Below, in pieces: positions 1 through 63,912 of a stretch of 63,912 nt of DNA (the stretch's first letter is position 1; each line of letters starts with the position of its first letter). The notes below the pieces were generated by a model. That model saw nothing but the letters and a program-made list of their open reading frames with translations. It searched no databases and was not told where the DNA came from. A program made the translations under genes and the position numbers. This stretch comes from Fidelibacterota bacterium CG08_land_8_20_14_0_20_45_22. GTDB lineage: Bacteria > Fidelibacterota > UBA2242. Location: contig PEYN01000191.1 in NCBI GenBank assembly GCA_002774355.1, positions 1 through 63,912 of the forward strand. The letters run 5' to 3'.

Positions 1-416
1 TGATAGATATAGGCGATATTTTTATGCAGGAACATATCGTTCGGTAAGTATTGTTCGCCTTCGATAAACACGAAAAGCGCACTGTCGTAGTAAGCCGGAT
101 TGTCTTTGGCTAATTGCTGATAAGCGCGGCCAAAATAGGAAAAAATATCCTGGGCATATTCTTCCTTGCATCCGTATTCGATCATTTTCTTATAATTTTC
201 AATAGCGCCATTCCAGTTCTGATTTTGATAATAACTATATGCAAAACTCAGATGGAGGTCGCATTTACTGTGGTCGGCTACCGGCGCTGGTGCGGAGGTT
301 TTTACCTTCTGGCTCTCTCCCGGATCCGTCGTGGGAGGCACGCAACTGATAAGCGCAATGCTACAGACAACTACAACTAATATTAACATCCTATGAAAAG
401 TGCGATTCAATCTCAT
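1..416 (-). CDS. TPR-like lipoprotein, N-terminal part only (gene runs off the left edge)
   Basis: Absent from the ORF track because no stop lies in the window. The reverse-strand ATG at 416 (alternative at 389) opens a stop-free frame to position 1: MRLNRTFHRMLILVVVVCSIALISC/VPPTTDPGESQK...YYQNQNWNGAIENYKKMIEYGCKEEYAQ... It has a signal peptide with lipobox LISC and TPR-like helical repeats. The plus-strand track ORF 114-380 lies antisense to it. Confidence 0.55.
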   Translation of the reverse strand, partial: MRLNRTFHRMLILVVVVCSIALISCVPPTTDPGESQKVKTSAPAPVADHSKCDLHLSFAYSYYQNQNWNGAIENYKKMIEYGCKEEYAQDIFSYFGRAYQQLAKDNPAYYDSALFVFIEGEQYLPNDMFLHKNIAYIY

Positions 417-431
417 CCGAAACCCCTTACG

Positions 432-1640
432 TTAGCGTTTTGAAAATCTCCGGAACCATATTTCACCAGTCGTGATGCTCAGGTGAAAATCCAATACTTT
501 TTCAGTTCCGATTTCTTGATTTAAAAAACCATTACGATTACTGTAAACTACTGCAAAATCTAAGCGATTTTGATTTTTGTTGAAAGGAAATCCTACTCCG
601 AAACTCACACCCTTCTCTTTGACAGGATCCGAGTCATAAAAAGGTTCTGTGCGATAAAAAATTCCGCCGCGAAGCGCCATGAGTTTCCAGATGTTTTTCA
701 TCTCATATGGCTCACTTCGTTTTTCAACGCCTAGTCCAACATAAATTGGATCTTTTGCATCGGTCGGCTTGAATAAATAAAATTTCTGAAAAATCGAACT
801 CGCAACTTTTCCCATCTGAGCATCAAAATTGACGCTTATATTTTCCAGAACCTTTTTACTTACCGCCAATCGTAATGACGATGGATATTCAAGCGTTTGG
901 GTTGGAAGCGTATCATCTTCACCATAGTAATAATTGAGTATTTGTGTGTATTCAAATCCAAGCGGATGCTCATAAACGCCAGCAATATTTAAACCAATCT
1001 TTGGAAAATTCCAGAGAAACCCTAGACCAAGTTGCGAACCGCCTAGCGTAGTCTCTTTCTTGAAGAAAGAATCCCATCCACCATCAACTCCGAAATCGGT
1101 GTCCGTTTTAACAAGATAACTGCCGAATAGTAAATCCAACTTCAAGCCAAGAGATAAATTCTGGTTGACCCGGTAGCCACCTCCAAAATAAAAAGAAGAG
1201 ATGCCGCCCACTAATTTAACAACCGACTGATAATCGACCATCGTTCCGGCATATTCCGTCGAATCGGTAAATGACATATTACCGATACTGCGCGTCTGGG
1301 GAGACATTCCCAGCGCTAAGCCCAGTCGTTTTCCAATCGGCGCTTTAAAAGCAAAACCTTCAAAATGTGTTAAATTGCTGGCGGAAGAAGTCTGCGTAAC
1401 GGACAAGTTGGAAGAGTAAATCTGTCCCTGAAGCGACGTCGTGAAAAAATTCGTCCACAAAGCCGGATTAATCGTATTCAACGCAATGGAATCGGTCATT
1501 GCGGCGCCGGTTCCCGCCATGCCTAGATTTCTCGCAGGCGAAGAAGGCGATTCGATCCCGAATCCAAAAGCCGTATAATAGGAATTTTGCGCAAACAACG
1601 ACGCAGAAAAAATGAGCAGAATAACGATAGCTTTTTTCAT
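432..1640 (-). CDS. outer-membrane beta-barrel protein, FadL/TodX/PorV-like
   Basis: 402 aa. Signal peptide MKKAIVILLIFSASLFA/QN. The N-terminal plug-like motif ARNLGMAGTGAAMTDSIALNTINPALW is typical of FadL-type 14-stranded barrels. Alternating hydrophobic beta-strand patterns run throughout. Confidence 0.6.
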   Translation of the reverse strand: MKKAIVILLIFSASLFAQNSYYTAFGFGIESPSSPARNLGMAGTGAAMTDSIALNTINPALWTNFFTTSLQGQIYSSNLSVTQTSSASNLTHFEGFAFKAPIGKRLGLALGMSPQTRSIGNMSFTDSTEYAGTMVDYQSVVKLVGGISSFYFGGGYRVNQNLSLGLKLDLLFGSYLVKTDTDFGVDGGWDSFFKKETTLGGSQLGLGFLWNFPKIGLNIAGVYEHPLGFEYTQILNYYYGEDDTLPTQTLEYPSSLRLAVSKKVLENISVNFDAQMGKVASSIFQKFYLFKPTDAKDPIYVGLGVEKRSEPYEMKNIWKLMALRGGIFYRTEPFYDSDPVKEKGVSFGVGFPFNKNQNRLDFAVVYSNRNGFLNQEIGTEKVLDFHLSITTGEIWFRRFSKR

Positions 1641-1645
1641 CTATG

Positions 1646-2848
1646 TTAATATTCTTTCATGGTTAAGATTTCCAAATACGGACGAAAATCTGGATTGGAA
1701 GCTTTAGCACTATACAAAGACAATGTCGATACTCCCGAATTGGAAGTGGAAGACCAAAGGACAACGCCAAAATTATCGTGGTATTGACTCGTATATTTCT
1801 GAACCGTACTGCCGATTAAAAACACGATGGAAGTGTCGCTGGGTCCGATTGAGACGTACGTTGCATACGAACTGGTGCTGGGTGTAAAATCCGGGTCATT
1901 CCAATCCTGTGTCGAATCAAGTAAACTCAAGTACAAGTAAAAATTTTCACCGTAGTTTTGTGTCAAAGTCGCGTCAATTTTGATGTGCAATTTAGCGCTG
2001 GCAATGACCTCATTCGGATCGGAAATAGTATCTTCGACTGAGAATTTCAGAAATGCGCGTGACGCTATTCCTGCGCTGACCGTCAGCCTTCCCAGATCCA
2101 AATTCGTCTGAGCAAATTTAACTACCGAGATGTCATCAGCCGGATAAACGTAGCCTGTCAGTGTATCACCATCCTCAACATATCTCACGATAATGAGCGG
2201 ATACGAACTGGCTTCACTGGAATAAATCGTCTGAACACTTCGCACGGCGTCATCCGCTTGCCGAATAACCAATCCGTAATTCTCATACGGATTCCCCTCC
2301 CAGTACGTCAACAAAGCCGTGTCAAGAGGAACGTAAAACGTATCATAATTCGAATAAGCAAACCGACCGCATTCCTTCCGGGTATAATCGTTCAGATTAA
2401 AATTCGTAAAATCCGTACTGTCTTCAGTCCATTCCGTAATACCTGACGAGTCTTTTAGCGTTTCCACGACCAATTCGGTACCGGCGACGCTGTTCGAATC
2501 GTATGGAAGTTCCGTCGCACTGATAAGTCTCAATCGGACGTCGATTAAATTTTCAAAAGTATCCGGAATCGTGCTGAATGTCTCAAAGCGAAGAAGCGCG
2601 AAAGCAGTCGCATCTTCATTTTTTCCAATCAACAATCTGCCGCTTGAGCCTATCTGCGGAGTCACGACCTGAGTTGTATCCGACATAAATTCGGACTCAA
2701 TCTTGTATTGTTTAAACGACACCGGAGCCTCTTCAAGGGGTAAAGTGGGCATTTTTTCATCACAAGTACTCAGCAATAAAGGCAAGAACAGAAAGGAAAA
2801 AACGAAAATCGACTTAGCCGTATGATAGAAAGATTTAGATTTATCCAT
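1646..2848 (-). CDS. secreted lipoprotein of unknown function (possibly DUF4270-like)
   Basis: 400 aa with a signal peptide and lipobox LLLSTC. It sits 5 nt upstream of the barrel gene and directly after the short GT5-like gene, an arrangement I recall from Bacteroidetes (GT5-like followed by DUF4270). No catalytic motif recognised. Confidence 0.6.
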   Translation of the reverse strand: MDKSKSFYHTAKSIFVFSFLFLPLLLSTCDEKMPTLPLEEAPVSFKQYKIESEFMSDTTQVVTPQIGSSGRLLIGKNEDATAFALLRFETFSTIPDTFENLIDVRLRLISATELPYDSNSVAGTELVVETLKDSSGITEWTEDSTDFTNFNLNDYTRKECGRFAYSNYDTFYVPLDTALLTYWEGNPYENYGLVIRQADDAVRSVQTIYSSEASSYPLIIVRYVEDGDTLTGYVYPADDISVVKFAQTNLDLGRLTVSAGIASRAFLKFSVEDTISDPNEVIASAKLHIKIDATLTQNYGENFYLYLSLLDSTQDWNDPDFTPSTSSYATYVSIGPSDTSIVFLIGSTVQKYTSQYHDNFGVVLWSSTSNSGVSTLSLYSAKASNPDFRPYLEILTMKEY

Positions 2849-2867
2849 GTTGATTGGTTGTTTCCCG

Positions 2868-3707
2868 TTATAAACGTTTGATAACTTTTATGATTTCATC
2901 CGCTATATTCTGCCACTCTTCTGACGATTCTCCTTTTAGGTTGAAGGTCGAAATTTTTTTCTTATTTTGGGCAAACAAATCTTTAAATACTGGATCTTCC
3001 TGATATTTCTTAATGAGGTTTCCTTCGCCATTTGAGATCATGACATGGTCGCAGTACGGAAAAGCCGCCGCGACGCAATCCAGTTTCCCGTCCTGAATGG
3101 ACGGCGAGTTAGTTACATTTAATCCGATTTCTGCATATTCGGATAAAGAAAATACAGATGCAGGATTTTTCGAATGGAGAATTTGTAGAATTTTAACTCC
3201 GTCGAAATATTCTTTATTCAGCAGATCGGAATGGATCAGAAGTGGGATCATGCTCATTTGCCAATCATTCAGGATGATGACTTCTGGCTTCCATCTGAGA
3301 TAATTCAAGGTGATGAGTGCAGACGCCGCAAAATAACCATTCCGGATTGAATTGAAAGTTTCGATTTTGTCGTCTTCCTGCTTGTACAGAGCGGCGGGTT
3401 GAACGCAGGAATAAAATGACTCATGTTCTAGAAAATAAACCTGAACCTTGGTGTTTGGAATGAAAGCCGATTTGACCGACGCTTTTATCTCGATATTTCG
3501 GTACTTTAAATCCATTTCGCGTAGACGGATTACCTCACGAAGGATGTAACGACGTTCGCTGATAAAATGATACTTGGGCATCATCAGTCTGAAATCAAAT
3601 TTTCGTTCGTTGAAAACAATCGGGATCTCTTTTGAAAAATTTGCAAGTGAATAGTTCTCGGCAAACGGGATAATCTCTGAAGTCAAAAAATAAATTCTTT
3701 TAATCAT
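2868..3707 (-). CDS. glycogen/starch-synthase-like GT5 N-domain-only protein, probably non-catalytic
   Basis: 279 aa. The N-terminus IYFLTSEIIPFAENYSLANF...FRLMMPKY aligns with the GlgA start (...SE..PfaKTGGLadv...v.lP.Y). However, the KTGGL motif is replaced by ENYSL and the whole C-terminal GT1 half is missing. Confidence 0.55.
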   Translation of the reverse strand: MIKRIYFLTSEIIPFAENYSLANFSKEIPIVFNERKFDFRLMMPKYHFISERRYILREVIRLREMDLKYRNIEIKASVKSAFIPNTKVQVYFLEHESFYSCVQPAALYKQEDDKIETFNSIRNGYFAASALITLNYLRWKPEVIILNDWQMSMIPLLIHSDLLNKEYFDGVKILQILHSKNPASVFSLSEYAEIGLNVTNSPSIQDGKLDCVAAAFPYCDHVMISNGEGNLIKKYQEDPVFKDLFAQNKKKISTFNLKGESSEEWQNIADEIIKVIKRL

Positions 3708-3711
3708 AGTC

Positions 3712-4593
3712 TCATTTCATGTATTGTTTAGCACTGGGTACGAATTCACTCTGCGGAAAGCGTTCTATGAGCAGTTTAAACTGCTCGTTTGCTTTCGCCT
3801 GATTTCCAAGCGCTATGTAGCATAGTCCAATTTTGAATTGTGCGTCATCATCCTTATTGCTATTTGGAAAAGAAAGAACTTTCTCAAATTCAACGATAGC
3901 CCTCTGAGATTGTTTCAGAGAATAATAGCATTCGCCGATCCAATATTGCGCATTGTCGGCTAGTTCGTTGGTTCTGTCTTCATTCACGAGCTGGCGGAAA
4001 ATGTCGATGGCTTCGGTATGCTGACTCTTTTGATGCAAGGTCAGCGCTTTCAGATAGCGTTCCTTGTACGAATCGCCTGACGCCAGATTCGCGGCTTCGT
4101 CAGCCCCAAAATCGCTGACCGTCCGGAATTCACCAACGCTCGCACTCAAACTGACGATTCGATTCTCAAGTGAAATCAGTTGAGCCAGAAGTTGCATGTT
4201 CACGCTATCGGCATAAATCGCACGATCTTCTAAAATTCCGTTGATCCTGCGGATATTCTCCAAACTCGCGTTGAACGATTTTACGATCTCCTGCAACTGG
4301 GCAACGGAATTTTTAAGCATCTGAACTTCGTCACGCGATGCGGTTTGAAGACTGCCTATTTTCGTTATATTTTTAGACAGTTTGTTAACAGCCTTCACAG
4401 TTAAATTCATCCGTTCCTTGAGTTTCGCGATTTCCTGTTCAGTCGTTTGTGAATTTTTAGCCTCAGATTGAGGAGTTTTTTTAGATTGCGGAAAAGCGTT
4501 CAGAACATGATTCGGGACGGAGCAAATAGCCGCAATGAAAAAGCATGTAATAATCCGATTGCCACAAACCATCTTTTTCATAATCTCATCCAA
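3712..4593 (-). CDS. CpoB/YbgF-like periplasmic coiled-coil plus TPR protein
   Basis: 293 aa. It has a signal/anchor segment and a long coiled-coil (LKNSVAQLQEIVKSF...). The C-terminal TPR block is NAQYWIGECYYSLKQSQRAIVEFEKVLSFPNSNKDDDAQFKIGLCYIALGNQAKANEQFKLLIERFPQSE, typical of Tol-Pal YbgF. Confidence 0.6.
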   Translation of the reverse strand: MDEIMKKMVCGNRIITCFFIAAICSVPNHVLNAFPQSKKTPQSEAKNSQTTEQEIAKLKERMNLTVKAVNKLSKNITKIGSLQTASRDEVQMLKNSVAQLQEIVKSFNASLENIRRINGILEDRAIYADSVNMQLLAQLISLENRIVSLSASVGEFRTVSDFGADEAANLASGDSYKERYLKALTLHQKSQHTEAIDIFRQLVNEDRTNELADNAQYWIGECYYSLKQSQRAIVEFEKVLSFPNSNKDDDAQFKIGLCYIALGNQAKANEQFKLLIERFPQSEFVPSAKQYMK

Positions 4594-4650
4594 ACATACA
4601 GCATAAGGTATCGTAAGCTAAGATTTTCCATATAAAAATCAAACCAAAAT

Positions 4651-5916
4651 TTATAGTCTGTGGCGTCCAATCGGTTTTTCAGTGCTAACGTTTAAAACCA
4701 TCCCGATTGCCGCAAAACAGGTTATGGCGAACGAACCGCCATAACTTAGAAACGGTAAAGGAATTCCTGTCACCGGCATAAAACCGATCGTCATTGCAAT
4801 GTTGACGGCAATATGAAAGAAAAGCATGCTTCCGACGCCGATGATAATTAGCGATCCAAAACGGTCTTTCAACCGGAAGGCGGAATTGATAAAAACAAAG
4901 ATCATCAGTAAAAACAAGATCAGTACGATGACCGTTCCGATAAAACCGTATTCTTCTCCGACGACGGAAAATATGAAATCGTTGTGCTGTTCTGGAAGAA
5001 ATTTTAAATGAGTTTGGGTTCCCTTTCCCAGCCCCTTACCAAAGATTCCACCGCTTCCAATGGTAATTTGCGATTGCAGAACCTGATAGCCCGCTCCTTG
5101 CGGATCCGCTTCTATATTAAACAACGTTAAAATACGATTCTGCTGATAGGGTTTCAGATGATTCCAGAGTATCGGCGTCATAAAACCCAGTGATAAATTT
5201 AAGACAAAAAGAATAATGGAAATCCAGAGCTTCTCACGGGTAATGTAAAACACAGCAATCAACAAAATAACCCAAATAAAAAATGTATAAAAATTAAAGG
5301 CGGTCACGACACTCAGAATCGGCGATAGCAAGATGAAAATATGAAATGTCCGCGCGCCCGCCCAGATCAACATAGGAAAAATGACTGCAAAATAAACCAG
5401 CGACGTTCCGAGATCCGGTTGAGACATAACGATTACCATCGGTAATAATCCGAGCATAAGCGGTGGCACCAGCGATTTGAACTGGGTTATCGGCAAATCG
5501 GTGCGACACAAATATTTGGCAATTGAAAGGATGACGATGAGTTTCATAAATTCCGATGGTTGAAAACGTAATCCACCGAAACCGATCCAGCGATAAGCGC
5601 CAGAACTCGCTCTTCCAAGGAAAAAAGGCAGAATCACTAAAACGATGCCAATACTATAAATAAAATAGGCAGTGTCAAAGAACAGTTTACCCTGCAGAAA
5701 GAAAATCAATGTCATCAACAGAATGCCGCTTAGCATCCAGATCAGCTGTCGTCCAATCACTTTTTGAAAAAAAGGCAGATCGATGCGCATGGAAGCACTA
5801 AATAGAGAGAGGAGTCCTATCAGACTCAACAAGCCGACGATAATAATCAATATCCGGTTATTATCCGATAGCGTTTTTGTAAAATCTTTAGCGAGATTAA
5901 ACTTACGGGTTTCCAT
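4651..5916 (-). CDS. rodA: peptidoglycan glycosyltransferase RodA (SEDS family)
   Basis: Multi-TM FtsW/RodA/SpoVE pattern, with ...QPSEFMK... and C-terminal GIPLPFLSYGGSF. It lies downstream of mrdA. The track ORF starts at 5979 inside mrdA, so I moved the start to METRKFNL (5916). Confidence 0.9.
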   Translation of the reverse strand: METRKFNLAKDFTKTLSDNNRILIIIVGLLSLIGLLSLFSASMRIDLPFFQKVIGRQLIWMLSGILLMTLIFFLQGKLFFDTAYFIYSIGIVLVILPFFLGRASSGAYRWIGFGGLRFQPSEFMKLIVILSIAKYLCRTDLPITQFKSLVPPLMLGLLPMVIVMSQPDLGTSLVYFAVIFPMLIWAGARTFHIFILLSPILSVVTAFNFYTFFIWVILLIAVFYITREKLWISIILFVLNLSLGFMTPILWNHLKPYQQNRILTLFNIEADPQGAGYQVLQSQITIGSGGIFGKGLGKGTQTHLKFLPEQHNDFIFSVVGEEYGFIGTVIVLILFLLMIFVFINSAFRLKDRFGSLIIIGVGSMLFFHIAVNIAMTIGFMPVTGIPLPFLSYGGSFAITCFAAIGMVLNVSTEKPIGRHRL

Positions 5917-7708
5917 GACGATCCGCCAGCATCTGTTGCGTTGAAGGATTATAATAAAAGTGATAAATCTTGCCGGCAATTTGAGCGGCTATTCCGCCGC
6001 CCGATCCACCGTTCTCGATCATCACGACAATGGCGAGCGGCGCGCCTTGTTCCGGCTTACTCCACCCGATGAACCATGCGTGATCGTCTCCATGCGGATT
6101 TTGCGCAGTGCCTGTTTTCCCGCAAATCTTCATATCTTTAACTTTAGCCGCTCGTCCGGTTCCGGATTCGACCACATCGAACATGGCGTTTTCGATAAAT
6201 TCCCATGTTTCAGATGAATAACTCGTTATCGTATCACTTGGAACGGCAAAAATGGAAAATTGGGAATTACTACGACTGAGGAATTTCATTCCAAGATGCG
6301 GTTGTACGATTTTCCCGCGCGTCGCCAGCGCACCGGCAAATCGGACCATCTGGATAGGCGTAACCAGCAAATCGCCCTGACCGATAACGAGGTTCAACTT
6401 CGTCCCATCCGTCCAGCCAATTCCGTAATATTTCTTATCGAGAAACTTCGCGTCGGGCAAAGTGCCGGCAGACTCGCCATATAAATCAATATCTGTTTTG
6501 GAACCGAACCCAAAATTGGAGGCGGTTCTCGACCAAACATCTATATCAATTTTCCGAATCAGATTATAAAAATAAACATTGCAGGAATGCACGATCGCGT
6601 CGTGCATATTCATCAAACCGTGACCTTCTTTTTTCCAGCATTTATAAACGCGACGCCCCATCCGGTATTTGCCGTTACAATAGACCGACCATCCGGGATC
6701 GACTGTTTTATTCTCAAGCGCTGAAAGAATTGCAATAATTTTGAAAGTCGAGCCGGGCGGATAAGTTCCTTGAATAACACGGTCATATAAAGGGCGATCC
6801 GGATTCGTAATCAAATCCCGCCACACGTCCGCTTTGACTGTTCCCGAAAAAAGTCCCGGCGCATAGTCCGGTTTGCTGACGTATGTTAAGATTTCGCCCG
6901 TCAGCGCATTCATTACGACAACGGAACCGCGTCTTTCTCCAATCAGCGATTCGGCATAAATTTGCAAATCCAGATCGATCGTCAAATACAAATCGTTACC
7001 AGGGATAGGCAAAACTTTCTCCCTGTTCATCAGCGTTCCAACTTCTCTGCCCAAAACATCAACTTGAATATAGTTGTAACCACGGGTTCCCCGCAAAATT
7101 GGTTCATATTCCCGCTCGATACCTTTCCATCCAATCAAATCACCTTGTTTATATCCGAATTGTTTGATGTTTTTCAAGTCTTGTTTGTTGATTTCCCGTA
7201 AATATCCAATAACCTGAGACAAATTGGCTTTCGATGTAAATGAACGGACTGGTTTCGTGGAATACAACACTCCCGGCAAATCAACGCGATGTTCTTCCAA
7301 ATAGGTTAAAGTTTTAAAATCAACATCATCTGCAACTTTAGCCGGGACAAAAAGACCGCGTGAATGCCGCTTGATGCGCCTGTCCAATTCATCCTGAGAA
7401 ATGTTCAGAAGACTCGTCAGCGTCTCATAAGTCTCCTTGGATTGATTCGCTTCGTACGGAATGACATTGACATTGTACTGGGATTTGTTTTCAACGATGA
7501 TCTGTCCTTTTCGGTCTAAAATCGCACCGCGCGGCGCTTCGAGTGGAATGATACGGATTCGATTGGATTCCGCGATTCCCTTGAACCGGCTATATTCGGC
7601 AATCTGAATGTAATAGAGCCGCCAGAAAATGATAAAAAAAACAGCCGTCACTATTCCAAGCATAAAATTCTTCCTGGGGACAGATATATTATTCTGAGAA
7701 TAAAACAT
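5903..7708 (-). CDS. mrdA: penicillin-binding protein 2 (elongasome transpeptidase)
   Basis: 601 aa with an N-terminal TM. Motifs: SxxK (PPGSTFKII), SxN (HSCNVYFY) and KTG (CGKTGTAQ). Position is between mreD and rodA. Confidence 0.92.
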   Translation of the reverse strand: MFYSQNNISVPRKNFMLGIVTAVFFIIFWRLYYIQIAEYSRFKGIAESNRIRIIPLEAPRGAILDRKGQIIVENKSQYNVNVIPYEANQSKETYETLTSLLNISQDELDRRIKRHSRGLFVPAKVADDVDFKTLTYLEEHRVDLPGVLYSTKPVRSFTSKANLSQVIGYLREINKQDLKNIKQFGYKQGDLIGWKGIEREYEPILRGTRGYNYIQVDVLGREVGTLMNREKVLPIPGNDLYLTIDLDLQIYAESLIGERRGSVVVMNALTGEILTYVSKPDYAPGLFSGTVKADVWRDLITNPDRPLYDRVIQGTYPPGSTFKIIAILSALENKTVDPGWSVYCNGKYRMGRRVYKCWKKEGHGLMNMHDAIVHSCNVYFYNLIRKIDIDVWSRTASNFGFGSKTDIDLYGESAGTLPDAKFLDKKYYGIGWTDGTKLNLVIGQGDLLVTPIQMVRFAGALATRGKIVQPHLGMKFLSRSNSQFSIFAVPSDTITSYSSETWEFIENAMFDVVESGTGRAAKVKDMKICGKTGTAQNPHGDDHAWFIGWSKPEQGAPLAIVVMIENGGSGGGIAAQIAGKIYHFYYNPSTQQMLADRHGNP

Positions 7709-7710
7709 AC

Positions 7711-8190
7711 TCAGTCATTTCCGGAAGAGATAAAATAATCGATCAAAACATAAAAAATGAGCGTATAAAGCGTCGAAGGCAAAACAAATCGAAGAATGAT
7801 AAAATAAAAGGAGAATTCCGTTCCCTTATAGTTGATAAGATAGAAAATGACATAGGAAAACAGAATAATAGCCACGTGAACCGCATGATAATAAAACGGA
7901 TATAGTCTATTACGCTGGTTTTTCATACAACCAGAAAAAAATCCAACACATGTTTTAATCAACGCCGAAAGCCCCAAAAATGAGCCCATTCCCAGCGCAT
8001 CGACGAGCAAGCCGATGATAAAACCGTATGTCTGGCCAACCATCCGCCCCTCGGTTCTGCCGATAAACATTACGACGAGTAGTATGAAATCCGGGCGAAT
8101 CTCACGGATTGTCATCCAGGGTACAAAAAGAACTTGAATGAGAATAGCAATTAGGCTAAATAGGATTATATTTGTCAGTTTTCGTAACAT
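7711..8190 (-). CDS. mreD: rod shape-determining protein MreD
   Basis: Small polytopic membrane protein after mreC. The start was moved from 8310 to MLRKLTNIILFSL (8190), because the track extension overlaps mreC by 136 nt. Confidence 0.8.
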   Translation of the reverse strand: MLRKLTNIILFSLIAILIQVLFVPWMTIREIRPDFILLVVMFIGRTEGRMVGQTYGFIIGLLVDALGMGSFLGLSALIKTCVGFFSGCMKNQRNRLYPFYYHAVHVAIILFSYVIFYLINYKGTEFSFYFIILRFVLPSTLYTLIFYVLIDYFISSGND

Positions 8191-8978
8191 GAATTGGATA
8201 GAATAACGAAGACTTCCTCGATCTCGTTGATGTTGACGCTTGGTTTGACTGTCACCGTTTGAAACAGTGCGTTGTCCGATGATTTCGTTTCCACCACTTC
8301 GCCAATGCAAATATTAGGCGGGTAAATCTGACTATAGCCCGATGTCACGACTTTTTCCCCCTGTACGATGCTCACGGTCTTTGGAACTTCATTAACTTCG
8401 GCGTAACCATTCGGGTTCCATTGCATGATTCCAAAAACGCGCGAATCCTGAAACTTGACACTAATTCTGAAATTGACGTCTAAAAAAATCTGCACAAGGG
8501 TTGTCTTTTCCCCAACTGAAACCGTTTTCCCGACGATTCCCTTTAGAGAAATTACTGCCATATCAGGCTTGACGCCCTGCATTTTTCCGATATTTATCAA
8601 AATGGAATTACAAATAGGTGAAATGCCAAGATTCAGCACTTTGGCGGGAACAACGACCAACTGTGTCGTATCCATAAATCCGAGATTGTTACGCAAGCGT
8701 TGATTTTCCAGCCATGCTTCTTTCATTTGAACATTCAAAAGCGTCAGTTGGAGATTTTCCTCTTTTAACTTTGCATTTTCCTCAACGACATTTGATAGAT
8801 CGTTGATCCAAATGTTTGGAAGATTGATAAACGAGAGAACGTTTGACACATCGCCCTGAAGCGACCTGACTTGCGGATTTTCATTTAATAGCAGAACAAC
8901 AAATGAAATCCCAATTAAAAAAAGAAACAGGATATATTCATAAAAAGAAACGATGAGATTGAGAAATTTTTCCCACAT
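8175..8978 (-). CDS. mreC: rod shape-determining protein MreC
   Basis: 267 aa with an N-terminal TM, a coiled-coil (LKEENLQLTLLNVQMKEAWLENQRLR) and beta-rich C-terminal domains. Flanked by mreB and mreD. Confidence 0.88.
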   Translation of the reverse strand: MWEKFLNLIVSFYEYILFLFLIGISFVVLLLNENPQVRSLQGDVSNVLSFINLPNIWINDLSNVVEENAKLKEENLQLTLLNVQMKEAWLENQRLRNNLGFMDTTQLVVVPAKVLNLGISPICNSILINIGKMQGVKPDMAVISLKGIVGKTVSVGEKTTLVQIFLDVNFRISVKFQDSRVFGIMQWNPNGYAEVNEVPKTVSIVQGEKVVTSGYSQIYPPNICIGEVVETKSSDNALFQTVTVKPSVNINEIEEVFVILSNSCYEN

Positions 8979-8983
8979 TCAGG

Positions 8984-9997
8984 TTAAAACAAAACTTCTC
9001 TGAATTTCTCAATATTCTCAATAACGATTCCAGCTCCCTTGACAACAGATAACAACGGTTCCTCGGCGACATTTACGGGCAGGTCAGTTTCGACGCGGAT
9101 TCGTTGGTCTAAGCCCTTGAGCAATGCTCCGCCGCCCGTTAGAATAATTCCTCTGTCGAGAATATCGGAGGAGAGTTCCGGCGGCGTTTGTTCCAGCGCT
9201 TGCTTAATGGCTTGGACGATCAGATCGATCGTATCTTTCAAACATTCCCGAATTTCGACAGATGAAACTTCGATCGTTTTCGGAATTCCTGCGATAAGAC
9301 TTCGACCTTTGACACTAATCGTTGTATCATTTATCGGCATTGCTGAACCGATCGTACATTTGATCGTTTCCGCGGTGCGCTCACCAATCAGCAGATTGTG
9401 TTCGCTCTTGAAATATTGAATAATTGCCTCGTCCATCTCGTCACCGGCAACTCGAATCGCTTGTTTGGTGACAATACCATTCAGTGCGATTACTGCGATT
9501 TCCGTTGTGCCTCCTCCAATATCGACAACAATGTTTCCGACCGGTTTGGAAATGTCGATTCCGATTCCAATGGCGGCGGCGACCGGCTCTTCAATTAAAT
9601 AGATTTCACGAGCATTAGCGCGGTCGGCGGAGTCACGAACGGCGCGCTTTTCGACTTCGGTAATTCCGGACGGTATGGCAATGATCATACGCGGACGGGC
9701 AATGCGGCTTAGATTGATTTTCCGGATAAAACCACGAATCATGCTGTCAGTCATTTCAAAGTCCGCAATCACGCCGTCTCGAAGAGGACGAACCGTGACA
9801 ATGTCACGATGGGTTTTCCCAAGCATTTCTTTGGCATCATTTCCAACGGCAACGACTTCGCCGTCATGCGACGACCGTGCAACGATAGATGGCTCGTTAA
9901 GTACGACGCCGCGCCCTTTCATGTAAATCAGCGTATTAGCGGTGCCAAGATCAATGGCGACATCGCCTGTTAAAAAATTAAAAAACTTAAATGGCAT
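8984..9997 (-). CDS. mreB: actin-like rod shape protein MreB
   Basis: 337 aa with DLGTANTLIY, DIGGGTTEIAVI and ILTGGGALLKGLD motifs. Confidence 0.97.
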   Translation of the reverse strand: MPFKFFNFLTGDVAIDLGTANTLIYMKGRGVVLNEPSIVARSSHDGEVVAVGNDAKEMLGKTHRDIVTVRPLRDGVIADFEMTDSMIRGFIRKINLSRIARPRMIIAIPSGITEVEKRAVRDSADRANAREIYLIEEPVAAAIGIGIDISKPVGNIVVDIGGGTTEIAVIALNGIVTKQAIRVAGDEMDEAIIQYFKSEHNLLIGERTAETIKCTIGSAMPINDTTISVKGRSLIAGIPKTIEVSSVEIRECLKDTIDLIVQAIKQALEQTPPELSSDILDRGIILTGGGALLKGLDQRIRVETDLPVNVAEEPLLSVVKGAGIVIENIEKFREVLF

Positions 9998-10011
9998 GAT
10001 ATCTCCAAGCG

Positions 10012-11562
10012 TTAATGTTTAAAAACTCGTTTCCCCGTAAAAATCATAAACATCCCGTGTTCGTTGCAAGCATCAATGACTTCCTGATCGTGAATACTTC
10101 CTCCGGGCTGAATGATTCCAGCAATTCCATATCGTGACGCCAGGTCGGCTGAATCCCGAAACGGAAAAAAAGCATCCGAAGCCAGCGTAGAACCGGTAGC
10201 GGAAAGCCCCGCTTCTTCAGCTTTGCCGATAGAAATTTTTAATGATTCAATCCGCGACATTTGTCCAGCACCGATGCCGACCGTTCCCGACTCGTCGCAA
10301 AGAACGATTGCATTCGATTTCACATGCCGGACGAGTTTCCAGCCAAGGCGGATCGACGCCATGGTCTGTGTCGGCGGTTTGGTCTCGGTGACGACTCGCC
10401 ATGCGGCTTCATTTTCATCGGCGATCTGAATCGCCTGCGTGACAAGTCCACGACCAAAATTCCGAAACTCCCATTCACATTGCAAATCGGCTTGAATCGG
10501 GACCAATAATCGTAAATTCTTCTTTTTACTTAAAACTCCAAGCGCCTTTTTAGAATATGACGGTGCGACAATACATTCTAAAAATGTTTTTACCAATTCT
10601 TCAGCGAGATTCTCATCGATCGACTGGTTGACGCCGACGATTCCCCCAAAATAGCTGACCGGATCAGTCTGAACGGCGCGTTTGTAAGCGTCCGAAAGCG
10701 TATGACCTAATCCAAAACCGCATGGATTCGTATGTTTGACGATGGCACAAGCGGGCGTTGAAACATCAAAATCCGAAATGATACGATAGACCGCCATACA
10801 ATCGATGTAGTTGTTATACGAGATTTCCTTTCCCTGAAGTTGATGAAAGGCTTCCCAGTTCGGATTGCCGGTTGGCGCATAGATCGCCGCCGCCTGATCC
10901 GGATTCTCGCCATAGCGTAGCGAACGCAACTTTGCAAAATCCAGCATCAAACGCGAAGGCGCAGACGAAGGCTTTTCCCCCTGAAAAAAATCAGCGATTT
11001 CCGCATCATACCGAGCGGTTCCAGCAAATACTTCTGCGGCGAGTGATCGGCGATACTCCGTCGTAATTTCATTCTTTTCCAACCGCTCGCGAAATTCATC
11101 ATATTGATTCGGACGGGAAAGGACGACGACATTATGATAATTCTTCGAAGCGGCGCGAATCATACTCGGACCTCCGACATCGATCATCTCGACGATTTGA
11201 TCAGGAGTTTTCTCCACGGAGTGATAAGTTTCCGAAAAAGGATAGAGATTGACAACGACCATTTGAAATGGTTGAACGGATGCCGATTCAAGATCGGCGA
11301 CATGCGACGGGTCGCGTACATCAGCCAGAATACCAGCAAATACCGCTGGATGAAGGGTTTTTACTCTACCGCCAAGTATTTCCGGAAAATGCGTCAATTC
11401 TTCAATTTTCGTGACACGAATTCCAGCTTCTTTTAGCTTGGTAAAGGTGCCGCCAGTCGAAAATATTTCTATCCCACGGGATTCTAGTAACTGGGAAAGT
11501 GGGAGGATTCCAGTCTTGTCCCAAACACTAATAATCGCCCGATGGATTTTAAATTCGTTCAT
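10012..11562 (-). CDS. purH: bifunctional AICAR transformylase / IMP cyclohydrolase
   Basis: 516 aa. It has an MGS-like N-domain (RAIISVWDKTG), KHTNPCG, and the C-terminal FTGKRVFKH. Confidence 0.96.
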   Translation of the reverse strand: MNEFKIHRAIISVWDKTGILPLSQLLESRGIEIFSTGGTFTKLKEAGIRVTKIEELTHFPEILGGRVKTLHPAVFAGILADVRDPSHVADLESASVQPFQMVVVNLYPFSETYHSVEKTPDQIVEMIDVGGPSMIRAASKNYHNVVVLSRPNQYDEFRERLEKNEITTEYRRSLAAEVFAGTARYDAEIADFFQGEKPSSAPSRLMLDFAKLRSLRYGENPDQAAAIYAPTGNPNWEAFHQLQGKEISYNNYIDCMAVYRIISDFDVSTPACAIVKHTNPCGFGLGHTLSDAYKRAVQTDPVSYFGGIVGVNQSIDENLAEELVKTFLECIVAPSYSKKALGVLSKKKNLRLLVPIQADLQCEWEFRNFGRGLVTQAIQIADENEAAWRVVTETKPPTQTMASIRLGWKLVRHVKSNAIVLCDESGTVGIGAGQMSRIESLKISIGKAEEAGLSATGSTLASDAFFPFRDSADLASRYGIAGIIQPGGSIHDQEVIDACNEHGMFMIFTGKRVFKH

Positions 11563-12178
11563 TCTCGATTTCGATCCTTCCGTTTAAATGTTTGATTCGC
11601 CCTTCACAAAAAGCCTTAATTACCATTGGATAAACCCGATGTTCGACCGCCAGCACGCGTTGAGCCAAAGATTCCAATGTATCGTCAGAACGAACATCAA
11701 CTTTCTCTTGCCAAATAATCGAGCCTGTGTCATAGTGTTCGTCTACAAAATGAATCGTCACACCGGTGGTCTTAACACCAGAAGCCAGAACGGATTCATG
11801 GACTTTCATTCCAAAATAACCTGGTCCGCCAAAATTCGGCAAAAGAGCCGGATGAATATTGATCATCGCGTTTTTATAACGATTGACGACCGGCGCCGGC
11901 ACGAGTTTTAGAAAACCAGATAAAACGACCAAATCCGTTTCATACCTTGTTAACACAGAAAGTAAAAAATCGGCGTATTCGCTTCCGTCGGAAAATTGTT
12001 TCCGATTGATCCAATGTGCTGGAATGCCAGCGGAAGAAGCAATGGAAAAAACCTGCGGCTGAGGATTGTCACTGATCACGCAGACCACTTTCGCAGGAAT
12101 GTACCCGCTTCGTATGTGTTCCAAGATTGATGAAAAATTCGATCCACGCCCCGAAGCAAAAATTGCTAACCGTTTCAA
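11549..12178 (-). CDS. purN: phosphoribosylglycinamide formyltransferase
   Basis: 209 aa with ASGRGSNFSSIL, NIHPALLP and HFVDEHYDTG. It overlaps purH by 14 nt. Confidence 0.93.
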   Translation of the reverse strand: MKRLAIFASGRGSNFSSILEHIRSGYIPAKVVCVISDNPQPQVFSIASSAGIPAHWINRKQFSDGSEYADFLLSVLTRYETDLVVLSGFLKLVPAPVVNRYKNAMINIHPALLPNFGGPGYFGMKVHESVLASGVKTTGVTIHFVDEHYDTGSIIWQEKVDVRSDDTLESLAQRVLAVEHRVYPMVIKAFCEGRIKHLNGRIEIENERI

Positions 12179-12268
12179 AATGACTGTTTTCTTCCTCAGT
12201 TAAAATAACACGTAAATTTATATATTTAAATAAGGATAAGCAATTAGTCGGAAAGAAATATCGAAGAA

Positions 12269-12922
12269 TTATTTTTTTAGCACAGATGGACAGATTTCAC
12301 GGACTTTCCGCAATAACTCTTCCAGTTTCTCTTCATCTTCGAAAATGTTAAAATTATCTGTCTCGACAATCAAAATCCGGTTGCGCTTCGATTCTTCACG
12401 AATCCACCGTTCATAAGAGAGATTTAACATGTAAATATATTCCGGAGAAATTTCACGTTCAAAATCACGACTGCGTCTTTTAATTCGCGTGATAAGCGTA
12501 TCGACAGTCGCGCGAAGATACAGAATCAAGTCGGGCTTCTTCAAATAGGAAGTCATGATGTCGAAAAGCGAGCGGTAATTATCCCAATCGCGTTGACTCA
12601 TATTTCCCATTTCGTAAAGATTGCGGGCGAAAATTTCGACATCTTCATAAATCGTCCGATCTTGAATGGCAGAACCCGGCGCATCGGTCATCTCTTTATG
12701 CGTCCGAAAACGATGAGAAAGAAAATAAACTTGAAGATTGAAACTCCACCGCTTCATGTTCTCGTAAAAATCTTCGAGATATGGATTATCAATGACGGAT
12801 TCATAATAGGCGCGCCAGCCGAATCGCTTGGCAATGATATCCGTCATCGTCGTTTTCCCAACGCCGATGTTACCGGCAATGCCAATGAAATATTTCTTAT
12901 CTTCCAATATTCGCTTCTCCAA
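12269..12922 (-). CDS. deoxynucleoside kinase
   Basis: 217 aa with P-loop GNIGVGKTT, a dNK-family ER/DR region (IQDRTIYED) and lid RIKRRSRDFE. Confidence 0.85.
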   Translation of the reverse strand: MEKRILEDKKYFIGIAGNIGVGKTTMTDIIAKRFGWRAYYESVIDNPYLEDFYENMKRWSFNLQVYFLSHRFRTHKEMTDAPGSAIQDRTIYEDVEIFARNLYEMGNMSQRDWDNYRSLFDIMTSYLKKPDLILYLRATVDTLITRIKRRSRDFEREISPEYIYMLNLSYERWIREESKRNRILIVETDNFNIFEDEEKLEELLRKVREICPSVLKK

Positions 12923-13012
12923 GTAACTTCCGTAAAAAAGTGTCTGTATTTTAACAGGCGCCGTGTGAATTAAAAAAGAAAAATAATCTACGATCAGAAG
13001 TCCTGAACGTCA

Positions 13013-14077
13013 TCACCGAATCTCTATCTGACTCTGGTCGCCGACGATAAACCGATTGGTGAACGGTTTAGAATCCGCGTCAACGATCTGAACGTCTTTC
13101 CCGAGCAGGCTCGCTTCAATCCGAATTTTCTGATTCCGGATCAAACAGCCACATGAAACGATACTGAACTCGATCTCGGAATTCTCGATCTGACAATTTT
13201 TATCGATCGAAGTGTACGGGCCGACATACGAGTTGATGATCTTCGATCCGGCTCCGATGATTGCCGGTCCCCGGACATTACTGTTGTGAATCTCGGCGCC
13301 CGGTTCGATCACAACGCGTCCAGCAAGATTGCTATGTGCATCGACCATTCCTTCAATACGTGTCTCAAAACTATCCAACACCAGACGATTCGCTTCCAAC
13401 AAATCTGCCGGTTTGCCGGTGTCTTTCCACCAACCCGTGATCTCCGAATAGGTCACTTTGAATCCTTTTTCTAATAAATATTGATGCGCATCCGAGATTT
13501 CCAATTCACCGCGTGCGCTGGGAGAAATCGCATTGACGGCTTCGAAAATGTTTGAATCATAAATGTATATTCCGGTAACGGCAAAATCGCTCTTCGGTTT
13601 ACTAGGTTTTTCTTCGATGCTGACAATTTGCCCGTCTTTCAGTTCGGGTACGCCGAAACGTTCCGGGTCTTTCACGCGCGCCAATACTAAATGACAATTG
13701 GCGCCCGATTCCCTGAACTCATCAATAAACCGGGCAATTCCACCGACAATAATGTTATCGCCAAGATAAAACACGAAAGGTTCATTTTCGAGAAATGGTT
13801 GAGCAATGCGGACGCAATCCGCAAGTCCCGAAGGACGTTCTTGCGGAATGTACGTGATATGAAGCCCCATCTGACTTCCATCTTTATAAACGTCTTCGAC
13901 CTCCGAACCTTCTTTGTTCGTGATGATACCAACATCCGTGATGCCCGCCTTACGGATATACTCAAGAGCATAATTCAAAATGGGTTTATTGGCAATCGGA
14001 ATTAGGTGCTTGTTTTGCGTATGAGTAATCGGACGCAGTCTCGTGCCATGTCCGCCTGCCGTGATGAGCGCTTTCAT
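13013..14077 (-). CDS. glucose-1-phosphate thymidylyltransferase-like sugar nucleotidyltransferase (long form)
   Basis: 354 aa. N-terminal signature ITAGGHGTRLRPITHTQNKHLIP. The C-terminus is a left-handed beta-helix hexapeptide region. The sugar and nucleotide specificity is not determinable by eye. Confidence 0.8.
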   Translation of the reverse strand: MKALITAGGHGTRLRPITHTQNKHLIPIANKPILNYALEYIRKAGITDVGIITNKEGSEVEDVYKDGSQMGLHITYIPQERPSGLADCVRIAQPFLENEPFVFYLGDNIIVGGIARFIDEFRESGANCHLVLARVKDPERFGVPELKDGQIVSIEEKPSKPKSDFAVTGIYIYDSNIFEAVNAISPSARGELEISDAHQYLLEKGFKVTYSEITGWWKDTGKPADLLEANRLVLDSFETRIEGMVDAHSNLAGRVVIEPGAEIHNSNVRGPAIIGAGSKIINSYVGPYTSIDKNCQIENSEIEFSIVSCGCLIRNQKIRIEASLLGKDVQIVDADSKPFTNRFIVGDQSQIEIR

Positions 14078-14176
14078 TCTTTTCCCTTCTATAAAAATCT
14101 GCTATTCCATACAATTAATCGGATTCAGTGTAAAAATCAACTCCCGCCGGAAACTTAGAGAAGCATCCCTGCAAAA

Positions 14177-15487
14177 TCAAGTCCGATCTTGATTTTTTTC
14201 GACAACGTGCCCGATTAAATCCAATTCACAGGCTTTATCCATCGTAACGGGTATAATCTTGCCGATTTTCAGGATAGATTTGGAATTTATAAAAACTGAA
14301 CAGTCAATTTCCGGCGCATCCCAGACACTTCGTCCAACGTAACCTTCTGGATTTTTCTCTTCGATCAAAACGTTCAGAGTCTTGCTAATTTGATTCAAGG
14401 CAAATTCGTGCGAAATATCCCACTGGAGTTGCATAACGATCTCTTTCCGACGCTCTTTTTCTTCAGGTGGCACATCGTTAGGTAAATCCGCCGATGACGT
14501 TCCCTCTTCTTGCGAATAAGTAAAAACGCCCAACCGCTCAAATCTAATCTCTTCTATGAAATCCAGCAGTTCATTAAAATCCGCTTCTGTCTCGGAAGGA
14601 AAACCAACCATGACCGACGTTCTCAGCACAACGCGCGGAACCTCGTTTCGAATCGTCTTTAAAATATGGCGAATCTCTTCCCGATTTTTTCCACGATTCA
14701 TCAATTTCAGGATTCGGTTGGAAGCGTGCTGAATCGGAATGTCAATATATGGAACCAGCGCCGGATATTTTCCGAATAGACTGTTCATTTCCAGCGACCA
14801 AAAATCGGGATGGTTATACATCAATCGCACCCACGGAAACATATCCGCTTGTAAAAGTACTTTCAGTAGATCGATCAACCGAACTTTTCCCGGCAAATCC
14901 GTACCGTATCGTGTCAAATCCTGCGCGATTAATATGAGTTCTTTCACACCCTTTTGCCGAAGATATTCGGCTTCCCGCATAAGACTTTGGACGCTACGGC
15001 TTTGCTGTTTTCCCCGAATCAGCGGAATTGAACAAAACGAGCATGAATTGTCGCAACCTTCGGCGATCTTCAGATACGCCAGATGAGACGGCGTCAGCAA
15101 TTCTCGACTCTCTTCGTCGGCACAAAACGACTTCTTTAGAGCAATTGCCTCGACGATCTTGTCAATCGAATGAACGCCATCAATGCGATCCACTTCCGGA
15201 ATTTCTCTCCGAAGTAAATCGCCATATCGCTGAGACAAGCAACCCATGACGAAAACTTTCCGAACCAATCCGGTCTCCTTCAATTTCAGCGTCTCAAAAA
15301 TCGTTTCGATCGATTCTGTTTTCGCCTGCTCGATAAATCCGCAGGTATTCACGATGACGATTTCTGCCTCTTCCGGATTTTTCCGAAAGATACAGCCCAG
15401 ACTCTGCAATTTACCGTTGAGTACTTCCGAATCGACAGTGTTTTTAGGACAACCAAGCGATATGATCGAAAAAGTCGTTCCTTTCAT
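14177..15487 (-). CDS. rimO: ribosomal protein S12 methylthiotransferase RimO
   Basis: 436 aa. N-terminal SLGCPKNTVDSE, radical-SAM CDNSCSFCSIP (CxxxCxxC) and a C-terminal TRAM domain. The size and N-terminus fit RimO better than MiaB. Confidence 0.85.
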   Translation of the reverse strand: MKGTTFSIISLGCPKNTVDSEVLNGKLQSLGCIFRKNPEEAEIVIVNTCGFIEQAKTESIETIFETLKLKETGLVRKVFVMGCLSQRYGDLLRREIPEVDRIDGVHSIDKIVEAIALKKSFCADEESRELLTPSHLAYLKIAEGCDNSCSFCSIPLIRGKQQSRSVQSLMREAEYLRQKGVKELILIAQDLTRYGTDLPGKVRLIDLLKVLLQADMFPWVRLMYNHPDFWSLEMNSLFGKYPALVPYIDIPIQHASNRILKLMNRGKNREEIRHILKTIRNEVPRVVLRTSVMVGFPSETEADFNELLDFIEEIRFERLGVFTYSQEEGTSSADLPNDVPPEEKERRKEIVMQLQWDISHEFALNQISKTLNVLIEEKNPEGYVGRSVWDAPEIDCSVFINSKSILKIGKIIPVTMDKACELDLIGHVVEKNQDRT

Positions 15488-16467
15488 AAAAGGGGTTTTT
15501 TCTCGTTGACTGATGAACCGGCTTCAAGAAGCGCGGATACAAATTCTTCTGCATTGAATTCGACGAGGTCGTCGATCTTTTCACCGATGCCGACATACCG
15601 AATCGGTAGATTAGTCTGGCGATGGATTGCCAGTGCAACGCCACCTTTTGCTGTGCCGTCGAGTTTGGTTAAAATTATTCCCGTCACGCCGACAGATTTA
15701 ACGAATTCCTGCGCTTGAACGATACCGTTTTGACCTGTACCGGCGTCGAGGATTAGCCAGATGTCGTGCGGTGCAGTTGGAATGACTTTACCGATAGTTC
15801 TTTTGACTTTGGCTAATTCATCCATCAAATTGGATTTCGTGTGTAGGCGTCCGGCGGTATCGATCAGCAAAATGTTAACATCGTGTGCGAGAGCCGATTT
15901 TGCGGCATCGAAAACGATTGCCGATGGATCCTTCCCGCGCGGATTCCCCATAAATTCTGATCCGCTTCGCTTCGCCCAGATTTCCAATTGTTCATAAGCC
16001 GCCGCCCGAAATGTGTCCGCCGCGGCGATGAGCGTTTTCTTATTTTCCCTTTGGTAAAGCGCCGCCAGTTTCCCGATGGTTGTCGTCTTTCCGGTTCCAT
16101 TCACACCGACAATGAGAACGACATAAGGTTTTGGCAAGGGAATAGGAACCGATTGGTTTTTACGAATCAGCAACAAAATCTGTTCTTTTAAAATATCCCT
16201 CAGATTTGCGGATTCTTTTTTGTCGATCGTTTTGAGATGCTTGATGAGTTCTTCCGTCAAGGCAACGCCAACGTCCGCAGAAAGAAGCGTCTCCTCTATC
16301 CGGATCAGCGTATCTTCATCGATCCTGAAATATTTCCCCAACAATGGCAGACGTTGGGCGATACTTCGTCCCGTTTTTGCAAGGCTATTAACCAAACGGT
16401 TTTGCGGTGTCGATTCTTTGGATGGATTATCACCGCCGACAATTTTATTGAGAATTTGTTGAATCAT
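15484..16467 (-). CDS. ftsY: signal recognition particle receptor FtsY
   Basis: 327 aa. SRP-GTPase motifs GVNGTGKTTTIGKLA, DTAGRLH and TKLDGTAKGG. It has a 4-nt overlap with rimO. Confidence 0.95.
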   Translation of the reverse strand: MIQQILNKIVGGDNPSKESTPQNRLVNSLAKTGRSIAQRLPLLGKYFRIDEDTLIRIEETLLSADVGVALTEELIKHLKTIDKKESANLRDILKEQILLLIRKNQSVPIPLPKPYVVLIVGVNGTGKTTTIGKLAALYQRENKKTLIAAADTFRAAAYEQLEIWAKRSGSEFMGNPRGKDPSAIVFDAAKSALAHDVNILLIDTAGRLHTKSNLMDELAKVKRTIGKVIPTAPHDIWLILDAGTGQNGIVQAQEFVKSVGVTGIILTKLDGTAKGGVALAIHRQTNLPIRYVGIGEKIDDLVEFNAEEFVSALLEAGSSVNEKKPLL

Positions 16468-16482
16468 CTGGAAAAATCCGTC

Positions 16483-17088
16483 TCAGGCCGATTTCTTGTG
16501 TCGATGTTCCTGAATTACTCGGATAAAAGAGGCGCAATACTGAATCCACGAAATCGACATGGAAGTCAGCGCAACTATCAGTAACGGAAATTTCCAACTT
16601 TCCAAAAATTTTGGATAAATAAACGCCATTACTGATAGTGAAGTGAAAATGATTGCGACTTTTCCCATTTTGTTGGATTTTGGTGAAATGTTGCAATTGT
16701 TCAACATATAAATTCCCAAAACGGAAATTGTGAAGTCTCGAAAAATCAAAAACAGAAGAAAATACGTAGGCATCATGTCTTTTAAAATCAGGTATAAAAT
16801 GACGCTGAAAATAACAATTTTGTCCGCTACCGGATCGAGCATCTTACCGAGGTCTGTAATCTCGTTGCTGATTCGCGCCAGCCAACCGTCGAGCATATCG
16901 GAGAAGATCGCCGTTAAAATAAAAATTAACGCGATTGTTCCGTTTCCTCTTTGCAGGAAATAGATAATCGGCAATGTTAGCAACGCGCGCGTGATAGAAA
17001 TCATATTCGACGCCGTCACTAACCGATTCGGACTGATCTCCCCATATTTTTGAACGACTTTTGATTTGACTGATACTTTCTTCGACAT
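16483..17088 (-). CDS. CDP-alcohol phosphatidyltransferase family protein
   Basis: 201 aa, polytopic. The family motif D-G-x2-A-R-x8-G-x3-D-x3-D is seen as DMLDGWLARISNEITDLGKMLDPVADK. Confidence 0.85.
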   Translation of the reverse strand: MSKKVSVKSKVVQKYGEISPNRLVTASNMISITRALLTLPIIYFLQRGNGTIALIFILTAIFSDMLDGWLARISNEITDLGKMLDPVADKIVIFSVILYLILKDMMPTYFLLFLIFRDFTISVLGIYMLNNCNISPKSNKMGKVAIIFTSLSVMAFIYPKFLESWKFPLLIVALTSMSISWIQYCASFIRVIQEHRHKKSA

Positions 17089-17090
17089 CT

Positions 17091-17843
17091 TTAACTCAAT
17101 GTTGACACTGCTGTAAATTCCTTAAAGAACCTTAATCCAACCGTTTCTCGCTGTAAAAAATTACTCGCAAGTTCTGAAAAATTTCCATGAAATACAATTT
17201 TCCCTTGTTCCATGATCCAAAATTCTTTGGAAAGCGCAACAAGCAAACTAAAATCGTGTGAAATAACGATCAGCGCATGATTTTTTGAAAATTCACCGGC
17301 GATTTCGGTTAACTGCGTTCTGCCAATCTTTCCCAAACCGATGGTCGGCTCGTCTAGAATGAGCAAATCAGGCTGTCGCGCGATTCCCAACGATAAAGCA
17401 AATCGACGCAATTCACCGCCGCTGAGTTCATATCCGTTTCGTTCCGAGATTGCCGCATAATCTACGGAAAATAGGCTTAATAAATTCCGAACATCCGTAG
17501 AAAAATTCGGAATAGAAGGATTCATTTGCGCAATGAGATCCACGGTTTCTACGACGCGCGAACCCAGGAATATTTTTCCCGGAAATTGCGGCAGGTAAAC
17601 AATTTTCGGACTTTCCAGACTTTTCGTTTCCGGTCCCCACGACGCCCGGATTTCTCCAGAGTTTGGTTGAAGAAGACCGGCAATCATCTGACCAAGACTA
17701 CTTTTCCCCGAACCAATCAAACCATAAATCCCTATGGGAGAATCGACCATCTGTGTCAAATCAGGAATTTCCAGATGAAATGAATCGTTATTCTCATACC
17801 GGCAAACAAGGTTTTTAGCTATAATCTGGATACTTGGGCACAT
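17091..17843 (-). CDS. ABC transporter ATP-binding protein (ECF/CbiO-like)
   Basis: Walker A GLIGSGKSS, signature LSGGELRR, Walker B LLILDEP. The start was moved to MCPSIQII (17843), whose ATG shares one base with the upstream TGA (TGATG). Confidence 0.85.
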   Translation of the reverse strand: MCPSIQIIAKNLVCRYENNDSFHLEIPDLTQMVDSPIGIYGLIGSGKSSLGQMIAGLLQPNSGEIRASWGPETKSLESPKIVYLPQFPGKIFLGSRVVETVDLIAQMNPSIPNFSTDVRNLLSLFSVDYAAISERNGYELSGGELRRFALSLGIARQPDLLILDEPTIGLGKIGRTQLTEIAGEFSKNHALIVISHDFSLLVALSKEFWIMEQGKIVFHGNFSELASNFLQRETVGLRFFKEFTAVSTLS

Positions 17844-18490
17844 CAGCAAGAACCTTTCATCGGAAAACATTTTGCGTTTCCGTCCACGATTTCGATGCAA
17901 AATTTAGTAAGCGCCTTCTCCTGCTCATTTTGCGTGATCCAAAAAATACCCACGCCACTTGCATGGAGCGCTGTAATTCGCTTGATTAAATCGTTTTGTG
18001 CTAGAATGTCCAGATATGACGACGGTTCATCCAGTATAAGATAATTTGGTTCGGAGATCATCGTTCCCATCAATGCTAATCGTTGCTTTTCGCCACCCGA
18101 AAGCCGATTGGGCGAATCCTTCCGTCGATCTGATAGTCCGATTTCCCCCAAACTATTTCGGACTTTCAGCGTCATCATTTCGATCGGATAATTCTGATTT
18201 TCGAGATTAAAAGCAATTTCCCGCTCGATGAAAAAATGAACAAACTGATCTTCAGGATTCTGGAAGAGATAACCAAAATCCGGAATTTCATCATTCGACG
18301 ACTTCGGAAATTCAATGCGCCCGGAATCTGGCTCCAATATTCCTGCAATCAGTTTGGCGAGTGTGCTTTTCCCTGTTCCACAATTACCAGTTATAGCGAC
18401 CCAATTGCTTTCGGGAATTTCCAGATTCAGATGGGAAAAAACGGGTTTTTCCTTGTAAGCAAACGAAACGTCAATAAATCGGATGCTCAA
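17843..18490 (-). CDS. ABC transporter ATP-binding protein (ECF/CbiO-like)
   Basis: 215 aa with Walker A GNCGTGKST, signature LSGGEKQR and Walker B LILDEPSSYLD. Confidence 0.88.
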   Translation of the reverse strand: MSIRFIDVSFAYKEKPVFSHLNLEIPESNWVAITGNCGTGKSTLAKLIAGILEPDSGRIEFPKSSNDEIPDFGYLFQNPEDQFVHFFIEREIAFNLENQNYPIEMMTLKVRNSLGEIGLSDRRKDSPNRLSGGEKQRLALMGTMISEPNYLILDEPSSYLDILAQNDLIKRITALHASGVGIFWITQNEQEKALTKFCIEIVDGNAKCFPMKGSC

Positions 18491-19767
18491 TCGGACTCCA
18501 ATATCTCCCGAACCGTTCTTGCGCCAGCGCCTAGATTCTTCAAAATCACCTGTCTCGCGGAATTAGCGGCAAGGCGATAAGCCTCCGCATCGGTCAGCAT
18601 TCGCCGGATTTGCTGATAGAGACTCTCACTGTTTTCGCAACAGAATCCGCCACCATCACGGATAAGCAATTTCGCTTCGCTTGAATTGTGATACGTCGGT
18701 CCAAATAGCACCGGAATTCCTGCAACTGCCGGTTCCATGACGTTATGAATCGAACCGCGAAAACTTCCACCGACAAATGCCAAATCCGACTGATGATATA
18801 GTTCAGCAAGAATTCCGACTTTATCAATCAGAACCGCTTTAAATTCGGAAGATTTATCCGGCAACGACGAGAGTCTGCGCGTGAGAATTCCGTTTTCCGA
18901 GAGGTCCTCTTCCAGCGTCTCCAACGCATATTCGTTCGGTTCGTGCGGCGCGACAATTACCCGCAACCTACCGAATTCTTTCATACATCGGTAAACAGCC
19001 GGCATCAGTTGTTTAGCATCCTGCGGCCAGATGCTCCCAATGATAAAAACAAAACCGTCTTGAAAGAGCCGCCTCTCAAAAGCGGCGACTTTTTCATGGG
19101 CGCGGTAAATCACCTGATCGTACCGCGTATCACCGAGTGACAACACCTTGATAGGAACCGTTCCAATCAGTTTAAGAACTGATTCTTTGTGATTATCCGA
19201 AATTGCGTAGATATAATCCAGCGAACGATATAGATCGCTGAAAAACGAACGCACAATCGGCTTCCACTTAAGGCTCTTTTCCCGGATTCTGGCAGAAATG
19301 AGATACGTTTTTACGTGATGGCGTTGAGCGTTCAAAATCAGATTCGGCCAAAGCTCGTAGGTGACAAAAATGATTTTTTGGGGCTTGAGATTCTGAATAA
19401 ATCGCCGCGTCCGAAAATATGTATCAAGGGGAAGGTATATAAACAGATCGACTTCCGGAATCCGAACTGCATTCGTGTATCCGCTGGGAGAGGTAAAACT
19501 TGCAACGATTAAGATGTCGGGACGAAGCGCTTTTAGCCCGCGAATTACTGGCTTAGCCTGCTCAAATTCACCGAGCGAAGCCGAGTGGATCAGGTACAAT
19601 TCCTTTCGAGAATATTTATCTCGAAACCGCATCATTTCATTTAAAGTTTGTTTCCTGCCACAAATACCCGTGCGCATTTTCGTATTAAAAAGCGCCGAGA
19701 AATAAATGAAAGCGAATGCAATAGGAATAAAAAATGCGTTGTAGATAATGATCCAAAAAATGGTCAC
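18487..19767 (-). CDS. waaA: 3-deoxy-D-manno-octulosonic acid (Kdo) transferase
   Basis: It has an N-terminal membrane anchor and a GT30-like body (HSASLGEFEQAKPVI, GGSF..IHNVMEPA). The start was corrected to GTG at 19767. This GTG is preceded by AGGAG and shares one base with the TAG stop of the GT9 gene (TAGTG). The track ATG at 19836 would overlap that gene by 70 nt. Confidence 0.85.
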   Translation of the reverse strand: MTIFWIIIYNAFFIPIAFAFIYFSALFNTKMRTGICGRKQTLNEMMRFRDKYSRKELYLIHSASLGEFEQAKPVIRGLKALRPDILIVASFTSPSGYTNAVRIPEVDLFIYLPLDTYFRTRRFIQNLKPQKIIFVTYELWPNLILNAQRHHVKTYLISARIREKSLKWKPIVRSFFSDLYRSLDYIYAISDNHKESVLKLIGTVPIKVLSLGDTRYDQVIYRAHEKVAAFERRLFQDGFVFIIGSIWPQDAKQLMPAVYRCMKEFGRLRVIVAPHEPNEYALETLEEDLSENGILTRRLSSLPDKSSEFKAVLIDKVGILAELYHQSDLAFVGGSFRGSIHNVMEPAVAGIPVLFGPTYHNSSEAKLLIRDGGGFCCENSESLYQQIRRMLTDAEAYRLAANSARQVILKNLGAGARTVREILESD

Positions 19768-20804
19768 TAATTTTCTCCTGTAAGTATTTGTCTGGCGGCA
19801 GATAGAATTTCGTCGATCGTGATATTTTCCATACAATATTGATGCTTTCTATAGCAAATTCGGTCGCCTTTTTGGGAACAAGGTCTGCAAAACAATTTCT
19901 TCTGAACCGTAATGCTCCTTTTACCGTAGTGTCCGGCTCCCGTTTCGTGCGAAGTGGGGCCCAGAATCAAAACGACCGTCACACCGACCGCTTCCGCGGC
20001 ATAAGTCAAGCCGGTATCATTTCCAATAACCAATACGCTTTCCTGAAGAATCGCGATGGATTCCTCGAGATTGGATTGCCCCGTGATTCGCGCGATTTTT
20101 CCAGATGGTAAATATTGGAGTTCATTTAGATAAGTATCGTTTTCCGAACCAAGATAGACGACAGACACTTGAAATTCCTCATGGATCCGCTTGGCGACTT
20201 CTTCCATTTTCGCTAACGGATAGCGTTTATTTTTCCATGCCGCGATGGCCAGAATAACAACAAACGGTTTGCTGATTGCATTTCGGCTCAAAATATCCAA
20301 TGCTTTTTGTCGAACCGTTTGATGCAGAAAAATTTCTGGCTTCGCATCTTTGGGTTTGATTTCCAGCGGCGCTAATGTTTTAAAATATTCGTTCATCAGC
20401 CGGAATGATCGCGGAAACAGATTGATCCAGCAATAAAAAAGAAGAAATCGACGGAGTCGCGGTTTATGATACCGAAGTCTTGGTGTTTTTCGTAGATAGA
20501 AGCCGAGAATTTTCGAGCGCAGATTATTGTGCATATCAACGAACAGGTCATATTTCTGCTCCCGAAAATACCGGCACAGCATCAGCCAACCTTTTAGACT
20601 GGGTTGAGCCTGATAGGTTATCACGTTGCTGAGAAACGAGTTGCCAACAACAAGGCTCTTAAACTCTTTTTTAACGACAAAATCAATCTGAGCAGATGGA
20701 AATCGCTCCCGGAATCGTCTGAAAATCGATGTCAATACGACAATGTCACCTAAAGATGAAAGTCTAATGATTAGGATTTTCTTCGGATCGTTTCGGAACT
20801 TCAA
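19767..20804 (-). CDS. glycosyltransferase family 9 (LPS heptosyltransferase-like)
   Basis: 345 aa. N-terminus KKILIIRLSSLGDIVVLTSIF, and C-terminal part GNDTGLTYAAEAVGV...C..C. It ends in TAG. Confidence 0.85.
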   Translation of the reverse strand: MKFRNDPKKILIIRLSSLGDIVVLTSIFRRFRERFPSAQIDFVVKKEFKSLVVGNSFLSNVITYQAQPSLKGWLMLCRYFREQKYDLFVDMHNNLRSKILGFYLRKTPRLRYHKPRLRRFLLFYCWINLFPRSFRLMNEYFKTLAPLEIKPKDAKPEIFLHQTVRQKALDILSRNAISKPFVVILAIAAWKNKRYPLAKMEEVAKRIHEEFQVSVVYLGSENDTYLNELQYLPSGKIARITGQSNLEESIAILQESVLVIGNDTGLTYAAEAVGVTVVLILGPTSHETGAGHYGKRSITVQKKLFCRPCSQKGDRICYRKHQYCMENITIDEILSAARQILTGEN

Positions 20805-21778
20805 CTTTTCCTCTGCTCGTTAAACTCGATCAGTCCGATAAGCGATTCTTTCGTGTCAGAATCGGGGAAAATATCCAACGCACTTCGCGCAGAAGTTGAA
20901 TATTCATGCATTTTCTCCTGTGCGAACTTAAGTCCGCCGTTCCGTTGAACGGTTGCTCGGATATTCCGGATTTCACGCCCTGAAGGATTCTCTCGCAGAT
21001 TCTTCCGGAGAAGCGTTCTTTCCGATTCCGACAAATTCTTTAATGTATAAATTAGAGGAAGCGTAATTAGATTCGACTTAATATCTCTGTCAACAGGTTT
21101 TCCAACTCGCCGCTTTTCACCAGAAAAATCGAAAAGGTCGTCTTTGATCTGAAATGCCATGCCCAGATTTCTACCATACTCGTAAAGATGCGCCGTCTGT
21201 TCGTCCGTCCCGTTCACGGAAATAGCGCCGATCTTACAAGATGTGGCAAAGAGACAGGCGGTTTTCGCCCAGATCATGCGATAATAAGAATCTTCATTTA
21301 TGCCATTCGTCATACTTTTTTCAATTTGGTAAATTTCTCCTGAACTGAGCAATTCAGAAGTTTCGCTCAGTAGTTCAAGCGCCTCAAAATTTCGAAGACT
21401 TAACATACTTCTCAGCGATTTACTAAACAGATAATCGCCTAAAAGCACTGATACTTTGTTTTTCCAAATTGCATTCACAGTCGGTTCGCCGCGTCGAGTG
21501 ATAGAATCGTCAACAATATCATCATGCACCAAAGTCGCCGTGTGCAGCATTTCAACAATACTCGCTGAAATGCTGGAAATCCGGTTCGGTCCACCGCAAA
21601 GTTTTGCCGATAGTAGCAAAAGCGCCGGCCTTAGGCGTTTACTGTTTTGTTTGATGAGGTAGTGCGTCATTTGTTCGATCAAATGAACGTCCGATCGCAA
21701 TGCCGATTCGAACTCTGTCGCAAACCGACTCATCTCATTCTCTATCGGTCGAAGCAATAGTTTTAATGTCTGGTTCAT
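20801..21778 (-). CDS. polyprenyl diphosphate synthase (IspB-like)
   Basis: It carries both Asp-rich motifs, LVHDDIVDD and FQIKDDLFD. The start was moved to MNQTLKLL (21778), because the track extension overlaps tatC. Confidence 0.88.
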   Translation of the reverse strand: MNQTLKLLLRPIENEMSRFATEFESALRSDVHLIEQMTHYLIKQNSKRLRPALLLLSAKLCGGPNRISSISASIVEMLHTATLVHDDIVDDSITRRGEPTVNAIWKNKVSVLLGDYLFSKSLRSMLSLRNFEALELLSETSELLSSGEIYQIEKSMTNGINEDSYYRMIWAKTACLFATSCKIGAISVNGTDEQTAHLYEYGRNLGMAFQIKDDLFDFSGEKRRVGKPVDRDIKSNLITLPLIYTLKNLSESERTLLRKNLRENPSGREIRNIRATVQRNGGLKFAQEKMHEYSTSARSALDIFPDSDTKESLIGLIEFNEQRKS

Positions 21779-21803
21779 TACATACCCAGTCCCATAGCGG
21801 CTT

Positions 21804-22580
21804 TTAAACCGCCACCGCCTTCTCAGACGAGCGAAGCGCAAACCGGGAAACGATTATACTCAGTTCATATAAAAACACCAATGGAATAGTCATGACTATC
21901 ATGCTAAATGGATCGGGCGGTGTGATTGCCGCCGCCAAAACAAGAATGGCCATAAAAGCATAACGCCACGACCTTCGCAAAAAACTTGGCGACACGAGTC
22001 CCATTTTTGTGAGAATATAAGACACTACAGGCAATTGAAAAATCAATCCGGTCCCGACGATCAACTGCGTGACAAACTTGGCATAAAACTCGATGGAAAT
22101 ATTTTTTTGAACATCCGGCACACCGACTCCGATGAGAAATTTCATCGCGAAAGGAACCAGCACGGTATAAGCAAACAGAGCGCCCAATAGAAAAAATGCC
22201 GTGATGCTGACGACTAACCACGGACCCCAATTCTTTTCTTTTTGGTAAAGACCTGGCGCGACAAACGCCCAAAGCTGGTAGCCAAGAACTGGAATCGAAA
22301 AGACGATTCCAACAACAAATGCTATCCAGAATTTCAGCATCAGCAGACCCTGAACTTTCAGAACCTGAATTTTCATATCCAATTCTTTAGAGGGTTCAAT
22401 CAACAAATTGAGGAAGAAATCTGAGAAAAAAAATCCGGCGATTGTGAATACAAAAACGGCGATAAGAATCTTGATCAGACGCCAGCGAAGTTCTTCCAGA
22501 TGGTCTAAAAATCCCATCTCAGTAGAATCTTCGGAGGAATCTTTGCGGCTATATTTCATTGATTTATCAGTCATCTTCAT
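21804..22580 (-). CDS. tatC: twin-arginine translocase subunit TatC
   Basis: 258 aa. It has the typical N-terminus FLDHLEELRWRLIK and six TM segments. No tatA gene is adjacent. Confidence 0.92.
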   Translation of the reverse strand: MKMTDKSMKYSRKDSSEDSTEMGFLDHLEELRWRLIKILIAVFVFTIAGFFFSDFFLNLLIEPSKELDMKIQVLKVQGLLMLKFWIAFVVGIVFSIPVLGYQLWAFVAPGLYQKEKNWGPWLVVSITAFFLLGALFAYTVLVPFAMKFLIGVGVPDVQKNISIEFYAKFVTQLIVGTGLIFQLPVVSYILTKMGLVSPSFLRRSWRYAFMAILVLAAAITPPDPFSMIVMTIPLVFLYELSIIVSRFALRSSEKAVAV

Positions 22581-22749
22581 AATCCGGTAGTCCCATTCTT
22601 AACCCAACCCGGATCTCTTCCATCTCGCGCTCTATTATCAAAATCACACACAAATAAAAAATAACGGCTTATCCAAAAACCCACTCATCCAAGCATATCA
22701 ACAAAATCGTGGCAATCCAGCTTCCATACAACTAATCCGGAAGCCACTA

Positions 22750-23427
22750 TTAACCGAATTGTTTCTGAAAATTTTCGTAGTTGGTGATAATGAGCTTTCG
22801 ACCTTTTCTCTGAACGAAGCCTTTTTTCTGGAGAAGATTGAGCATCCGCGAAACCGTTTCTCTGGAAGTGCCAGCCATATTGGCGATGTCTTGCTGATAC
22901 GGCAGATTTTCGATGACGACTTGCCCCATCTTAATGACGCCTATATCTTCCGCAAGGCGGATAATACTCATCGCGATTCGGTTTTCCGCATCGCTAAGCG
23001 AAAGACCTTCGATTTGTTGGTCGGATTTTCTGAGACGACGAGCAAGTTCCTGAAGCAAATTGATAGCGATTTTCGGATGTTTTTCCAGCAAATCAAGAAA
23101 ATCACCGCGTTTGAGAATAAACACTTCCGTATCTTCGAGGGCAATGACATTTGCCGACCGGCTTTCACCGTCAAATATTGACATCTCACCGAAGAAATCA
23201 CCCTCGCCGAGAATCGAAAGAATAACCTCTCTCCCATCGTCGCTAAGCCTGGTTATTTTCACGCTTCCCTTATTCAGGAAAAATAGTGTATCCCCGACAT
23301 CTTCTTCCATCAGGATAACATTGTTTTTCCGGTAAATACGTTTTTGCATCAATTCAGTGATTTTCTCAAGTATATCATCCTTGAGTTCAGAAAACATCGG
23401 AATATCTTTTAAAAATAGATGGTTCAT
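22750..23427 (-). CDS. Crp/Fnr-family transcriptional regulator
   Basis: 225 aa. It has a cNMP-binding fold (GEGDFFGEMSIFDG..RSA) and a C-terminal HTH (DIANMAGTSRETVSRMLNLLQKKG). There is no N-terminal Fe-S Cys cluster. Confidence 0.88.
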   Translation of the reverse strand: MNHLFLKDIPMFSELKDDILEKITELMQKRIYRKNNVILMEEDVGDTLFFLNKGSVKITRLSDDGREVILSILGEGDFFGEMSIFDGESRSANVIALEDTEVFILKRGDFLDLLEKHPKIAINLLQELARRLRKSDQQIEGLSLSDAENRIAMSIIRLAEDIGVIKMGQVVIENLPYQQDIANMAGTSRETVSRMLNLLQKKGFVQRKGRKLIITNYENFQKQFG

Positions 23428-23502
23428 TTATTATTCTCCCTACACATTAAGTAATAGTCGCCCATAAAATTGACAAGGAATATTTTCTCCAATGCCCAAC
23501 GT

Positions 23503-23862
23503 CTATTCGGTTTTTCTCTTCTTCCCATCTTTTGGTTTTGTGAATTTGGCAATGAGTTCCGGAAGCGCTTCAAAAACCTTCCCCAGCCCGACTTCATTGC
23601 TTTTCAAGCGATGAATTTTTACCTCATCCCTCGACACCGTAATGATCGCGATGGGTTCGATAACCGCTCCGCCACCCGTTCCACTCGCATTTCCCTTATC
23701 CTTGCTGTCCGCCGAACCGGCTCCCGCTCCAAATCCCAGCGAAATCTTGGTAATGGGAATCACAGTAGTCTCACCAACCTGAATTGGTTTGCCGACGACT
23801 GTCTCCGAAGTGACGATGTCTTTCAGCCGGTTCAGTAGCGCGTCAATGATTCCTTCCAACAT
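23503..23862 (-). CDS. GerW/YtfJ-family protein
   Basis: 119 aa. VVGKPIQVGETTVIPITKISLGFGAGAGS...GGGAVIEPIAIITV matches the YtfJ/GerW signature. It ends in TAG. Confidence 0.75.
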   Translation of the reverse strand: MLEGIIDALLNRLKDIVTSETVVGKPIQVGETTVIPITKISLGFGAGAGSADSKDKGNASGTGGGAVIEPIAIITVSRDEVKIHRLKSNEVGLGKVFEALPELIAKFTKPKDGKKRKTE

Positions 23863-24502
23863 GTCTTTTTCTCCTCTTTTTAAAAATTTGAACGATCAAT
23901 TTTCCAGCAATAAAAATAACGATTCTTACAACATGAATCAAACGAATTGAACCAATCAGATCAATTGTCCCTAAAAACTTTTTTTCAACAAACGATGGCT
24001 CGATCCGAATCTTCTGCCCAAACTGAAGCCATTCATGTAGTGAATAGTAGGCACCCATCAAATAGCCAGTCGCGGCTGGATTATCCAGACCAATCTCCAA
24101 ATCAGCGGCTATGTTTACTTCCTTCGGTATCTTCAAAAAGCGTAGGACAACCGCTTTCCCGATCGAAATCCATTCATGAACAGTAAACAGCGGCGATTTT
24201 TCCTTAGACTTTTCGGGCTTTTTCGGCTTTGATTTAGCAACTTTTTTCTTTTTTGATGGAAATTTCCGCAGGATACAAATTTTACTATTCGCGACAACTA
24301 AAAAGATTTTTAATACATCCGCTTCAAACTGAACCATGACGCCGACAATTCCGCCGAAAAACATGACCCGAGTAAAAACTTTCTTTTTATCAGGAATCAT
24401 TGTTAGACGAATCACAAACACCGTTTGAGTGATAAAAATCAAAAACAGGAGAAAAATCATGGCTAAAAGCATCGTCATAATCAGTTTTAGGAAAAATATC
24501 AC
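23843..24502 (-). CDS. membrane protein, YtfI/DUF2953-like
   Basis: 219 aa with an N-terminal TM region and a Lys-rich linker. It lies directly upstream of and overlaps the YtfJ-like gene, as ytfI-ytfJ do in Bacillus. The call rests mainly on synteny. Confidence 0.45.
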   Translation of the reverse strand: MIFFLKLIMTMLLAMIFLLFLIFITQTVFVIRLTMIPDKKKVFTRVMFFGGIVGVMVQFEADVLKIFLVVANSKICILRKFPSKKKKVAKSKPKKPEKSKEKSPLFTVHEWISIGKAVVLRFLKIPKEVNIAADLEIGLDNPAATGYLMGAYYSLHEWLQFGQKIRIEPSFVEKKFLGTIDLIGSIRLIHVVRIVIFIAGKLIVQIFKKRRKRHVGRNH

Positions 24503-24585
24503 CGTATTCTCCGTTTTTTCATTTGAAAATCTTCATCATTATAAATAAATTTCCACACTTTTTGATAACTTTTGAAAGGAGTTCA

Positions 24586-24840
24586 ATGAGCAAAAAAAGA
24601 AGTGTACAAAAACGTATCCGTCAGGCTGAGAAATCCAGACTGCGCAACAGACAATATAAATCGATCATGAAATCCATGATCAAAAAGGTAAAAGCCGCCG
24701 CTACGAAAGCCGAAGCCGAACCTCTGTATCGCGAGGCTGTATCCATCATCGATTCGATCTCGGGAAAAGGCGTTCTTCACCGCAACAACGCCGCGAACAA
24801 AAAGTCCAAACTCGCCGATATTATCAATAAGTTGCCCTAA
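24586..24840 (+). CDS. rpsT: 30S ribosomal protein S20
   Basis: MSKKRSVQKRIRQAEKSRLRNRQYKS... An AAAGGAG Shine-Dalgarno site lies 6 nt upstream. The track ORF start at 24523 is a spurious extension. Confidence 0.93.
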   Translation: MSKKRSVQKRIRQAEKSRLRNRQYKSIMKSMIKKVKAAATKAEAEPLYREAVSIIDSISGKGVLHRNNAANKKSKLADIINKLP

Positions 24841-24881
24841 CGATCTCTTTATCATTTCGGCTATTCGTCTAACTTTTATAT

Positions 24882-27909
<3,028 letters not shown>

Positions 27910-28061
27910 GCCGAGAAGTTATTAAACAACTGGTAATCAATCAAGAACTACATCGTCGGAGAATGTACGCTTAATTAGCCGGATTTTCCGCCAGATGCCA
28001 ACCGACCCCTTGATTATCTCAAAAGAATCATCTAAATTAATTTCAGGCTGATGAGGTCACA

Positions 28062-28469
28062 ATGAAAAAAATGAAATTCTTATTCGCTCTCGGGATTCTC
28101 TTGACGACTGTATTCGCCCAGCAGGCGATTCAGATCAGCGACGTCGTTGTCGCGCAGCTCGATAACGATCTTCTTCGGATTACCGTTGAGGTCGAAAACA
28201 TCTCCCAAAAATCAATCGGCGAGATCAGTGGCGTGATCGATATTTTGGACAATTACGGAAAAACCATCGACAAAAAAAGTCTGTCAGTTGTCAGCATTCA
28301 TGATGTACCGTTGGAATCGGGAAAAAGCCGTGAGAGAAGCATCGTTATCACACAGCGTCCGAATATGTCAGGTGCGGTGCGCTACCGCGTGACCAAGTTA
28401 CGGTTTTTCGGAGATCAGACAGTTTATATGGTTTGCCCGTACTGCAACGAGATCATTCCGACGGAATAA
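28062..28469 (+). CDS. small secreted protein, unknown function
   Basis: 135 aa with signal peptide MKKMKFLFALGILLTTVFA/QQ, a beta-rich body and a C-terminal CPYC motif. Confidence 0.6.
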   Translation: MKKMKFLFALGILLTTVFAQQAIQISDVVVAQLDNDLLRITVEVENISQKSIGEISGVIDILDNYGKTIDKKSLSVVSIHDVPLESGKSRERSIVITQRPNMSGAVRYRVTKLRFFGDQTVYMVCPYCNEIIPTE

Positions 28470-28908
28470 TCAAGCGCTTCGTTAACTCATTAATCCATTT
28501 TTTACTATCACGGATAAACTGTTCCACTTCTTTTCCGGAGTAATTCAATTGAAGCATTCTTGTAGCGATAAACGCTGAAGGAATCGGCACGTATTTTCTT
28601 GTTTCATCGCGGTAAAACTCATCCAGTCCTTCGATTAATTCGCGCGACGGCGCAGGCTGAATCAAATCTTTGAATGTCGAATCCGCAACCCGGGAGTCGA
28701 TCGACACCGCTTTCAATTCATAAAAAAGTTTTCCATCGAGCAAACCGCTCAGATACGCGCTCTTGATCCAAACTGCATATTCCGGATATTCTCGTGTTAC
28801 TTTCGTTACGGAAATCCAGTCATATCCGTCCCAAAAAACTTTGTTTTCCTGAGCATTTCCATTTATAAACAGAACGAAAAAAATCAACCCGTAACTCAGC
28901 TGTTTCAT
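28453..28908 (-). CDS. small secreted protein, unknown function
   Basis: 151 aa with signal peptide MKQLSYGLIFFVLFINGNA/QE. It converges on the previous gene and overlaps it by 17 nt. Confidence 0.6.
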   Translation of the reverse strand: MKQLSYGLIFFVLFINGNAQENKVFWDGYDWISVTKVTREYPEYAVWIKSAYLSGLLDGKLFYELKAVSIDSRVADSTFKDLIQPAPSRELIEGLDEFYRDETRKYVPIPSAFIATRMLQLNYSGKEVEQFIRDSKKWINELTKRLIIPSE

Positions 28909-28922
28909 TTTACCTCATTGAT

Positions 28923-29780
28923 TTATTTTAAATCATTGCGTTTTTCGGATATTTTGCGTCTTTCCGTTGAAAGTAAATGTTGAGTGATCTTCAAAAATGT
29001 CTCGTAAAGCTCTTTTAGGTCTTCATGGCTCTTCAGAAATTCGAGGTGTTTTTCGATCGTTTTCAGGTCGCCGCGAGCCGCCGGTCCAGTCAACGCATCC
29101 AATAACGGCCTCTGCCAGCCAACTTCGACCGATTGTTCGGAAAAACCTTTTAGCAATAGATTTGATAGTTCCTCCGATAAGCCTTTTTCCCTGCAGAGGT
29201 TTTTCACTACGGCGATCAGCGAAACCGAATAGTTCTGTAAAAAAACTGCCGAAACGTGAACCAACTGCTTTTGTTCAGACGTAAGCGGTAAGCCTAACTT
29301 CCCGATTTTAGAAGTTAACTGAATGAGTTCAGAATCGATCTCTCCTTCGCATGCAAATATTCCCGTTGAAAACCGCTGAATGCCCGTCTCAATGTCCGGC
29401 GCGCTGAGCACCGGATGACACGAACCGACCCGACAGCCGCGCTTTTTGAGCGGTTTTAAAATTTCCGAATTTAAAAATCCGGATGTATGAAACGCCAAAC
29501 ATCCGTTAAAATTGACTGGTAATTTGGCAAGATTCTGCGCAACGGTTTCAATCGCATCGTCAGAAACCGAGATAATCAACCAATCTGTCGGTTTATCGAA
29601 ATCGCCAATCTGTGTCGTGGTCACTTCAAACCGAATCCATTTTTCGGCTTGTTCAAGCCTTATTGAAGAGCGATTCCATAAAAATTGTGGAATCAAACCG
29701 TTCTTTTGAAGATGATATGCAAAAGAAATCCCGATGCGGCTGGCTCCGAAAATACTAAACGTGTGATGGGCGCATATCAT
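28923..29780 (-). CDS. Rossmann-fold plus DUF2520 domain protein (P5C-reductase-like)
   Basis: 285 aa with an N-terminal dinucleotide-binding loop (IFGASRIGISFA) and C-terminal LTGPAARGDLKTIEKHL, typical of DUF2520. Confidence 0.7.
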   Translation of the reverse strand: MICAHHTFSIFGASRIGISFAYHLQKNGLIPQFLWNRSSIRLEQAEKWIRFEVTTTQIGDFDKPTDWLIISVSDDAIETVAQNLAKLPVNFNGCLAFHTSGFLNSEILKPLKKRGCRVGSCHPVLSAPDIETGIQRFSTGIFACEGEIDSELIQLTSKIGKLGLPLTSEQKQLVHVSAVFLQNYSVSLIAVVKNLCREKGLSEELSNLLLKGFSEQSVEVGWQRPLLDALTGPAARGDLKTIEKHLEFLKSHEDLKELYETFLKITQHLLSTERRKISEKRNDLK

Positions 29781-29804
29781 TTTCGGTACTTTCTGATAAA
29801 TCGA

Positions 29805-30644
29805 TTAAAGTTCAAACACAGCCGCCGATAAATATCCGACCACCTGATCGCCGAGGCCGACCGTATCGCCCAAATTCCGGTAGTCCAGCGTCTTACATCT
29901 GGCTTTCCCCAAAATCTTGGCATATTTAAGCAACGTCAGGATCGGCGCTAATCCGCAGGCTTCCAGCGAGTTGTTCTCATAACCGGATTCCAACGCGCTT
30001 AAATCATATTTTTCCAAAAGTGAAATAAGATGTTTGTCCATTTTAACCGCTTCTGGATACGGATGATAATGAGAAAGATCCGAACTCGCCACAACGACGA
30101 ATTCAATCTTTTCAAAGACTTCCGCAAGGATAAGCGCAAATTCATCGAGTTCGTTCATGGTCGCCGAGCCAATGACGATTGGAATAAGCGAAAACTCAGG
30201 GAAAATACATTGAAGAAACGGAAGTTGAACCTCGATCGCGTGTTCAGTCTGATGCCCTTTCACCGAACGATAAACGACTCCGCCGCGTTCGGTCAGCAGG
30301 TCGCAGATTTTCTGATCGACCGGAATTTCGCCCATCGGCGTTTGGTAGGCTTTCCCTGAAAAAACCGAAATCCCCCGGAAATATTCATGATGACTCGGAG
30401 CGATCACAACGATTTTTGAAAACGGGTGCTTCCGTAAAAAACGATAACCGACAGCGGCAACCGGTCCCGACGCGACATATCCGGCATGCGGTGAGATGAT
30501 CCCAAACAAACGCTTCAACGTAATGATCGATTCCGACGCCGACTCCAGATATTGAACGACTGCCTTCTCGAGCGAGGTGGCGTTCCCTGGATAAAACGTG
30601 CCCGCAACGGCAGGCTTTCTTATCGATTTCGGATCAACCTTCAT
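29805..30644 (-). CDS. MEMO1 / AmmeMemoRadiSam system protein B family
   Basis: 279 aa with VAGTFYPGN and ISPHAGYVASG motifs. Confidence 0.8.
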   Translation of the reverse strand: MKVDPKSIRKPAVAGTFYPGNATSLEKAVVQYLESASESIITLKRLFGIISPHAGYVASGPVAAVGYRFLRKHPFSKIVVIAPSHHEYFRGISVFSGKAYQTPMGEIPVDQKICDLLTERGGVVYRSVKGHQTEHAIEVQLPFLQCIFPEFSLIPIVIGSATMNELDEFALILAEVFEKIEFVVVASSDLSHYHPYPEAVKMDKHLISLLEKYDLSALESGYENNSLEACGLAPILTLLKYAKILGKARCKTLDYRNLGDTVGLGDQVVGYLSAAVFEL

Positions 30645-30699
30645 ACTTCACCTTTTGTATTAAAGGTAGCCTACAAATAATTCAAAGTCAAGCGTCGAT

Positions 30700-32001
30700 T
30701 TACTCCTCTCGAAGAACGGGTTGAATAGCCGCTTTTCCAAACTTCCGATGAATCTGTTCCCATATTTTCCGGTTGATTATTATCTCCAACAAAATATGTT
30801 CATCGGAATATTTTTCGGACAGGATAAACGCATGGTCCCGAACATAGGCAATATCGCGAACCTCCGATAGCGGAATCTGAATCATCATTTGAATTTCCAT
30901 CTTTTTTAACTCCGCAATGACAGCACGCCGCAGATCATCAGTCTTTAAGCGGTTCAACGCCGATAAAAAGACCGCATCTGGATAGATTCGTTTCGCATCC
31001 GAAAAAATCTCTTTATCCATCCGATCGATCTTGTTAAACACGACGATTGACGGTTTGTGACTGACCTTCAAATCTGCCATTACTTCTTCAACAGTTTGTA
31101 GATGAACTAAACATTGCGGATGGCTGATGTCAGCAACTTTCACAATGAGATCGGCTTCTTCGATTTCCTTCAGCGTGCCTCGAAACGAAGCGACCAGATG
31201 ATGCGGCAATTTACGGATGAAGCCGACCGTATCACTGAGCAAAATCCGGTGAAATTTATCGAGTTGGCATTGTCGGACGGTCGTGTCTAATGTAGCGAAT
31301 AATTTATCCTCGACGAGAACTTCCGAGCCTGTGAAAAGATTCATAAGTGTAGATTTTCCCGCATTCGTATAACCGACGAGCGAAACATTGTAATTTCCGC
31401 GTCGACTTTTTCGCTGTACCACGCGATCGTTTTCGATCCTTTGCAGTTCTTTTTTCAATCGGGAAATGCGAACTTTGATCAGCCGTTTGTCCGTTTCTAT
31501 TTGCGTTTCGCCCGCTCCGCCGCGCACATTGATTCCGCCGATCTGCCGCTCCAGATGCGTCCAGCGACGTGTTAACCGTGGAAGCAGATATTCAAGCGTT
31601 GCCAGTTCGACCTGCGTTTTCGCTTCGCGCGTCCGCGCATGGCTGGCAAAGATTTCTAAGATGATTCCGCTTCGGTCGCGGATTTCCATTTCCAAAGCAC
31701 GTTCAAGATTTCGCATCTGCGTTGGCGACAGGTCATCATTAAAAACGATCTCGTCGATTTTGAGTTCTTCAAGCAGATTTTTAATCTCGGCAACTTTTCC
31801 GCTTCCAATGAAAGTCGCCGGATCGATTCGTTTGAGCGGAACGGTCAGAATTTCACCATCGTAATTCAGCGTTGCGACTAACAATCGTAGTTCTTCCAGT
31901 TGCTCCGCAATGGTTCCGGATGACTGATCGGCTGTCACTGCGCCAATCAAAAGCACCCGTTCCATTTCCTGACTCTGCTTCTCAGGAATATTATTCATCA
32001 T
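30700..32001 (-). CDS. hflX: GTPase HflX
   Basis: 433 aa with an HflX N-domain, G1 GYTNAGKSTLMN, G3 DTVGF and G4 NKID. Confidence 0.93.
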   Translation of the reverse strand: MMNNIPEKQSQEMERVLLIGAVTADQSSGTIAEQLEELRLLVATLNYDGEILTVPLKRIDPATFIGSGKVAEIKNLLEELKIDEIVFNDDLSPTQMRNLERALEMEIRDRSGIILEIFASHARTREAKTQVELATLEYLLPRLTRRWTHLERQIGGINVRGGAGETQIETDKRLIKVRISRLKKELQRIENDRVVQRKSRRGNYNVSLVGYTNAGKSTLMNLFTGSEVLVEDKLFATLDTTVRQCQLDKFHRILLSDTVGFIRKLPHHLVASFRGTLKEIEEADLIVKVADISHPQCLVHLQTVEEVMADLKVSHKPSIVVFNKIDRMDKEIFSDAKRIYPDAVFLSALNRLKTDDLRRAVIAELKKMEIQMMIQIPLSEVRDIAYVRDHAFILSEKYSDEHILLEIIINRKIWEQIHRKFGKAAIQPVLREE

Positions 32002-34088
32002 GGATTTGTCTCTTCTGAAATGTTCACGCGGTTGATTCTTCCAATATAGGTTTCCAACGCGGCAATAATTATCGCTATAACTAAGAGGAGAATCGTGTAT
32101 TCGCGATTCAAATTCATCGGTAGGGATTCATTGCCTTGCTCGGCTTCATAAACGGCAATTCTCGATGGCAGGAAATCGCCAATCTCACGGAAATCCCCCT
32201 CATCGAAAAATTCTCCGATACATTCCGACTCTGGAATATTAGCCGCGAATGAAAATACACGCCGATTGCCGGACGCTACTCGATAGATACCCGCTGTGGC
32301 ACAATCGGAAAAACTGAATCCCGAACCTTTGTCTCTCCGTGGATGAATTTCCTTCCCAGTCGGCGTTGCCACGACCAAATTGGTGACGTTCTGAGTTCCC
32401 GCAAATTCAAACCGAACCGTATCGCCGCAGAAATAACTTGTCCGCTGACCGTTTTTCCCAGCCGCGTACAGCGCCGCACGACGGACCAGCGTTGGAAATA
32501 GGCCTGTCAACTGGAAATCGGTCCAATTCGGATTTGGCGCCGTCGCAAAAGTCAGGATGAGTCCGGTTCCTCCGATCGTCTCGATCAGGAACGGGGTTCC
32601 ATCATCGAATCCGGCGAGAATCGTCTGATTCTCGTCCGTCAGAAATCCCGGAACGACAAAGAAGCGCGGCGAGTTTTCCAACCGTTCTTTCTTCTGCCAT
32701 AAATCCCGAAAAACAGGATGCCCGGATTTTAGCGAACCGAGTTTCAAATAAGAATCGCCGGATGATTTTCGCGTATCTCTCCACTTTGGAAGATCGAACG
32801 GCTCCGACCATGTACGATTAAAATTTTCTGGCTGGCAATGTTCGCCAGGAAAGACTATTAATCCGCCACCGCTATCTAAAAAGTTGCCGATATTTTCCCG
32901 AAACGTTTCGGGAATTCTGTCAACATCGCCGAACAAAAGTGCGTCGTATTTCCGAAGATTTTCCGCCGGCAGTTGCGATTCCGTCGTAAACTGGATGTCG
33001 AACCGTGAGCCGTTTTTCGCTTCCAGCGCTTTGATGAAATATCGCGCATCCGATAAATTTTGTCCGATGATCAAAATCCGAATCGAATCCGGAACATTCA
33101 TCACAAAATAGCGTCGGTTATCTAAGGGCAAATCGTCATCCGGCGTTTCAGCAAAACCTGACAAATATCCGGCGCTTTGTGAAGTCCATTCAAACGAGAT
33201 GTCCGCCGAACCACGTCGCGGGACCGAAACAACGCTTTGTCCGACGCGTTCGCCTTCGATAAAAAGCGAAACCGGCGATTCTACGGACCCCGGCGTCCAA
33301 TTCGTCAGAACCGGCCGAATCGTCGCCGATTTGCCCGCTTCGACGATCTGGTCGGGAATTTCGATCCGTGAAATCCCGATGTTATATCCTTCCCGGTTCA
33401 CAGGAAGCAAGAGAAATCGGGCTCCCAGTTTTTCCCGAAAAGGCTGAAGCGGATTAATCGTTGGTACGCTCGTTTGCCATGAACTTTTCTGAAAATCGCT
33501 GGCGATCCAGACGGCGACGGACGCTTCGGGATATTTTTCCATATTCTCCATCACCGTTTGAAGTGCGACATCGAGCTTTGCCGCAAGTGGTTTGATGGAT
33601 AAACCGTCAATTGCGCGCTTCAAATGAGCAGAGTTTTTAACAAACCCAACATCACGTATAACCTTTGGCTCGGTGGCATCGATTAGATGAACCGTGACGG
33701 GAAATTCAATCTCGGAGAACGCTGTTTGAAGGCTGTTTTGAGCAATTTCCAAAAGATTCTGACCTTCGACGGCTTTGCCCATGGAAACAGAACAATCAAG
33801 AATCAGATAAACTATTGTGCCTCGTCGAATTGTAAAATCACCGGCAAAATTCGTTCGATACGGGCGCGCAAATGCCAAAATAATGGATAAGACCAGCAAA
33901 GTCCGAAGAATCAGTAGAATAATCTGGCGCAGTTTGAGTCGCCGAATGACATCGTTTTCCAATTGTTTCAAAAACCGGATAGAACTGAACTCTACGGTCT
34001 GAAACCGCCGACGCCCAAACAGATGGATGATAACGGGAATTGCCGCCAGCGGAAGGAAAAAAAGGAAAAACGGATTAACGAAAGACAT
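31998..34088 (-). CDS. BatA-type N-terminal double-TM domain protein with large extracytoplasmic region
   Basis: 696 aa. The N-terminus MSFVNPFFLFFLPLAAIPVIIHLFGRRR...VEFSSIRFL is the aerotolerance-type double-TM motif. It has a C-terminal TM and a 4-nt overlap with hflX. Confidence 0.7.
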   Translation of the reverse strand: MSFVNPFFLFFLPLAAIPVIIHLFGRRRFQTVEFSSIRFLKQLENDVIRRLKLRQIILLILRTLLVLSIILAFARPYRTNFAGDFTIRRGTIVYLILDCSVSMGKAVEGQNLLEIAQNSLQTAFSEIEFPVTVHLIDATEPKVIRDVGFVKNSAHLKRAIDGLSIKPLAAKLDVALQTVMENMEKYPEASVAVWIASDFQKSSWQTSVPTINPLQPFREKLGARFLLLPVNREGYNIGISRIEIPDQIVEAGKSATIRPVLTNWTPGSVESPVSLFIEGERVGQSVVSVPRRGSADISFEWTSQSAGYLSGFAETPDDDLPLDNRRYFVMNVPDSIRILIIGQNLSDARYFIKALEAKNGSRFDIQFTTESQLPAENLRKYDALLFGDVDRIPETFRENIGNFLDSGGGLIVFPGEHCQPENFNRTWSEPFDLPKWRDTRKSSGDSYLKLGSLKSGHPVFRDLWQKKERLENSPRFFVVPGFLTDENQTILAGFDDGTPFLIETIGGTGLILTFATAPNPNWTDFQLTGLFPTLVRRAALYAAGKNGQRTSYFCGDTVRFEFAGTQNVTNLVVATPTGKEIHPRRDKGSGFSFSDCATAGIYRVASGNRRVFSFAANIPESECIGEFFDEGDFREIGDFLPSRIAVYEAEQGNESLPMNLNREYTILLLVIAIIIAALETYIGRINRVNISEETNP

Positions 34089-34113
34089 GAACAGCCAACC
34101 GATTCACCACTGT

Positions 34114-34698
34114 TTATCTCATTAAAGCGTCCATGAGTATGCTTCCGATCAACGGAATAGTAATATTATCGTCGAATTTCCACGACATCAATTCTACCAA
34201 GCTCGTTGCAACCGCTCCAACGGCTTTTACCCAAAACGGAACGCCGGGAATCCAAAAAGTTACTAAGAGCCCGGACAGAACAAACGCGAGCGAACCTTCC
34301 AGCGTCTTGTTATGAATAAGACGGATTTTACCGAAAGCCATCCCGATAAGAGCCGCTGATGGATCGCCTATCGTTAGAAAGAAAAGAGAAATCGTCGCAA
34401 TTTCTTTCGGAAAAAAGTAAATCACGATCAAACTGCCAAGAAACACGTAACTCGCTCCGGTTAAGTAATTCTCCTTCTCATGCGGCCGAACCATCCAACC
34501 GAATATCTTAACATAGAGCCGTTTGCATGATGGAATTGTCATGCGTAAAACTTCGGCGACGAGGATGATCAGCGTCATCAATCCGATGACGATCAGACCG
34601 GTTTTCCTTGGAAAAAAAAGACAATAGAGTAAAGGAATGAGCGAGGAAATGTAGTGTATCGCTTTTCTGGCTAATTCGCCTTCGTAAACTTTATTCAT
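34114..34698 (-). CDS. polyprenol/diacylglycerol kinase-like membrane protein (CTP-dependent kinase family)
   Basis: 194 aa, polytopic. LTIGDPSAALIGMAFGK....KTLEGSLAF resembles the phytol/dolichol kinase and CdsA-like motif. Confidence 0.6.
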   Translation of the reverse strand: MNKVYEGELARKAIHYISSLIPLLYCLFFPRKTGLIVIGLMTLIILVAEVLRMTIPSCKRLYVKIFGWMVRPHEKENYLTGASYVFLGSLIVIYFFPKEIATISLFFLTIGDPSAALIGMAFGKIRLIHNKTLEGSLAFVLSGLLVTFWIPGVPFWVKAVGAVATSLVELMSWKFDDNITIPLIGSILMDALMR

Positions 34699-35351
34699 GC
34701 TTTGGCTTTTTTGCTAAGGGTTGTAAAAGCACGCGCGGGATCAGATTCGCCGAAAACGGCTTTACCGGCAACTAACAGATCCGCACCAGCGGAAACCGCA
34801 ACAGCGAGCGTTTCCAAGTTGATGCCACCATCTACTTCTATCAGAAAACCATGTTTTTGCGAAGCGGATTTTGCCAGCCTGACCTTTTCCAGCGCGCTTT
34901 GAATCATTTTTTGTCCTCCGAAACCGGGATTTACCGTCATCACCAACAAATGATCGATCATTGACAAGAACGGTTCAACGTCTAAAAACGGCGTCGGAGG
35001 ATTGATCACCAATCCCGCCCGCGCTCCCAACGACCGGATTCTTTCCAATTCGTTCGGAATGTCCTTTGTCGATTCGACGTGAATGATGACGGTATCACTT
35101 CCGGCGTTAACAAACTGTTGAATATATTTTTCTGGATTCTCAATCATCAGATGAGATTCGAGATGAAGCGTAGTAATTTTTCGGATTGCGGAAACGATGA
35201 ACGGGCCGATGGTGATATTCGGAACAAAATGGCCGTCCATAACATCGAGATGGAGACGTTTGGCTCCGGCGGATTCCACAAGACGAATCTGCTGTTCAAG
35301 ATTCGCAAAATCGGCGGAAAGCAACGAGGGAACGATTTGAATCATCCGCAT
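34695..35351 (-). CDS. rpe: ribulose-phosphate 3-epimerase
   Basis: 218 aa with HLDVMDGHFVPN, MTVNPGFGGQ and VDGGI. Confidence 0.95.
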   Translation of the reverse strand: MRMIQIVPSLLSADFANLEQQIRLVESAGAKRLHLDVMDGHFVPNITIGPFIVSAIRKITTLHLESHLMIENPEKYIQQFVNAGSDTVIIHVESTKDIPNELERIRSLGARAGLVINPPTPFLDVEPFLSMIDHLLVMTVNPGFGGQKMIQSALEKVRLAKSASQKHGFLIEVDGGINLETLAVAVSAGADLLVAGKAVFGESDPARAFTTLSKKAKA

Positions 35352-35352
35352 T

Positions 35353-36096
35353 TTATTCTTCTCGACCTATCGTTGTCACATCCAAATTAATCAAAATCGG
35401 ATTGTCCATCAATTTACCGGCTTCCGGTTTTTGTCCGATCACGGTATATGGCGTTAAATCCGGATTCTGGATGTATCGGATTTTACCTATTTGATGTCCT
35501 GCTTTTCTGATAATTTTTTTAGCTTCGTCGAGATTCAATCCGAACAGGTCGGGAACTTCTAATTGTTTGTCCGGCGCACCTTTACTGACCGTCAACCAAA
35601 TATGTGTATTCGTCGAGATCATCAGTCCGGGCGAAATCGATTGCGCACTGACCACACCGACGGGTTTGTCGGATGAAAATTGAGACACGACGGAATCAAC
35701 GGTTATGCCCCAACGGTCTAACTCCAGATCGGCGGCTTTCAAAACTTTCCCAATCAATTTCGGCATTGGGAAATAGCGTTCGCCGCCTGAAATAATCAGT
35801 TTGACAATTCGTCCTTTCTTCACCTTATAACCAGCAGGCGGTTGCTGATCGATAACCGTTTGCGGCGGGAAGTCAGAATTTTCCAGCGTATCGCTCACAA
35901 CCGATTCGAAGCCGTTGCTTTCCAGAATCGCTCTGGCTTCCGGCAGAGGCTTGTACCGAACGTCGAGTAGTTCATATTCCCTTCCATGCCGGACGTAAAG
36001 CGGCAGGATGAGTTTGTCCATCAGTACACTAAAAATGACTGTGAAGATTGCAAATGCCGCGAGAAACCGTAATAAATTTTTTGTGTGAATCCTCAT
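35353..36096 (-). CDS. membrane-anchored triple-PASTA domain protein without kinase or PBP domain
   Basis: 247 aa with one N-terminal TM, then three PASTA repeats (...PEARAILESNGF...VIDQQPPAGYKVKKGRIVKLIIS; ...LKAADLELDRWGI...; VPDLFGLNLDEAKKIIRKAGH...VIGQKPEAG...). Confidence 0.8.
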   Translation of the reverse strand: MRIHTKNLLRFLAAFAIFTVIFSVLMDKLILPLYVRHGREYELLDVRYKPLPEARAILESNGFESVVSDTLENSDFPPQTVIDQQPPAGYKVKKGRIVKLIISGGERYFPMPKLIGKVLKAADLELDRWGITVDSVVSQFSSDKPVGVVSAQSISPGLMISTNTHIWLTVSKGAPDKQLEVPDLFGLNLDEAKKIIRKAGHQIGKIRYIQNPDLTPYTVIGQKPEAGKLMDNPILINLDVTTIGREE

Positions 36097-36117
36097 ATTT
36101 TTATCCTAAAAACCAAT

Positions 36118-37464
36118 TCATTTTTCCTGCGATGTTCCGGACGAAGCTTTGTTCAGACGAACGGCAAAACTACCAGTAAATCCATGACGATGTGGAAAAA
36201 TCTGAACGGCGCCAGAATCGTCGCAATACGTCCTCTCAACCCATTTTTGCGCTGGCTGAACGGAAAATTCAGGATGGCTAGTCAAAAACTCACGAACGAT
36301 ATTCCAATTTTCTTCAGGCTCCAGACTGCATGTACTGTAAACAAGCGCTCCGCCAATGCGGACAAATTTTGACATATTTTCAAGAATCTTTATCTGTAAA
36401 TAGCACACCTGCTTCATGTGATGAGCCGTTCGGTTCCAGCGCAAATCTGCTCGCCTTGACAAAACGCCTGTGCCGGTGCAAGGGGCGTCGATCAACACTT
36501 TATCTGCTTCTGGAAACGCATCACGGCTCGCATCCGCCACACGATAATTTATCGAATCAATTCCTAAGCGGAAGCACTCATTTTTCACAAGCTCCAATTT
36601 CTGTTCATTGATGTCAGATGCGTAAACGGTGGAACGATTGCCAGTCAACTGGGCGATCAGAGTCGATTTTCCACCCGGAGCGGCACAGACATCAATAATC
36701 GTTTCGCCTTCTTTCGGAGAAAGTAATAGAACGGCGAGCGCCTGATTGTAATCCTGAACCGAACAACCGCCTTCCCTGAAAAAGTCGCTTTTCAGCAAAA
36801 TACCGGGACGATTGACCGAAAAGAAGTGGATTGGTTTTTCTGAAATAATCTTCACCGTTTGTTTCTGACGCGCCAGTCGTTCCTCCGTCATACTCCAAGA
36901 AAAACGGATAGGATTGTGACGGAAGCAAATCGGCTGATAAGAATTATCAAATTCAAGGATTTGGCGGGTCGATTCCTCGTCAAAATTGGCGATCCAACGT
37001 TTCACCAACCAATTTGGATGCGAAAACTCAATGCCGAGCCGCTCGGTTTCATCGGTAATTCTACTCAGCGATTTTCGCCAATCAGTCTCTTCGGGCAAAT
37101 TTCTCAACACAGCATTTATCAATGGAACGAGGTCGGGGCGTTTCAACTCCTTGGCGGCTTCGACAGTTTCATAGACAAGCGCGTGCGGCGGTGTTTTCAA
37201 CACGACAAACTGAAAGGCGCCAACGCGCAATAAGTGAATTGCCGTCATTTCGATCTGGCTAAATTGGCGATTCAGCGAAAAGGTTAAAATATAGTCCAAA
37301 AGTCTGCGATATTGTATAACACCCTTGACGAGTGCGTAAATAAAATCGCGGTCTTCTTGAGAAAATTCGATAGTCGATATAAATTCTGAAACGCGTGTCT
37401 CAAAATCGGACGGGCGCCTATGAAGCGAGTTAAGGATTTCTACGGCGGCGGTTCGGGCTTTCAT
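36118..37464 (-). CDS. rsmB: 16S rRNA (cytosine967-C5)-methyltransferase
   Basis: 448 aa with a NusB-like N-domain, SAM site DVCAAPGGKS, DAPCTGTG and YSTCSL. Confidence 0.9.
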   Translation of the reverse strand: MKARTAAVEILNSLHRRPSDFETRVSEFISTIEFSQEDRDFIYALVKGVIQYRRLLDYILTFSLNRQFSQIEMTAIHLLRVGAFQFVVLKTPPHALVYETVEAAKELKRPDLVPLINAVLRNLPEETDWRKSLSRITDETERLGIEFSHPNWLVKRWIANFDEESTRQILEFDNSYQPICFRHNPIRFSWSMTEERLARQKQTVKIISEKPIHFFSVNRPGILLKSDFFREGGCSVQDYNQALAVLLLSPKEGETIIDVCAAPGGKSTLIAQLTGNRSTVYASDINEQKLELVKNECFRLGIDSINYRVADASRDAFPEADKVLIDAPCTGTGVLSRRADLRWNRTAHHMKQVCYLQIKILENMSKFVRIGGALVYSTCSLEPEENWNIVREFLTSHPEFSVQPAQKWVERTYCDDSGAVQIFPHRHGFTGSFAVRLNKASSGTSQEK

Positions 37465-38390
37465 CTGGAAAATATATCTCCAACTTTTCCCTGATACCCT
37501 CGCAGGAATTCATCGATCGAAAGCGGTTTTTTCCCTTCCGATTGAACTTCCTTGGGAAACAAAATTCCGTCGCCGGTTTGAATTCCCAACCAATTTTTCT
37601 TGCGGATTACGATGGCGCCGTGAGTTTTAGAATTGCCCCCGGATTTAGCGACCGCCGACAAAAACTTGATGCGTTTCTTCCCAAAAAAGGAATACGCGCC
37701 GGGCGTGGGCGAAAGTCCGTGAATTAGATTCTTGATAGACAGGGCACCTTTTCTCCAGTCGATTTCGCCCATTTCGGGGAAAATTTTCGGCGCCTGTGTA
37801 GCCAATTCATGTCTCTGCGGTATCGGCTCGAGACGTTTTTCTTCGATCTCGTTTACAACGCGCACGAGTGACTCACCCCCCAAACAGGACAGTTTTTCAT
37901 AGAGCATGCCGAATGTGTCCTCCGGTAAAATGGCTGTTTTCTTCTGAAAAAGAATATCACCGGTATCGACACGCGCCTGAAGACGGAAAATCGTCAACCC
38001 GGTTTCTTTCTCGCCGTTAATAATCGCCCAGTTGATCGGAGCCGCACCGCGATATTTCGGGAGAAGCGAGGCGTGTAAATTAATCGCGCCATAACGCGGA
38101 ATTTCCAGCAAATCGACCGGCAAAATGCGAAATGCGACAACGATGAACAGGTCGGCATTCAGATCTTTCATCTGCCTAATAAAATCCGGAGATTTTAAAT
38201 CCGGCGGCTGAAAAACCGGCAAATTGAGTTCCTTCGCTAAAGTTTTGACAGGCGTTTCCTGAACGATGAGTCCGCGTCCTTTTTCAGCATCCATAGCGGT
38301 CACAACGGCAAGAATCTGATGGCGCGATTCGGCGAGCGTTTTCAGCGATGGAAGAGCAAATTCGGGCGTTCCCATGAAGACGATTTTCAT
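37461..38390 (-). CDS. fmt: methionyl-tRNA formyltransferase
   Basis: It has MKIVFMGTPEFALPSL and NLHASLLPKYRGAAPI. The start was moved from 38432, which lies inside def, to 38390. Confidence 0.93.
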   Translation of the reverse strand: MKIVFMGTPEFALPSLKTLAESRHQILAVVTAMDAEKGRGLIVQETPVKTLAKELNLPVFQPPDLKSPDFIRQMKDLNADLFIVVAFRILPVDLLEIPRYGAINLHASLLPKYRGAAPINWAIINGEKETGLTIFRLQARVDTGDILFQKKTAILPEDTFGMLYEKLSCLGGESLVRVVNEIEEKRLEPIPQRHELATQAPKIFPEMGEIDWRKGALSIKNLIHGLSPTPGAYSFFGKKRIKFLSAVAKSGGNSKTHGAIVIRKKNWLGIQTGDGILFPKEVQSEGKKPLSIDEFLRGYQGKVGDIFSR

Positions 38391-38397
38391 ACCGATA

Positions 38398-38934
38398 TTA
38401 TCCAACCTGAATCGTGATTCCTTTTTTAGCATCTGCTGCCATGCGTTTTAATTTGGAAGCGATAAAACTCCGCTTTAACTGGCTGATGCGATCGACGATG
38501 TATATTCCATTCAGATGGTCTGTCTCGTGTTGAACAACCCGCGCAAAATAACCGGAAAATTCTTCGACATGAACATTCCGTTCGACGTCTTCATAGCGAA
38601 CCTTGACTTTCTCGGCACGGGTAACATCTGCGTAGATTTCTGGAATGCTGAGACAGCCTTCCTCAGCGACGACTTCGCCTTGACGTTCGAGAATTTCCGG
38701 ATTGATAAAAACCATTTTCTTACCGTTCTCATCTTTTAAAGAAAAATCGGCGATAAAAAAGTCCAACGGGATTCCGACCTGATTGGCTGAAAGCCCAATG
38801 CCGTTATCGGCATACATCGTCTCGAACATATCATCGATAATTTTCGAAAAATCCGGCGGAATCAGCGCTTTGACATTAGCAGTCTTGTGACTGAGAACGG
38901 GACTCCCGTACAGTTGAATTCTGAAGAGAGACAT
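38398..38934 (-). CDS. def: peptide deformylase
   Basis: 178 aa carrying the three motifs GIGLSANQVG, EGCLSIP and HETDHLNG. Confidence 0.95.
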   Translation of the reverse strand: MSLFRIQLYGSPVLSHKTANVKALIPPDFSKIIDDMFETMYADNGIGLSANQVGIPLDFFIADFSLKDENGKKMVFINPEILERQGEVVAEEGCLSIPEIYADVTRAEKVKVRYEDVERNVHVEEFSGYFARVVQHETDHLNGIYIVDRISQLKRSFIASKLKRMAADAKKGITIQVG

Positions 38935-38939
38935 AGGCG

Positions 38940-39275
38940 TTACGATGCCATTTTTTCAGGCGTTTTGTCGGCGACTGCGGAACGAGCAACCGTAATTTTT
39001 ACGTCTTTGGCGATTTTAACGATCAGGATCCCTTCCTTTTCGCGAACGCCTTCGATTTTGCCATAAATACCGCCGATCGTTAGAATATCGTCTCCCGGCT
39101 TCAATTCCTGGAGCATTTTCTGCTTTTCTTTTTGCTTTTTCGCCTGCGGACGAATCATCAGAAGATACATCACAACGATAATTAACAGAAACGGCAAAAG
39201 AGACAAAAGCGGATTGCCTCCTTGACCGCCTTGCGCCTGACCGGCTCCACCCATTGCATAAAGTATTGAATTCAC
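38940..39275 (-). CDS. yajC: preprotein translocase subunit YajC
   Basis: 111 aa with a single TM followed by MIRPQAKKQKE...LKPGDDILTIGGIYGKI. Confidence 0.88.
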   Translation of the reverse strand: MNSILYAMGGAGQAQGGQGGNPLLSLLPFLLIIVVMYLLMIRPQAKKQKEKQKMLQELKPGDDILTIGGIYGKIEGVREKEGILIVKIAKDVKITVARSAVADKTPEKMAS

Positions 39276-39308
39276 ATTACCTCCATTTTTATTGACTGTT
39301 AATATAAC

Positions 39309-40877
39309 TCAATCGACCCGAAAATGGCAACCGCGACTTCCTTTGTGCAAAGTGGCGGCATGTAAAACCAACATCGCCGTAGTGGCGGCGTTTCGGAGTC
39401 CCAATAAATCATCATTTAACTGACTGTGTGCATAAAATTGATCGATGTCCTGTTTCAATCGATACAGAATTCCATAGGCGCGTTCTAATTTTTTCGCATT
39501 CCGAACAATACCGACATAATTCCACATCGTATGCTTCAGCGTCAAGCGGTCCTGTTGTAAAAGGTCGGGATCGAGCGGTTCGTATTCGACTTTCCATTTG
39601 GCGACCTGCGGCATGATAATTTTGTCTTGCCGAATCCGGTCAACACAATCACGTCCGGCAAGCGTCCCAAAAACCAGACATTCAAGAAGTGAACTGCTGG
39701 CAAGCCGGTTCGCGCCATGTAAACCGGTGCAAGCGACTTCTCCAACAGCTTTCAGACGATGAATCGTCGTATTTGCCTGCATGTCGGTTGCAACGCCACC
39801 GCATTCGTAATGAGCCGCAGGAACGACCGGAATTCCTTCTTTGGTAATATCAACTTTCACTTCGAGACATTTTTGATAAATAATCGGGAACCGGCGTTTG
39901 ATCCAGTCGGCATCCCGATGTGTAATGTCGAGAAGAACATACGGCGTTCCGGTATTACTCATTTCTTGAATGATGCTTCGCGCAACGATATCTCGCGGTG
40001 CGAGCGAACCCGCTGGATCGTATCGCTTCATAAAATCCTCTCCGGAATTGTTCCGAAGAACTCCACCTTCGCCGCGCATGGCTTCTGTGATTAAAAACCG
40101 CTCACTGTTATTGGAAAAAAGTGTCGTTGGATGAAATTGTACATATTCCATGTTCATAATGCGCGCGCCAGCCCTGTAAGCCATCGCGTAGCCGTCGCCT
40201 CTCGCATGATGCGGATTAGACGAATGCAGGTAAAGCCGACCCAATCCACCAGTTGCCAAAATCGTCTGCTTCGCGAAAATCGAACGCACTTCATTTTCTT
40301 TATGAAAATAGATATAAGCACCCGCGCAGGTGCTCGGTTCATAAATATGAGATTGATTCAGCGAATGATGCGCTAACGTGATCAGATCGACCGCGCTCGC
40401 GGAAGTTAGGACTTCGACATTTTCCAATGAACGGATTTTTTGATAAAACAACTCCTGAATCGCCTTACCGGTGTGATCTTCCACGTAAGCAATTCGTGGG
40501 ATTGAATGCGAAGCCTCCTTTGTCAGCGCTATTTTTCCGTCATCCGTTCGATTAAACGGAATCTGGAGATCGTCGATGAGAATTTGTTCGATGAATTCCG
40601 GACCGTATCGATAAATCTGCCTGACTGCCTGCTCGTTAACGATTCCGGCGCCAGCCCGTTGAAAATCTTCCAGCAAGTTCTCGAACGACTCATTTTCACC
40701 GCGATAAATAATTCCACCCTGGGCATAATAAGATGATGACTCGGTAAATTCGTCTTGGCAAGTTATCAAAACGACCTTCAGCCCTGCCTTCTGCGCCGCG
40801 AAAGTCGCCGCACAACCGGCTAATCCGGCGCCAATCACCAACACGTCTGTTTCACGAAAAGGTGTATCTGGATTCAT
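39309..40877 (-). CDS. nadB: L-aspartate oxidase
   Basis: 522 aa with FAD loop DVLVIGAGLAGC, AAHYECGGV and GLHGANRLASSSLLE. Confidence 0.93.
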   Translation of the reverse strand: MNPDTPFRETDVLVIGAGLAGCAATFAAQKAGLKVVLITCQDEFTESSSYYAQGGIIYRGENESFENLLEDFQRAGAGIVNEQAVRQIYRYGPEFIEQILIDDLQIPFNRTDDGKIALTKEASHSIPRIAYVEDHTGKAIQELFYQKIRSLENVEVLTSASAVDLITLAHHSLNQSHIYEPSTCAGAYIYFHKENEVRSIFAKQTILATGGLGRLYLHSSNPHHARGDGYAMAYRAGARIMNMEYVQFHPTTLFSNNSERFLITEAMRGEGGVLRNNSGEDFMKRYDPAGSLAPRDIVARSIIQEMSNTGTPYVLLDITHRDADWIKRRFPIIYQKCLEVKVDITKEGIPVVPAAHYECGGVATDMQANTTIHRLKAVGEVACTGLHGANRLASSSLLECLVFGTLAGRDCVDRIRQDKIIMPQVAKWKVEYEPLDPDLLQQDRLTLKHTMWNYVGIVRNAKKLERAYGILYRLKQDIDQFYAHSQLNDDLLGLRNAATTAMLVLHAATLHKGSRGCHFRVD

Positions 40878-41962
40878 GCCAACTCCAACATGCGATTCAC
40901 AGCCGCCAACGCGTCTTCCCTGTATTCGTCATCAACAAAAACTTGATTGATCAGATTGCCCTTCGCCAAATTCTCCAACATGTAGAGTAAATGAACGGCG
41001 GTTGTCTGAGACATCGTGACGCAGAATGGCTCGTAATATTGTAAAAAGACGATCCTTTTGGGGGGAAAACGATTCTTCAACCGGTTCACTAAATTCTTTT
41101 CCGTACCGACGCCCCAATGCGTTCTGTCTGGGCTCTCGGAAATCTTTCGAATGATATAATCCGTGCTTCCGACGAAATCGGAACTTTGCACAACCTCGAA
41201 ATTGCATTCCGGATGCGAAATGATTTGAATGGCGGGGTCCTCTTTGCGAAGCAAATCGATCTGCTCTTTACTGAATTCCTGATGCACACAACAGAAACCG
41301 TTCCAGAGAATCAATCGCGATGCTTCAATGTCAGTTTTTGAGTGTCCCCCGAACGGCTTTTCCTGATTCCATACTAAAATCTGCTCCAGCGGAACGCCCA
41401 TCCGATAAGCGGTATTCAGTCCGAGAAACTGATCCGGGAAGAAGAAAATCCGCTCGCCGCGCGACCATGCCCATTCCAGCGCTTTTTGGGCGTTCGACGA
41501 GGTGCAGACAATGCCGTCGTTCCTTCCACAGAAGGCTTTCAGTTCGACGCTAGAGTTGATGTATGTGATTGGAATCGTTTTTTTCTGACTGAAAAAGTGG
41601 ATTTTGCGCCAGGCTTTTTCGACTTGATCGATATTCGCCATATCGGCGAGCGAACATCCGGCTGTCACGTCCGGCATGAAGACTTTTTGTTCCGGCGTCG
41701 TGATGATGTCGGCGGTTTCAGCCATAAAATGCACGCCACAAAAAACGATAAACTTCGCCGAAGTCTGCGCAGCTTTTTTCGACAATCCGAAAGAATCGCC
41801 GACCGCGTCCGCATAGCGAAGCACTTCATCGCGTTGGTAGTGATGACCCAGAATGAACAGCGAGTCACCGAGCGCCGATTTTACGGTTTGAATCCGCTCA
41901 TCGACCTCTTTGTCTGTCAACGTGAAATATTCTTCAGGCGAGAAAGAAACATTTATATCCAT
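40874..41962 (-). CDS. nadA: quinolinate synthase
   Basis: 362 aa with ILGHHYQRDEV and FCGVHFMAETADI. It has a 4-nt overlap with nadB. Confidence 0.9.
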   Translation of the reverse strand: MDINVSFSPEEYFTLTDKEVDERIQTVKSALGDSLFILGHHYQRDEVLRYADAVGDSFGLSKKAAQTSAKFIVFCGVHFMAETADIITTPEQKVFMPDVTAGCSLADMANIDQVEKAWRKIHFFSQKKTIPITYINSSVELKAFCGRNDGIVCTSSNAQKALEWAWSRGERIFFFPDQFLGLNTAYRMGVPLEQILVWNQEKPFGGHSKTDIEASRLILWNGFCCVHQEFSKEQIDLLRKEDPAIQIISHPECNFEVVQSSDFVGSTDYIIRKISESPDRTHWGVGTEKNLVNRLKNRFPPKRIVFLQYYEPFCVTMSQTTAVHLLYMLENLAKGNLINQVFVDDEYREDALAAVNRMLELA

Positions 41963-42035
41963 TAAACCGATTGCCTTTTTAATTCCGGTTAGTTTCTAAC
42001 GAGTTCCAAATACTGTCAAATTTCATCGCCATAAC

Positions 42036-43262
<1,227 letters not shown>

Positions 43263-43431
43263 TTAACCGCGGAGCACGCAGAGAGCGCAGGGAACAGGAA
43301 TAATTCTTTAATAGCCACTTTAACCACGAACTTATTCCTATTTTCCAACGACTTTTCCACAAATCCAACAATCCTAATCAACCGAATCAAACCTAATCCT
43401 ACTGAATCTTCCTATCAAACCTATTCAACCC

Positions 43432-44781
43432 TTACAGCGCTATTCCCAACAGATGATTGATCGAATCAACTCCGATAATTTTGGAATCGCTATCGTTTTT
43501 TAGCAGGCGGAGATTATGTTTGGGAACGTAAATCTTCTGATAACCGAACTTGACTGCTTCTTTTACGCGTTGCTCAATAAACGGCACGCTCCGGACTTCT
43601 CCAACCAATCCGACTTCTCCGATGAACACCGACATAGGATCCAGCGGAATGTCGCGAAAACTTGAAGCCATCGCCGCAACCAAACCGAGGTTGATTGCCG
43701 TTTCGTCAATTTTCAAGCCGCCGACCAGATTGACAAACACGTCTTGCGTGCGGAGCGGGAAACCGGCACGCTTTTCCAAGACGGCGATCAGCATCGCCAG
43801 CCGACGATAATCGATTCCATTCGCCGTTCTCTGCGGCGTTCCATAGGTGGTTTGCGTCACCAGCGCCTGCACTTCGATCAAAAAAGGACGCGTACCTTCC
43901 ATGCTGACGGCGATTGCGGAACCGGCGACATGCTCTCGTCTTTCGGATAAAAAGAAATCTGACGGATTCCCGACAGGAATCAGTCCGGTTTCTTTCATTT
44001 CGAAAATCCCAACTTCGTTTGTCGGTCCGAAACGATTTTTCATCGACCGCAAAAGTCGATAAAAGTTTTGTTTGTCGCCTTCAAGATACAGAACCGTATC
44101 GACCAAATGCTCCAGCACTTTCGGTCCTGCGATCATACCGTCTTTGGTAATGTGTCCGATGAAAACCGCAATGATACCGAGTTCTTTGGCTTTTCGCAAC
44201 AGTCGCCCGGCACATTCGCGCACTTGTGTCACGCTTCCCGGAACGTTCTCATAAGCATCGGAGTAAACCGTTTGAACCGAATCGATAACAATAGCAGATG
44301 GACGGTGATTTTCCATCTGGTACAAAATATTTTCAAGATTGTTTTCCGAAGCGACCCAAATACGCGGATCCCGGATCGCCAGACGCTCTGCGCGGAGACG
44401 GATTTGCTCTTCAGATTCTTCACCGGTAAAATACAGAAATTTTTCGCCTTTCAGTTTTTCAAGTACCTGAAGAATAATGGTCGATTTCCCAATGCCGGGT
44501 TCACCGCTGATTAAAATAACCGAGCCGTTGACAAATCCGCCTCCCAGCACGCGATCGAATTCCTCGATTCCCGTTCTAGAACGCTCGATCTTCGTTGTTG
44601 TTGCGGCTGTCAGCGGCTGAGGCTCGCGCCTTGCTTCCGTAGTTACTTTTTCAGACCGTTTGACGACCTTTTCTTCGACCATTGTATTCCACGCGCCACA
44701 CTCAGGACATTTTCCAGACCACTTGGGTTGAACGGATCCGCATGCTGTACAGACAAAAGCAATTTTTGTCTTAGCGTTCAT
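43432..44781 (-). CDS. radA: DNA repair protein RadA
   Basis: 449 aa with Zn-ribbon CTACGS...CPECGAWN, Walker A GEPGIGKST, KNRFG and a Lon-like C-domain. Confidence 0.95.
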   Translation of the reverse strand: MNAKTKIAFVCTACGSVQPKWSGKCPECGAWNTMVEEKVVKRSEKVTTEARREPQPLTAATTTKIERSRTGIEEFDRVLGGGFVNGSVILISGEPGIGKSTIILQVLEKLKGEKFLYFTGEESEEQIRLRAERLAIRDPRIWVASENNLENILYQMENHRPSAIVIDSVQTVYSDAYENVPGSVTQVRECAGRLLRKAKELGIIAVFIGHITKDGMIAGPKVLEHLVDTVLYLEGDKQNFYRLLRSMKNRFGPTNEVGIFEMKETGLIPVGNPSDFFLSERREHVAGSAIAVSMEGTRPFLIEVQALVTQTTYGTPQRTANGIDYRRLAMLIAVLEKRAGFPLRTQDVFVNLVGGLKIDETAINLGLVAAMASSFRDIPLDPMSVFIGEVGLVGEVRSVPFIEQRVKEAVKFGYQKIYVPKHNLRLLKNDSDSKIIGVDSINHLLGIAL

Positions 44782-45707
44782 AGTTTCTGCTCCCTCGTTA
44801 AACGGATTTGAAGGGAATCTAAGTATTTCCGAAAATCAAAGAAAAAGAGTCCAGAGAAAATGACGATCGTTCCGGCAATCTCGCGAAACGTGATGACCTC
44901 GCCGAGTAATAGCCAACCCAGTACCGCCGCAAAAACCGGCGTCACAAAATTGATGAATGAAAGTTTGAGGACTGATGTCTTTCTCAGCAAGGAGTAATAG
45001 ATGAAAAACGCCATCGCCGAACCAAATATGCCGAGATAAGCGGCGGCGCCGAGATTTTTCAAATTCCAATTCATTTCTTGCCATTGCCCTGTCGCCAGCG
45101 TACCGACCGAATGACAAATTGCCGCAATTCCAAGTGACATCGCGGTTAGTATCAGCGGATCGACGGACTTTTGATTTTTTTTTAGGTAAACCGCTGGATA
45201 AGACCCAAATAAAACAGCAATCAGAATGATAAAACCGCCCGCTAACACCTGCCAGTTGAAAACCAATTTTTGATCAGAAAGGATAAGAATTACGCCGAAA
45301 ATCGAAGCGCAAACAGAGGTGATGCGCAACCAATTCAACCGCTCTTCCAGAATCATAAAATGCGCAAAAATGCCAACCGTCAGCGGCATCGTAGCCCAGA
45401 GAATGGCCGACAATCCGCTGGTCACGAATTGCGTGCCCCAATAAGTGCAGTAATAACTTAGCGTCTGGCTAAAAATTCCGGCGATTAGATAGATGATGAC
45501 CGATGACTTGTCGAGGGGAATTTTCCGTTTTGTTACGAAAATGATTGAAAAAAGGATCACCGATGCGATGATAAACCGGATAGAAAGACCAACCATCGGC
45601 GGCGTTTCCTCCGACCCCACTTTGATCATTCCCCACGTTGTGCTCCAGATTAGGCACAAGATCAGAAACTGAAGATATTTTGTTTTTTTATCGCTCATCG
45701 TTTTCAT
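44778..45707 (-). CDS. EamA/DMT-family transporter
   Basis: 309 aa with ten predicted TM segments in two EamA-like halves. Confidence 0.8.
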   Translation of the reverse strand: MKTMSDKKTKYLQFLILCLIWSTTWGMIKVGSEETPPMVGLSIRFIIASVILFSIIFVTKRKIPLDKSSVIIYLIAGIFSQTLSYYCTYWGTQFVTSGLSAILWATMPLTVGIFAHFMILEERLNWLRITSVCASIFGVILILSDQKLVFNWQVLAGGFIILIAVLFGSYPAVYLKKNQKSVDPLILTAMSLGIAAICHSVGTLATGQWQEMNWNLKNLGAAAYLGIFGSAMAFFIYYSLLRKTSVLKLSFINFVTPVFAAVLGWLLLGEVITFREIAGTIVIFSGLFFFDFRKYLDSLQIRLTREQKL

Positions 45708-45831
45708 CTTTTACTATCATTAAAACCACGGTTTCTCGGACAGAAACTAATACCGATGTCGCATGGAAACCAAGTATTTTATTGCCGCTGAACGGTTTGG
45801 AAGTCGATGGAATATATTTTAGCCTGGTCGG

Positions 45832-48800
45832 TTAGAAATCCAATCCCAGCGATAAATAGTATTTAGGTTTTGAGAATTGGTCGAAATCGTATCGCCATGC
45901 AACATCGATCTTCAGGAGAAAATAACCGAAAAACAGGCGCATTCCGCAACCAACGCCGGAAACCAAATCGTCCATGTAGAGACCATTTGCCAAGTCTCGG
46001 CCAAACGGATGAAAATCTGTGCCGTCCCACGCCGATCCGAAATCGAGGAAAGTAATTCCCTGAATGCCACCCATCCTCATCGGAAGTGGCCAACCAAGCG
46101 CCATGTATTTGATGAACGGATATCGGAATTCGAGGTTCGCCAGAAAATACCGCGTGCCTTCCCGTTCGTAATAGCGCGCCCCTCTTAGCGGCGTAACGAA
46201 CTGCGAAAAATAAAGGTCTTCAACATTTTCATAATCGTGATAACGTCTGTATTTCTGATTAATCCAGTTCGATTCTCCGCCCAGGAAGAAACGTTGTGCA
46301 TTCTTCCCTTCACTTAAACCGCCGGACAATCTCAGCCCGAACGAGTATTCGTTGTCTAATTTGTAATATCGACGCAGATCAAAAGTCAACGACTGAAATT
46401 CCATACTATTCTTGTTGTACTTTGGACTCATCATGAAATCTAACCGGCCGCGCCAACCGTCCATCGGATAGAAGTATCCCCAGAGTGTGTTATCGAAAAC
46501 GAAACCAACACGCGGTAAAAGAGTGTTGATCGTGATGCTGGTATCGGTCGTCCCGGTCAAAACGTTTATTAGGCTTTGTTCGACATTATACGAAGTCAAC
46601 CCAAATTCGCTCCTGCTAAGACGGGAGAAAGGCCTCGAAACCGAAAAGTCGGCACCATAGTTTCTGAGCCGCAACATATAGTAATAACTTAGCGACCAAA
46701 AGTTTGCAGAATGAAAACCGACGACGGAATAATTCGTGCGTTTGCCAAGATACTGGTAAGCCAGGTAATAATCACTGTTTTCAAGATCGATGTACATTTC
46801 GGTTCCGAATAACAGTTGGTGATTTCCAAGAATATCGCTGAACGCAAAAATTGTCGTTCCCTGCAAGCCCCAAAACGTATTGTATCCCGCTTGGCTGTCG
46901 ATCATATCCAGCGTGAATTTTGTTTTATATGGATTGACGACAAATTTGCCGTCGGGTGTTTTATTCTGAAGCGTATCGGTTTTCACCGGCGTCGTATCCG
47001 GTTCATCCGGAATCATACCGACCGCGTCGATGCTGGGTGCAAAAATGTAATTGGAATAATTCTGCGCCACGCTAACGGTACGAGTTAAGGTAGGTTTGAC
47101 AACTTCGGATGAATCGTTTTTCAGAACAGCTTTCGCCGGTTCGTTCCAGCTTTTCATAATTTCTTTGGCGTAAACCGTCGGCTTGATTTCTTTTTTCTCA
47201 TTCATCATCGATAATGGATTTGAAACCATATAAATATCCCAGCCGCCGTCTGCAAATCCTGCGAAGGCAAGACGAGAATCATCTTTACTCAAACTTGGTT
47301 GAAAAATGCCCGTTAAAACGCTAGTGATTGCTACCGATTCCTTCGTATCGAGCGAATAAACGTAAATGTTGGAAATTCCTTCCATGTCTGATGTGTAAAT
47401 AATGGCGTTTTTTGTATTTGCCCAAACCGGATAATTTTCATCCCATGGCGAATCGGTCAGACGCGTAATGGAACTGTCCGTCATATCATAAACATACAGA
47501 TCAGTCTGGCGGAATTCGATCCCTGAAGCAAGATTTTCTTTTGAAACCTTGCCGTCATTGCCGTATCCATTTCTTTGTGAGGCAAAAACTATCTTCTTGC
47601 TATCAGGCGACCACGACGGTTCAAAATCCGATTCGCGATCGTTGGTCAGGCGCCGTGTTGTTTTGGTCTTCAGATTATAAAGATAAAGATCACTCCTGTC
47701 CGATTTTAAGCCTACAAGAGCAATGCTTTCTCCATCGGGCGACCATGCGGCATCGAAGATTTCATCCAAATTCGTAAAAGTTATTCGCTCTCGTTTTTTG
47801 GTTTTCACGTCAACAATGATCAGTGCATCGTCCTTTCCGCTTTTAACAGCAAGGACGATCTTCTTGCTGTCCGGAGACCAACTTAATCTCGGATTCAGCC
47901 ATTTCAATTCTTCCAGATCGGGAGATTTTTGACCGCTGACTAATTTTGTGATGGGTTTTCCATCCAAACTAGAAATGAGAAAAATATCGGCGTACCCTTT
48001 TCTATCGGACATAATGGCAACTTTGTCGCCGCTTGGCGAGATTGCCGGACCGGTATTAAAGTAATTCTTAATTTTTCTGTGATCAGTCAATTGTTTCGAC
48101 ATCGTTTTGATTTCATCGCGATCGGCGACATCCGGCCAGTATTCAGCTCTTACCCAGCGATGCCATTTCTCGCCCAACTCTTTCATATCCATTCCGATGG
48201 CGGCTTTCATCCCTTTTTCGGCGTTTCCATGTCCTTTCATCTGTGCCCAAATTTCGCCGATTTTCTCATTACCGTAACGCGATGCGATATAGCGATAAAC
48301 CGATTGCCCACCCTTGTAAGTCATATAGTAATCTAGTTCATCGAGATTCGGAATCTCATTTCCGAGAGCGGCATCGCGGAGCGTCAAATCCGCATGGGTA
48401 TCCCAGCCGAGCGAGGTGTATTCCGCCAACCCTTCATGCATCCAAAGCGGAATCTGCAAACGAACTCTTCCCGAAATCATACTCTGGACGTTTCCGCCGT
48501 AAATCATATCGTTGACGACAACGTGTAATAATTCATGACGTAACGTGTGCCAGAAGTCGGCGTAAGACCCATCGAAAGGAACGACAGCGCGGTTTTTAAA
48601 AAGTTCGGTCACGCCGCCGATTCCCTCGTACATGTAATCCAGAATGACATTTGTCTGTTGAAAATCGGAATGGGAATTGTACAGAATCAGTGAAATTCGC
48701 TTTCTGACGCGCCAGTTCAGAATGCTGGAAATATCCTTAAGCGCTTGCTCAACGACTGGTTCTGCAAAAAGAGCCAAATCTTCTCCGCCTTCGTAAAAGT

Positions 48801-48936
48801 AGATGTCGAAGTTATCAGACTGAATGTACGACCAGTGATAGTTGTCATATTGCACCTTGTTTTTCCCAAATTGGGAATAAGCGATCCCGGTTAGAAAAAA
48901 AGAAACGAATAGACTGATGATAATGATTTTCTTCAT
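45832..48936 (-). CDS. tripartite envelope protein: gluzincin-like metallopeptidase domain, PD40/TolB-type beta-propeller and Omp85/BamA-like C-terminal beta-barrel
   Basis: About 1034 aa from MKKIIIISLFV (a signal peptide; the track ORF starts 14 codons earlier, at 48978). It has HELLH (nt 48523-48537) followed by WMHEGLAEY. Repeated PD40 units are seen (AISPSGDKVAIMSDR.., WSPDSKKIVLAV, WSPDGESIALVG, WSPDSKKIVFAS). The last ~350 aa are strand-alternating and end YYLSLGLDF, with an aromatic terminus. Confidence 0.7.
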   Translation of the reverse strand: MKKIIIISLFVSFFLTGIAYSQFGKNKVQYDNYHWSYIQSDNFDIYFYEGGEDLALFAEPVVEQALKDISSILNWRVRKRISLILYNSHSDFQQTNVILDYMYEGIGGVTELFKNRAVVPFDGSYADFWHTLRHELLHVVVNDMIYGGNVQSMISGRVRLQIPLWMHEGLAEYTSLGWDTHADLTLRDAALGNEIPNLDELDYYMTYKGGQSVYRYIASRYGNEKIGEIWAQMKGHGNAEKGMKAAIGMDMKELGEKWHRWVRAEYWPDVADRDEIKTMSKQLTDHRKIKNYFNTGPAISPSGDKVAIMSDRKGYADIFLISSLDGKPITKLVSGQKSPDLEELKWLNPRLSWSPDSKKIVLAVKSGKDDALIIVDVKTKKRERITFTNLDEIFDAAWSPDGESIALVGLKSDRSDLYLYNLKTKTTRRLTNDRESDFEPSWSPDSKKIVFASQRNGYGNDGKVSKENLASGIEFRQTDLYVYDMTDSSITRLTDSPWDENYPVWANTKNAIIYTSDMEGISNIYVYSLDTKESVAITSVLTGIFQPSLSKDDSRLAFAGFADGGWDIYMVSNPLSMMNEKKEIKPTVYAKEIMKSWNEPAKAVLKNDSSEVVKPTLTRTVSVAQNYSNYIFAPSIDAVGMIPDEPDTTPVKTDTLQNKTPDGKFVVNPYKTKFTLDMIDSQAGYNTFWGLQGTTIFAFSDILGNHQLLFGTEMYIDLENSDYYLAYQYLGKRTNYSVVGFHSANFWSLSYYYMLRLRNYGADFSVSRPFSRLSRSEFGLTSYNVEQSLINVLTGTTDTSITINTLLPRVGFVFDNTLWGYFYPMDGWRGRLDFMMSPKYNKNSMEFQSLTFDLRRYYKLDNEYSFGLRLSGGLSEGKNAQRFFLGGESNWINQKYRRYHDYENVEDLYFSQFVTPLRGARYYEREGTRYFLANLEFRYPFIKYMALGWPLPMRMGGIQGITFLDFGSAWDGTDFHPFGRDLANGLYMDDLVSGVGCGMRLFFGYFLLKIDVAWRYDFDQFSKPKYYLSLGLDF

Positions 48937-49049
48937 GTTTTTTGAAACCAAGAGATGCTTGATTTGTTCCTTACGCAAGTTACCTTCAAAGTTACACGTC
49001 CAAGTTTACACATTTTTCTTAGACAGAACGAACATTAAAAAGCTACGAC

Positions 49050-51011
49050 TCATTTGAGATACACGACCTTCTGTTGTTTGAAAATACCCGAGCCTTCCAG
49101 CCGGATGAAATACAAACCTGATGAAATTCTGTTTGGTGTCCAGGTCTCGCGTAAATTTCCTGCTTTTAATCGACCAGTTTGAATTTCGTCAATCTTTTTC
49201 CCTGCCAAATCCACGACCGTCAATGCGCCCTGAAAATCAATCGGCAAATAGACCTGAAAAGTTACAGTCTGATTAAACGGATTGGGAAATGGTTCGGAAA
49301 TGGAAATTTCGTTGGGAAACTCACCGACATCCGGATCAATCGTGACATCACTGACACTTTTTAAAATCCATGAATCGGGATCGATCTCGACGGAAAGCGG
49401 TTTGGCGGCGCAGATCATCGTAAAATCCTGTGACGGAAGGCTGTCCCAAATCGTTAAAGATTCGTCGCCATTTTCCGTTTTCACGACGATGTCAATCGGC
49501 ATCAAAAAAACAGTCGATGTCGTCTGAATCTGATCGATATGCAAATCAAGCAACCAACTGCGGTTATCGTTTCGGTTTCTCTGCCATTTGAATTTATAAT
49601 GTGGCTGGCCTTCTCCGTAAACCCATTTGTCGAAAAACCAATCTAAATCCATCCCAGAAACCGACTCACAAACATGATGAAAATCCCGCGTCTGCGCTAC
49701 GCTCATGCCGTACGTTTCCCGGTACGCCCGCAGAATTTGGTTAAAACCGCTTTCCCCGACGATTTTCCGAAGCATGTGGAGAACCCACGCGCCTTTATCG
49801 TAAACTACGCGGTCGAAAATGAATGCCACATCCGTCGTATCCGTTACGAGAAGACGATTAGAACGCCACTCGCTCGGTCGATTAAGGTAATCCATATAGA
49901 CTTTTAGGCTTCCGGGACCGTTTTGGTGCTCGAACCAGTAAGCTTCACAGTATCGAGCAAATCCCTCGTTTAGCCAGATATGACGCCAGTTGGCGCAAGT
50001 GACCATATCGCCCCACCACTGATGAGCGAGCTCATGCGCGATCAGCAGTTCTCCGTAACTACCCAGACTCGTACATGTCTGATGTTCCATCCCACCACTC
50101 CAGAGAAATTGAACCGTTCCATATTTTTCTTTGATAAACGGATATTCGCCAAATACTGTCGAGAAAAAATGAATCATATCTTTTGTCATACTCAACGTGG
50201 TCATAGCCGATTCGACCTGATCGGGAAAAATCCAGAACTGAATCGGCATATTTTCGCCTTTGAGTCCGGTGTAACTATCCTCGCGGTAGGCGTATTTTGA
50301 AACGGCTAAAAAGATTAAATAATTGGCGATTGGGTATCGTTCCTGCCAGTGAAAAGTCGCAGTTCCGTTCCCATTTTGGATCGTCTCGGCCAACAATCCG
50401 TTCGAAACCGCAACAAGAGTATCGGGAATGGTAATGTAGAAATCGACCGAATCGATTTTATCTTCGGGTAAATCTTTACAGGGAAACCACGTGCTGGAAT
50501 AATATGGTTGATCGAGCGAGGCAACGACCGGCACTCCATCATGTTCACCGAACATCAATCCTTTTCTTCCCAGGTTTTTCGGAAAACCGTGATACCAGAT
50601 TTTGACTTCCGCGATTTCACCAATTCCGAAATCTCTATTCAACGACAAAGAAAGCCGATTGGAAACGTGAGTAAATCCACTTGCGACGCCGCCAATGCTA
50701 TCGACGATCATCGCTTCGTCCAGATCCAGATCGATAGCCGCCAGATTGGCTTCGAGCGACCGGACGCGGATTACGGTCAGCCCGGAAATTGATTGAGCGG
50801 GAATATTCAGATTCAAATCCAAGCCGAGATAACCGACATCGAACGAACTTTGCGATGCTGATGAACTTTTTAAAGAAGAAAATCGGATTGCACCGATTCC
50901 TTCCGATTTGCGAAAAATTTCCGCATCGATAGGATCCGTCGAAAGTGGTGCTTGTGCCCGCAATTCTACCAATAAAACACACAGAAGCAATAAGTTGAAT
51001 TTGATTTTCAT
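49050..51011 (-). CDS. M1-family aminopeptidase with T9SS (Por) C-terminal sorting domain
   Basis: 653 aa with a signal peptide, exopeptidase motif GGMEH, HELAHQWWG and WLNEGFA. The C-terminal ~80 aa, PFPNPFNQTVTF...SGLYFIRL...KVVYLK, are typical of a Por secretion tail. Confidence 0.88.
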   Translation of the reverse strand: MKIKFNLLLLCVLLVELRAQAPLSTDPIDAEIFRKSEGIGAIRFSSLKSSSASQSSFDVGYLGLDLNLNIPAQSISGLTVIRVRSLEANLAAIDLDLDEAMIVDSIGGVASGFTHVSNRLSLSLNRDFGIGEIAEVKIWYHGFPKNLGRKGLMFGEHDGVPVVASLDQPYYSSTWFPCKDLPEDKIDSVDFYITIPDTLVAVSNGLLAETIQNGNGTATFHWQERYPIANYLIFLAVSKYAYREDSYTGLKGENMPIQFWIFPDQVESAMTTLSMTKDMIHFFSTVFGEYPFIKEKYGTVQFLWSGGMEHQTCTSLGSYGELLIAHELAHQWWGDMVTCANWRHIWLNEGFARYCEAYWFEHQNGPGSLKVYMDYLNRPSEWRSNRLLVTDTTDVAFIFDRVVYDKGAWVLHMLRKIVGESGFNQILRAYRETYGMSVAQTRDFHHVCESVSGMDLDWFFDKWVYGEGQPHYKFKWQRNRNDNRSWLLDLHIDQIQTTSTVFLMPIDIVVKTENGDESLTIWDSLPSQDFTMICAAKPLSVEIDPDSWILKSVSDVTIDPDVGEFPNEISISEPFPNPFNQTVTFQVYLPIDFQGALTVVDLAGKKIDEIQTGRLKAGNLRETWTPNRISSGLYFIRLEGSGIFKQQKVVYLK

Positions 51012-51151
51012 CCTGATGTAATTTTGAAAAAAGGCGTCGGATTGTCAAACGAAAAATCGATGAACGGTCAATCTTTTCAAAATCACCAAACAACCTACTT
51101 CCCTGAGTTTGGAAAAAAGCGTACATTTCGCCGTAAAAATGGAGACGAAAA

Positions 51152-52003
51152 ATGGCACATATCACTACACCCGAAGCCGAGAATATTTTAGATAAAGAAT
51201 TCCCCGTTCTGGATCACGGGTTTGTTCGATTGGTCGATTATCTGGGCGGCGACCAACGAATTGCGCAGAGCGCTCGAGTTTCGTATGGTTCAGGAACCAA
51301 AACGGTTCGCGAAGATAAAGCCTTGATCGATTATTTACTGAGTCATCAACATACTTCACCCTTTGAACAAGTCATCATGACCTTTCACTGCAAAATGCCG
51401 ATTTTCGTGGCTCGGCAATGGATTCGCCACCGTTCTGCCCGTGTCAATGAAATCTCCGGCAGATACAGTGTAATGAAAAATGAGTTTTATATGCCAAAAG
51501 AAGACTCGATTCGCTTTCAGAGCAAAGACAATCGACAGGGGCGAAGTGCGGAAGCGGTTCCCGCAGAGTTGCGCAAGAAAACGCTCGGCATTCTGCTGAA
51601 AAATCAGGAAGAACTCTATGCTGATTATCAGGAATTACTGGACATGAATATTGCCAGAGAATTGGCGCGCATCAACCTTCCTCTCTCGCTTTACACGGAA
51701 TGGTATTGGCAAATTGACCTGCACAACCTCTTTCATTTTCTCCAACTCCGGATGGATGATCACGCACAATATGAAATTCGGGAATATGCCAATATGATCG
51801 CCCAAATTACGAAAATTGTCGTTCCGATCGCCTATGAAGCATTTGAAAAACATGTCCTTAATGTCGTCCAATTCTCCGGAAAGGAATTAGAAGCTTTGTC
51901 CGACCAAATTCAGGGAAAGCCACATTCGCTAACTGGAATTAATAAAATCGACTATGAGAGAAAAATCAAACGAATCTCGGAAATCGTCCGGCGAACCCAA
52001 TAA
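51152..52003 (+). CDS. thyX: FAD-dependent thymidylate synthase ThyX
   Basis: 283 aa with the ThyX motif RHRSARVNEISGRYS. A GGAG Shine-Dalgarno site lies upstream. Confidence 0.93.
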   Translation: MAHITTPEAENILDKEFPVLDHGFVRLVDYLGGDQRIAQSARVSYGSGTKTVREDKALIDYLLSHQHTSPFEQVIMTFHCKMPIFVARQWIRHRSARVNEISGRYSVMKNEFYMPKEDSIRFQSKDNRQGRSAEAVPAELRKKTLGILLKNQEELYADYQELLDMNIARELARINLPLSLYTEWYWQIDLHNLFHFLQLRMDDHAQYEIREYANMIAQITKIVVPIAYEAFEKHVLNVVQFSGKELEALSDQIQGKPHSLTGINKIDYERKIKRISEIVRRTQ

Positions 52004-52010
52004 ACAAAAA

Positions 52011-52040
52011 GCGCCATCTCAGAGAAACGGCGCCAACTTT
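52011..52040. terminator. weak bidirectional hairpin between the convergent thyX and Tat-peptide genes
   Basis: aaaaaGCGCCatctcagagaaacGGCGCcaactttta. It has only a 5-bp GC stem and a 13-nt loop, with A/T runs on both sides. Confidence 0.3.
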
Positions 52041-52074
52041 TATACAATTTTTAAAGGCAAGTATTGAACGCAGA

Positions 52075-52299
52075 TTAAAACTGCGGTGGATTTGGCTCGT
52101 TCGGTAATACAGGCGGGGGCGGAGGTGGTTTGTGATGATGATGGCCATGACCCGTCCAGGAATTCCATGGATCGCTGGTTGTCTGAAGTAGTTTAAATGT
52201 CTGAATCGTTGGCGTTGTAAAAATCACCGCTGCCGCCATTTTTTTGAGGAAGTCTCGCCTGCTGACATTTTCAACGCTATTTCGATTTTTCTCTTCCAT
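52075..52299 (-). CDS. 74-aa Tat-signal peptide with His-rich / poly-Pro tail
   Basis: MEEKNRNSVENVSRRDFLKKMAAAVIFTTPTIQTF...WTGHGHHHHKPPPPPPVLPNEPNPPQF. It has a perfect S-R-R-x-F-L-K twin-arginine motif. The start was set at the second ATG (52299), which has a GGGAG Shine-Dalgarno site. The first ATG (52323) lies 2 nt after the predicted -10 box. Confidence 0.65.
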   Translation of the reverse strand: MEEKNRNSVENVSRRDFLKKMAAAVIFTTPTIQTFKLLQTTSDPWNSWTGHGHHHHKPPPPPPVLPNEPNPPQF

Positions 52300-52325
52300 T
52301 TTTTGCTCCCAATTTTCCTGCATAA

Positions 52326-52354
52326 AATATAAACCATTTCATTTGCCGAATCAA
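52326..52354 (-). promoter_or_regulatory. sigma-70-type promoter for the Tat-peptide gene
   Basis: On the minus strand: TTGATT (52354-52349), a 17-nt spacer, then TATATT (52331-52326). This is a near-consensus -35/-10 pair. Confidence 0.55.
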
Positions 52355-52385
52355 CATTTTGTTTCCGCCGATCAAAGTATTACGC

Positions 52386-52419
52386 AAAAAGAGAAAATTC
52401 CGTACGGATCGGAATTTCC
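52386..52419 (-). terminator. intrinsic terminator after the DUF350 gene
   Basis: On the minus strand: an 8-bp perfect stem AAATTCCG/CGGAATTT (52395-52402 and 52410-52417), a 7-nt loop, then CTCTTTTT. Confidence 0.6.
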
Positions 52420-52446
52420 CCTATACAAAATGAGAATAAGGCCGTC

Positions 52447-52680
52447 TTAGATAACTTTATAGACCAGAAGTCCGACCATGAGAATGATGGTGATGAGAAT
52501 GAGCGCAACGCCGATGTTTCCCTTCTTGATCTCTTCCCACTCATCTATGTCGGAAGACAGCCAGTCAAATATCTTAACGGCTAATCCGACTCCGAAAGAA
52601 AAACCAAGCGATGCGACAATTGCCCAACCAATGCCTCTCAAATACATCATCAATGTGTAAGACCAAGAAAAAGGATCCAT
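52447..52680 (-). CDS. DUF350-family small membrane protein
   Basis: 77 aa with two or three TM helices and the central DEWEEIKKGNIGVA motif typical of DUF350. Confidence 0.7.
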   Translation of the reverse strand: MDPFSWSYTLMMYLRGIGWAIVASLGFSFGVGLAVKIFDWLSSDIDEWEEIKKGNIGVALILITIILMVGLLVYKVI

Positions 52681-52711
52681 GAATTCCTCCTATAGGTTTT
52701 GTTCTTTGTGT

Positions 52712-53143
52712 TTAGCTAAATTTTATCTTCCTGACAAAATCCGCTGAAGACATCTTGCCATCGACATAAGCAAGAATGTCTTCCTTTACTGCAGTTGCCA
52801 TGATATTTTCAACGCTCTTGTATTCGACGTTCACGATAATATTTACTGTCTGAATATCTTCTCTCAAATACAACATCGCTTTCCCAGCGGCGTAAAAGCC
52901 AATCAGCATGATGCGGTCGAAATTGTTCCGGGCGCTGTTGATTGTTAAACTAAAATCCTTAGTGCCATTAGCCGTTTCGATCAAACTCATTCGGTTGTAA
53001 TCGACCTCTATCTGGTACGCTTTACAGATTTGCTGGACTGAGGAATAATATCTTGAATTTCCGAGCGCAACGCTTGAGACGAGGGTAAAAAGTACCGTGA
53101 TTGCCAGTAAAGCCGAAATTCTCTTTTTTTCTCTCAAAATCAT
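52712..53143 (-). CDS. small secreted/anchored protein, unknown function
   Basis: 143 aa with an N-terminal signal/anchor ISALLAITVLFTLVSSVALG. No motif recognised. Confidence 0.55.
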   Translation of the reverse strand: MILREKKRISALLAITVLFTLVSSVALGNSRYYSSVQQICKAYQIEVDYNRMSLIETANGTKDFSLTINSARNNFDRIMLIGFYAAGKAMLYLREDIQTVNIIVNVEYKSVENIMATAVKEDILAYVDGKMSSADFVRKIKFS

Positions 53144-53299
53144 TCCTCCGACTAAGTCTTCAAATCCTTGAGCAAATTTTAGAGAATTCTACTTTCTTTG
53201 TCAAATGAAATCTATAAATAATTGAAATATTTCTTTCTCCTCATATTACTTAATTGCCAAGTTTGTATTTCTTATCCAACAAATTCCCTAAATTTTCTA

Positions 53300-54115
53300 A
53301 TGATGGAATCTGATCTGGCTTTCGATGATTACTTTAATCACCTTGGACTGAAAGAAGGTTATCATCTACTCATCCATAGCAGTTTTCGTCAGATACGTTC
53401 TGCTTTTCATTCTTTAAATATCGAAACACTGATCGCAAACTTAAAATCCAAAATTACTCCAAACGGATCGATCATCATGCCCGCCTTTACTTATTGTTTC
53501 AAAAGGCGAAGTGGCGGTTACGATATTTTCGACCGTGAGCATACACCCGCCAAAACCGGCGCCGTTTCGGAATTTTTCCTCGACTCCGCTGAAGTCATTC
53601 GGACTAGCTCACCCACGCACTCATTCTCACTGTAGAGAAAAATAACTGGCGAAATCGGCGAAGATAATTCACCCTACCGCCCACTTGGAAACGGAAGCAT
53701 TCTCGAATGGTTGTCAAACCGATCCAATGCTTTTGTCCTTTTGCTGGGCGTTGATTTTTCTGCGATGTCCTTTTTCCACTACTTGGAAAACCGCGCTCCC
53801 GTTCCGTAGAGCGATTTTTCTCCATGGAAACATTTAGGCGTCGAACCGATCGGCGTTTCAATTCACGGTGAGCAGGTATTGCATGAAATACCCAGTTGCG
53901 CCAAATCCTTCGTCAATTATGAATCTTATCTTCGAGAAACCAGTCAAATTACTTACGTGAAGTCGGGAGATTCGACGTCTTCACTGATTCCTGTTTCTTT
54001 ACTGATGGAGACCGGATTACCGTTTTTCCGGGACAATTACCGCTATCTACTTTGTGACGAAAACACTTGCCCTACGTGTGACTCACGTCGTGTTGCCTTT
54101 TTATCCAACCGCTAA
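53300..54115 (+). pseudogene. AAC(3)/Antibiotic_NAT-family N-acetyltransferase interrupted by two in-frame TAG codons
   Basis: A single frame runs from ATG 53300 to TAA 54113-54115 (272 codons), with amber codons at 53633-53635 and 53807-53809. Family motifs are present: LLIHSSFRQI, GSIIMPAFTY and RTSSPTHSFSL*. By recalled family consensus, the TAGs sit at typical W/I and Y positions (HSFaa[W/I]G and vP[Y]R). The track splits the gene into ORFs 53222-53635 and 53879-54115. Confidence 0.7.
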
Positions 54116-54156
54116 ATAATCTCAGCAATCTAACCAGCCTGACGCATACACGCATC

Positions 54157-54185
54157 TTGCCTCAATCACTCCAGTGAAGTAATTT
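54157..54185 (+). promoter_or_regulatory. possible sigma-70 promoter of the kinase operon (would give a near-leaderless mRNA)
   Basis: TTGCCT (54157-54162), a 17-nt spacer, then TAATTT (54180-54185). The ATG lies only 6 nt downstream and no Shine-Dalgarno site is visible. Confidence 0.3.
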
Positions 54186-54191
54186 GCAATC

Positions 54192-55574
54192 ATGAAAAAA
54201 TTATCACATAAAATTGCCTTGTTTATCGGGTTACTAATTGCGTTGATTGTGATTCTTCTCTCGGTTCCGACTTACTGGCAGACTCACCAAACGATGGAAG
54301 AAGAACTTTCCCGAAACCTGAAAATAAATATCGTTCTTTTGCGGGAGCGATTGGACGTCGCACTTATCGGTTTTCTTAACCGTTATCCGGAATCGAACGT
54401 CGCCCGAGATTCCATCCGACAAATGTTAGAAACAAACCTATCAAAGGTTTCAGCCAGTTCCATTTATCTGATTCGGACAGACACTTCTTTGCTTATCTCA
54501 ACGGGAAAAGAAGAAGTCGGCGTCAAATCCCTGATGTTGCATTCCAATGAAATCTCCCGCACTTTCCGGGGTGAAATCGTATGCTCGCCGCTTTTCTCCG
54601 ATGACAATGGAAACTATTATAAATCGACCTTCAGCCAGCTTCACCTACCGGATGGTTCCATTGTCATTGTAGCAATTGACGCCAACGCGACATTTCTTCA
54701 GGACGTCGCCAAATTGAAAAGCCAGATGATTTGGAGTGGATTGACAATTCTCCTACTGGGAATTTTCATCTCGATTCTAGCTTCTCGTAATTTGACAAAA
54801 CCGCTCGGACTTTTAACAAAATATGCCGAGGAAATCGGAAAAGGACGCAACCATCCGTTAAATTTAAAAAGCCGAAGTGATGAGATCGGTTTTCTAGGCA
54901 AAACGATGCAAAAAATGCAGACGGAAATCGATCTTCGAGAAAAAGAGAATAAACAACTTTTAGCGTCAGTCGCCCACGAGATTCGCAATCCGCTCGGCGG
55001 TATGAAAATCAATGCCGAATTGTTAATAGAAGAATCTCAAAACGCGCCTGAGTTGGCAGAATTTGCAAACGCAATTTTCCGGGAAGTGAATCGTCTTTCA
55101 GAAATCGTTGACGCTTTTCTTGCTTATGCGCGACCCGTTGAAAGCAATCTGGTCAAAAGCGATATTCGGAATTTGCTAACAGAAAGCATCAGTGAAATAC
55201 GCCAGTTTTTTCCAAACCATACATTCGTCGTGGATGGCGAAGGTAGTCTTTGCGTTCATCCGGGAAAAATTCAACGCGCCTTCACCAATTGTCTGCGAAA
55301 TGCCGCTGACGCATCCAGCGAATCCAATCCAATCCAAATCAAAATCCATCAAATTGGCGATGAATTGACTATCTCATTTTTCAATCAGGGCAATCCAATC
55401 CCAGAAAAAATCCAGCCTCAGATTTTTGACGCTTTCTTCAGCACCAAATCAAGCGGCATCGGCCTAGGGCTATCGATTGCCAAATCCATCGTCGAAGAAC
55501 ATGGCGGTTTCATCCGACTCGCGCTTTCGGATGAAAGCGGCACGGAATTTGTCATCACCTTACCGGAGCAATAA
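54192..55574 (+). CDS. sensor histidine kinase with periplasmic sensor domain
   Basis: 460 aa with two TM segments flanking a ~150-aa extracytoplasmic domain. It has a HAMP-like linker, H-box SVAHEIRNPLGG, N-box CLRNAADA and G-box STKSSGIGLGLSIA. Confidence 0.9.
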   Translation: MKKLSHKIALFIGLLIALIVILLSVPTYWQTHQTMEEELSRNLKINIVLLRERLDVALIGFLNRYPESNVARDSIRQMLETNLSKVSASSIYLIRTDTSLLISTGKEEVGVKSLMLHSNEISRTFRGEIVCSPLFSDDNGNYYKSTFSQLHLPDGSIVIVAIDANATFLQDVAKLKSQMIWSGLTILLLGIFISILASRNLTKPLGLLTKYAEEIGKGRNHPLNLKSRSDEIGFLGKTMQKMQTEIDLREKENKQLLASVAHEIRNPLGGMKINAELLIEESQNAPELAEFANAIFREVNRLSEIVDAFLAYARPVESNLVKSDIRNLLTESISEIRQFFPNHTFVVDGEGSLCVHPGKIQRAFTNCLRNAADASSESNPIQIKIHQIGDELTISFFNQGNPIPEKIQPQIFDAFFSTKSSGIGLGLSIAKSIVEEHGGFIRLALSDESGTEFVITLPEQ

Positions 55575-56942
55575 ATGAACGAACCGAAGAAAAATTTCAG
55601 AATCCTAATTGTCGAAGACAACCAATCTCTACGCGACGGCATGACCGCATTTCTGAAAAAAGACGGATTCGACACAGTTTCTGCGGAAGACGGTAAGAAA
55701 GGACTCAATCTATTTTCATCATCACAATTTCATCTGGTTATCACTGACATTAGGATGCCGGAACTTGATGGCATCGAACTGTTCAAGGCGATCAAGAGCC
55801 TGCGACCTGCGACCGAAGTTATCTTAATCACGGCTTATGCTTCCGTCGATATCGCCGTCGAGACGATGAAATACGGCGCAGAAGATTTTATCACCAAGCC
55901 ATTCTCCATCGCCGAGCTCCGGAAAAAAGTCGAAATGATTTACAACCGGTTTTCGACTCGACAACAGATCGAATCTTCATCGGTCGAAACGCCTTTGCTC
56001 ATCGGCCAATCGCCGGCTATTGAAAAAATCCGTGCGGTGATCGAAAAAGTCGCCAAAGTCAACAGTCCGATTCTCATCACTGGCGAGAGCGGCACGGGAA
56101 AGGAACTCGTCGCGTGGACGATTCACCAACAGAGTTTCTGTCATCATGGACCATTCGTCGCTGTGAACTGCGGAGCGTTGAATGAAAACCTTCTTGAAAG
56201 CGAACTATTCGGTCATGAAAAAGGTTCTTTTACCGGCGCCGTCAAAACACATGTGGGCAAATTCGAGATCAGCAACGGCGGAACGCTTTTCCTCGATGAA
56301 ATTGGCGAAATGTCTCCAGCTCTTCAGGTCAAAGTTCTTCGCGTGCTTCAAACAAAACAGTTCCATCGCGTCGGCGGCGAAAACCCGATTTCCAGCGATT
56401 TCCGGCTCATTGCCGCAACGAACAAAGACTTACAAGCGGCGATTCGGGACGAATCCTTCCGGAGCGATCTCTTCTATCGTATCAACGTTATTCCTATCTT
56501 TATTCCGCCACTAAGAGAACGAAAGGAAGACATCCCACTATTGATAGACTTTATCATTCGGAATAAGTCTGAAAAACTCGGTAGAAAAACACCGGCTATC
56601 GATACCAGCGTCATTCGGAAACTCACACATTATTCCTGGCATGGAAACATTCGTGAATTGGAAAATTTTCTCGAACGTGCGCTCATTTTTATCGAAGAAA
56701 ATCGGTTCAGCGATGATCTGTTCGCCTTCACCGATCTCGGCGAATCGGAGAATGGACACGCGTCCCAACCTGACGGAAATCTGGTTCAATCCGTCGAAAA
56801 GATCGAGCGGGAAATGATCGTCAACGCATTGCGCGCTTCCAAAGGCGTCAAACAACACGCCGCCGATGCGCTGAACATTAAAACCGGCGCTCTTTATTAC
56901 AAGATCGACAAATACGGAATCGAAGAGAGCGAGTATTTATAA
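55575..56942 (+). CDS. sigma-54-dependent response regulator (NtrC family enhancer-binding protein)
   Basis: 455 aa. Receiver domain ([13 protein letters not shown]), AAA+ Walker A GESGTGKE and sigma-54 contact loop GSFTGA (a one-residue variant of GAFTGA). It also has LFLDEIGE and a C-terminal Fis-type HTH. The ATG directly abuts the kinase stop codon. Confidence 0.92.
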
Positions 56943-56943
56943 A

Positions 56944-57963
56944 ATGAGAAAATGGTTCGGCATCCTTCAGCGAAAAATGAAATTTCATGGTTGGATTACC
57001 TGCATGATGCTTTGGTTATTCAGTTCCGCATCCGCAGGCCAATCTCTTTCGGATTATCACAACGCAATTTCCGCCGACATCTCTGAAATCGCCTTGTTTG
57101 TTCAGAAAGAAAAAAAACTTTTGACAGAACAGACCGAAATCGAAAAATCTATTTCATCCCTGAGACAAGAAAGAAATCCCGACTGGATGAACCGACGGAA
57201 AATCACAAAACTCACGGAGAAAAAAGCAAAAATCAGCGACCAGTTGATGATCGCTTACAAGCAATCAGCGGGGAAAAAGGCAAGCGCGAACCGGATTTTC
57301 AACGCATATTATCCGCTGATTTCGTCGAAAATCGACTCCGTTATTGATCTTTTGGAAAATATAACCGAACCGCCACGCCGTACAAATGCGATTTTGACTC
57401 TTTTAGAACTCAGAGACCGCCGAGACTGGCTCCTACAAAATCAACGTTATTTTGCACCTGCGGGGATTATAATCCTGCCCCGCAAGGATGATATTCTCGA
57501 ATTCATTAAAAATCCATCTCAGCAGGCGATGCTGAGAACCGAACTTATCAGGATTCTGCGCGAAAAAGTTGATCAGATCGACCTGATCATTGCCGCCGCC
57601 AAAGAAGAAGAACTCCTTAGAAAACGGATGGCGCAATTCGCATCGGAAATGACCGCTTTTTCCGGCGAGATCAATCCTGCTAATTCCCGCAGTTACCAGA
57701 CGACACTTACCGAACGCGATTTAAAAATCACAGACGAAGACGCAACTTACGGAAACGTCGTTCCAACCAATTTAGGCCTCGAAGAAACCTGGACGACGCG
57801 CACAGTTCAGACTGAATTTCCGATGACGTTGAACAGCGAAGATTATCTGCATATTGTCCAGCCAATACCGTCTAAAAACATGCGCTCGTACATCAGTCAG
57901 ATGGATTCCATCAAGACCTATTACCTAAAGCAAATCGCCGAACTCGAACAGAGGAAACGGTAA
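56944..57963 (+). CDS. secreted alpha-helical/coiled-coil protein, unknown function
   Basis: 339 aa with signal peptide ...WLFSSASA/GQ. The body is highly charged and helical (KEKKLLTEQTEIEKSISSLRQ..., AAAKEEELLRKRMAQF). It starts 1 nt after the regulator's stop codon. Confidence 0.65.
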   Translation: MRKWFGILQRKMKFHGWITCMMLWLFSSASAGQSLSDYHNAISADISEIALFVQKEKKLLTEQTEIEKSISSLRQERNPDWMNRRKITKLTEKKAKISDQLMIAYKQSAGKKASANRIFNAYYPLISSKIDSVIDLLENITEPPRRTNAILTLLELRDRRDWLLQNQRYFAPAGIIILPRKDDILEFIKNPSQQAMLRTELIRILREKVDQIDLIIAAAKEEELLRKRMAQFASEMTAFSGEINPANSRSYQTTLTERDLKITDEDATYGNVVPTNLGLEETWTTRTVQTEFPMTLNSEDYLHIVQPIPSKNMRSYISQMDSIKTYYLKQIAELEQRKR

Positions 57964-58056
57964 CATCAAATTTCACGACCCGCCGCTTCTCCAAACTATA
58001 GAAAATAGTCACTTTTCCCTTTTTCCATTTTAGTTTTCCATGTATTTTCTCCACTG

Positions 58057-59124
58057 ATGAAGAACAGAAAAACCGCCGGACTCGGGATATTCCTGAAAAT
58101 CCTTTGCGCTACGTTTTGGGTCAGTTCACTTTTACAAGCGGCGACCGAGCAAACATTCTCATCGTACGTCAAAGCAGAAGTTTTAATGGAGAACAACATC
58201 TTCGAGTCGGATTCCAATCGCATCGACGACAATGCCGGTCAGTTCTGGTGCGGCATTCTCGCTAATCAATCCACCGACCGATCTAACCGACGAATCAGTC
58301 TCATCGGCAATTATTCCGCTTATTTCAAAAATCCCGAAGAAAACAAACTTATCACGACCGGCAATTGGCTATATTATCTTGCACTTTCTCCCAAAATTTT
58401 CTTCAAATCGCAGGCGAATCTCCTGACCAAGTGGTGGCAAAACGCGCCAAACGCTTACTCAGATGTTGATTTTTCCGCGAATGTCGGAACCAGATTCGGA
58501 AAATCCGTTACTCAAATTGGCATTTATTACCGGAATGACTGGTTTCGCTATGCTCAACGGTTCAATTCAACACAAATCGGCATAGTTAGTGAGTTACAAT
58601 TCCAACCGGCAAAGACTTGGACGCTTTCTAGTAAATCTTCTATCCTGAAAATCGATTACCCTAATCGGCAGGTTTATCACGAACCCGATACAAGTTCGAG
58701 AATACACAAACTCCAGCAAGACGTCGTTCTGTTCGGTCAAATCGGATTTGAACACCGAAAAATTTGGATCGCGGGCGGAAGTCTCCGATTCTCTTATCTC
58801 AATTCCAACAGCCAATATTCCTCATTTGCCAACGCCTCGATACGAGTTTATGCGACGCGAAAAATCAGGCGTCTGCTTTTACAGGCAATCGCCGAATTTC
58901 AACTCAAACGTTACTTGGATGATCCCTCCGAAAAAGCCATTTATTATAATCCCGATCCTGAACAAAACGTCCAGAACCAAATTTTCCTTGGGTGGGAAAA
59001 CGAACTATCCGGCGGGCTGTCATTGGCCGGCAAGTTCGCCTTTTTCCGGAACGAGACGCAGTACAGCGGCATCTATTACAACAAATGGTTCGCGTCCGTC
59101 GGCTTGCAATATCGGTTCGAATAA
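58057..59124 (+). CDS. putative outer-membrane beta-barrel protein, unknown family
   Basis: 355 aa with signal peptide ...SSLLQA/AT. Repeated amphipathic strands are seen (ISLIGNYSAYF, WLYYLALSP, IGIYYRNDWF, LSLAGKFAFFRN), with aromatic-rich C-terminal strands ASVGLQYRFE. Confidence 0.55.
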   Translation: MKNRKTAGLGIFLKILCATFWVSSLLQAATEQTFSSYVKAEVLMENNIFESDSNRIDDNAGQFWCGILANQSTDRSNRRISLIGNYSAYFKNPEENKLITTGNWLYYLALSPKIFFKSQANLLTKWWQNAPNAYSDVDFSANVGTRFGKSVTQIGIYYRNDWFRYAQRFNSTQIGIVSELQFQPAKTWTLSSKSSILKIDYPNRQVYHEPDTSSRIHKLQQDVVLFGQIGFEHRKIWIAGGSLRFSYLNSNSQYSSFANASIRVYATRKIRRLLLQAIAEFQLKRYLDDPSEKAIYYNPDPEQNVQNQIFLGWENELSGGLSLAGKFAFFRNETQYSGIYYNKWFASVGLQYRFE

Positions 59125-59134
59125 TCCCCGAATC

Positions 59135-59174
59135 CTCAGAAATCTGAGACTCACCGTCAGGATTCTGAGTTTTT
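59135..59174 (+). terminator. hairpin plus T5 after the barrel gene (alternatively two enhancer-type palindromes)
   Basis: CTCAGAAATC...GATTCTGAG pair (7 bp, a bulge, then 2-3 bp), followed by TTTTT at 59170-59174. Confidence 0.45.
59136..59168 (+). promoter_or_regulatory. two 12-nt palindromes TCAGAAATCTGA / TCAGGATTCTGA spaced 21 nt centre to centre: candidate enhancer-binding-protein sites
   Basis: The palindromes lie at 59136-59147 (perfect 5+2+5) and 59157-59168 (one arm mismatch). Their centres are about 72 and 51 nt upstream of the candidate -24 GG. A third half-site, ATTCTGAG, recurs at 59260-59267. Confidence 0.35.
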
Positions 59175-59211
59175 CCGGCAAATCAAACAACCTCACTCGA
59201 CTGAAATCGCT

Positions 59212-59226
59212 TGGAACGATATTTGT
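59212..59226 (+). promoter_or_regulatory. candidate sigma-54 (-24/-12) promoter of the lipoprotein-serpin operon
   Basis: TGGAACG-ATAT-TTGT compared with the consensus TGGCACG-N4-TTGC. The GG-to-G spacing is exact. There are two mismatches, and one affects the conserved -12 C. The site lies 50 nt upstream of ATG 59276. Confidence 0.35.
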
Positions 59227-59275
59227 CTTTATTCCTCCGGACGATTGAAAAGTTGCAATATTCTGAGTTGATGAA

Positions 59276-59725
59276 ATGAAAATTTTGATGGGAAAAACTT
59301 CCAAAACGGCAAAAACATTGATCGTTTTTCTGGTCGCGATTTTACTGGCGGCATGCATTCTAGAACCGGAAGAAGAATCCTATCTGGATATCGATGAAAT
59401 CGTCGAACTCAAATTGGGCGAACGCAAGATCGGTCAACCGTCAGGATTGGAGGTCGGCTTCGAGAAGCTCATTTCCGATAGCCGGTGTCCGATCGGCATC
59501 CTGTGTTTCTGGCAGGGAATGGCGGAAATTCAGATTTCATTAAAAATACCGGATAAGACACGCTACTATTTTACTCTTGATTCTTACAACCACACAACCG
59601 TCGATACACTCGGGCTTCACATGGAATTTTTACAGTTGGACCCTTACCCGATATTTTCCGAGGAATACGACACGTTGAAACTTGTCGTGACGCTAAAAAT
59701 ATCACGACCAATTCTAGAACTATGA
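59276..59725 (+). CDS. small lipoprotein with conserved-looking Cys motif, unknown function
   Basis: 149 aa with a perfect lipobox LLAAC followed by an acidic stretch ILEPEEESYLDIDE. The motif DSRCPIGILCFWQGMAEI has a Cys pair, and the body is beta-rich. Confidence 0.65.
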   Translation: MKILMGKTSKTAKTLIVFLVAILLAACILEPEEESYLDIDEIVELKLGERKIGQPSGLEVGFEKLISDSRCPIGILCFWQGMAEIQISLKIPDKTRYYFTLDSYNHTTVDTLGLHMEFLQLDPYPIFSEEYDTLKLVVTLKISRPILEL

Positions 59726-59762
59726 AAATATTCGTTAAAAACGGACAGAAAAAGGAAACACT

Positions 59763-61007
59763 ATGAAAACGAAAACAATTCTCACTCTCTCGATTCTCTC
59801 ACTCGTTTATCTGTGGAGTTGCGATGATTCGACGAATCCGATCGATGATAACTGGAAACTCAAACGCGATCTGACGGTTGCGGAGGTTAAAATTACTGAA
59901 GTCGATAATAAGTTCGGACTGAAACTCTTCAGGGAAATATCCAAGAATCAATCAGATTCCAACATCTTCATTTCGCCACTAAGCGTAACGATGGCGCTCG
60001 GCATGACCTTTAATGGCGCGGCGGGTGAAACGCAAACTGCTATGCGGAATACGCTCGAATACGGCGACCTTTCAATCGACGAAATCAACCAATCTTACTA
60101 TGGATTGATCGATCTGCTGACTTCCGCAGATTCTAAAGTCAACTTCCAGATTGCCAACTCCATCTGGTATCGGAACACATTTTCAGTGCTGGCAGATTTC
60201 ATCAATGTGAATAAAAAATATTTCGATGCCGAGGTATCAGCATTGGATTTCGATCGAAGCGACGCGGCGGACATTATCAATTCCTGGGTCAATGAAAAAA
60301 CCAACGGCAAGATCAAGGAAATCGTGCCAAAACCCATTTCATCCGAGATGGTGATGTACCTGATCAATGCCATTTATTTCAAAGGCAGTTGGACTTACGA
60401 ATTTTCTAAAGACCGCACAACCGACGAACCGTTCTTCTTATCTTCTGGTAATTCGAAGACTTGTAAGATGATGAGTCACAAGAGCGAGCATCCATATTTC
60501 CAGAATGAACAGGTTCAGGCAATCGATCTGGCTTACGGTAATGCCGGATTCAGCATGACCATTTTCTTGCCCGCTATCGGATCAAACGTCAACACGTTAA
60601 TTGAATCGCTGAACAACGACTCATGGAACGATTGGCTCTCACAGTTCGATACCGCCGAAGTTTCACTCTTCATGCCAAAATTCAAGTTGTCTTATAATCT
60701 AAAAATGAATGATGTTCTTTCAACGCTTGGAATGGAAACCGCCTTCGTTCCGGGGCTGGCGGATTTTACCAAAATCAATGCTAACGGTGAGCTTTATATC
60801 AGCGAAGTCATGCATAAAACGTTCGTCGATGTCAACGAAGAAGGCACTGAAGCCGCCGCAGTGACAGCAGTCGGGGTCGGATGTACGAGCGTCGGTCCCG
60901 AGTCGCCGGTCATGCGAATCGACCGGCCGTTTGTCTTCGCGATCCGCGAAAGACAGTCCGGAACGATACTATTCATCGGAAAAATCATGGAACCCATCAT
61001 CGAATGA
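59763..61007 (+). CDS. serpin (inhibitory-type hinge), predicted lipoprotein: copy A
   Basis: 414 aa with a signal peptide and LWSC/DDSTNP. Serpin core motifs are present (NIFISPLSVTMALGM, FKGSW). The hinge NEEGTEAAAVTA and reactive centre loop (RCL) occupy nt 60843-60923, followed by RPFVFAIRE. Confidence 0.9.
   Translation: MKTKTILTLSILSLVYLWSCDDSTNPIDDNWKLKRDLTVAEVKITEVDNKFGLKLFREISKNQSDSNIFISPLSVTMALGMTFNGAAGETQTAMRNTLEYGDLSIDEINQSYYGLIDLLTSADSKVNFQIANSIWYRNTFSVLADFINVNKKYFDAEVSALDFDRSDAADIINSWVNEKTNGKIKEIVPKPISSEMVMYLINAIYFKGSWTYEFSKDRTTDEPFFLSSGNSKTCKMMSHKSEHPYFQNEQVQAIDLAYGNAGFSMTIFLPAIGSNVNTLIESLNNDSWNDWLSQFDTAEVSLFMPKFKLSYNLKMNDVLSTLGMETAFVPGLADFTKINANGELYISEVMHKTFVDVNEEGTEAAAVTAVGVGCTSVGPESPVMRIDRPFVFAIRERQSGTILFIGKIMEPIIE
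60960..60985 (+). repeat. 26-nt stretch identical between the two serpin genes (copy A)
   Basis: GGAACGATACTATTCATCGGAAAAAT encodes GTILFIGKI. The identical string occurs at 62228-62253. Confidence 0.9.
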
Positions 61008-61030
61008 GGATTAAAGAAAGAGGATTAAAG

Positions 61031-62278
61031 ATGAAAAATATCATCCAAAATATTTCTGCTCTTCTCATAATGGCGGCGATTTTTATGAATTGCTCGGATG
61101 TCACTGCGCCAAATTCCGACGAAATTCCGCAATTGCCAAGACATCTCAGCAAGTCCGAACAGACATTGATCGAATCGAGCAACTCGTTTGGATTTGATCT
61201 TTTTAAAAAATTGTCGGACGATGTTAAAGACAGCAACCTGTTCATCTCGCCAGTTTCGGTTTCGATGGCACTGGGAATGACATCTAATGGCGCGGCAGGT
61301 TCTACGTTGGAGGCAATGCATTCAACGCTCGGTTTTGAAAATCTTACAGAAGATGAAATCAACAAATCTTATCAAAGTTTGATCAAATTGCTGAGAAACC
61401 TCGATCCGAAGGTCAAATTCCGGATCGCGAACTCCATCTGGTACCGAAACGGATTCGCCGTTTTGCCGGCGTTTATTGACGTTAACCAAACGTTTTTCGA
61501 TGCGGCGGTGCGAAGCCTTGACTTTAGTCAGGACGCCGCCGTCGATGCGATGAACGACTGGATCGAAGAACAGACCAATGGTCTCATCAAACAAATTCTC
61601 GATAAGCCGATCGATCCAAATACGGTTATGTTTCTGCTTAATGCTATTTATTTTAAGGGAACGTGGACATATCAATTCAATGAAGAACACACAGGCAATG
61701 CACCATTTTATCTGCATAGCGGCGAATCGACAACCTGTAAAATGATGTCGATCAGTGGCGATTTCGATTACACTGAGACTGACGAACTTCAGATAATCGA
61801 CCTGCCGTACAACGACGGATATTTTGCCATGACGGTACTCCTGCCGGAATCCAGTATCGATACCGACTCGTTGATAAGCATCCTGACCGATGAAAAATGG
61901 AACGACTGGATTTCTAATTATTCCAAAACGACCGTCGATCTTTATTTGCCGAAATTCAAACTCGAGTGGTTCCGGAAACTCAACGATTCATTGACAAGCC
62001 TCGGCATGGGAATCGCATTCAGCGATGAACAAGCGGATTTTACTCGCATAAATGCCGACGATGGTTTGTACATCAGCGAAGTCAGACATAAAACATTCGT
62101 TGAAGTCGATGAAGAAGGCACCGAAGCGGCGGCGGCAACTTCAGTCGAGATAACATTTGAAAGTATCAAAGAACAGAATATGCTTGTCAATCGTCCGTTC
62201 ATTTTTGCCATCCGCGAGCGCGCCTCTGGAACGATACTATTCATCGGAAAAATATATCAACCCGAATGGAGCGAATAG
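61031..62278 (+). CDS. serpin (inhibitory-type hinge), predicted lipoprotein: copy B
   Basis: 415 aa from MKNIIQNISALLIMAAIFMNC/SD, with a GAGGA Shine-Dalgarno site upstream. The track ORF start at 60881 is an extension into copy A. The hinge DEEGTEAAAATS and RCL occupy nt 62117-62191, followed by RPFIFAIRE. Confidence 0.9.
   Translation: MKNIIQNISALLIMAAIFMNCSDVTAPNSDEIPQLPRHLSKSEQTLIESSNSFGFDLFKKLSDDVKDSNLFISPVSVSMALGMTSNGAAGSTLEAMHSTLGFENLTEDEINKSYQSLIKLLRNLDPKVKFRIANSIWYRNGFAVLPAFIDVNQTFFDAAVRSLDFSQDAAVDAMNDWIEEQTNGLIKQILDKPIDPNTVMFLLNAIYFKGTWTYQFNEEHTGNAPFYLHSGESTTCKMMSISGDFDYTETDELQIIDLPYNDGYFAMTVLLPESSIDTDSLISILTDEKWNDWISNYSKTTVDLYLPKFKLEWFRKLNDSLTSLGMGIAFSDEQADFTRINADDGLYISEVRHKTFVEVDEEGTEAAAATSVEITFESIKEQNMLVNRPFIFAIRERASGTILFIGKIYQPEWSE
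62228..62253 (+). repeat. 26-nt stretch identical between the two serpin genes (copy B)
   Basis: Same string as at 60960-60985. Confidence 0.9.
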
Positions 62279-62333
62279 ATAAAACCGGATTTCAACCGAG
62301 AAAAATTGAAAATCACAACACATAAGAGGTAAA

Positions 62334-63912
62334 ATGAAAGACAAGCCAGTTCTAAGACACATTATATCCAACCTGCTTATTCTATCCGGAATCGTGACGG
62401 CGACAGTTCCCGATCCGGTCACCCGCCAGCCTTCGGTTCCCTATCTGCTGGAGCCGATTGGTTTCCGCACCATGCAGATGGCGATCTTTGCGACGGAAGT
62501 CAGCGGCATGGTTCCGGATAAGTTCAGTGACCTGAGATGGAATCCGGCTTATATCTTAAGGGAAAAGCAAAAGACTTTTTACATCGATTTCAATCTCGAA
62601 AGCACGGTGGAATCTTCTTTGAGCCCGTTGTCCTCTTCCCTGCTCACTGACAGCTATTATCTCGCACCGTCCTGGTACAGCCAGACCAGTGTTCAGAATA
62701 TGAATATCGCGCCGCTCTATAATCTGGCGCTGATCCTGCCACTGAATAAACGAATAATCCTGGGAATCGTCAACCGTTCGGTTTTCGACTATGGACCTTA
62801 CCGTAACTCGACCTGGTGGTCGAGCGGCGGCTGGTTCGATGAAGCGGTCAGGTCTAATGCCTACGCCGCTCTCGAACCGCAACGCCTGGAAACCGATGAA
62901 AATCAGCAGATCGTCCTGGCCAATCAGGCAGAGATTACATTGGGCTACCGGTTGTCGACCAAAACCGATCTCGGTTTTCACCTCGGACATTACATTTTTC
63001 ACCGGGACGGTAATCTGTATGATTCTCAATGGGCAACCTATCCGCATTCTTCGTACGGAATTCTCAACGATGAAGACATGCGGATCAACGGTCAGCACAT
63101 CGACCTGGGCACCGGAATTCTCCATCATTTGAACGATAAGACTACTTTCGGAATTTCCGCGGGTGTGTTTCTTGGTTCCGGCAAAGAGGAGGAGGTCTCG
63201 CAGGACACCTCGGATTCGTTTTCTGAAACAGCTACTAACACTGCCTATTACAATATATCCAAATACAAAATGGACAGCGATTATTCCTATAAAACTTCCG
63301 GTGTGAAACCTTACCTGACTTTAACTTTCGAGAAAAACCTTAATAAAAACCTTGTCCTGCGGTCGTTTTTTTCTTATTCCCCAAAAAGTCAGGATGTTAC
63401 CACAAATTATGCGTCCGACGATACCAGTTTTAGCGACCGGACTTATGATCACTGGATTGCGACCAACACTTATGCCTTTCGGCGTTGCACAGATCACAGC
63501 GCCGCCGAATTCAACCTGAACGGTTCCGGAGAAAAAACGATTAATCAGTGGAAATTCCTGACCTCCCTGATTTATAAAATGGAAAACGATTGGGCGCTAT
63601 TTGGCGGAATGCAAATTAGCCGGCAATGGTCTCAGGTCGATTTTGACGAGAGTTCTGACTACTATTCCAATTCCCTTACCGAATACACGCTTTACAATGC
63701 CAGCACGTATCGCAATCTCGACACTTATACAAAAAACTATTCATATTCAGCCGAATCTGATGTTTGGAGTCTCATCGTACCAATCGGCGTAAAAGCTCAT
63801 ATTGCTAAAGGTTTCTTTGCCTTACTCGGCACCGAAATCAGCCTCAGCCTGTTAGAGGAAAATAGTCACGGCGACTTGCTCTATCCGGACATAGTATCGC
63901 AATACTGGGTAA
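62334..63912 (+). CDS. large secreted, probably outer-membrane beta-barrel protein, N-terminal 526 codons (runs off the right edge)
   Basis: Absent from the ORF track because no stop lies in the window. The ATG at 62334 is preceded by an AGAGGT Shine-Dalgarno site. I translated every codon to 63911 and found no stop: MKDKPVLRHIISNLLILSGIVTATVP...GFRTMQMAIFATEVSGMVPDKFSDLRWNPAYI... This is a FadL/PorV-like plug motif similar to the one in the gene at 432-1640. Tyr/Ser/Asn-rich strand-like segments follow. Confidence 0.7.
   Translation, partial: MKDKPVLRHIISNLLILSGIVTATVPDPVTRQPSVPYLLEPIGFRTMQMAIFATEVSGMVPDKFSDLRWNPAYILREKQKTFYIDFNLESTVESSLSPLSSSLLTDSYYLAPSWYSQTSVQNMNIAPLYNLALILPLNKRIILGIVNRSVFDYGPYRNSTWWSSGGWFDEAVRSNAYAALEPQRLETDENQQIVLANQAEITLGYRLSTKTDLGFHLGHYIFHRDGNLYDSQWATYPHSSYGILNDEDMRINGQHIDLGTGILHHLNDKTTFGISAGVFLGSGKEEEVSQDTSDSFSETATNTAYYNISKYKMDSDYSYKTSGVKPYLTLTFEKNLNKNLVLRSFFSYSPKSQDVTTNYASDDTSFSDRTYDHWIATNTYAFRRCTDHSAAEFNLNGSGEKTINQWKFLTSLIYKMENDWALFGGMQISRQWSQVDFDESSDYYSNSLTEYTLYNASTYRNLDTYTKNYSYSAESDVWSLIVPIGVKAHIAKGFFALLGTEISLSLLEENSHGDLLYPDIVSQYWV

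Follow-up and report, generated by a model that had tools for sequence, protein, structure and literature searches.

Gene content of the block

The locus occupies the end of the window (i.e., the whole 63,912-nt stretch of DNA that was analysed), all of its genes are encoded on the plus strand, and its host was identified as Candidatus Marinimicrobia (Fidelibacterota). The initial annotation had counted nine co-directional genes, of which eight were found, while the ORF positions and gaps given there (0, 1, 37, 23 and 55 nt) were reproduced. The first gene (54192-55574) encodes a sensor histidine kinase (HK) in which, according to Pfam and the translation, two transmembrane segments surround a periplasmic domain of ~150 aa, followed by HAMP, HisKA and HATPase_c domains; the periplasmic domain matches no known family. 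HK orthologues, sharing 44-85% identity, stand first in the block in 13 lineages. After a 0-nt gap follows the gene of an NtrC-family sigma-54 enhancer-binding protein (EBP, 55575-56942), composed of Response_reg, Sigma54_activat, AAA_lid_14 and HTH_8 (Pfam; Sigma54_activat 2e-69); D58 sits in its REC domain and GSFTGA is the loop sequence of its AAA+ domain. Pfam hence confirmed the proposed pair of sensor kinase and NtrC-type sigma-54 activator. Among the EBP orthologues the HTH_8 domain is kept, and the loop reads GAFTGA in 10/13 and GSFTGA in 3/13.

Two further proteins complete unit 1. The gene of a secreted 339-aa protein with a signal peptide (56944-57963, 1-nt gap after the EBP gene) was found at the same place, between the EBP and 355-aa barrel genes, in all related loci compared; the protein, putatively coiled-coil according to the initial annotation, has no Pfam or NCBIfam match, and 1.84 billion proteins yielded no more than 24 representatives of its family. 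The subsequent gene (58057-59124) encodes a 355-aa protein which AlphaFold2 models as a 16-stranded outer-membrane beta-barrel (pLDDT 82.5). Here, Foldseek returned generic porin, OmpG, FadL, PgaA and CdiB matches only, at TM 0.4-0.5, and the family comprises eight clusters among 5.8 billion proteins, the named members being Marinimicrobia.

Unit 2 begins after a spacer of 151 nt with a 149-aa lipoprotein gene (59276-59725, lipobox LAAC), whose product possesses an invariant D-x-R-C-P-x4-C-x-W-x-G motif in the alignment, has no Pfam or PDB match and belongs to a family of seven clusters only. Its assignment to DUF6970 was ruled out on comparison. Serpin A (59763-61007, 37-nt gap upstream) and serpin B (61031-62278, 23-nt gap upstream) share 51% identity and were recovered by the Pfam Serpin model at 1e-119 and 4e-119, respectively, which together with the lipoboxes present upholds the earlier description as tandem serpin lipoproteins; for serpin B, with FMNC-SD as lipobox region, lipoprotein status is probable. 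Both hinges are of the inhibitory type as defined in PMC8233489 (EEGTEAAAV in serpin A; EEGTEAAAV/A across the serpins compared, all of which have lipoboxes), whereas the reactive loops (RCLs) differ, reading GVGC-T-S in serpin A and EITF-E-S in serpin B. The closest solved structure to serpin A is miropin (5ncs, E = 2e-81, RCL aligned), and judged by sequence both serpins are miropin-like, with an inhibitory-type hinge and predicted lipoprotein signals.

The last ORF (62334-63912, 55-nt gap upstream) is truncated by the window end after codon 526 of 593, the full 593 aa being given by the source contig (L001), on which a DUF3160 gene comes next, just outside the window. AlphaFold2 revealed a tall outer-membrane beta-barrel (pLDDT 87), so that for both barrel candidates the barrel fold was confirmed. 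The family of the 593-aa barrel consists of fifty-one clusters of about 590 aa, almost only from Marinimicrobia/FCB-group assemblies, and the four families of the 339-, 355-, 149- and 593-aa proteins are all clade-restricted orphans. The relation of the barrels to FadL/PorV, Slam/DUF560, BamA/TamA or LptD that was to be checked was not borne out, as profile and structure searches identified neither as a detectable member. FadL/TodX/PorV proteins (14 strands, N-terminal hatch) are among the best fold matches of both barrels, and near the N-terminus of the 593-aa barrel a conserved segment includes an invariant N-P-A, which we take to resemble the FadL hatch motif. PorV moreover works with cargo, and the 593-aa barrel gene adjoins type IX secretion (T9SS) cargo genes. 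However, the barrels have no Pfam or NCBIfam match (Toluene_X included for the 593-aa barrel), the Foldseek matches of the latter to FadL, TodX and TonB-dependent transporters stay at TM 0.2-0.3, and it exceeds the FadL-type barrels in length by about 170 aa, its strands reaching up to 37 residues; membership is not established. The likeness to Slam is one of logic alone, namely an outer-membrane barrel encoded beside lipoproteins which are possibly displayed, whereas both barrels are without a DUF560 match and without a periplasmic TPR domain.

Conserved elements upstream of unit 2 and within the kinase gene

Within the spacer, the previously noted twin-palindrome element was located at 59135-59174 and consists of palindrome 1 (CTCAGAAATCTGAG, 59135-59148), palindrome 2 (GTCAGGATTCTGAG, 59156-59169) and a subsequent T-run (59170-59174). 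Both palindromes are of the CTCAG-N4-CTGAG type with centres 21 nt apart, and across lineages the tandem copies lie 20-21 nt apart, whereby the half-site sequence, beyond mere pairing, is kept among lineages with 30-37% protein identity. They are best read as candidate tandem EBP-binding sites, centred about -96 and -75. The pair also folds, with the T-run, as a terminator-like RNA hairpin for unit 1 (-16.7 kcal/mol, z = -2.8), a fold which was counted against their reading as EBP sites.

About 50 nt downstream of the palindromes lies a candidate sigma-54-type -24/-12 promoter (TTGGAACGATATTTGTC, 59211-59227, with GG at 59213-14 and GT at 59225-26) with a predicted transcription start near 59238. 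Its form, TTGGAACG-N4-TTGT, departs from the consensus at both boxes, C being replaced by A at -24 and GC by GT at -12; the -24/-12-like motif pointed out in the initial annotation is present and conserved, whereas exact TGGCAC-N5-TTGC occurs nowhere in the window. Every lineage has GT or GA at -12 and none the canonical GC, which counts against the sigma-54 reading; locus L023 possesses TTGGCACATTCCTTGTA (TTGGCAC-N5-TTGT) at the equivalent position. A motif scan identified the unit-2 motif as the sole site above 19 bits within the 64-kb window, and in the 727 kb scanned nearly all such sites lie directly upstream of the first unit-2 gene, with two exceptions, one inside the kinase gene of L042 and one, weak and without GG, in L026. 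At about 17 loci, four of them outside the training set (L025, L035, L046, L062), the motif precedes the first unit-2 gene; at about 14/17 a palindrome in turn precedes the motif, at a distance of 53-56 or 73-75 nt (chance expectation ~0.06 per site). The 17 nt of the motif are conserved within intergenic DNA that is otherwise not alignable. Palindrome pair and motif were found at fixed spacing in every lineage with unit 2 behind the two-component system; at serpin-less loci both elements are absent after the barrel.

Elements of the same kind are embedded in the HK coding sequence. A palindrome of the unit-2 type (CTCAGATTTTTGAC, plus strand, 55417-55430) lies exactly 122 nt upstream of an internal sigma-54-type -24/-12 motif (GGCACGGAATTTGTC, plus strand, 55539-55553) in 13/13 lineages including the serpin-less L007 and L015, and the codons beneath it (Q408, Q410, I411, F412, F416) are nearly fixed. 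The internal motif, located in the codons G-T-E-F-V and 22 nt before the start codon of the EBP gene, has the form GGCACG-N4-TTGT, and its GG-N10-GT spacing equals that of the unit-2 motif. Codon usage at this position is almost uniform (GGC 12/13, ACG 12/13, TTT 13/13, GTC 12/13), whereas no other 4- or 6-fold degenerate column reaches 12/13 among 131 conserved columns. The motif is a candidate internal promoter for the EBP, 339-aa and 355-aa genes and the palindrome a candidate EBP-binding site for autoregulation. Because both reside in the 3' end of the HK gene and are kept by synonymous-codon conservation, they suggest that the activator drives its own expression.

The occurrence of the same palindrome and -24/-12 variant inside the HK gene of every lineage ties these elements to this two-component system, and speaks against the idea that the adjacency is a regulatory coincidence. 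The latter, which is quite improbable, would have the two-component system control only the 339-aa and 355-aa partners, with TGGAAC...TTTGTC recognized by a different factor or sigma and the palindromes serving as no more than the unit-1 terminator. A hairpin followed by a T-run would fit it, yet a terminator would show compensatory changes while here the palindrome sequence itself is kept, the copies stand in tandem 20-21 nt apart and the first one lacks a T-run. The deviating -12 element and the missing canonical consensus would likewise fit, as would the GGAAC of the unit-2 motif, which also resembles ECF-type -35 boxes; however, the block holds no ECF sigma gene, nothing is conserved 16-20 nt downstream of the motif, and the conserved stretch coincides exactly with the footprint from -26 to -10 and shows GG-N10-G spacing. 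That units 1 and 2 can occur separately is a further point in favour of coincidence. At the sequence level, the conserved palindromes, the -24/-12 motif and the kinase-internal copies give good support to a local control of the serpin operon by sigma-54, and the proposed placement of an EBP beside an activator-type promoter for the serpin block gained from the fixed spacing and from the four non-training loci. An rpoN match was absent from the 852 kb of sequence searched (the host's remaining genome lying outside that search), a point counted against the sigma-54 reading.

With NtrC/AtoC/ZraR-type systems (e.g., glnAp2, zraP) the block shares the EBP domain order REC, AAA+, HTH_8, palindromic sites of the dimer type at 75-140 nt upstream of a -24/-12 promoter, an adjacent target operon and, plausibly, autoregulation. 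AtoC, NtrC and ZraR are also the best NCBIfam matches of the EBP, but every score lies below the equivalog cut-off. Further differences are the -12 element (TTGT or TTGA, not TTGC), the embedding of one promoter together with its upstream site in kinase coding sequence, and the cargo, which consists of envelope proteins and serpins.

Cargo variation among related loci

The block is syntenic in relatives, as the order HK, EBP, secreted protein, 16-strand barrel, small lipoprotein, serpin(s), 593-aa barrel and DUF3160 or other T9SS cargo was identified in about 12 species-level lineages and persists down to 30-35% protein identity. The full block is present in the window, L008, L011, L013, L017, L027, L032, L039, L040, L042 and L059, and partially in L041. 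The two-component system is not serpin-specific, because the HK-EBP-339-355 core occurs without serpins or unit 2 in L007 and L015/16, and because L023 combines an EBP, 339- and 355-aa homologues, the 593-aa barrel and two DUF3160 genes with no serpin. Unit 2 stands behind other genes in L025 and L062. Among 40 decidable species-level loci, a serpin is directly adjacent to the 593-aa barrel in 26 and absent in 12, and all these observations render serpins a frequent but non-obligatory cargo.

It was considered whether unit 2 chiefly serves uptake or a surface enzyme, in which case a FadL-like 593-aa barrel and the secreted DUF3160 enzyme would form the core, serpins would be optional guards of these exposed proteins and the two-component system would sense a substrate instead of proteolysis. 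This possible, though rather unlikely, explanation would account for L023 and for the 12/40 loci in which the 593-aa barrel occurs alone, and it draws on the invariant N-P-A, on FadL and TodX among the fold matches and on the enzyme-like character of DUF3160, in which 234 positions are near-invariant, with His/Asp motifs as usual for enzymes, and which is termed a "secreted enzyme" in PMC4158269. The 26/40 loci with a serpin beside the barrel, and 1-3 serpins in 11/12 loci linked to the two-component system, argue against it, as do the weak FadL likeness without a Toluene_X match and an operon devoid of substrate-related enzymes and inner-membrane transporters.

The exported proteases announced near the block are real, since in the window it is adjoined by two peptidases, one of type M1 carrying Por_Secre_tail and one of MA type carrying a propeller, but the flanking genes differ in relatives and the adjacency is not conserved. 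Tannerella forsythia pairs T9SS proteases with lipoprotein inhibitors, and T9SS-tagged proteins abound in the window and in related loci, several being encoded downstream in relatives. These points would agree with serpins that shield the cell from the type IX-secreted peptidases it produces itself, be it in the periplasm or on its surface, rather than from foreign proteases, the cassette being co-induced with a proteolytic lifestyle. Such self-protection is doubtful, as the adjacent peptidases are metallopeptidases, not normally serpin targets, their genes are not conserved in relatives and the conserved block contains no serine peptidase gene.

Proposed mechanism and known serpin systems

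The preferred reading, with a probability of about 0.6, is a Marinimicrobia-specific regulatory and cargo cassette, in which a two-component system switches a sigma-54-dependent serpin/barrel operon for on-demand surface remodelling. The proposed mechanism assumes that an envelope or extracellular cue is sensed by the HK, proteolytic damage being one candidate, and that the phosphorylated EBP would bind the two CTCAG-N4-CTGAG palindromes, whose centres precede the start site by about 75 and 96 nt. Thus bound, it would open the promoter TTGGAACG-N4-TTGT before the adjacent operon and switch on the Cys-motif lipoprotein, the two miropin-like serpin lipoproteins, the 593-aa barrel and the DUF3160 protein; the latter carries a type IX secretion sorting domain in relatives (Por_Secre_tail in the L008 homologue). 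With the third palindrome and the second -24/-12 motif in the last 160 nt of the HK gene, the EBP probably raises its own level, and the same internal promoter would co-raise the 339-aa protein and the 16-strand barrel, amounting to positive feedback. The most likely role is on-demand remodelling of the cell surface, where a dedicated barrel and an enzyme anchored at the surface would be joined by serine-protease inhibitors. The further suggestions of the initial annotation, that the kinase responds to proteolysis and that the barrels and the 339-aa protein export or anchor the serpins, gained no support.

Miropin of Tannerella forsythia (PDB 5ncs), a broad-range inhibitory serpin from an FCB-group bacterium with T9SS, shares the identical hinge EEGTEAAAVTAV, and its RCL EMVKTS aligns with GVGCTS. 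Neither sigma-54 or two-component wiring nor a partner barrel is known to us for miropin, which moreover acts in a host-pathogen setting, whereas the bacteria considered here are free-living in anoxic environments and encode tandem paralogues with differing RCLs.

The statement that no bacterial serpin locus with this wiring had been described was overstated, as in Bifidobacterium breve a two-component system encoded beside the serpin operon controls it (Alvarez-Martin 2012, as summarized in PMC8012564). According to the same summary, that operon is inducible and autoregulated, papain and other proteases were shown by experiment to be the inducing signal, and protection against environmental proteases was proposed as its role. 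The likeness thus lies in a two-component system next to a serpin operon, but B. breve is a Gram-positive actinobacterium, and its system has no outer-membrane barrels, T9SS cargo or tandem serpins and is not reported to depend on sigma-54. The sigma-54 two-component wiring of the block is well supported by the conserved DNA signals and is new for serpins.

Gene content of the block and its spread

The block at 54192-63912 had been described in the initial annotation as nine co-directional plus-strand genes, of which eight were counted here; apart from this number, its open reading frames were borne out, as were its domains by Pfam. The first unit comprises a histidine kinase (54192-55574, +; Pfam HAMP/HisKA/HATPase_c), an NtrC-type response regulator, i.e., a sigma-54 enhancer-binding protein (EBP; 55575-56942, +; Pfam Response_reg, Sigma54_activat, AAA_lid_14, HTH_8), a secreted protein of 339 aa (56944-57963, +) and a protein of 355 aa which was modelled as a barrel (58057-59124, +). 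Following a spacer of 151 nt between 59124 and 59276, the second unit consists of a 149-aa lipoprotein (59276-59725, +), serpin A (59763-61007, +; Pfam Serpin E = 1e-119), serpin B (61031-62278, +; E = 4e-119), whose true start lies inside a longer mechanical ORF, and a large ORF running from 62334 (+) to beyond the window end. The 339-, 355- and 149-aa proteins as well as the large ORF gave no Pfam or NCBIfam match. The window's contig was recovered from several metagenomes, and one copy reaching further (L001) revealed the last ORF to encode 593 aa, with a DUF3160 gene behind it (Pfam E = 1.5e-86 over the 401 aa present). The remainder of the window is made up of minus-strand housekeeping genes (PBP2, PurH, IMPDH, HutH, BatA, RsmB, KdtA, HflX), and tRNA and Rfam scans of the whole window were empty. 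The exported peptidases which had been recognized nearby are real, namely a 1048-aa Peptidase_MA_2 protein bearing a PD40 propeller and a 653-aa M1 peptidase which carries a T9SS sorting domain; these two metallopeptidases are encoded within 45832-51011 (-). Among the relatives examined, the genes flanking the block differ.

Homologue searches among 5.8 billion proteins gave only eight clusters (at 90% identity) for the 355-aa protein, the named ones being from Candidatus Marinimicrobia/Neomarinimicrobiota, and searches among 1.84 billion proteins gave 24 representatives for the 339-aa protein, while seven clusters were obtained for the 149-aa lipoprotein and 51, all of about 590 aa, for the 593-aa protein, which is present in 46 loci of species-representative genomes mostly labelled Neomarinimicrobiota or Fidelibacterota. 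These four proteins are clade-restricted orphan families. When all loci retrieved were annotated by blastp comparison to the proteins of the window, and gene tables were added, the synteny of the block was confirmed: its full order was found in the window and in ten other loci (L008, L011, L013, L017, L027, L032, L039, L040, L042 and L059) and a partial one in L041. The shared order starts with homologues of the kinase, the EBP, the 339-aa and the 355-aa protein (the four-gene core), and proceeds optionally with the 149-aa lipoprotein and a zinc-ribbon protein of 364 aa. Then come between one and three serpins and the 593-aa barrel, with DUF3160, further proteins carrying a T9SS sorting domain, or both at the end. 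Across these full-order relatives, identity of the 355-aa protein amounts to just 30-37%, and the block is flanked by different genes. Reduced variants were also identified: the core occurs without unit 2 in L007, is interrupted by a restriction-modification pair in L015/16, and is joined in L023 by the 593-aa barrel and two DUF3160 genes without any serpin. Among 40 species-level loci with enough flank to score adjacency, a serpin gene lies immediately upstream of the 593-aa barrel gene in 22, immediately downstream in four and further off within the locus in two, and is lacking in 12. Serpins are thus frequent, not obligatory cargo.

Regulatory DNA before unit 2 and candidate copies within the kinase gene

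The EBP possesses the features of the NtrC family, i.e., a REC domain with D58, an AAA+ domain with Walker A/B motifs and a GSFTGA loop (GAFTGA in 10 of the 13 orthologues) and a C-terminal HTH_8 (Pfam), which is well conserved across orthologues. Its nearest NCBIfam families are AtoC, NtrC and ZraR; judged by the equivalog cut-offs, it is an orthologue of none of these specifically (441 bits vs 714 for AtoC, 393 vs 559 for NtrC, 364 vs 760 for ZraR). The local sigma-54 control that had been postulated for the block is well supported by comparative evidence. Within the window, the proposed -24/-12-like motif TTGGAACGATATTTGTC at 59211-59227 held true as to its GG-N10-G spacing and its conserved -24 box, but not as to the GC at -12. 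When the spacers of relatives with about 35% identical proteins were aligned, a 17-nt block (yTGGAAYGrTATTTGTC) was near-invariant within otherwise unalignable DNA. A weight matrix was built from 11 motif instances and scanned over 727 kb on both strands, whereby nearly all hits above 19 bits fell directly in front of the first unit-2 gene, except for a kinase-internal copy in L042 and a weak site without GG in L026; four loci outside the training set were also found (L025 with 28 bits, L035, L046 and L062). All lineages share the GG-N10-G spacing, and conservation extends to the TGG(A/C)ACG box. The canonical sigma-54 definition is matched incompletely, because GT (about 15 lineages) or GA (two) replaces GC (none) at the -13/-12 dinucleotide throughout, and even in L023, where TTGGCACATTCCTTGTA has the canonical -24 box, TTGT recurs at -12. 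This recurrent TTGT suggests a lineage-specific sigma-54 promoter variant. Exact and one-mismatch searches of the window with the canonical consensus returned nothing relevant and no TGGCAC-N5-TTGC, and the 852 kb of sequence searched yielded no RpoN box. In L027, the promoter motif recurs in weaker form (position 8588, 16 bits) between the two serpin genes of the locus, with a palindrome 73 nt upstream.

The twin palindrome noted ahead of the motif is likewise real, with copies CTCAGAAATCTGAG (59135-59148) and GTCAGGATTCTGAG (59156-59169) followed by TTTTT. About 14 of 17 motif sites are preceded by a (C/A/T)TCA(G/A)-N4-(C/T)TGA(G/T/A) palindrome whose start lies 53-56 or 73-75 nt upstream, as compared to about 0.06 per site expected from the background rate, and wherever two palindromes were seen they are 20-21 nt apart, i.e., two helical turns. 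Behind the barrel gene of the serpin-less loci L007 and L015/16, neither the palindrome nor the -24/-12 element was found. Since the palindromes of the window fold into a hairpin of -16.7 kcal/mol followed by U5, they may additionally terminate unit 1; a consensus terminator scan missed this hairpin (59135-59174), whose loop exceeds the limits of the scan. Conservation of the half-site sequence, whereas a terminator would show compensatory change, the tandem arrangement of the copies with helical phasing, and the lack of a U-run behind the first copy favour protein binding as the primary role of the palindromes. Further matches were discarded as coding sequence, namely a palindrome-like one at 62523 (encoding FSDLR, conserved in L008) and minus-strand motif matches within the 593-aa gene (encoding EKYDSN).

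The matrix scan identified another instance, GGCACGGAATTTGTC, at 55539-55553 within the C-terminal G-T-E-F-V motif of the kinase, 22 nt before the EBP start codon, and this internal -24/-12 motif (GGCACG-N4-TTGT) is present in all 13 lineages, the serpin-less ones included. In a codon alignment of the 13 kinases with 131 conserved, degenerate columns, the only four- or sixfold degenerate columns using one codon in at least 12 of the 13 lineages are G450 (GGC), T451 (ACG) and V454 (GTC); F453 is TTT in all 13, and just a few positions off, codons for Gly, Leu, Ser and Pro vary freely. A palindrome of the same type, CTCAGATTTTTGA(G/C/T) at 55417-55430, is located exactly 122 nt upstream of the internal motif in every lineage, and the codons under it are nearly fixed. 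From this conservation, we read the 3' end of the kinase gene as holding a candidate internal sigma-54 promoter along with a separate activator site, whose centre would be near -140. This promoter would drive the genes for the EBP, the 339-aa and the 355-aa protein and hence make for a candidate positive feedback; the kinase-internal copy would also tie this putative binding-site type to this particular regulator. Long spacers of L007 before the kinase gene (L007:5292-5725) and between the EBP and the 339-aa homologue (8477-8848) hold several similar, GC-rich, hairpin-like repeats of about 40 nt, e.g., ...GATCCCTGCGGGAAAGGGATCC....

Serpins, barrels and the proposed function

The closest solved structure to the serpins is that of miropin from Tannerella forsythia (E = 2e-81). 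Inhibitory serpins are characterized by the hinge motif ExGTEAAAA at P17-P9 (PMC8233489), and hinges of this type were found in both serpin A (EEGTEAAAV) and serpin B (EEGTEAAAA), so that, from fold family and hinge, both are predicted to be of the inhibitory type. The reactive loop of miropin, EMVKTS, aligns with GVGCTS of serpin A, the corresponding loop of serpin B being EITFES; because these loops differ, the two paralogues are probably aimed at different targets. By-eye pattern matching identified a lipobox Cys in the 149-aa protein (LLAAC) and serpin A (YLWSC), that of serpin B (IFMNC) being non-canonical. Wherever the N-terminus of a serpin orthologue was clear, its signal peptide ended in a Cys, and Ser-Asp frequently came next. 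The 149-aa lipoprotein is not homologous to the DUF6970 lipoprotein which follows the serpins in L008, and a profile search of PDB sequences with its family gave no match.

The 355-aa protein was predicted as a 16-strand barrel (pLDDT 82.5) with generic fold matches to OmpG, FadL, PgaA, CdiB and porins (TM 0.4-0.5). The model of the 593-aa protein (pLDDT 87) is a barrel of about 14-16 strands, which are up to 37 residues long, and a conserved N-terminal segment contains the invariant N70-P71-A72. By comparison, barrels of the FadL/PorV type are defined by 14 strands and an N-terminal hatch bearing NPA. The protein had been termed FadL/PorV-like, a label which reaches as far as a resemblance in fold, as Foldseek returned FadL, TodX, TonB-dependent transporters and a Bdellovibrio OmpA with a probability of 1.0 but TM values of 0.2-0.3, and not as far as the family, as neither barrel had a Pfam or NCBIfam match to FadL/Toluene_X/PorV at E <= 0.1-1. 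A search of PDB sequences with the 593-aa family profile gave 0 hits. Slam/DUF560, BamA/TamA (POTRA + Omp85) and LptD were likewise considered and gave no profile match, CdiB and PgaA being only generic barrel matches; the two barrels are not detectably related as paralogues either (hhalign probability 0.7%). For DUF3160, alignment of L008:15966-18428 with its homologues revealed 234 near-invariant positions including FVTTDAxLHxxHxxxD, PRGHYT, ELRHDT and ADVHTD, and these clustered His/Asp motifs suggest a metal-dependent enzyme. The sole literature found on this domain calls it a "secreted enzyme" (PMC4158269), and its profile had no match among PDB sequences. Several loci encode two to five tandem DUF3160 or T9SS-tagged paralogues. 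T9SS cargo was identified in relatives, i.e., the L008 DUF3160 protein with FlgD_ig and Por_Secre_tail (2.5e-6) and a 452-aa protein of L011 (Por_Secre_tail 3e-13); this result rests on relatives, the window's own DUF3160 gene ending at the contig end before its C-terminus.

According to the suggested mechanism, the phosphorylated EBP would bind the palindromes and activate sigma-54 transcription at two start sites, near 59238 for unit 2 and near 55564 for its own gene, and the cell surface would be remodelled by the products, i.e., the serpins together with a partner barrel and an enzyme anchored via T9SS. Protease sensing and export by the barrels, as assumed from the outset, is put forward as a hypothesis, which is weakened because serpin-less variants exist. 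In its fullest form, to which we give a chance of roughly one in seven, the tall 593-aa barrel would be the outer-membrane partner of the serpin lipoproteins, serving as translocon or docking platform, and the cassette a self-amplifying, sigma-54-gated "protease shield", whereby the kinase, the periplasmic 339-aa protein and the 16-strand barrel detect envelope proteolysis and the surface is coated with inhibitors. To our knowledge, the route of lipoproteins to the surface in the FCB group is still unresolved, and the partner-barrel reading, if true, would point to a cargo-specific surface-lipoprotein display system in this group.

We know of few bacterial serpins which are understood in their native regulatory context. 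Within the open-access literature searched, no paper was found to link serpins with sigma-54 in bacteria, or serpins with Marinimicrobia. The locus would provide an example, phylum-wide and validated by comparison, of serpins under the control of a sigma-54 activator; moreover, it links serpins to four orphan envelope families and to DUF3160, which is widespread and of unknown function, hence giving a testable context for each. The logic of a two-component system joined to serpins is not unprecedented, since a passage in PMC8012564, citing Alvarez-Martin 2012, describes a protease-inducible, autoregulated two-component system adjoining the serpin operon of Bifidobacterium breve. From this system the Marinimicrobia locus appears to differ in its putative sigma-54 mechanism, promoter variant and coding-embedded feedback promoter, and it differs in its orphan outer-membrane proteins, T9SS cargo, DUF3160 and phylum. 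The candidate promoter and site hidden in the kinase codons, visible only via synonymous-codon conservation, illustrate cleanly how coding and regulatory constraints can overlap, and the TTGT promoter variant would escape standard consensus scans.

Mosaic structure and neighbouring genes

Comparison of the 3' part of the operon (window 62334-63912; L001:11538-14576) with L011, L008 and L059 revealed that identities of the barrel and DUF3160 and those of unit 1 follow different relatives. Unit 1 and the serpins share 78-91% identity with L011, compared with only 44% for the 593-aa barrel; with the distant loci L008, L013 and L059, identity reaches 77-81% for the barrel and about 75% for DUF3160 but 45-49% for the kinase. 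The operon is mosaic, which suggests an exchange of its 3' cassette between lineages. Directly upstream of the kinase, an aminoglycoside N-acetyltransferase-like gene (53303-54115, +) contains two in-frame TAG codons, both at positions which are Trp in the intact, 74% identical L011 orthologue, and is probably a pseudogene which arose via two TGG-to-TAG changes. The restriction-modification pair between the 339- and 355-aa homologues consists of N6_N4_Mtase and BsobI-type endonuclease genes (L015:7374-9760, L016:2-2157), and a VapBC-like pair is located behind the barrel in L016. In L043, a 1404-aa ORF (2927-8367) begins with MSKVLGLDLGTNSIGWAVV, recognized by eye as a Cas9-like RuvC-I motif, and is followed by ORFs of 295 and 112 aa (Cas1-/Cas2-sized), all upstream of a stand-alone 593-aa barrel homologue.
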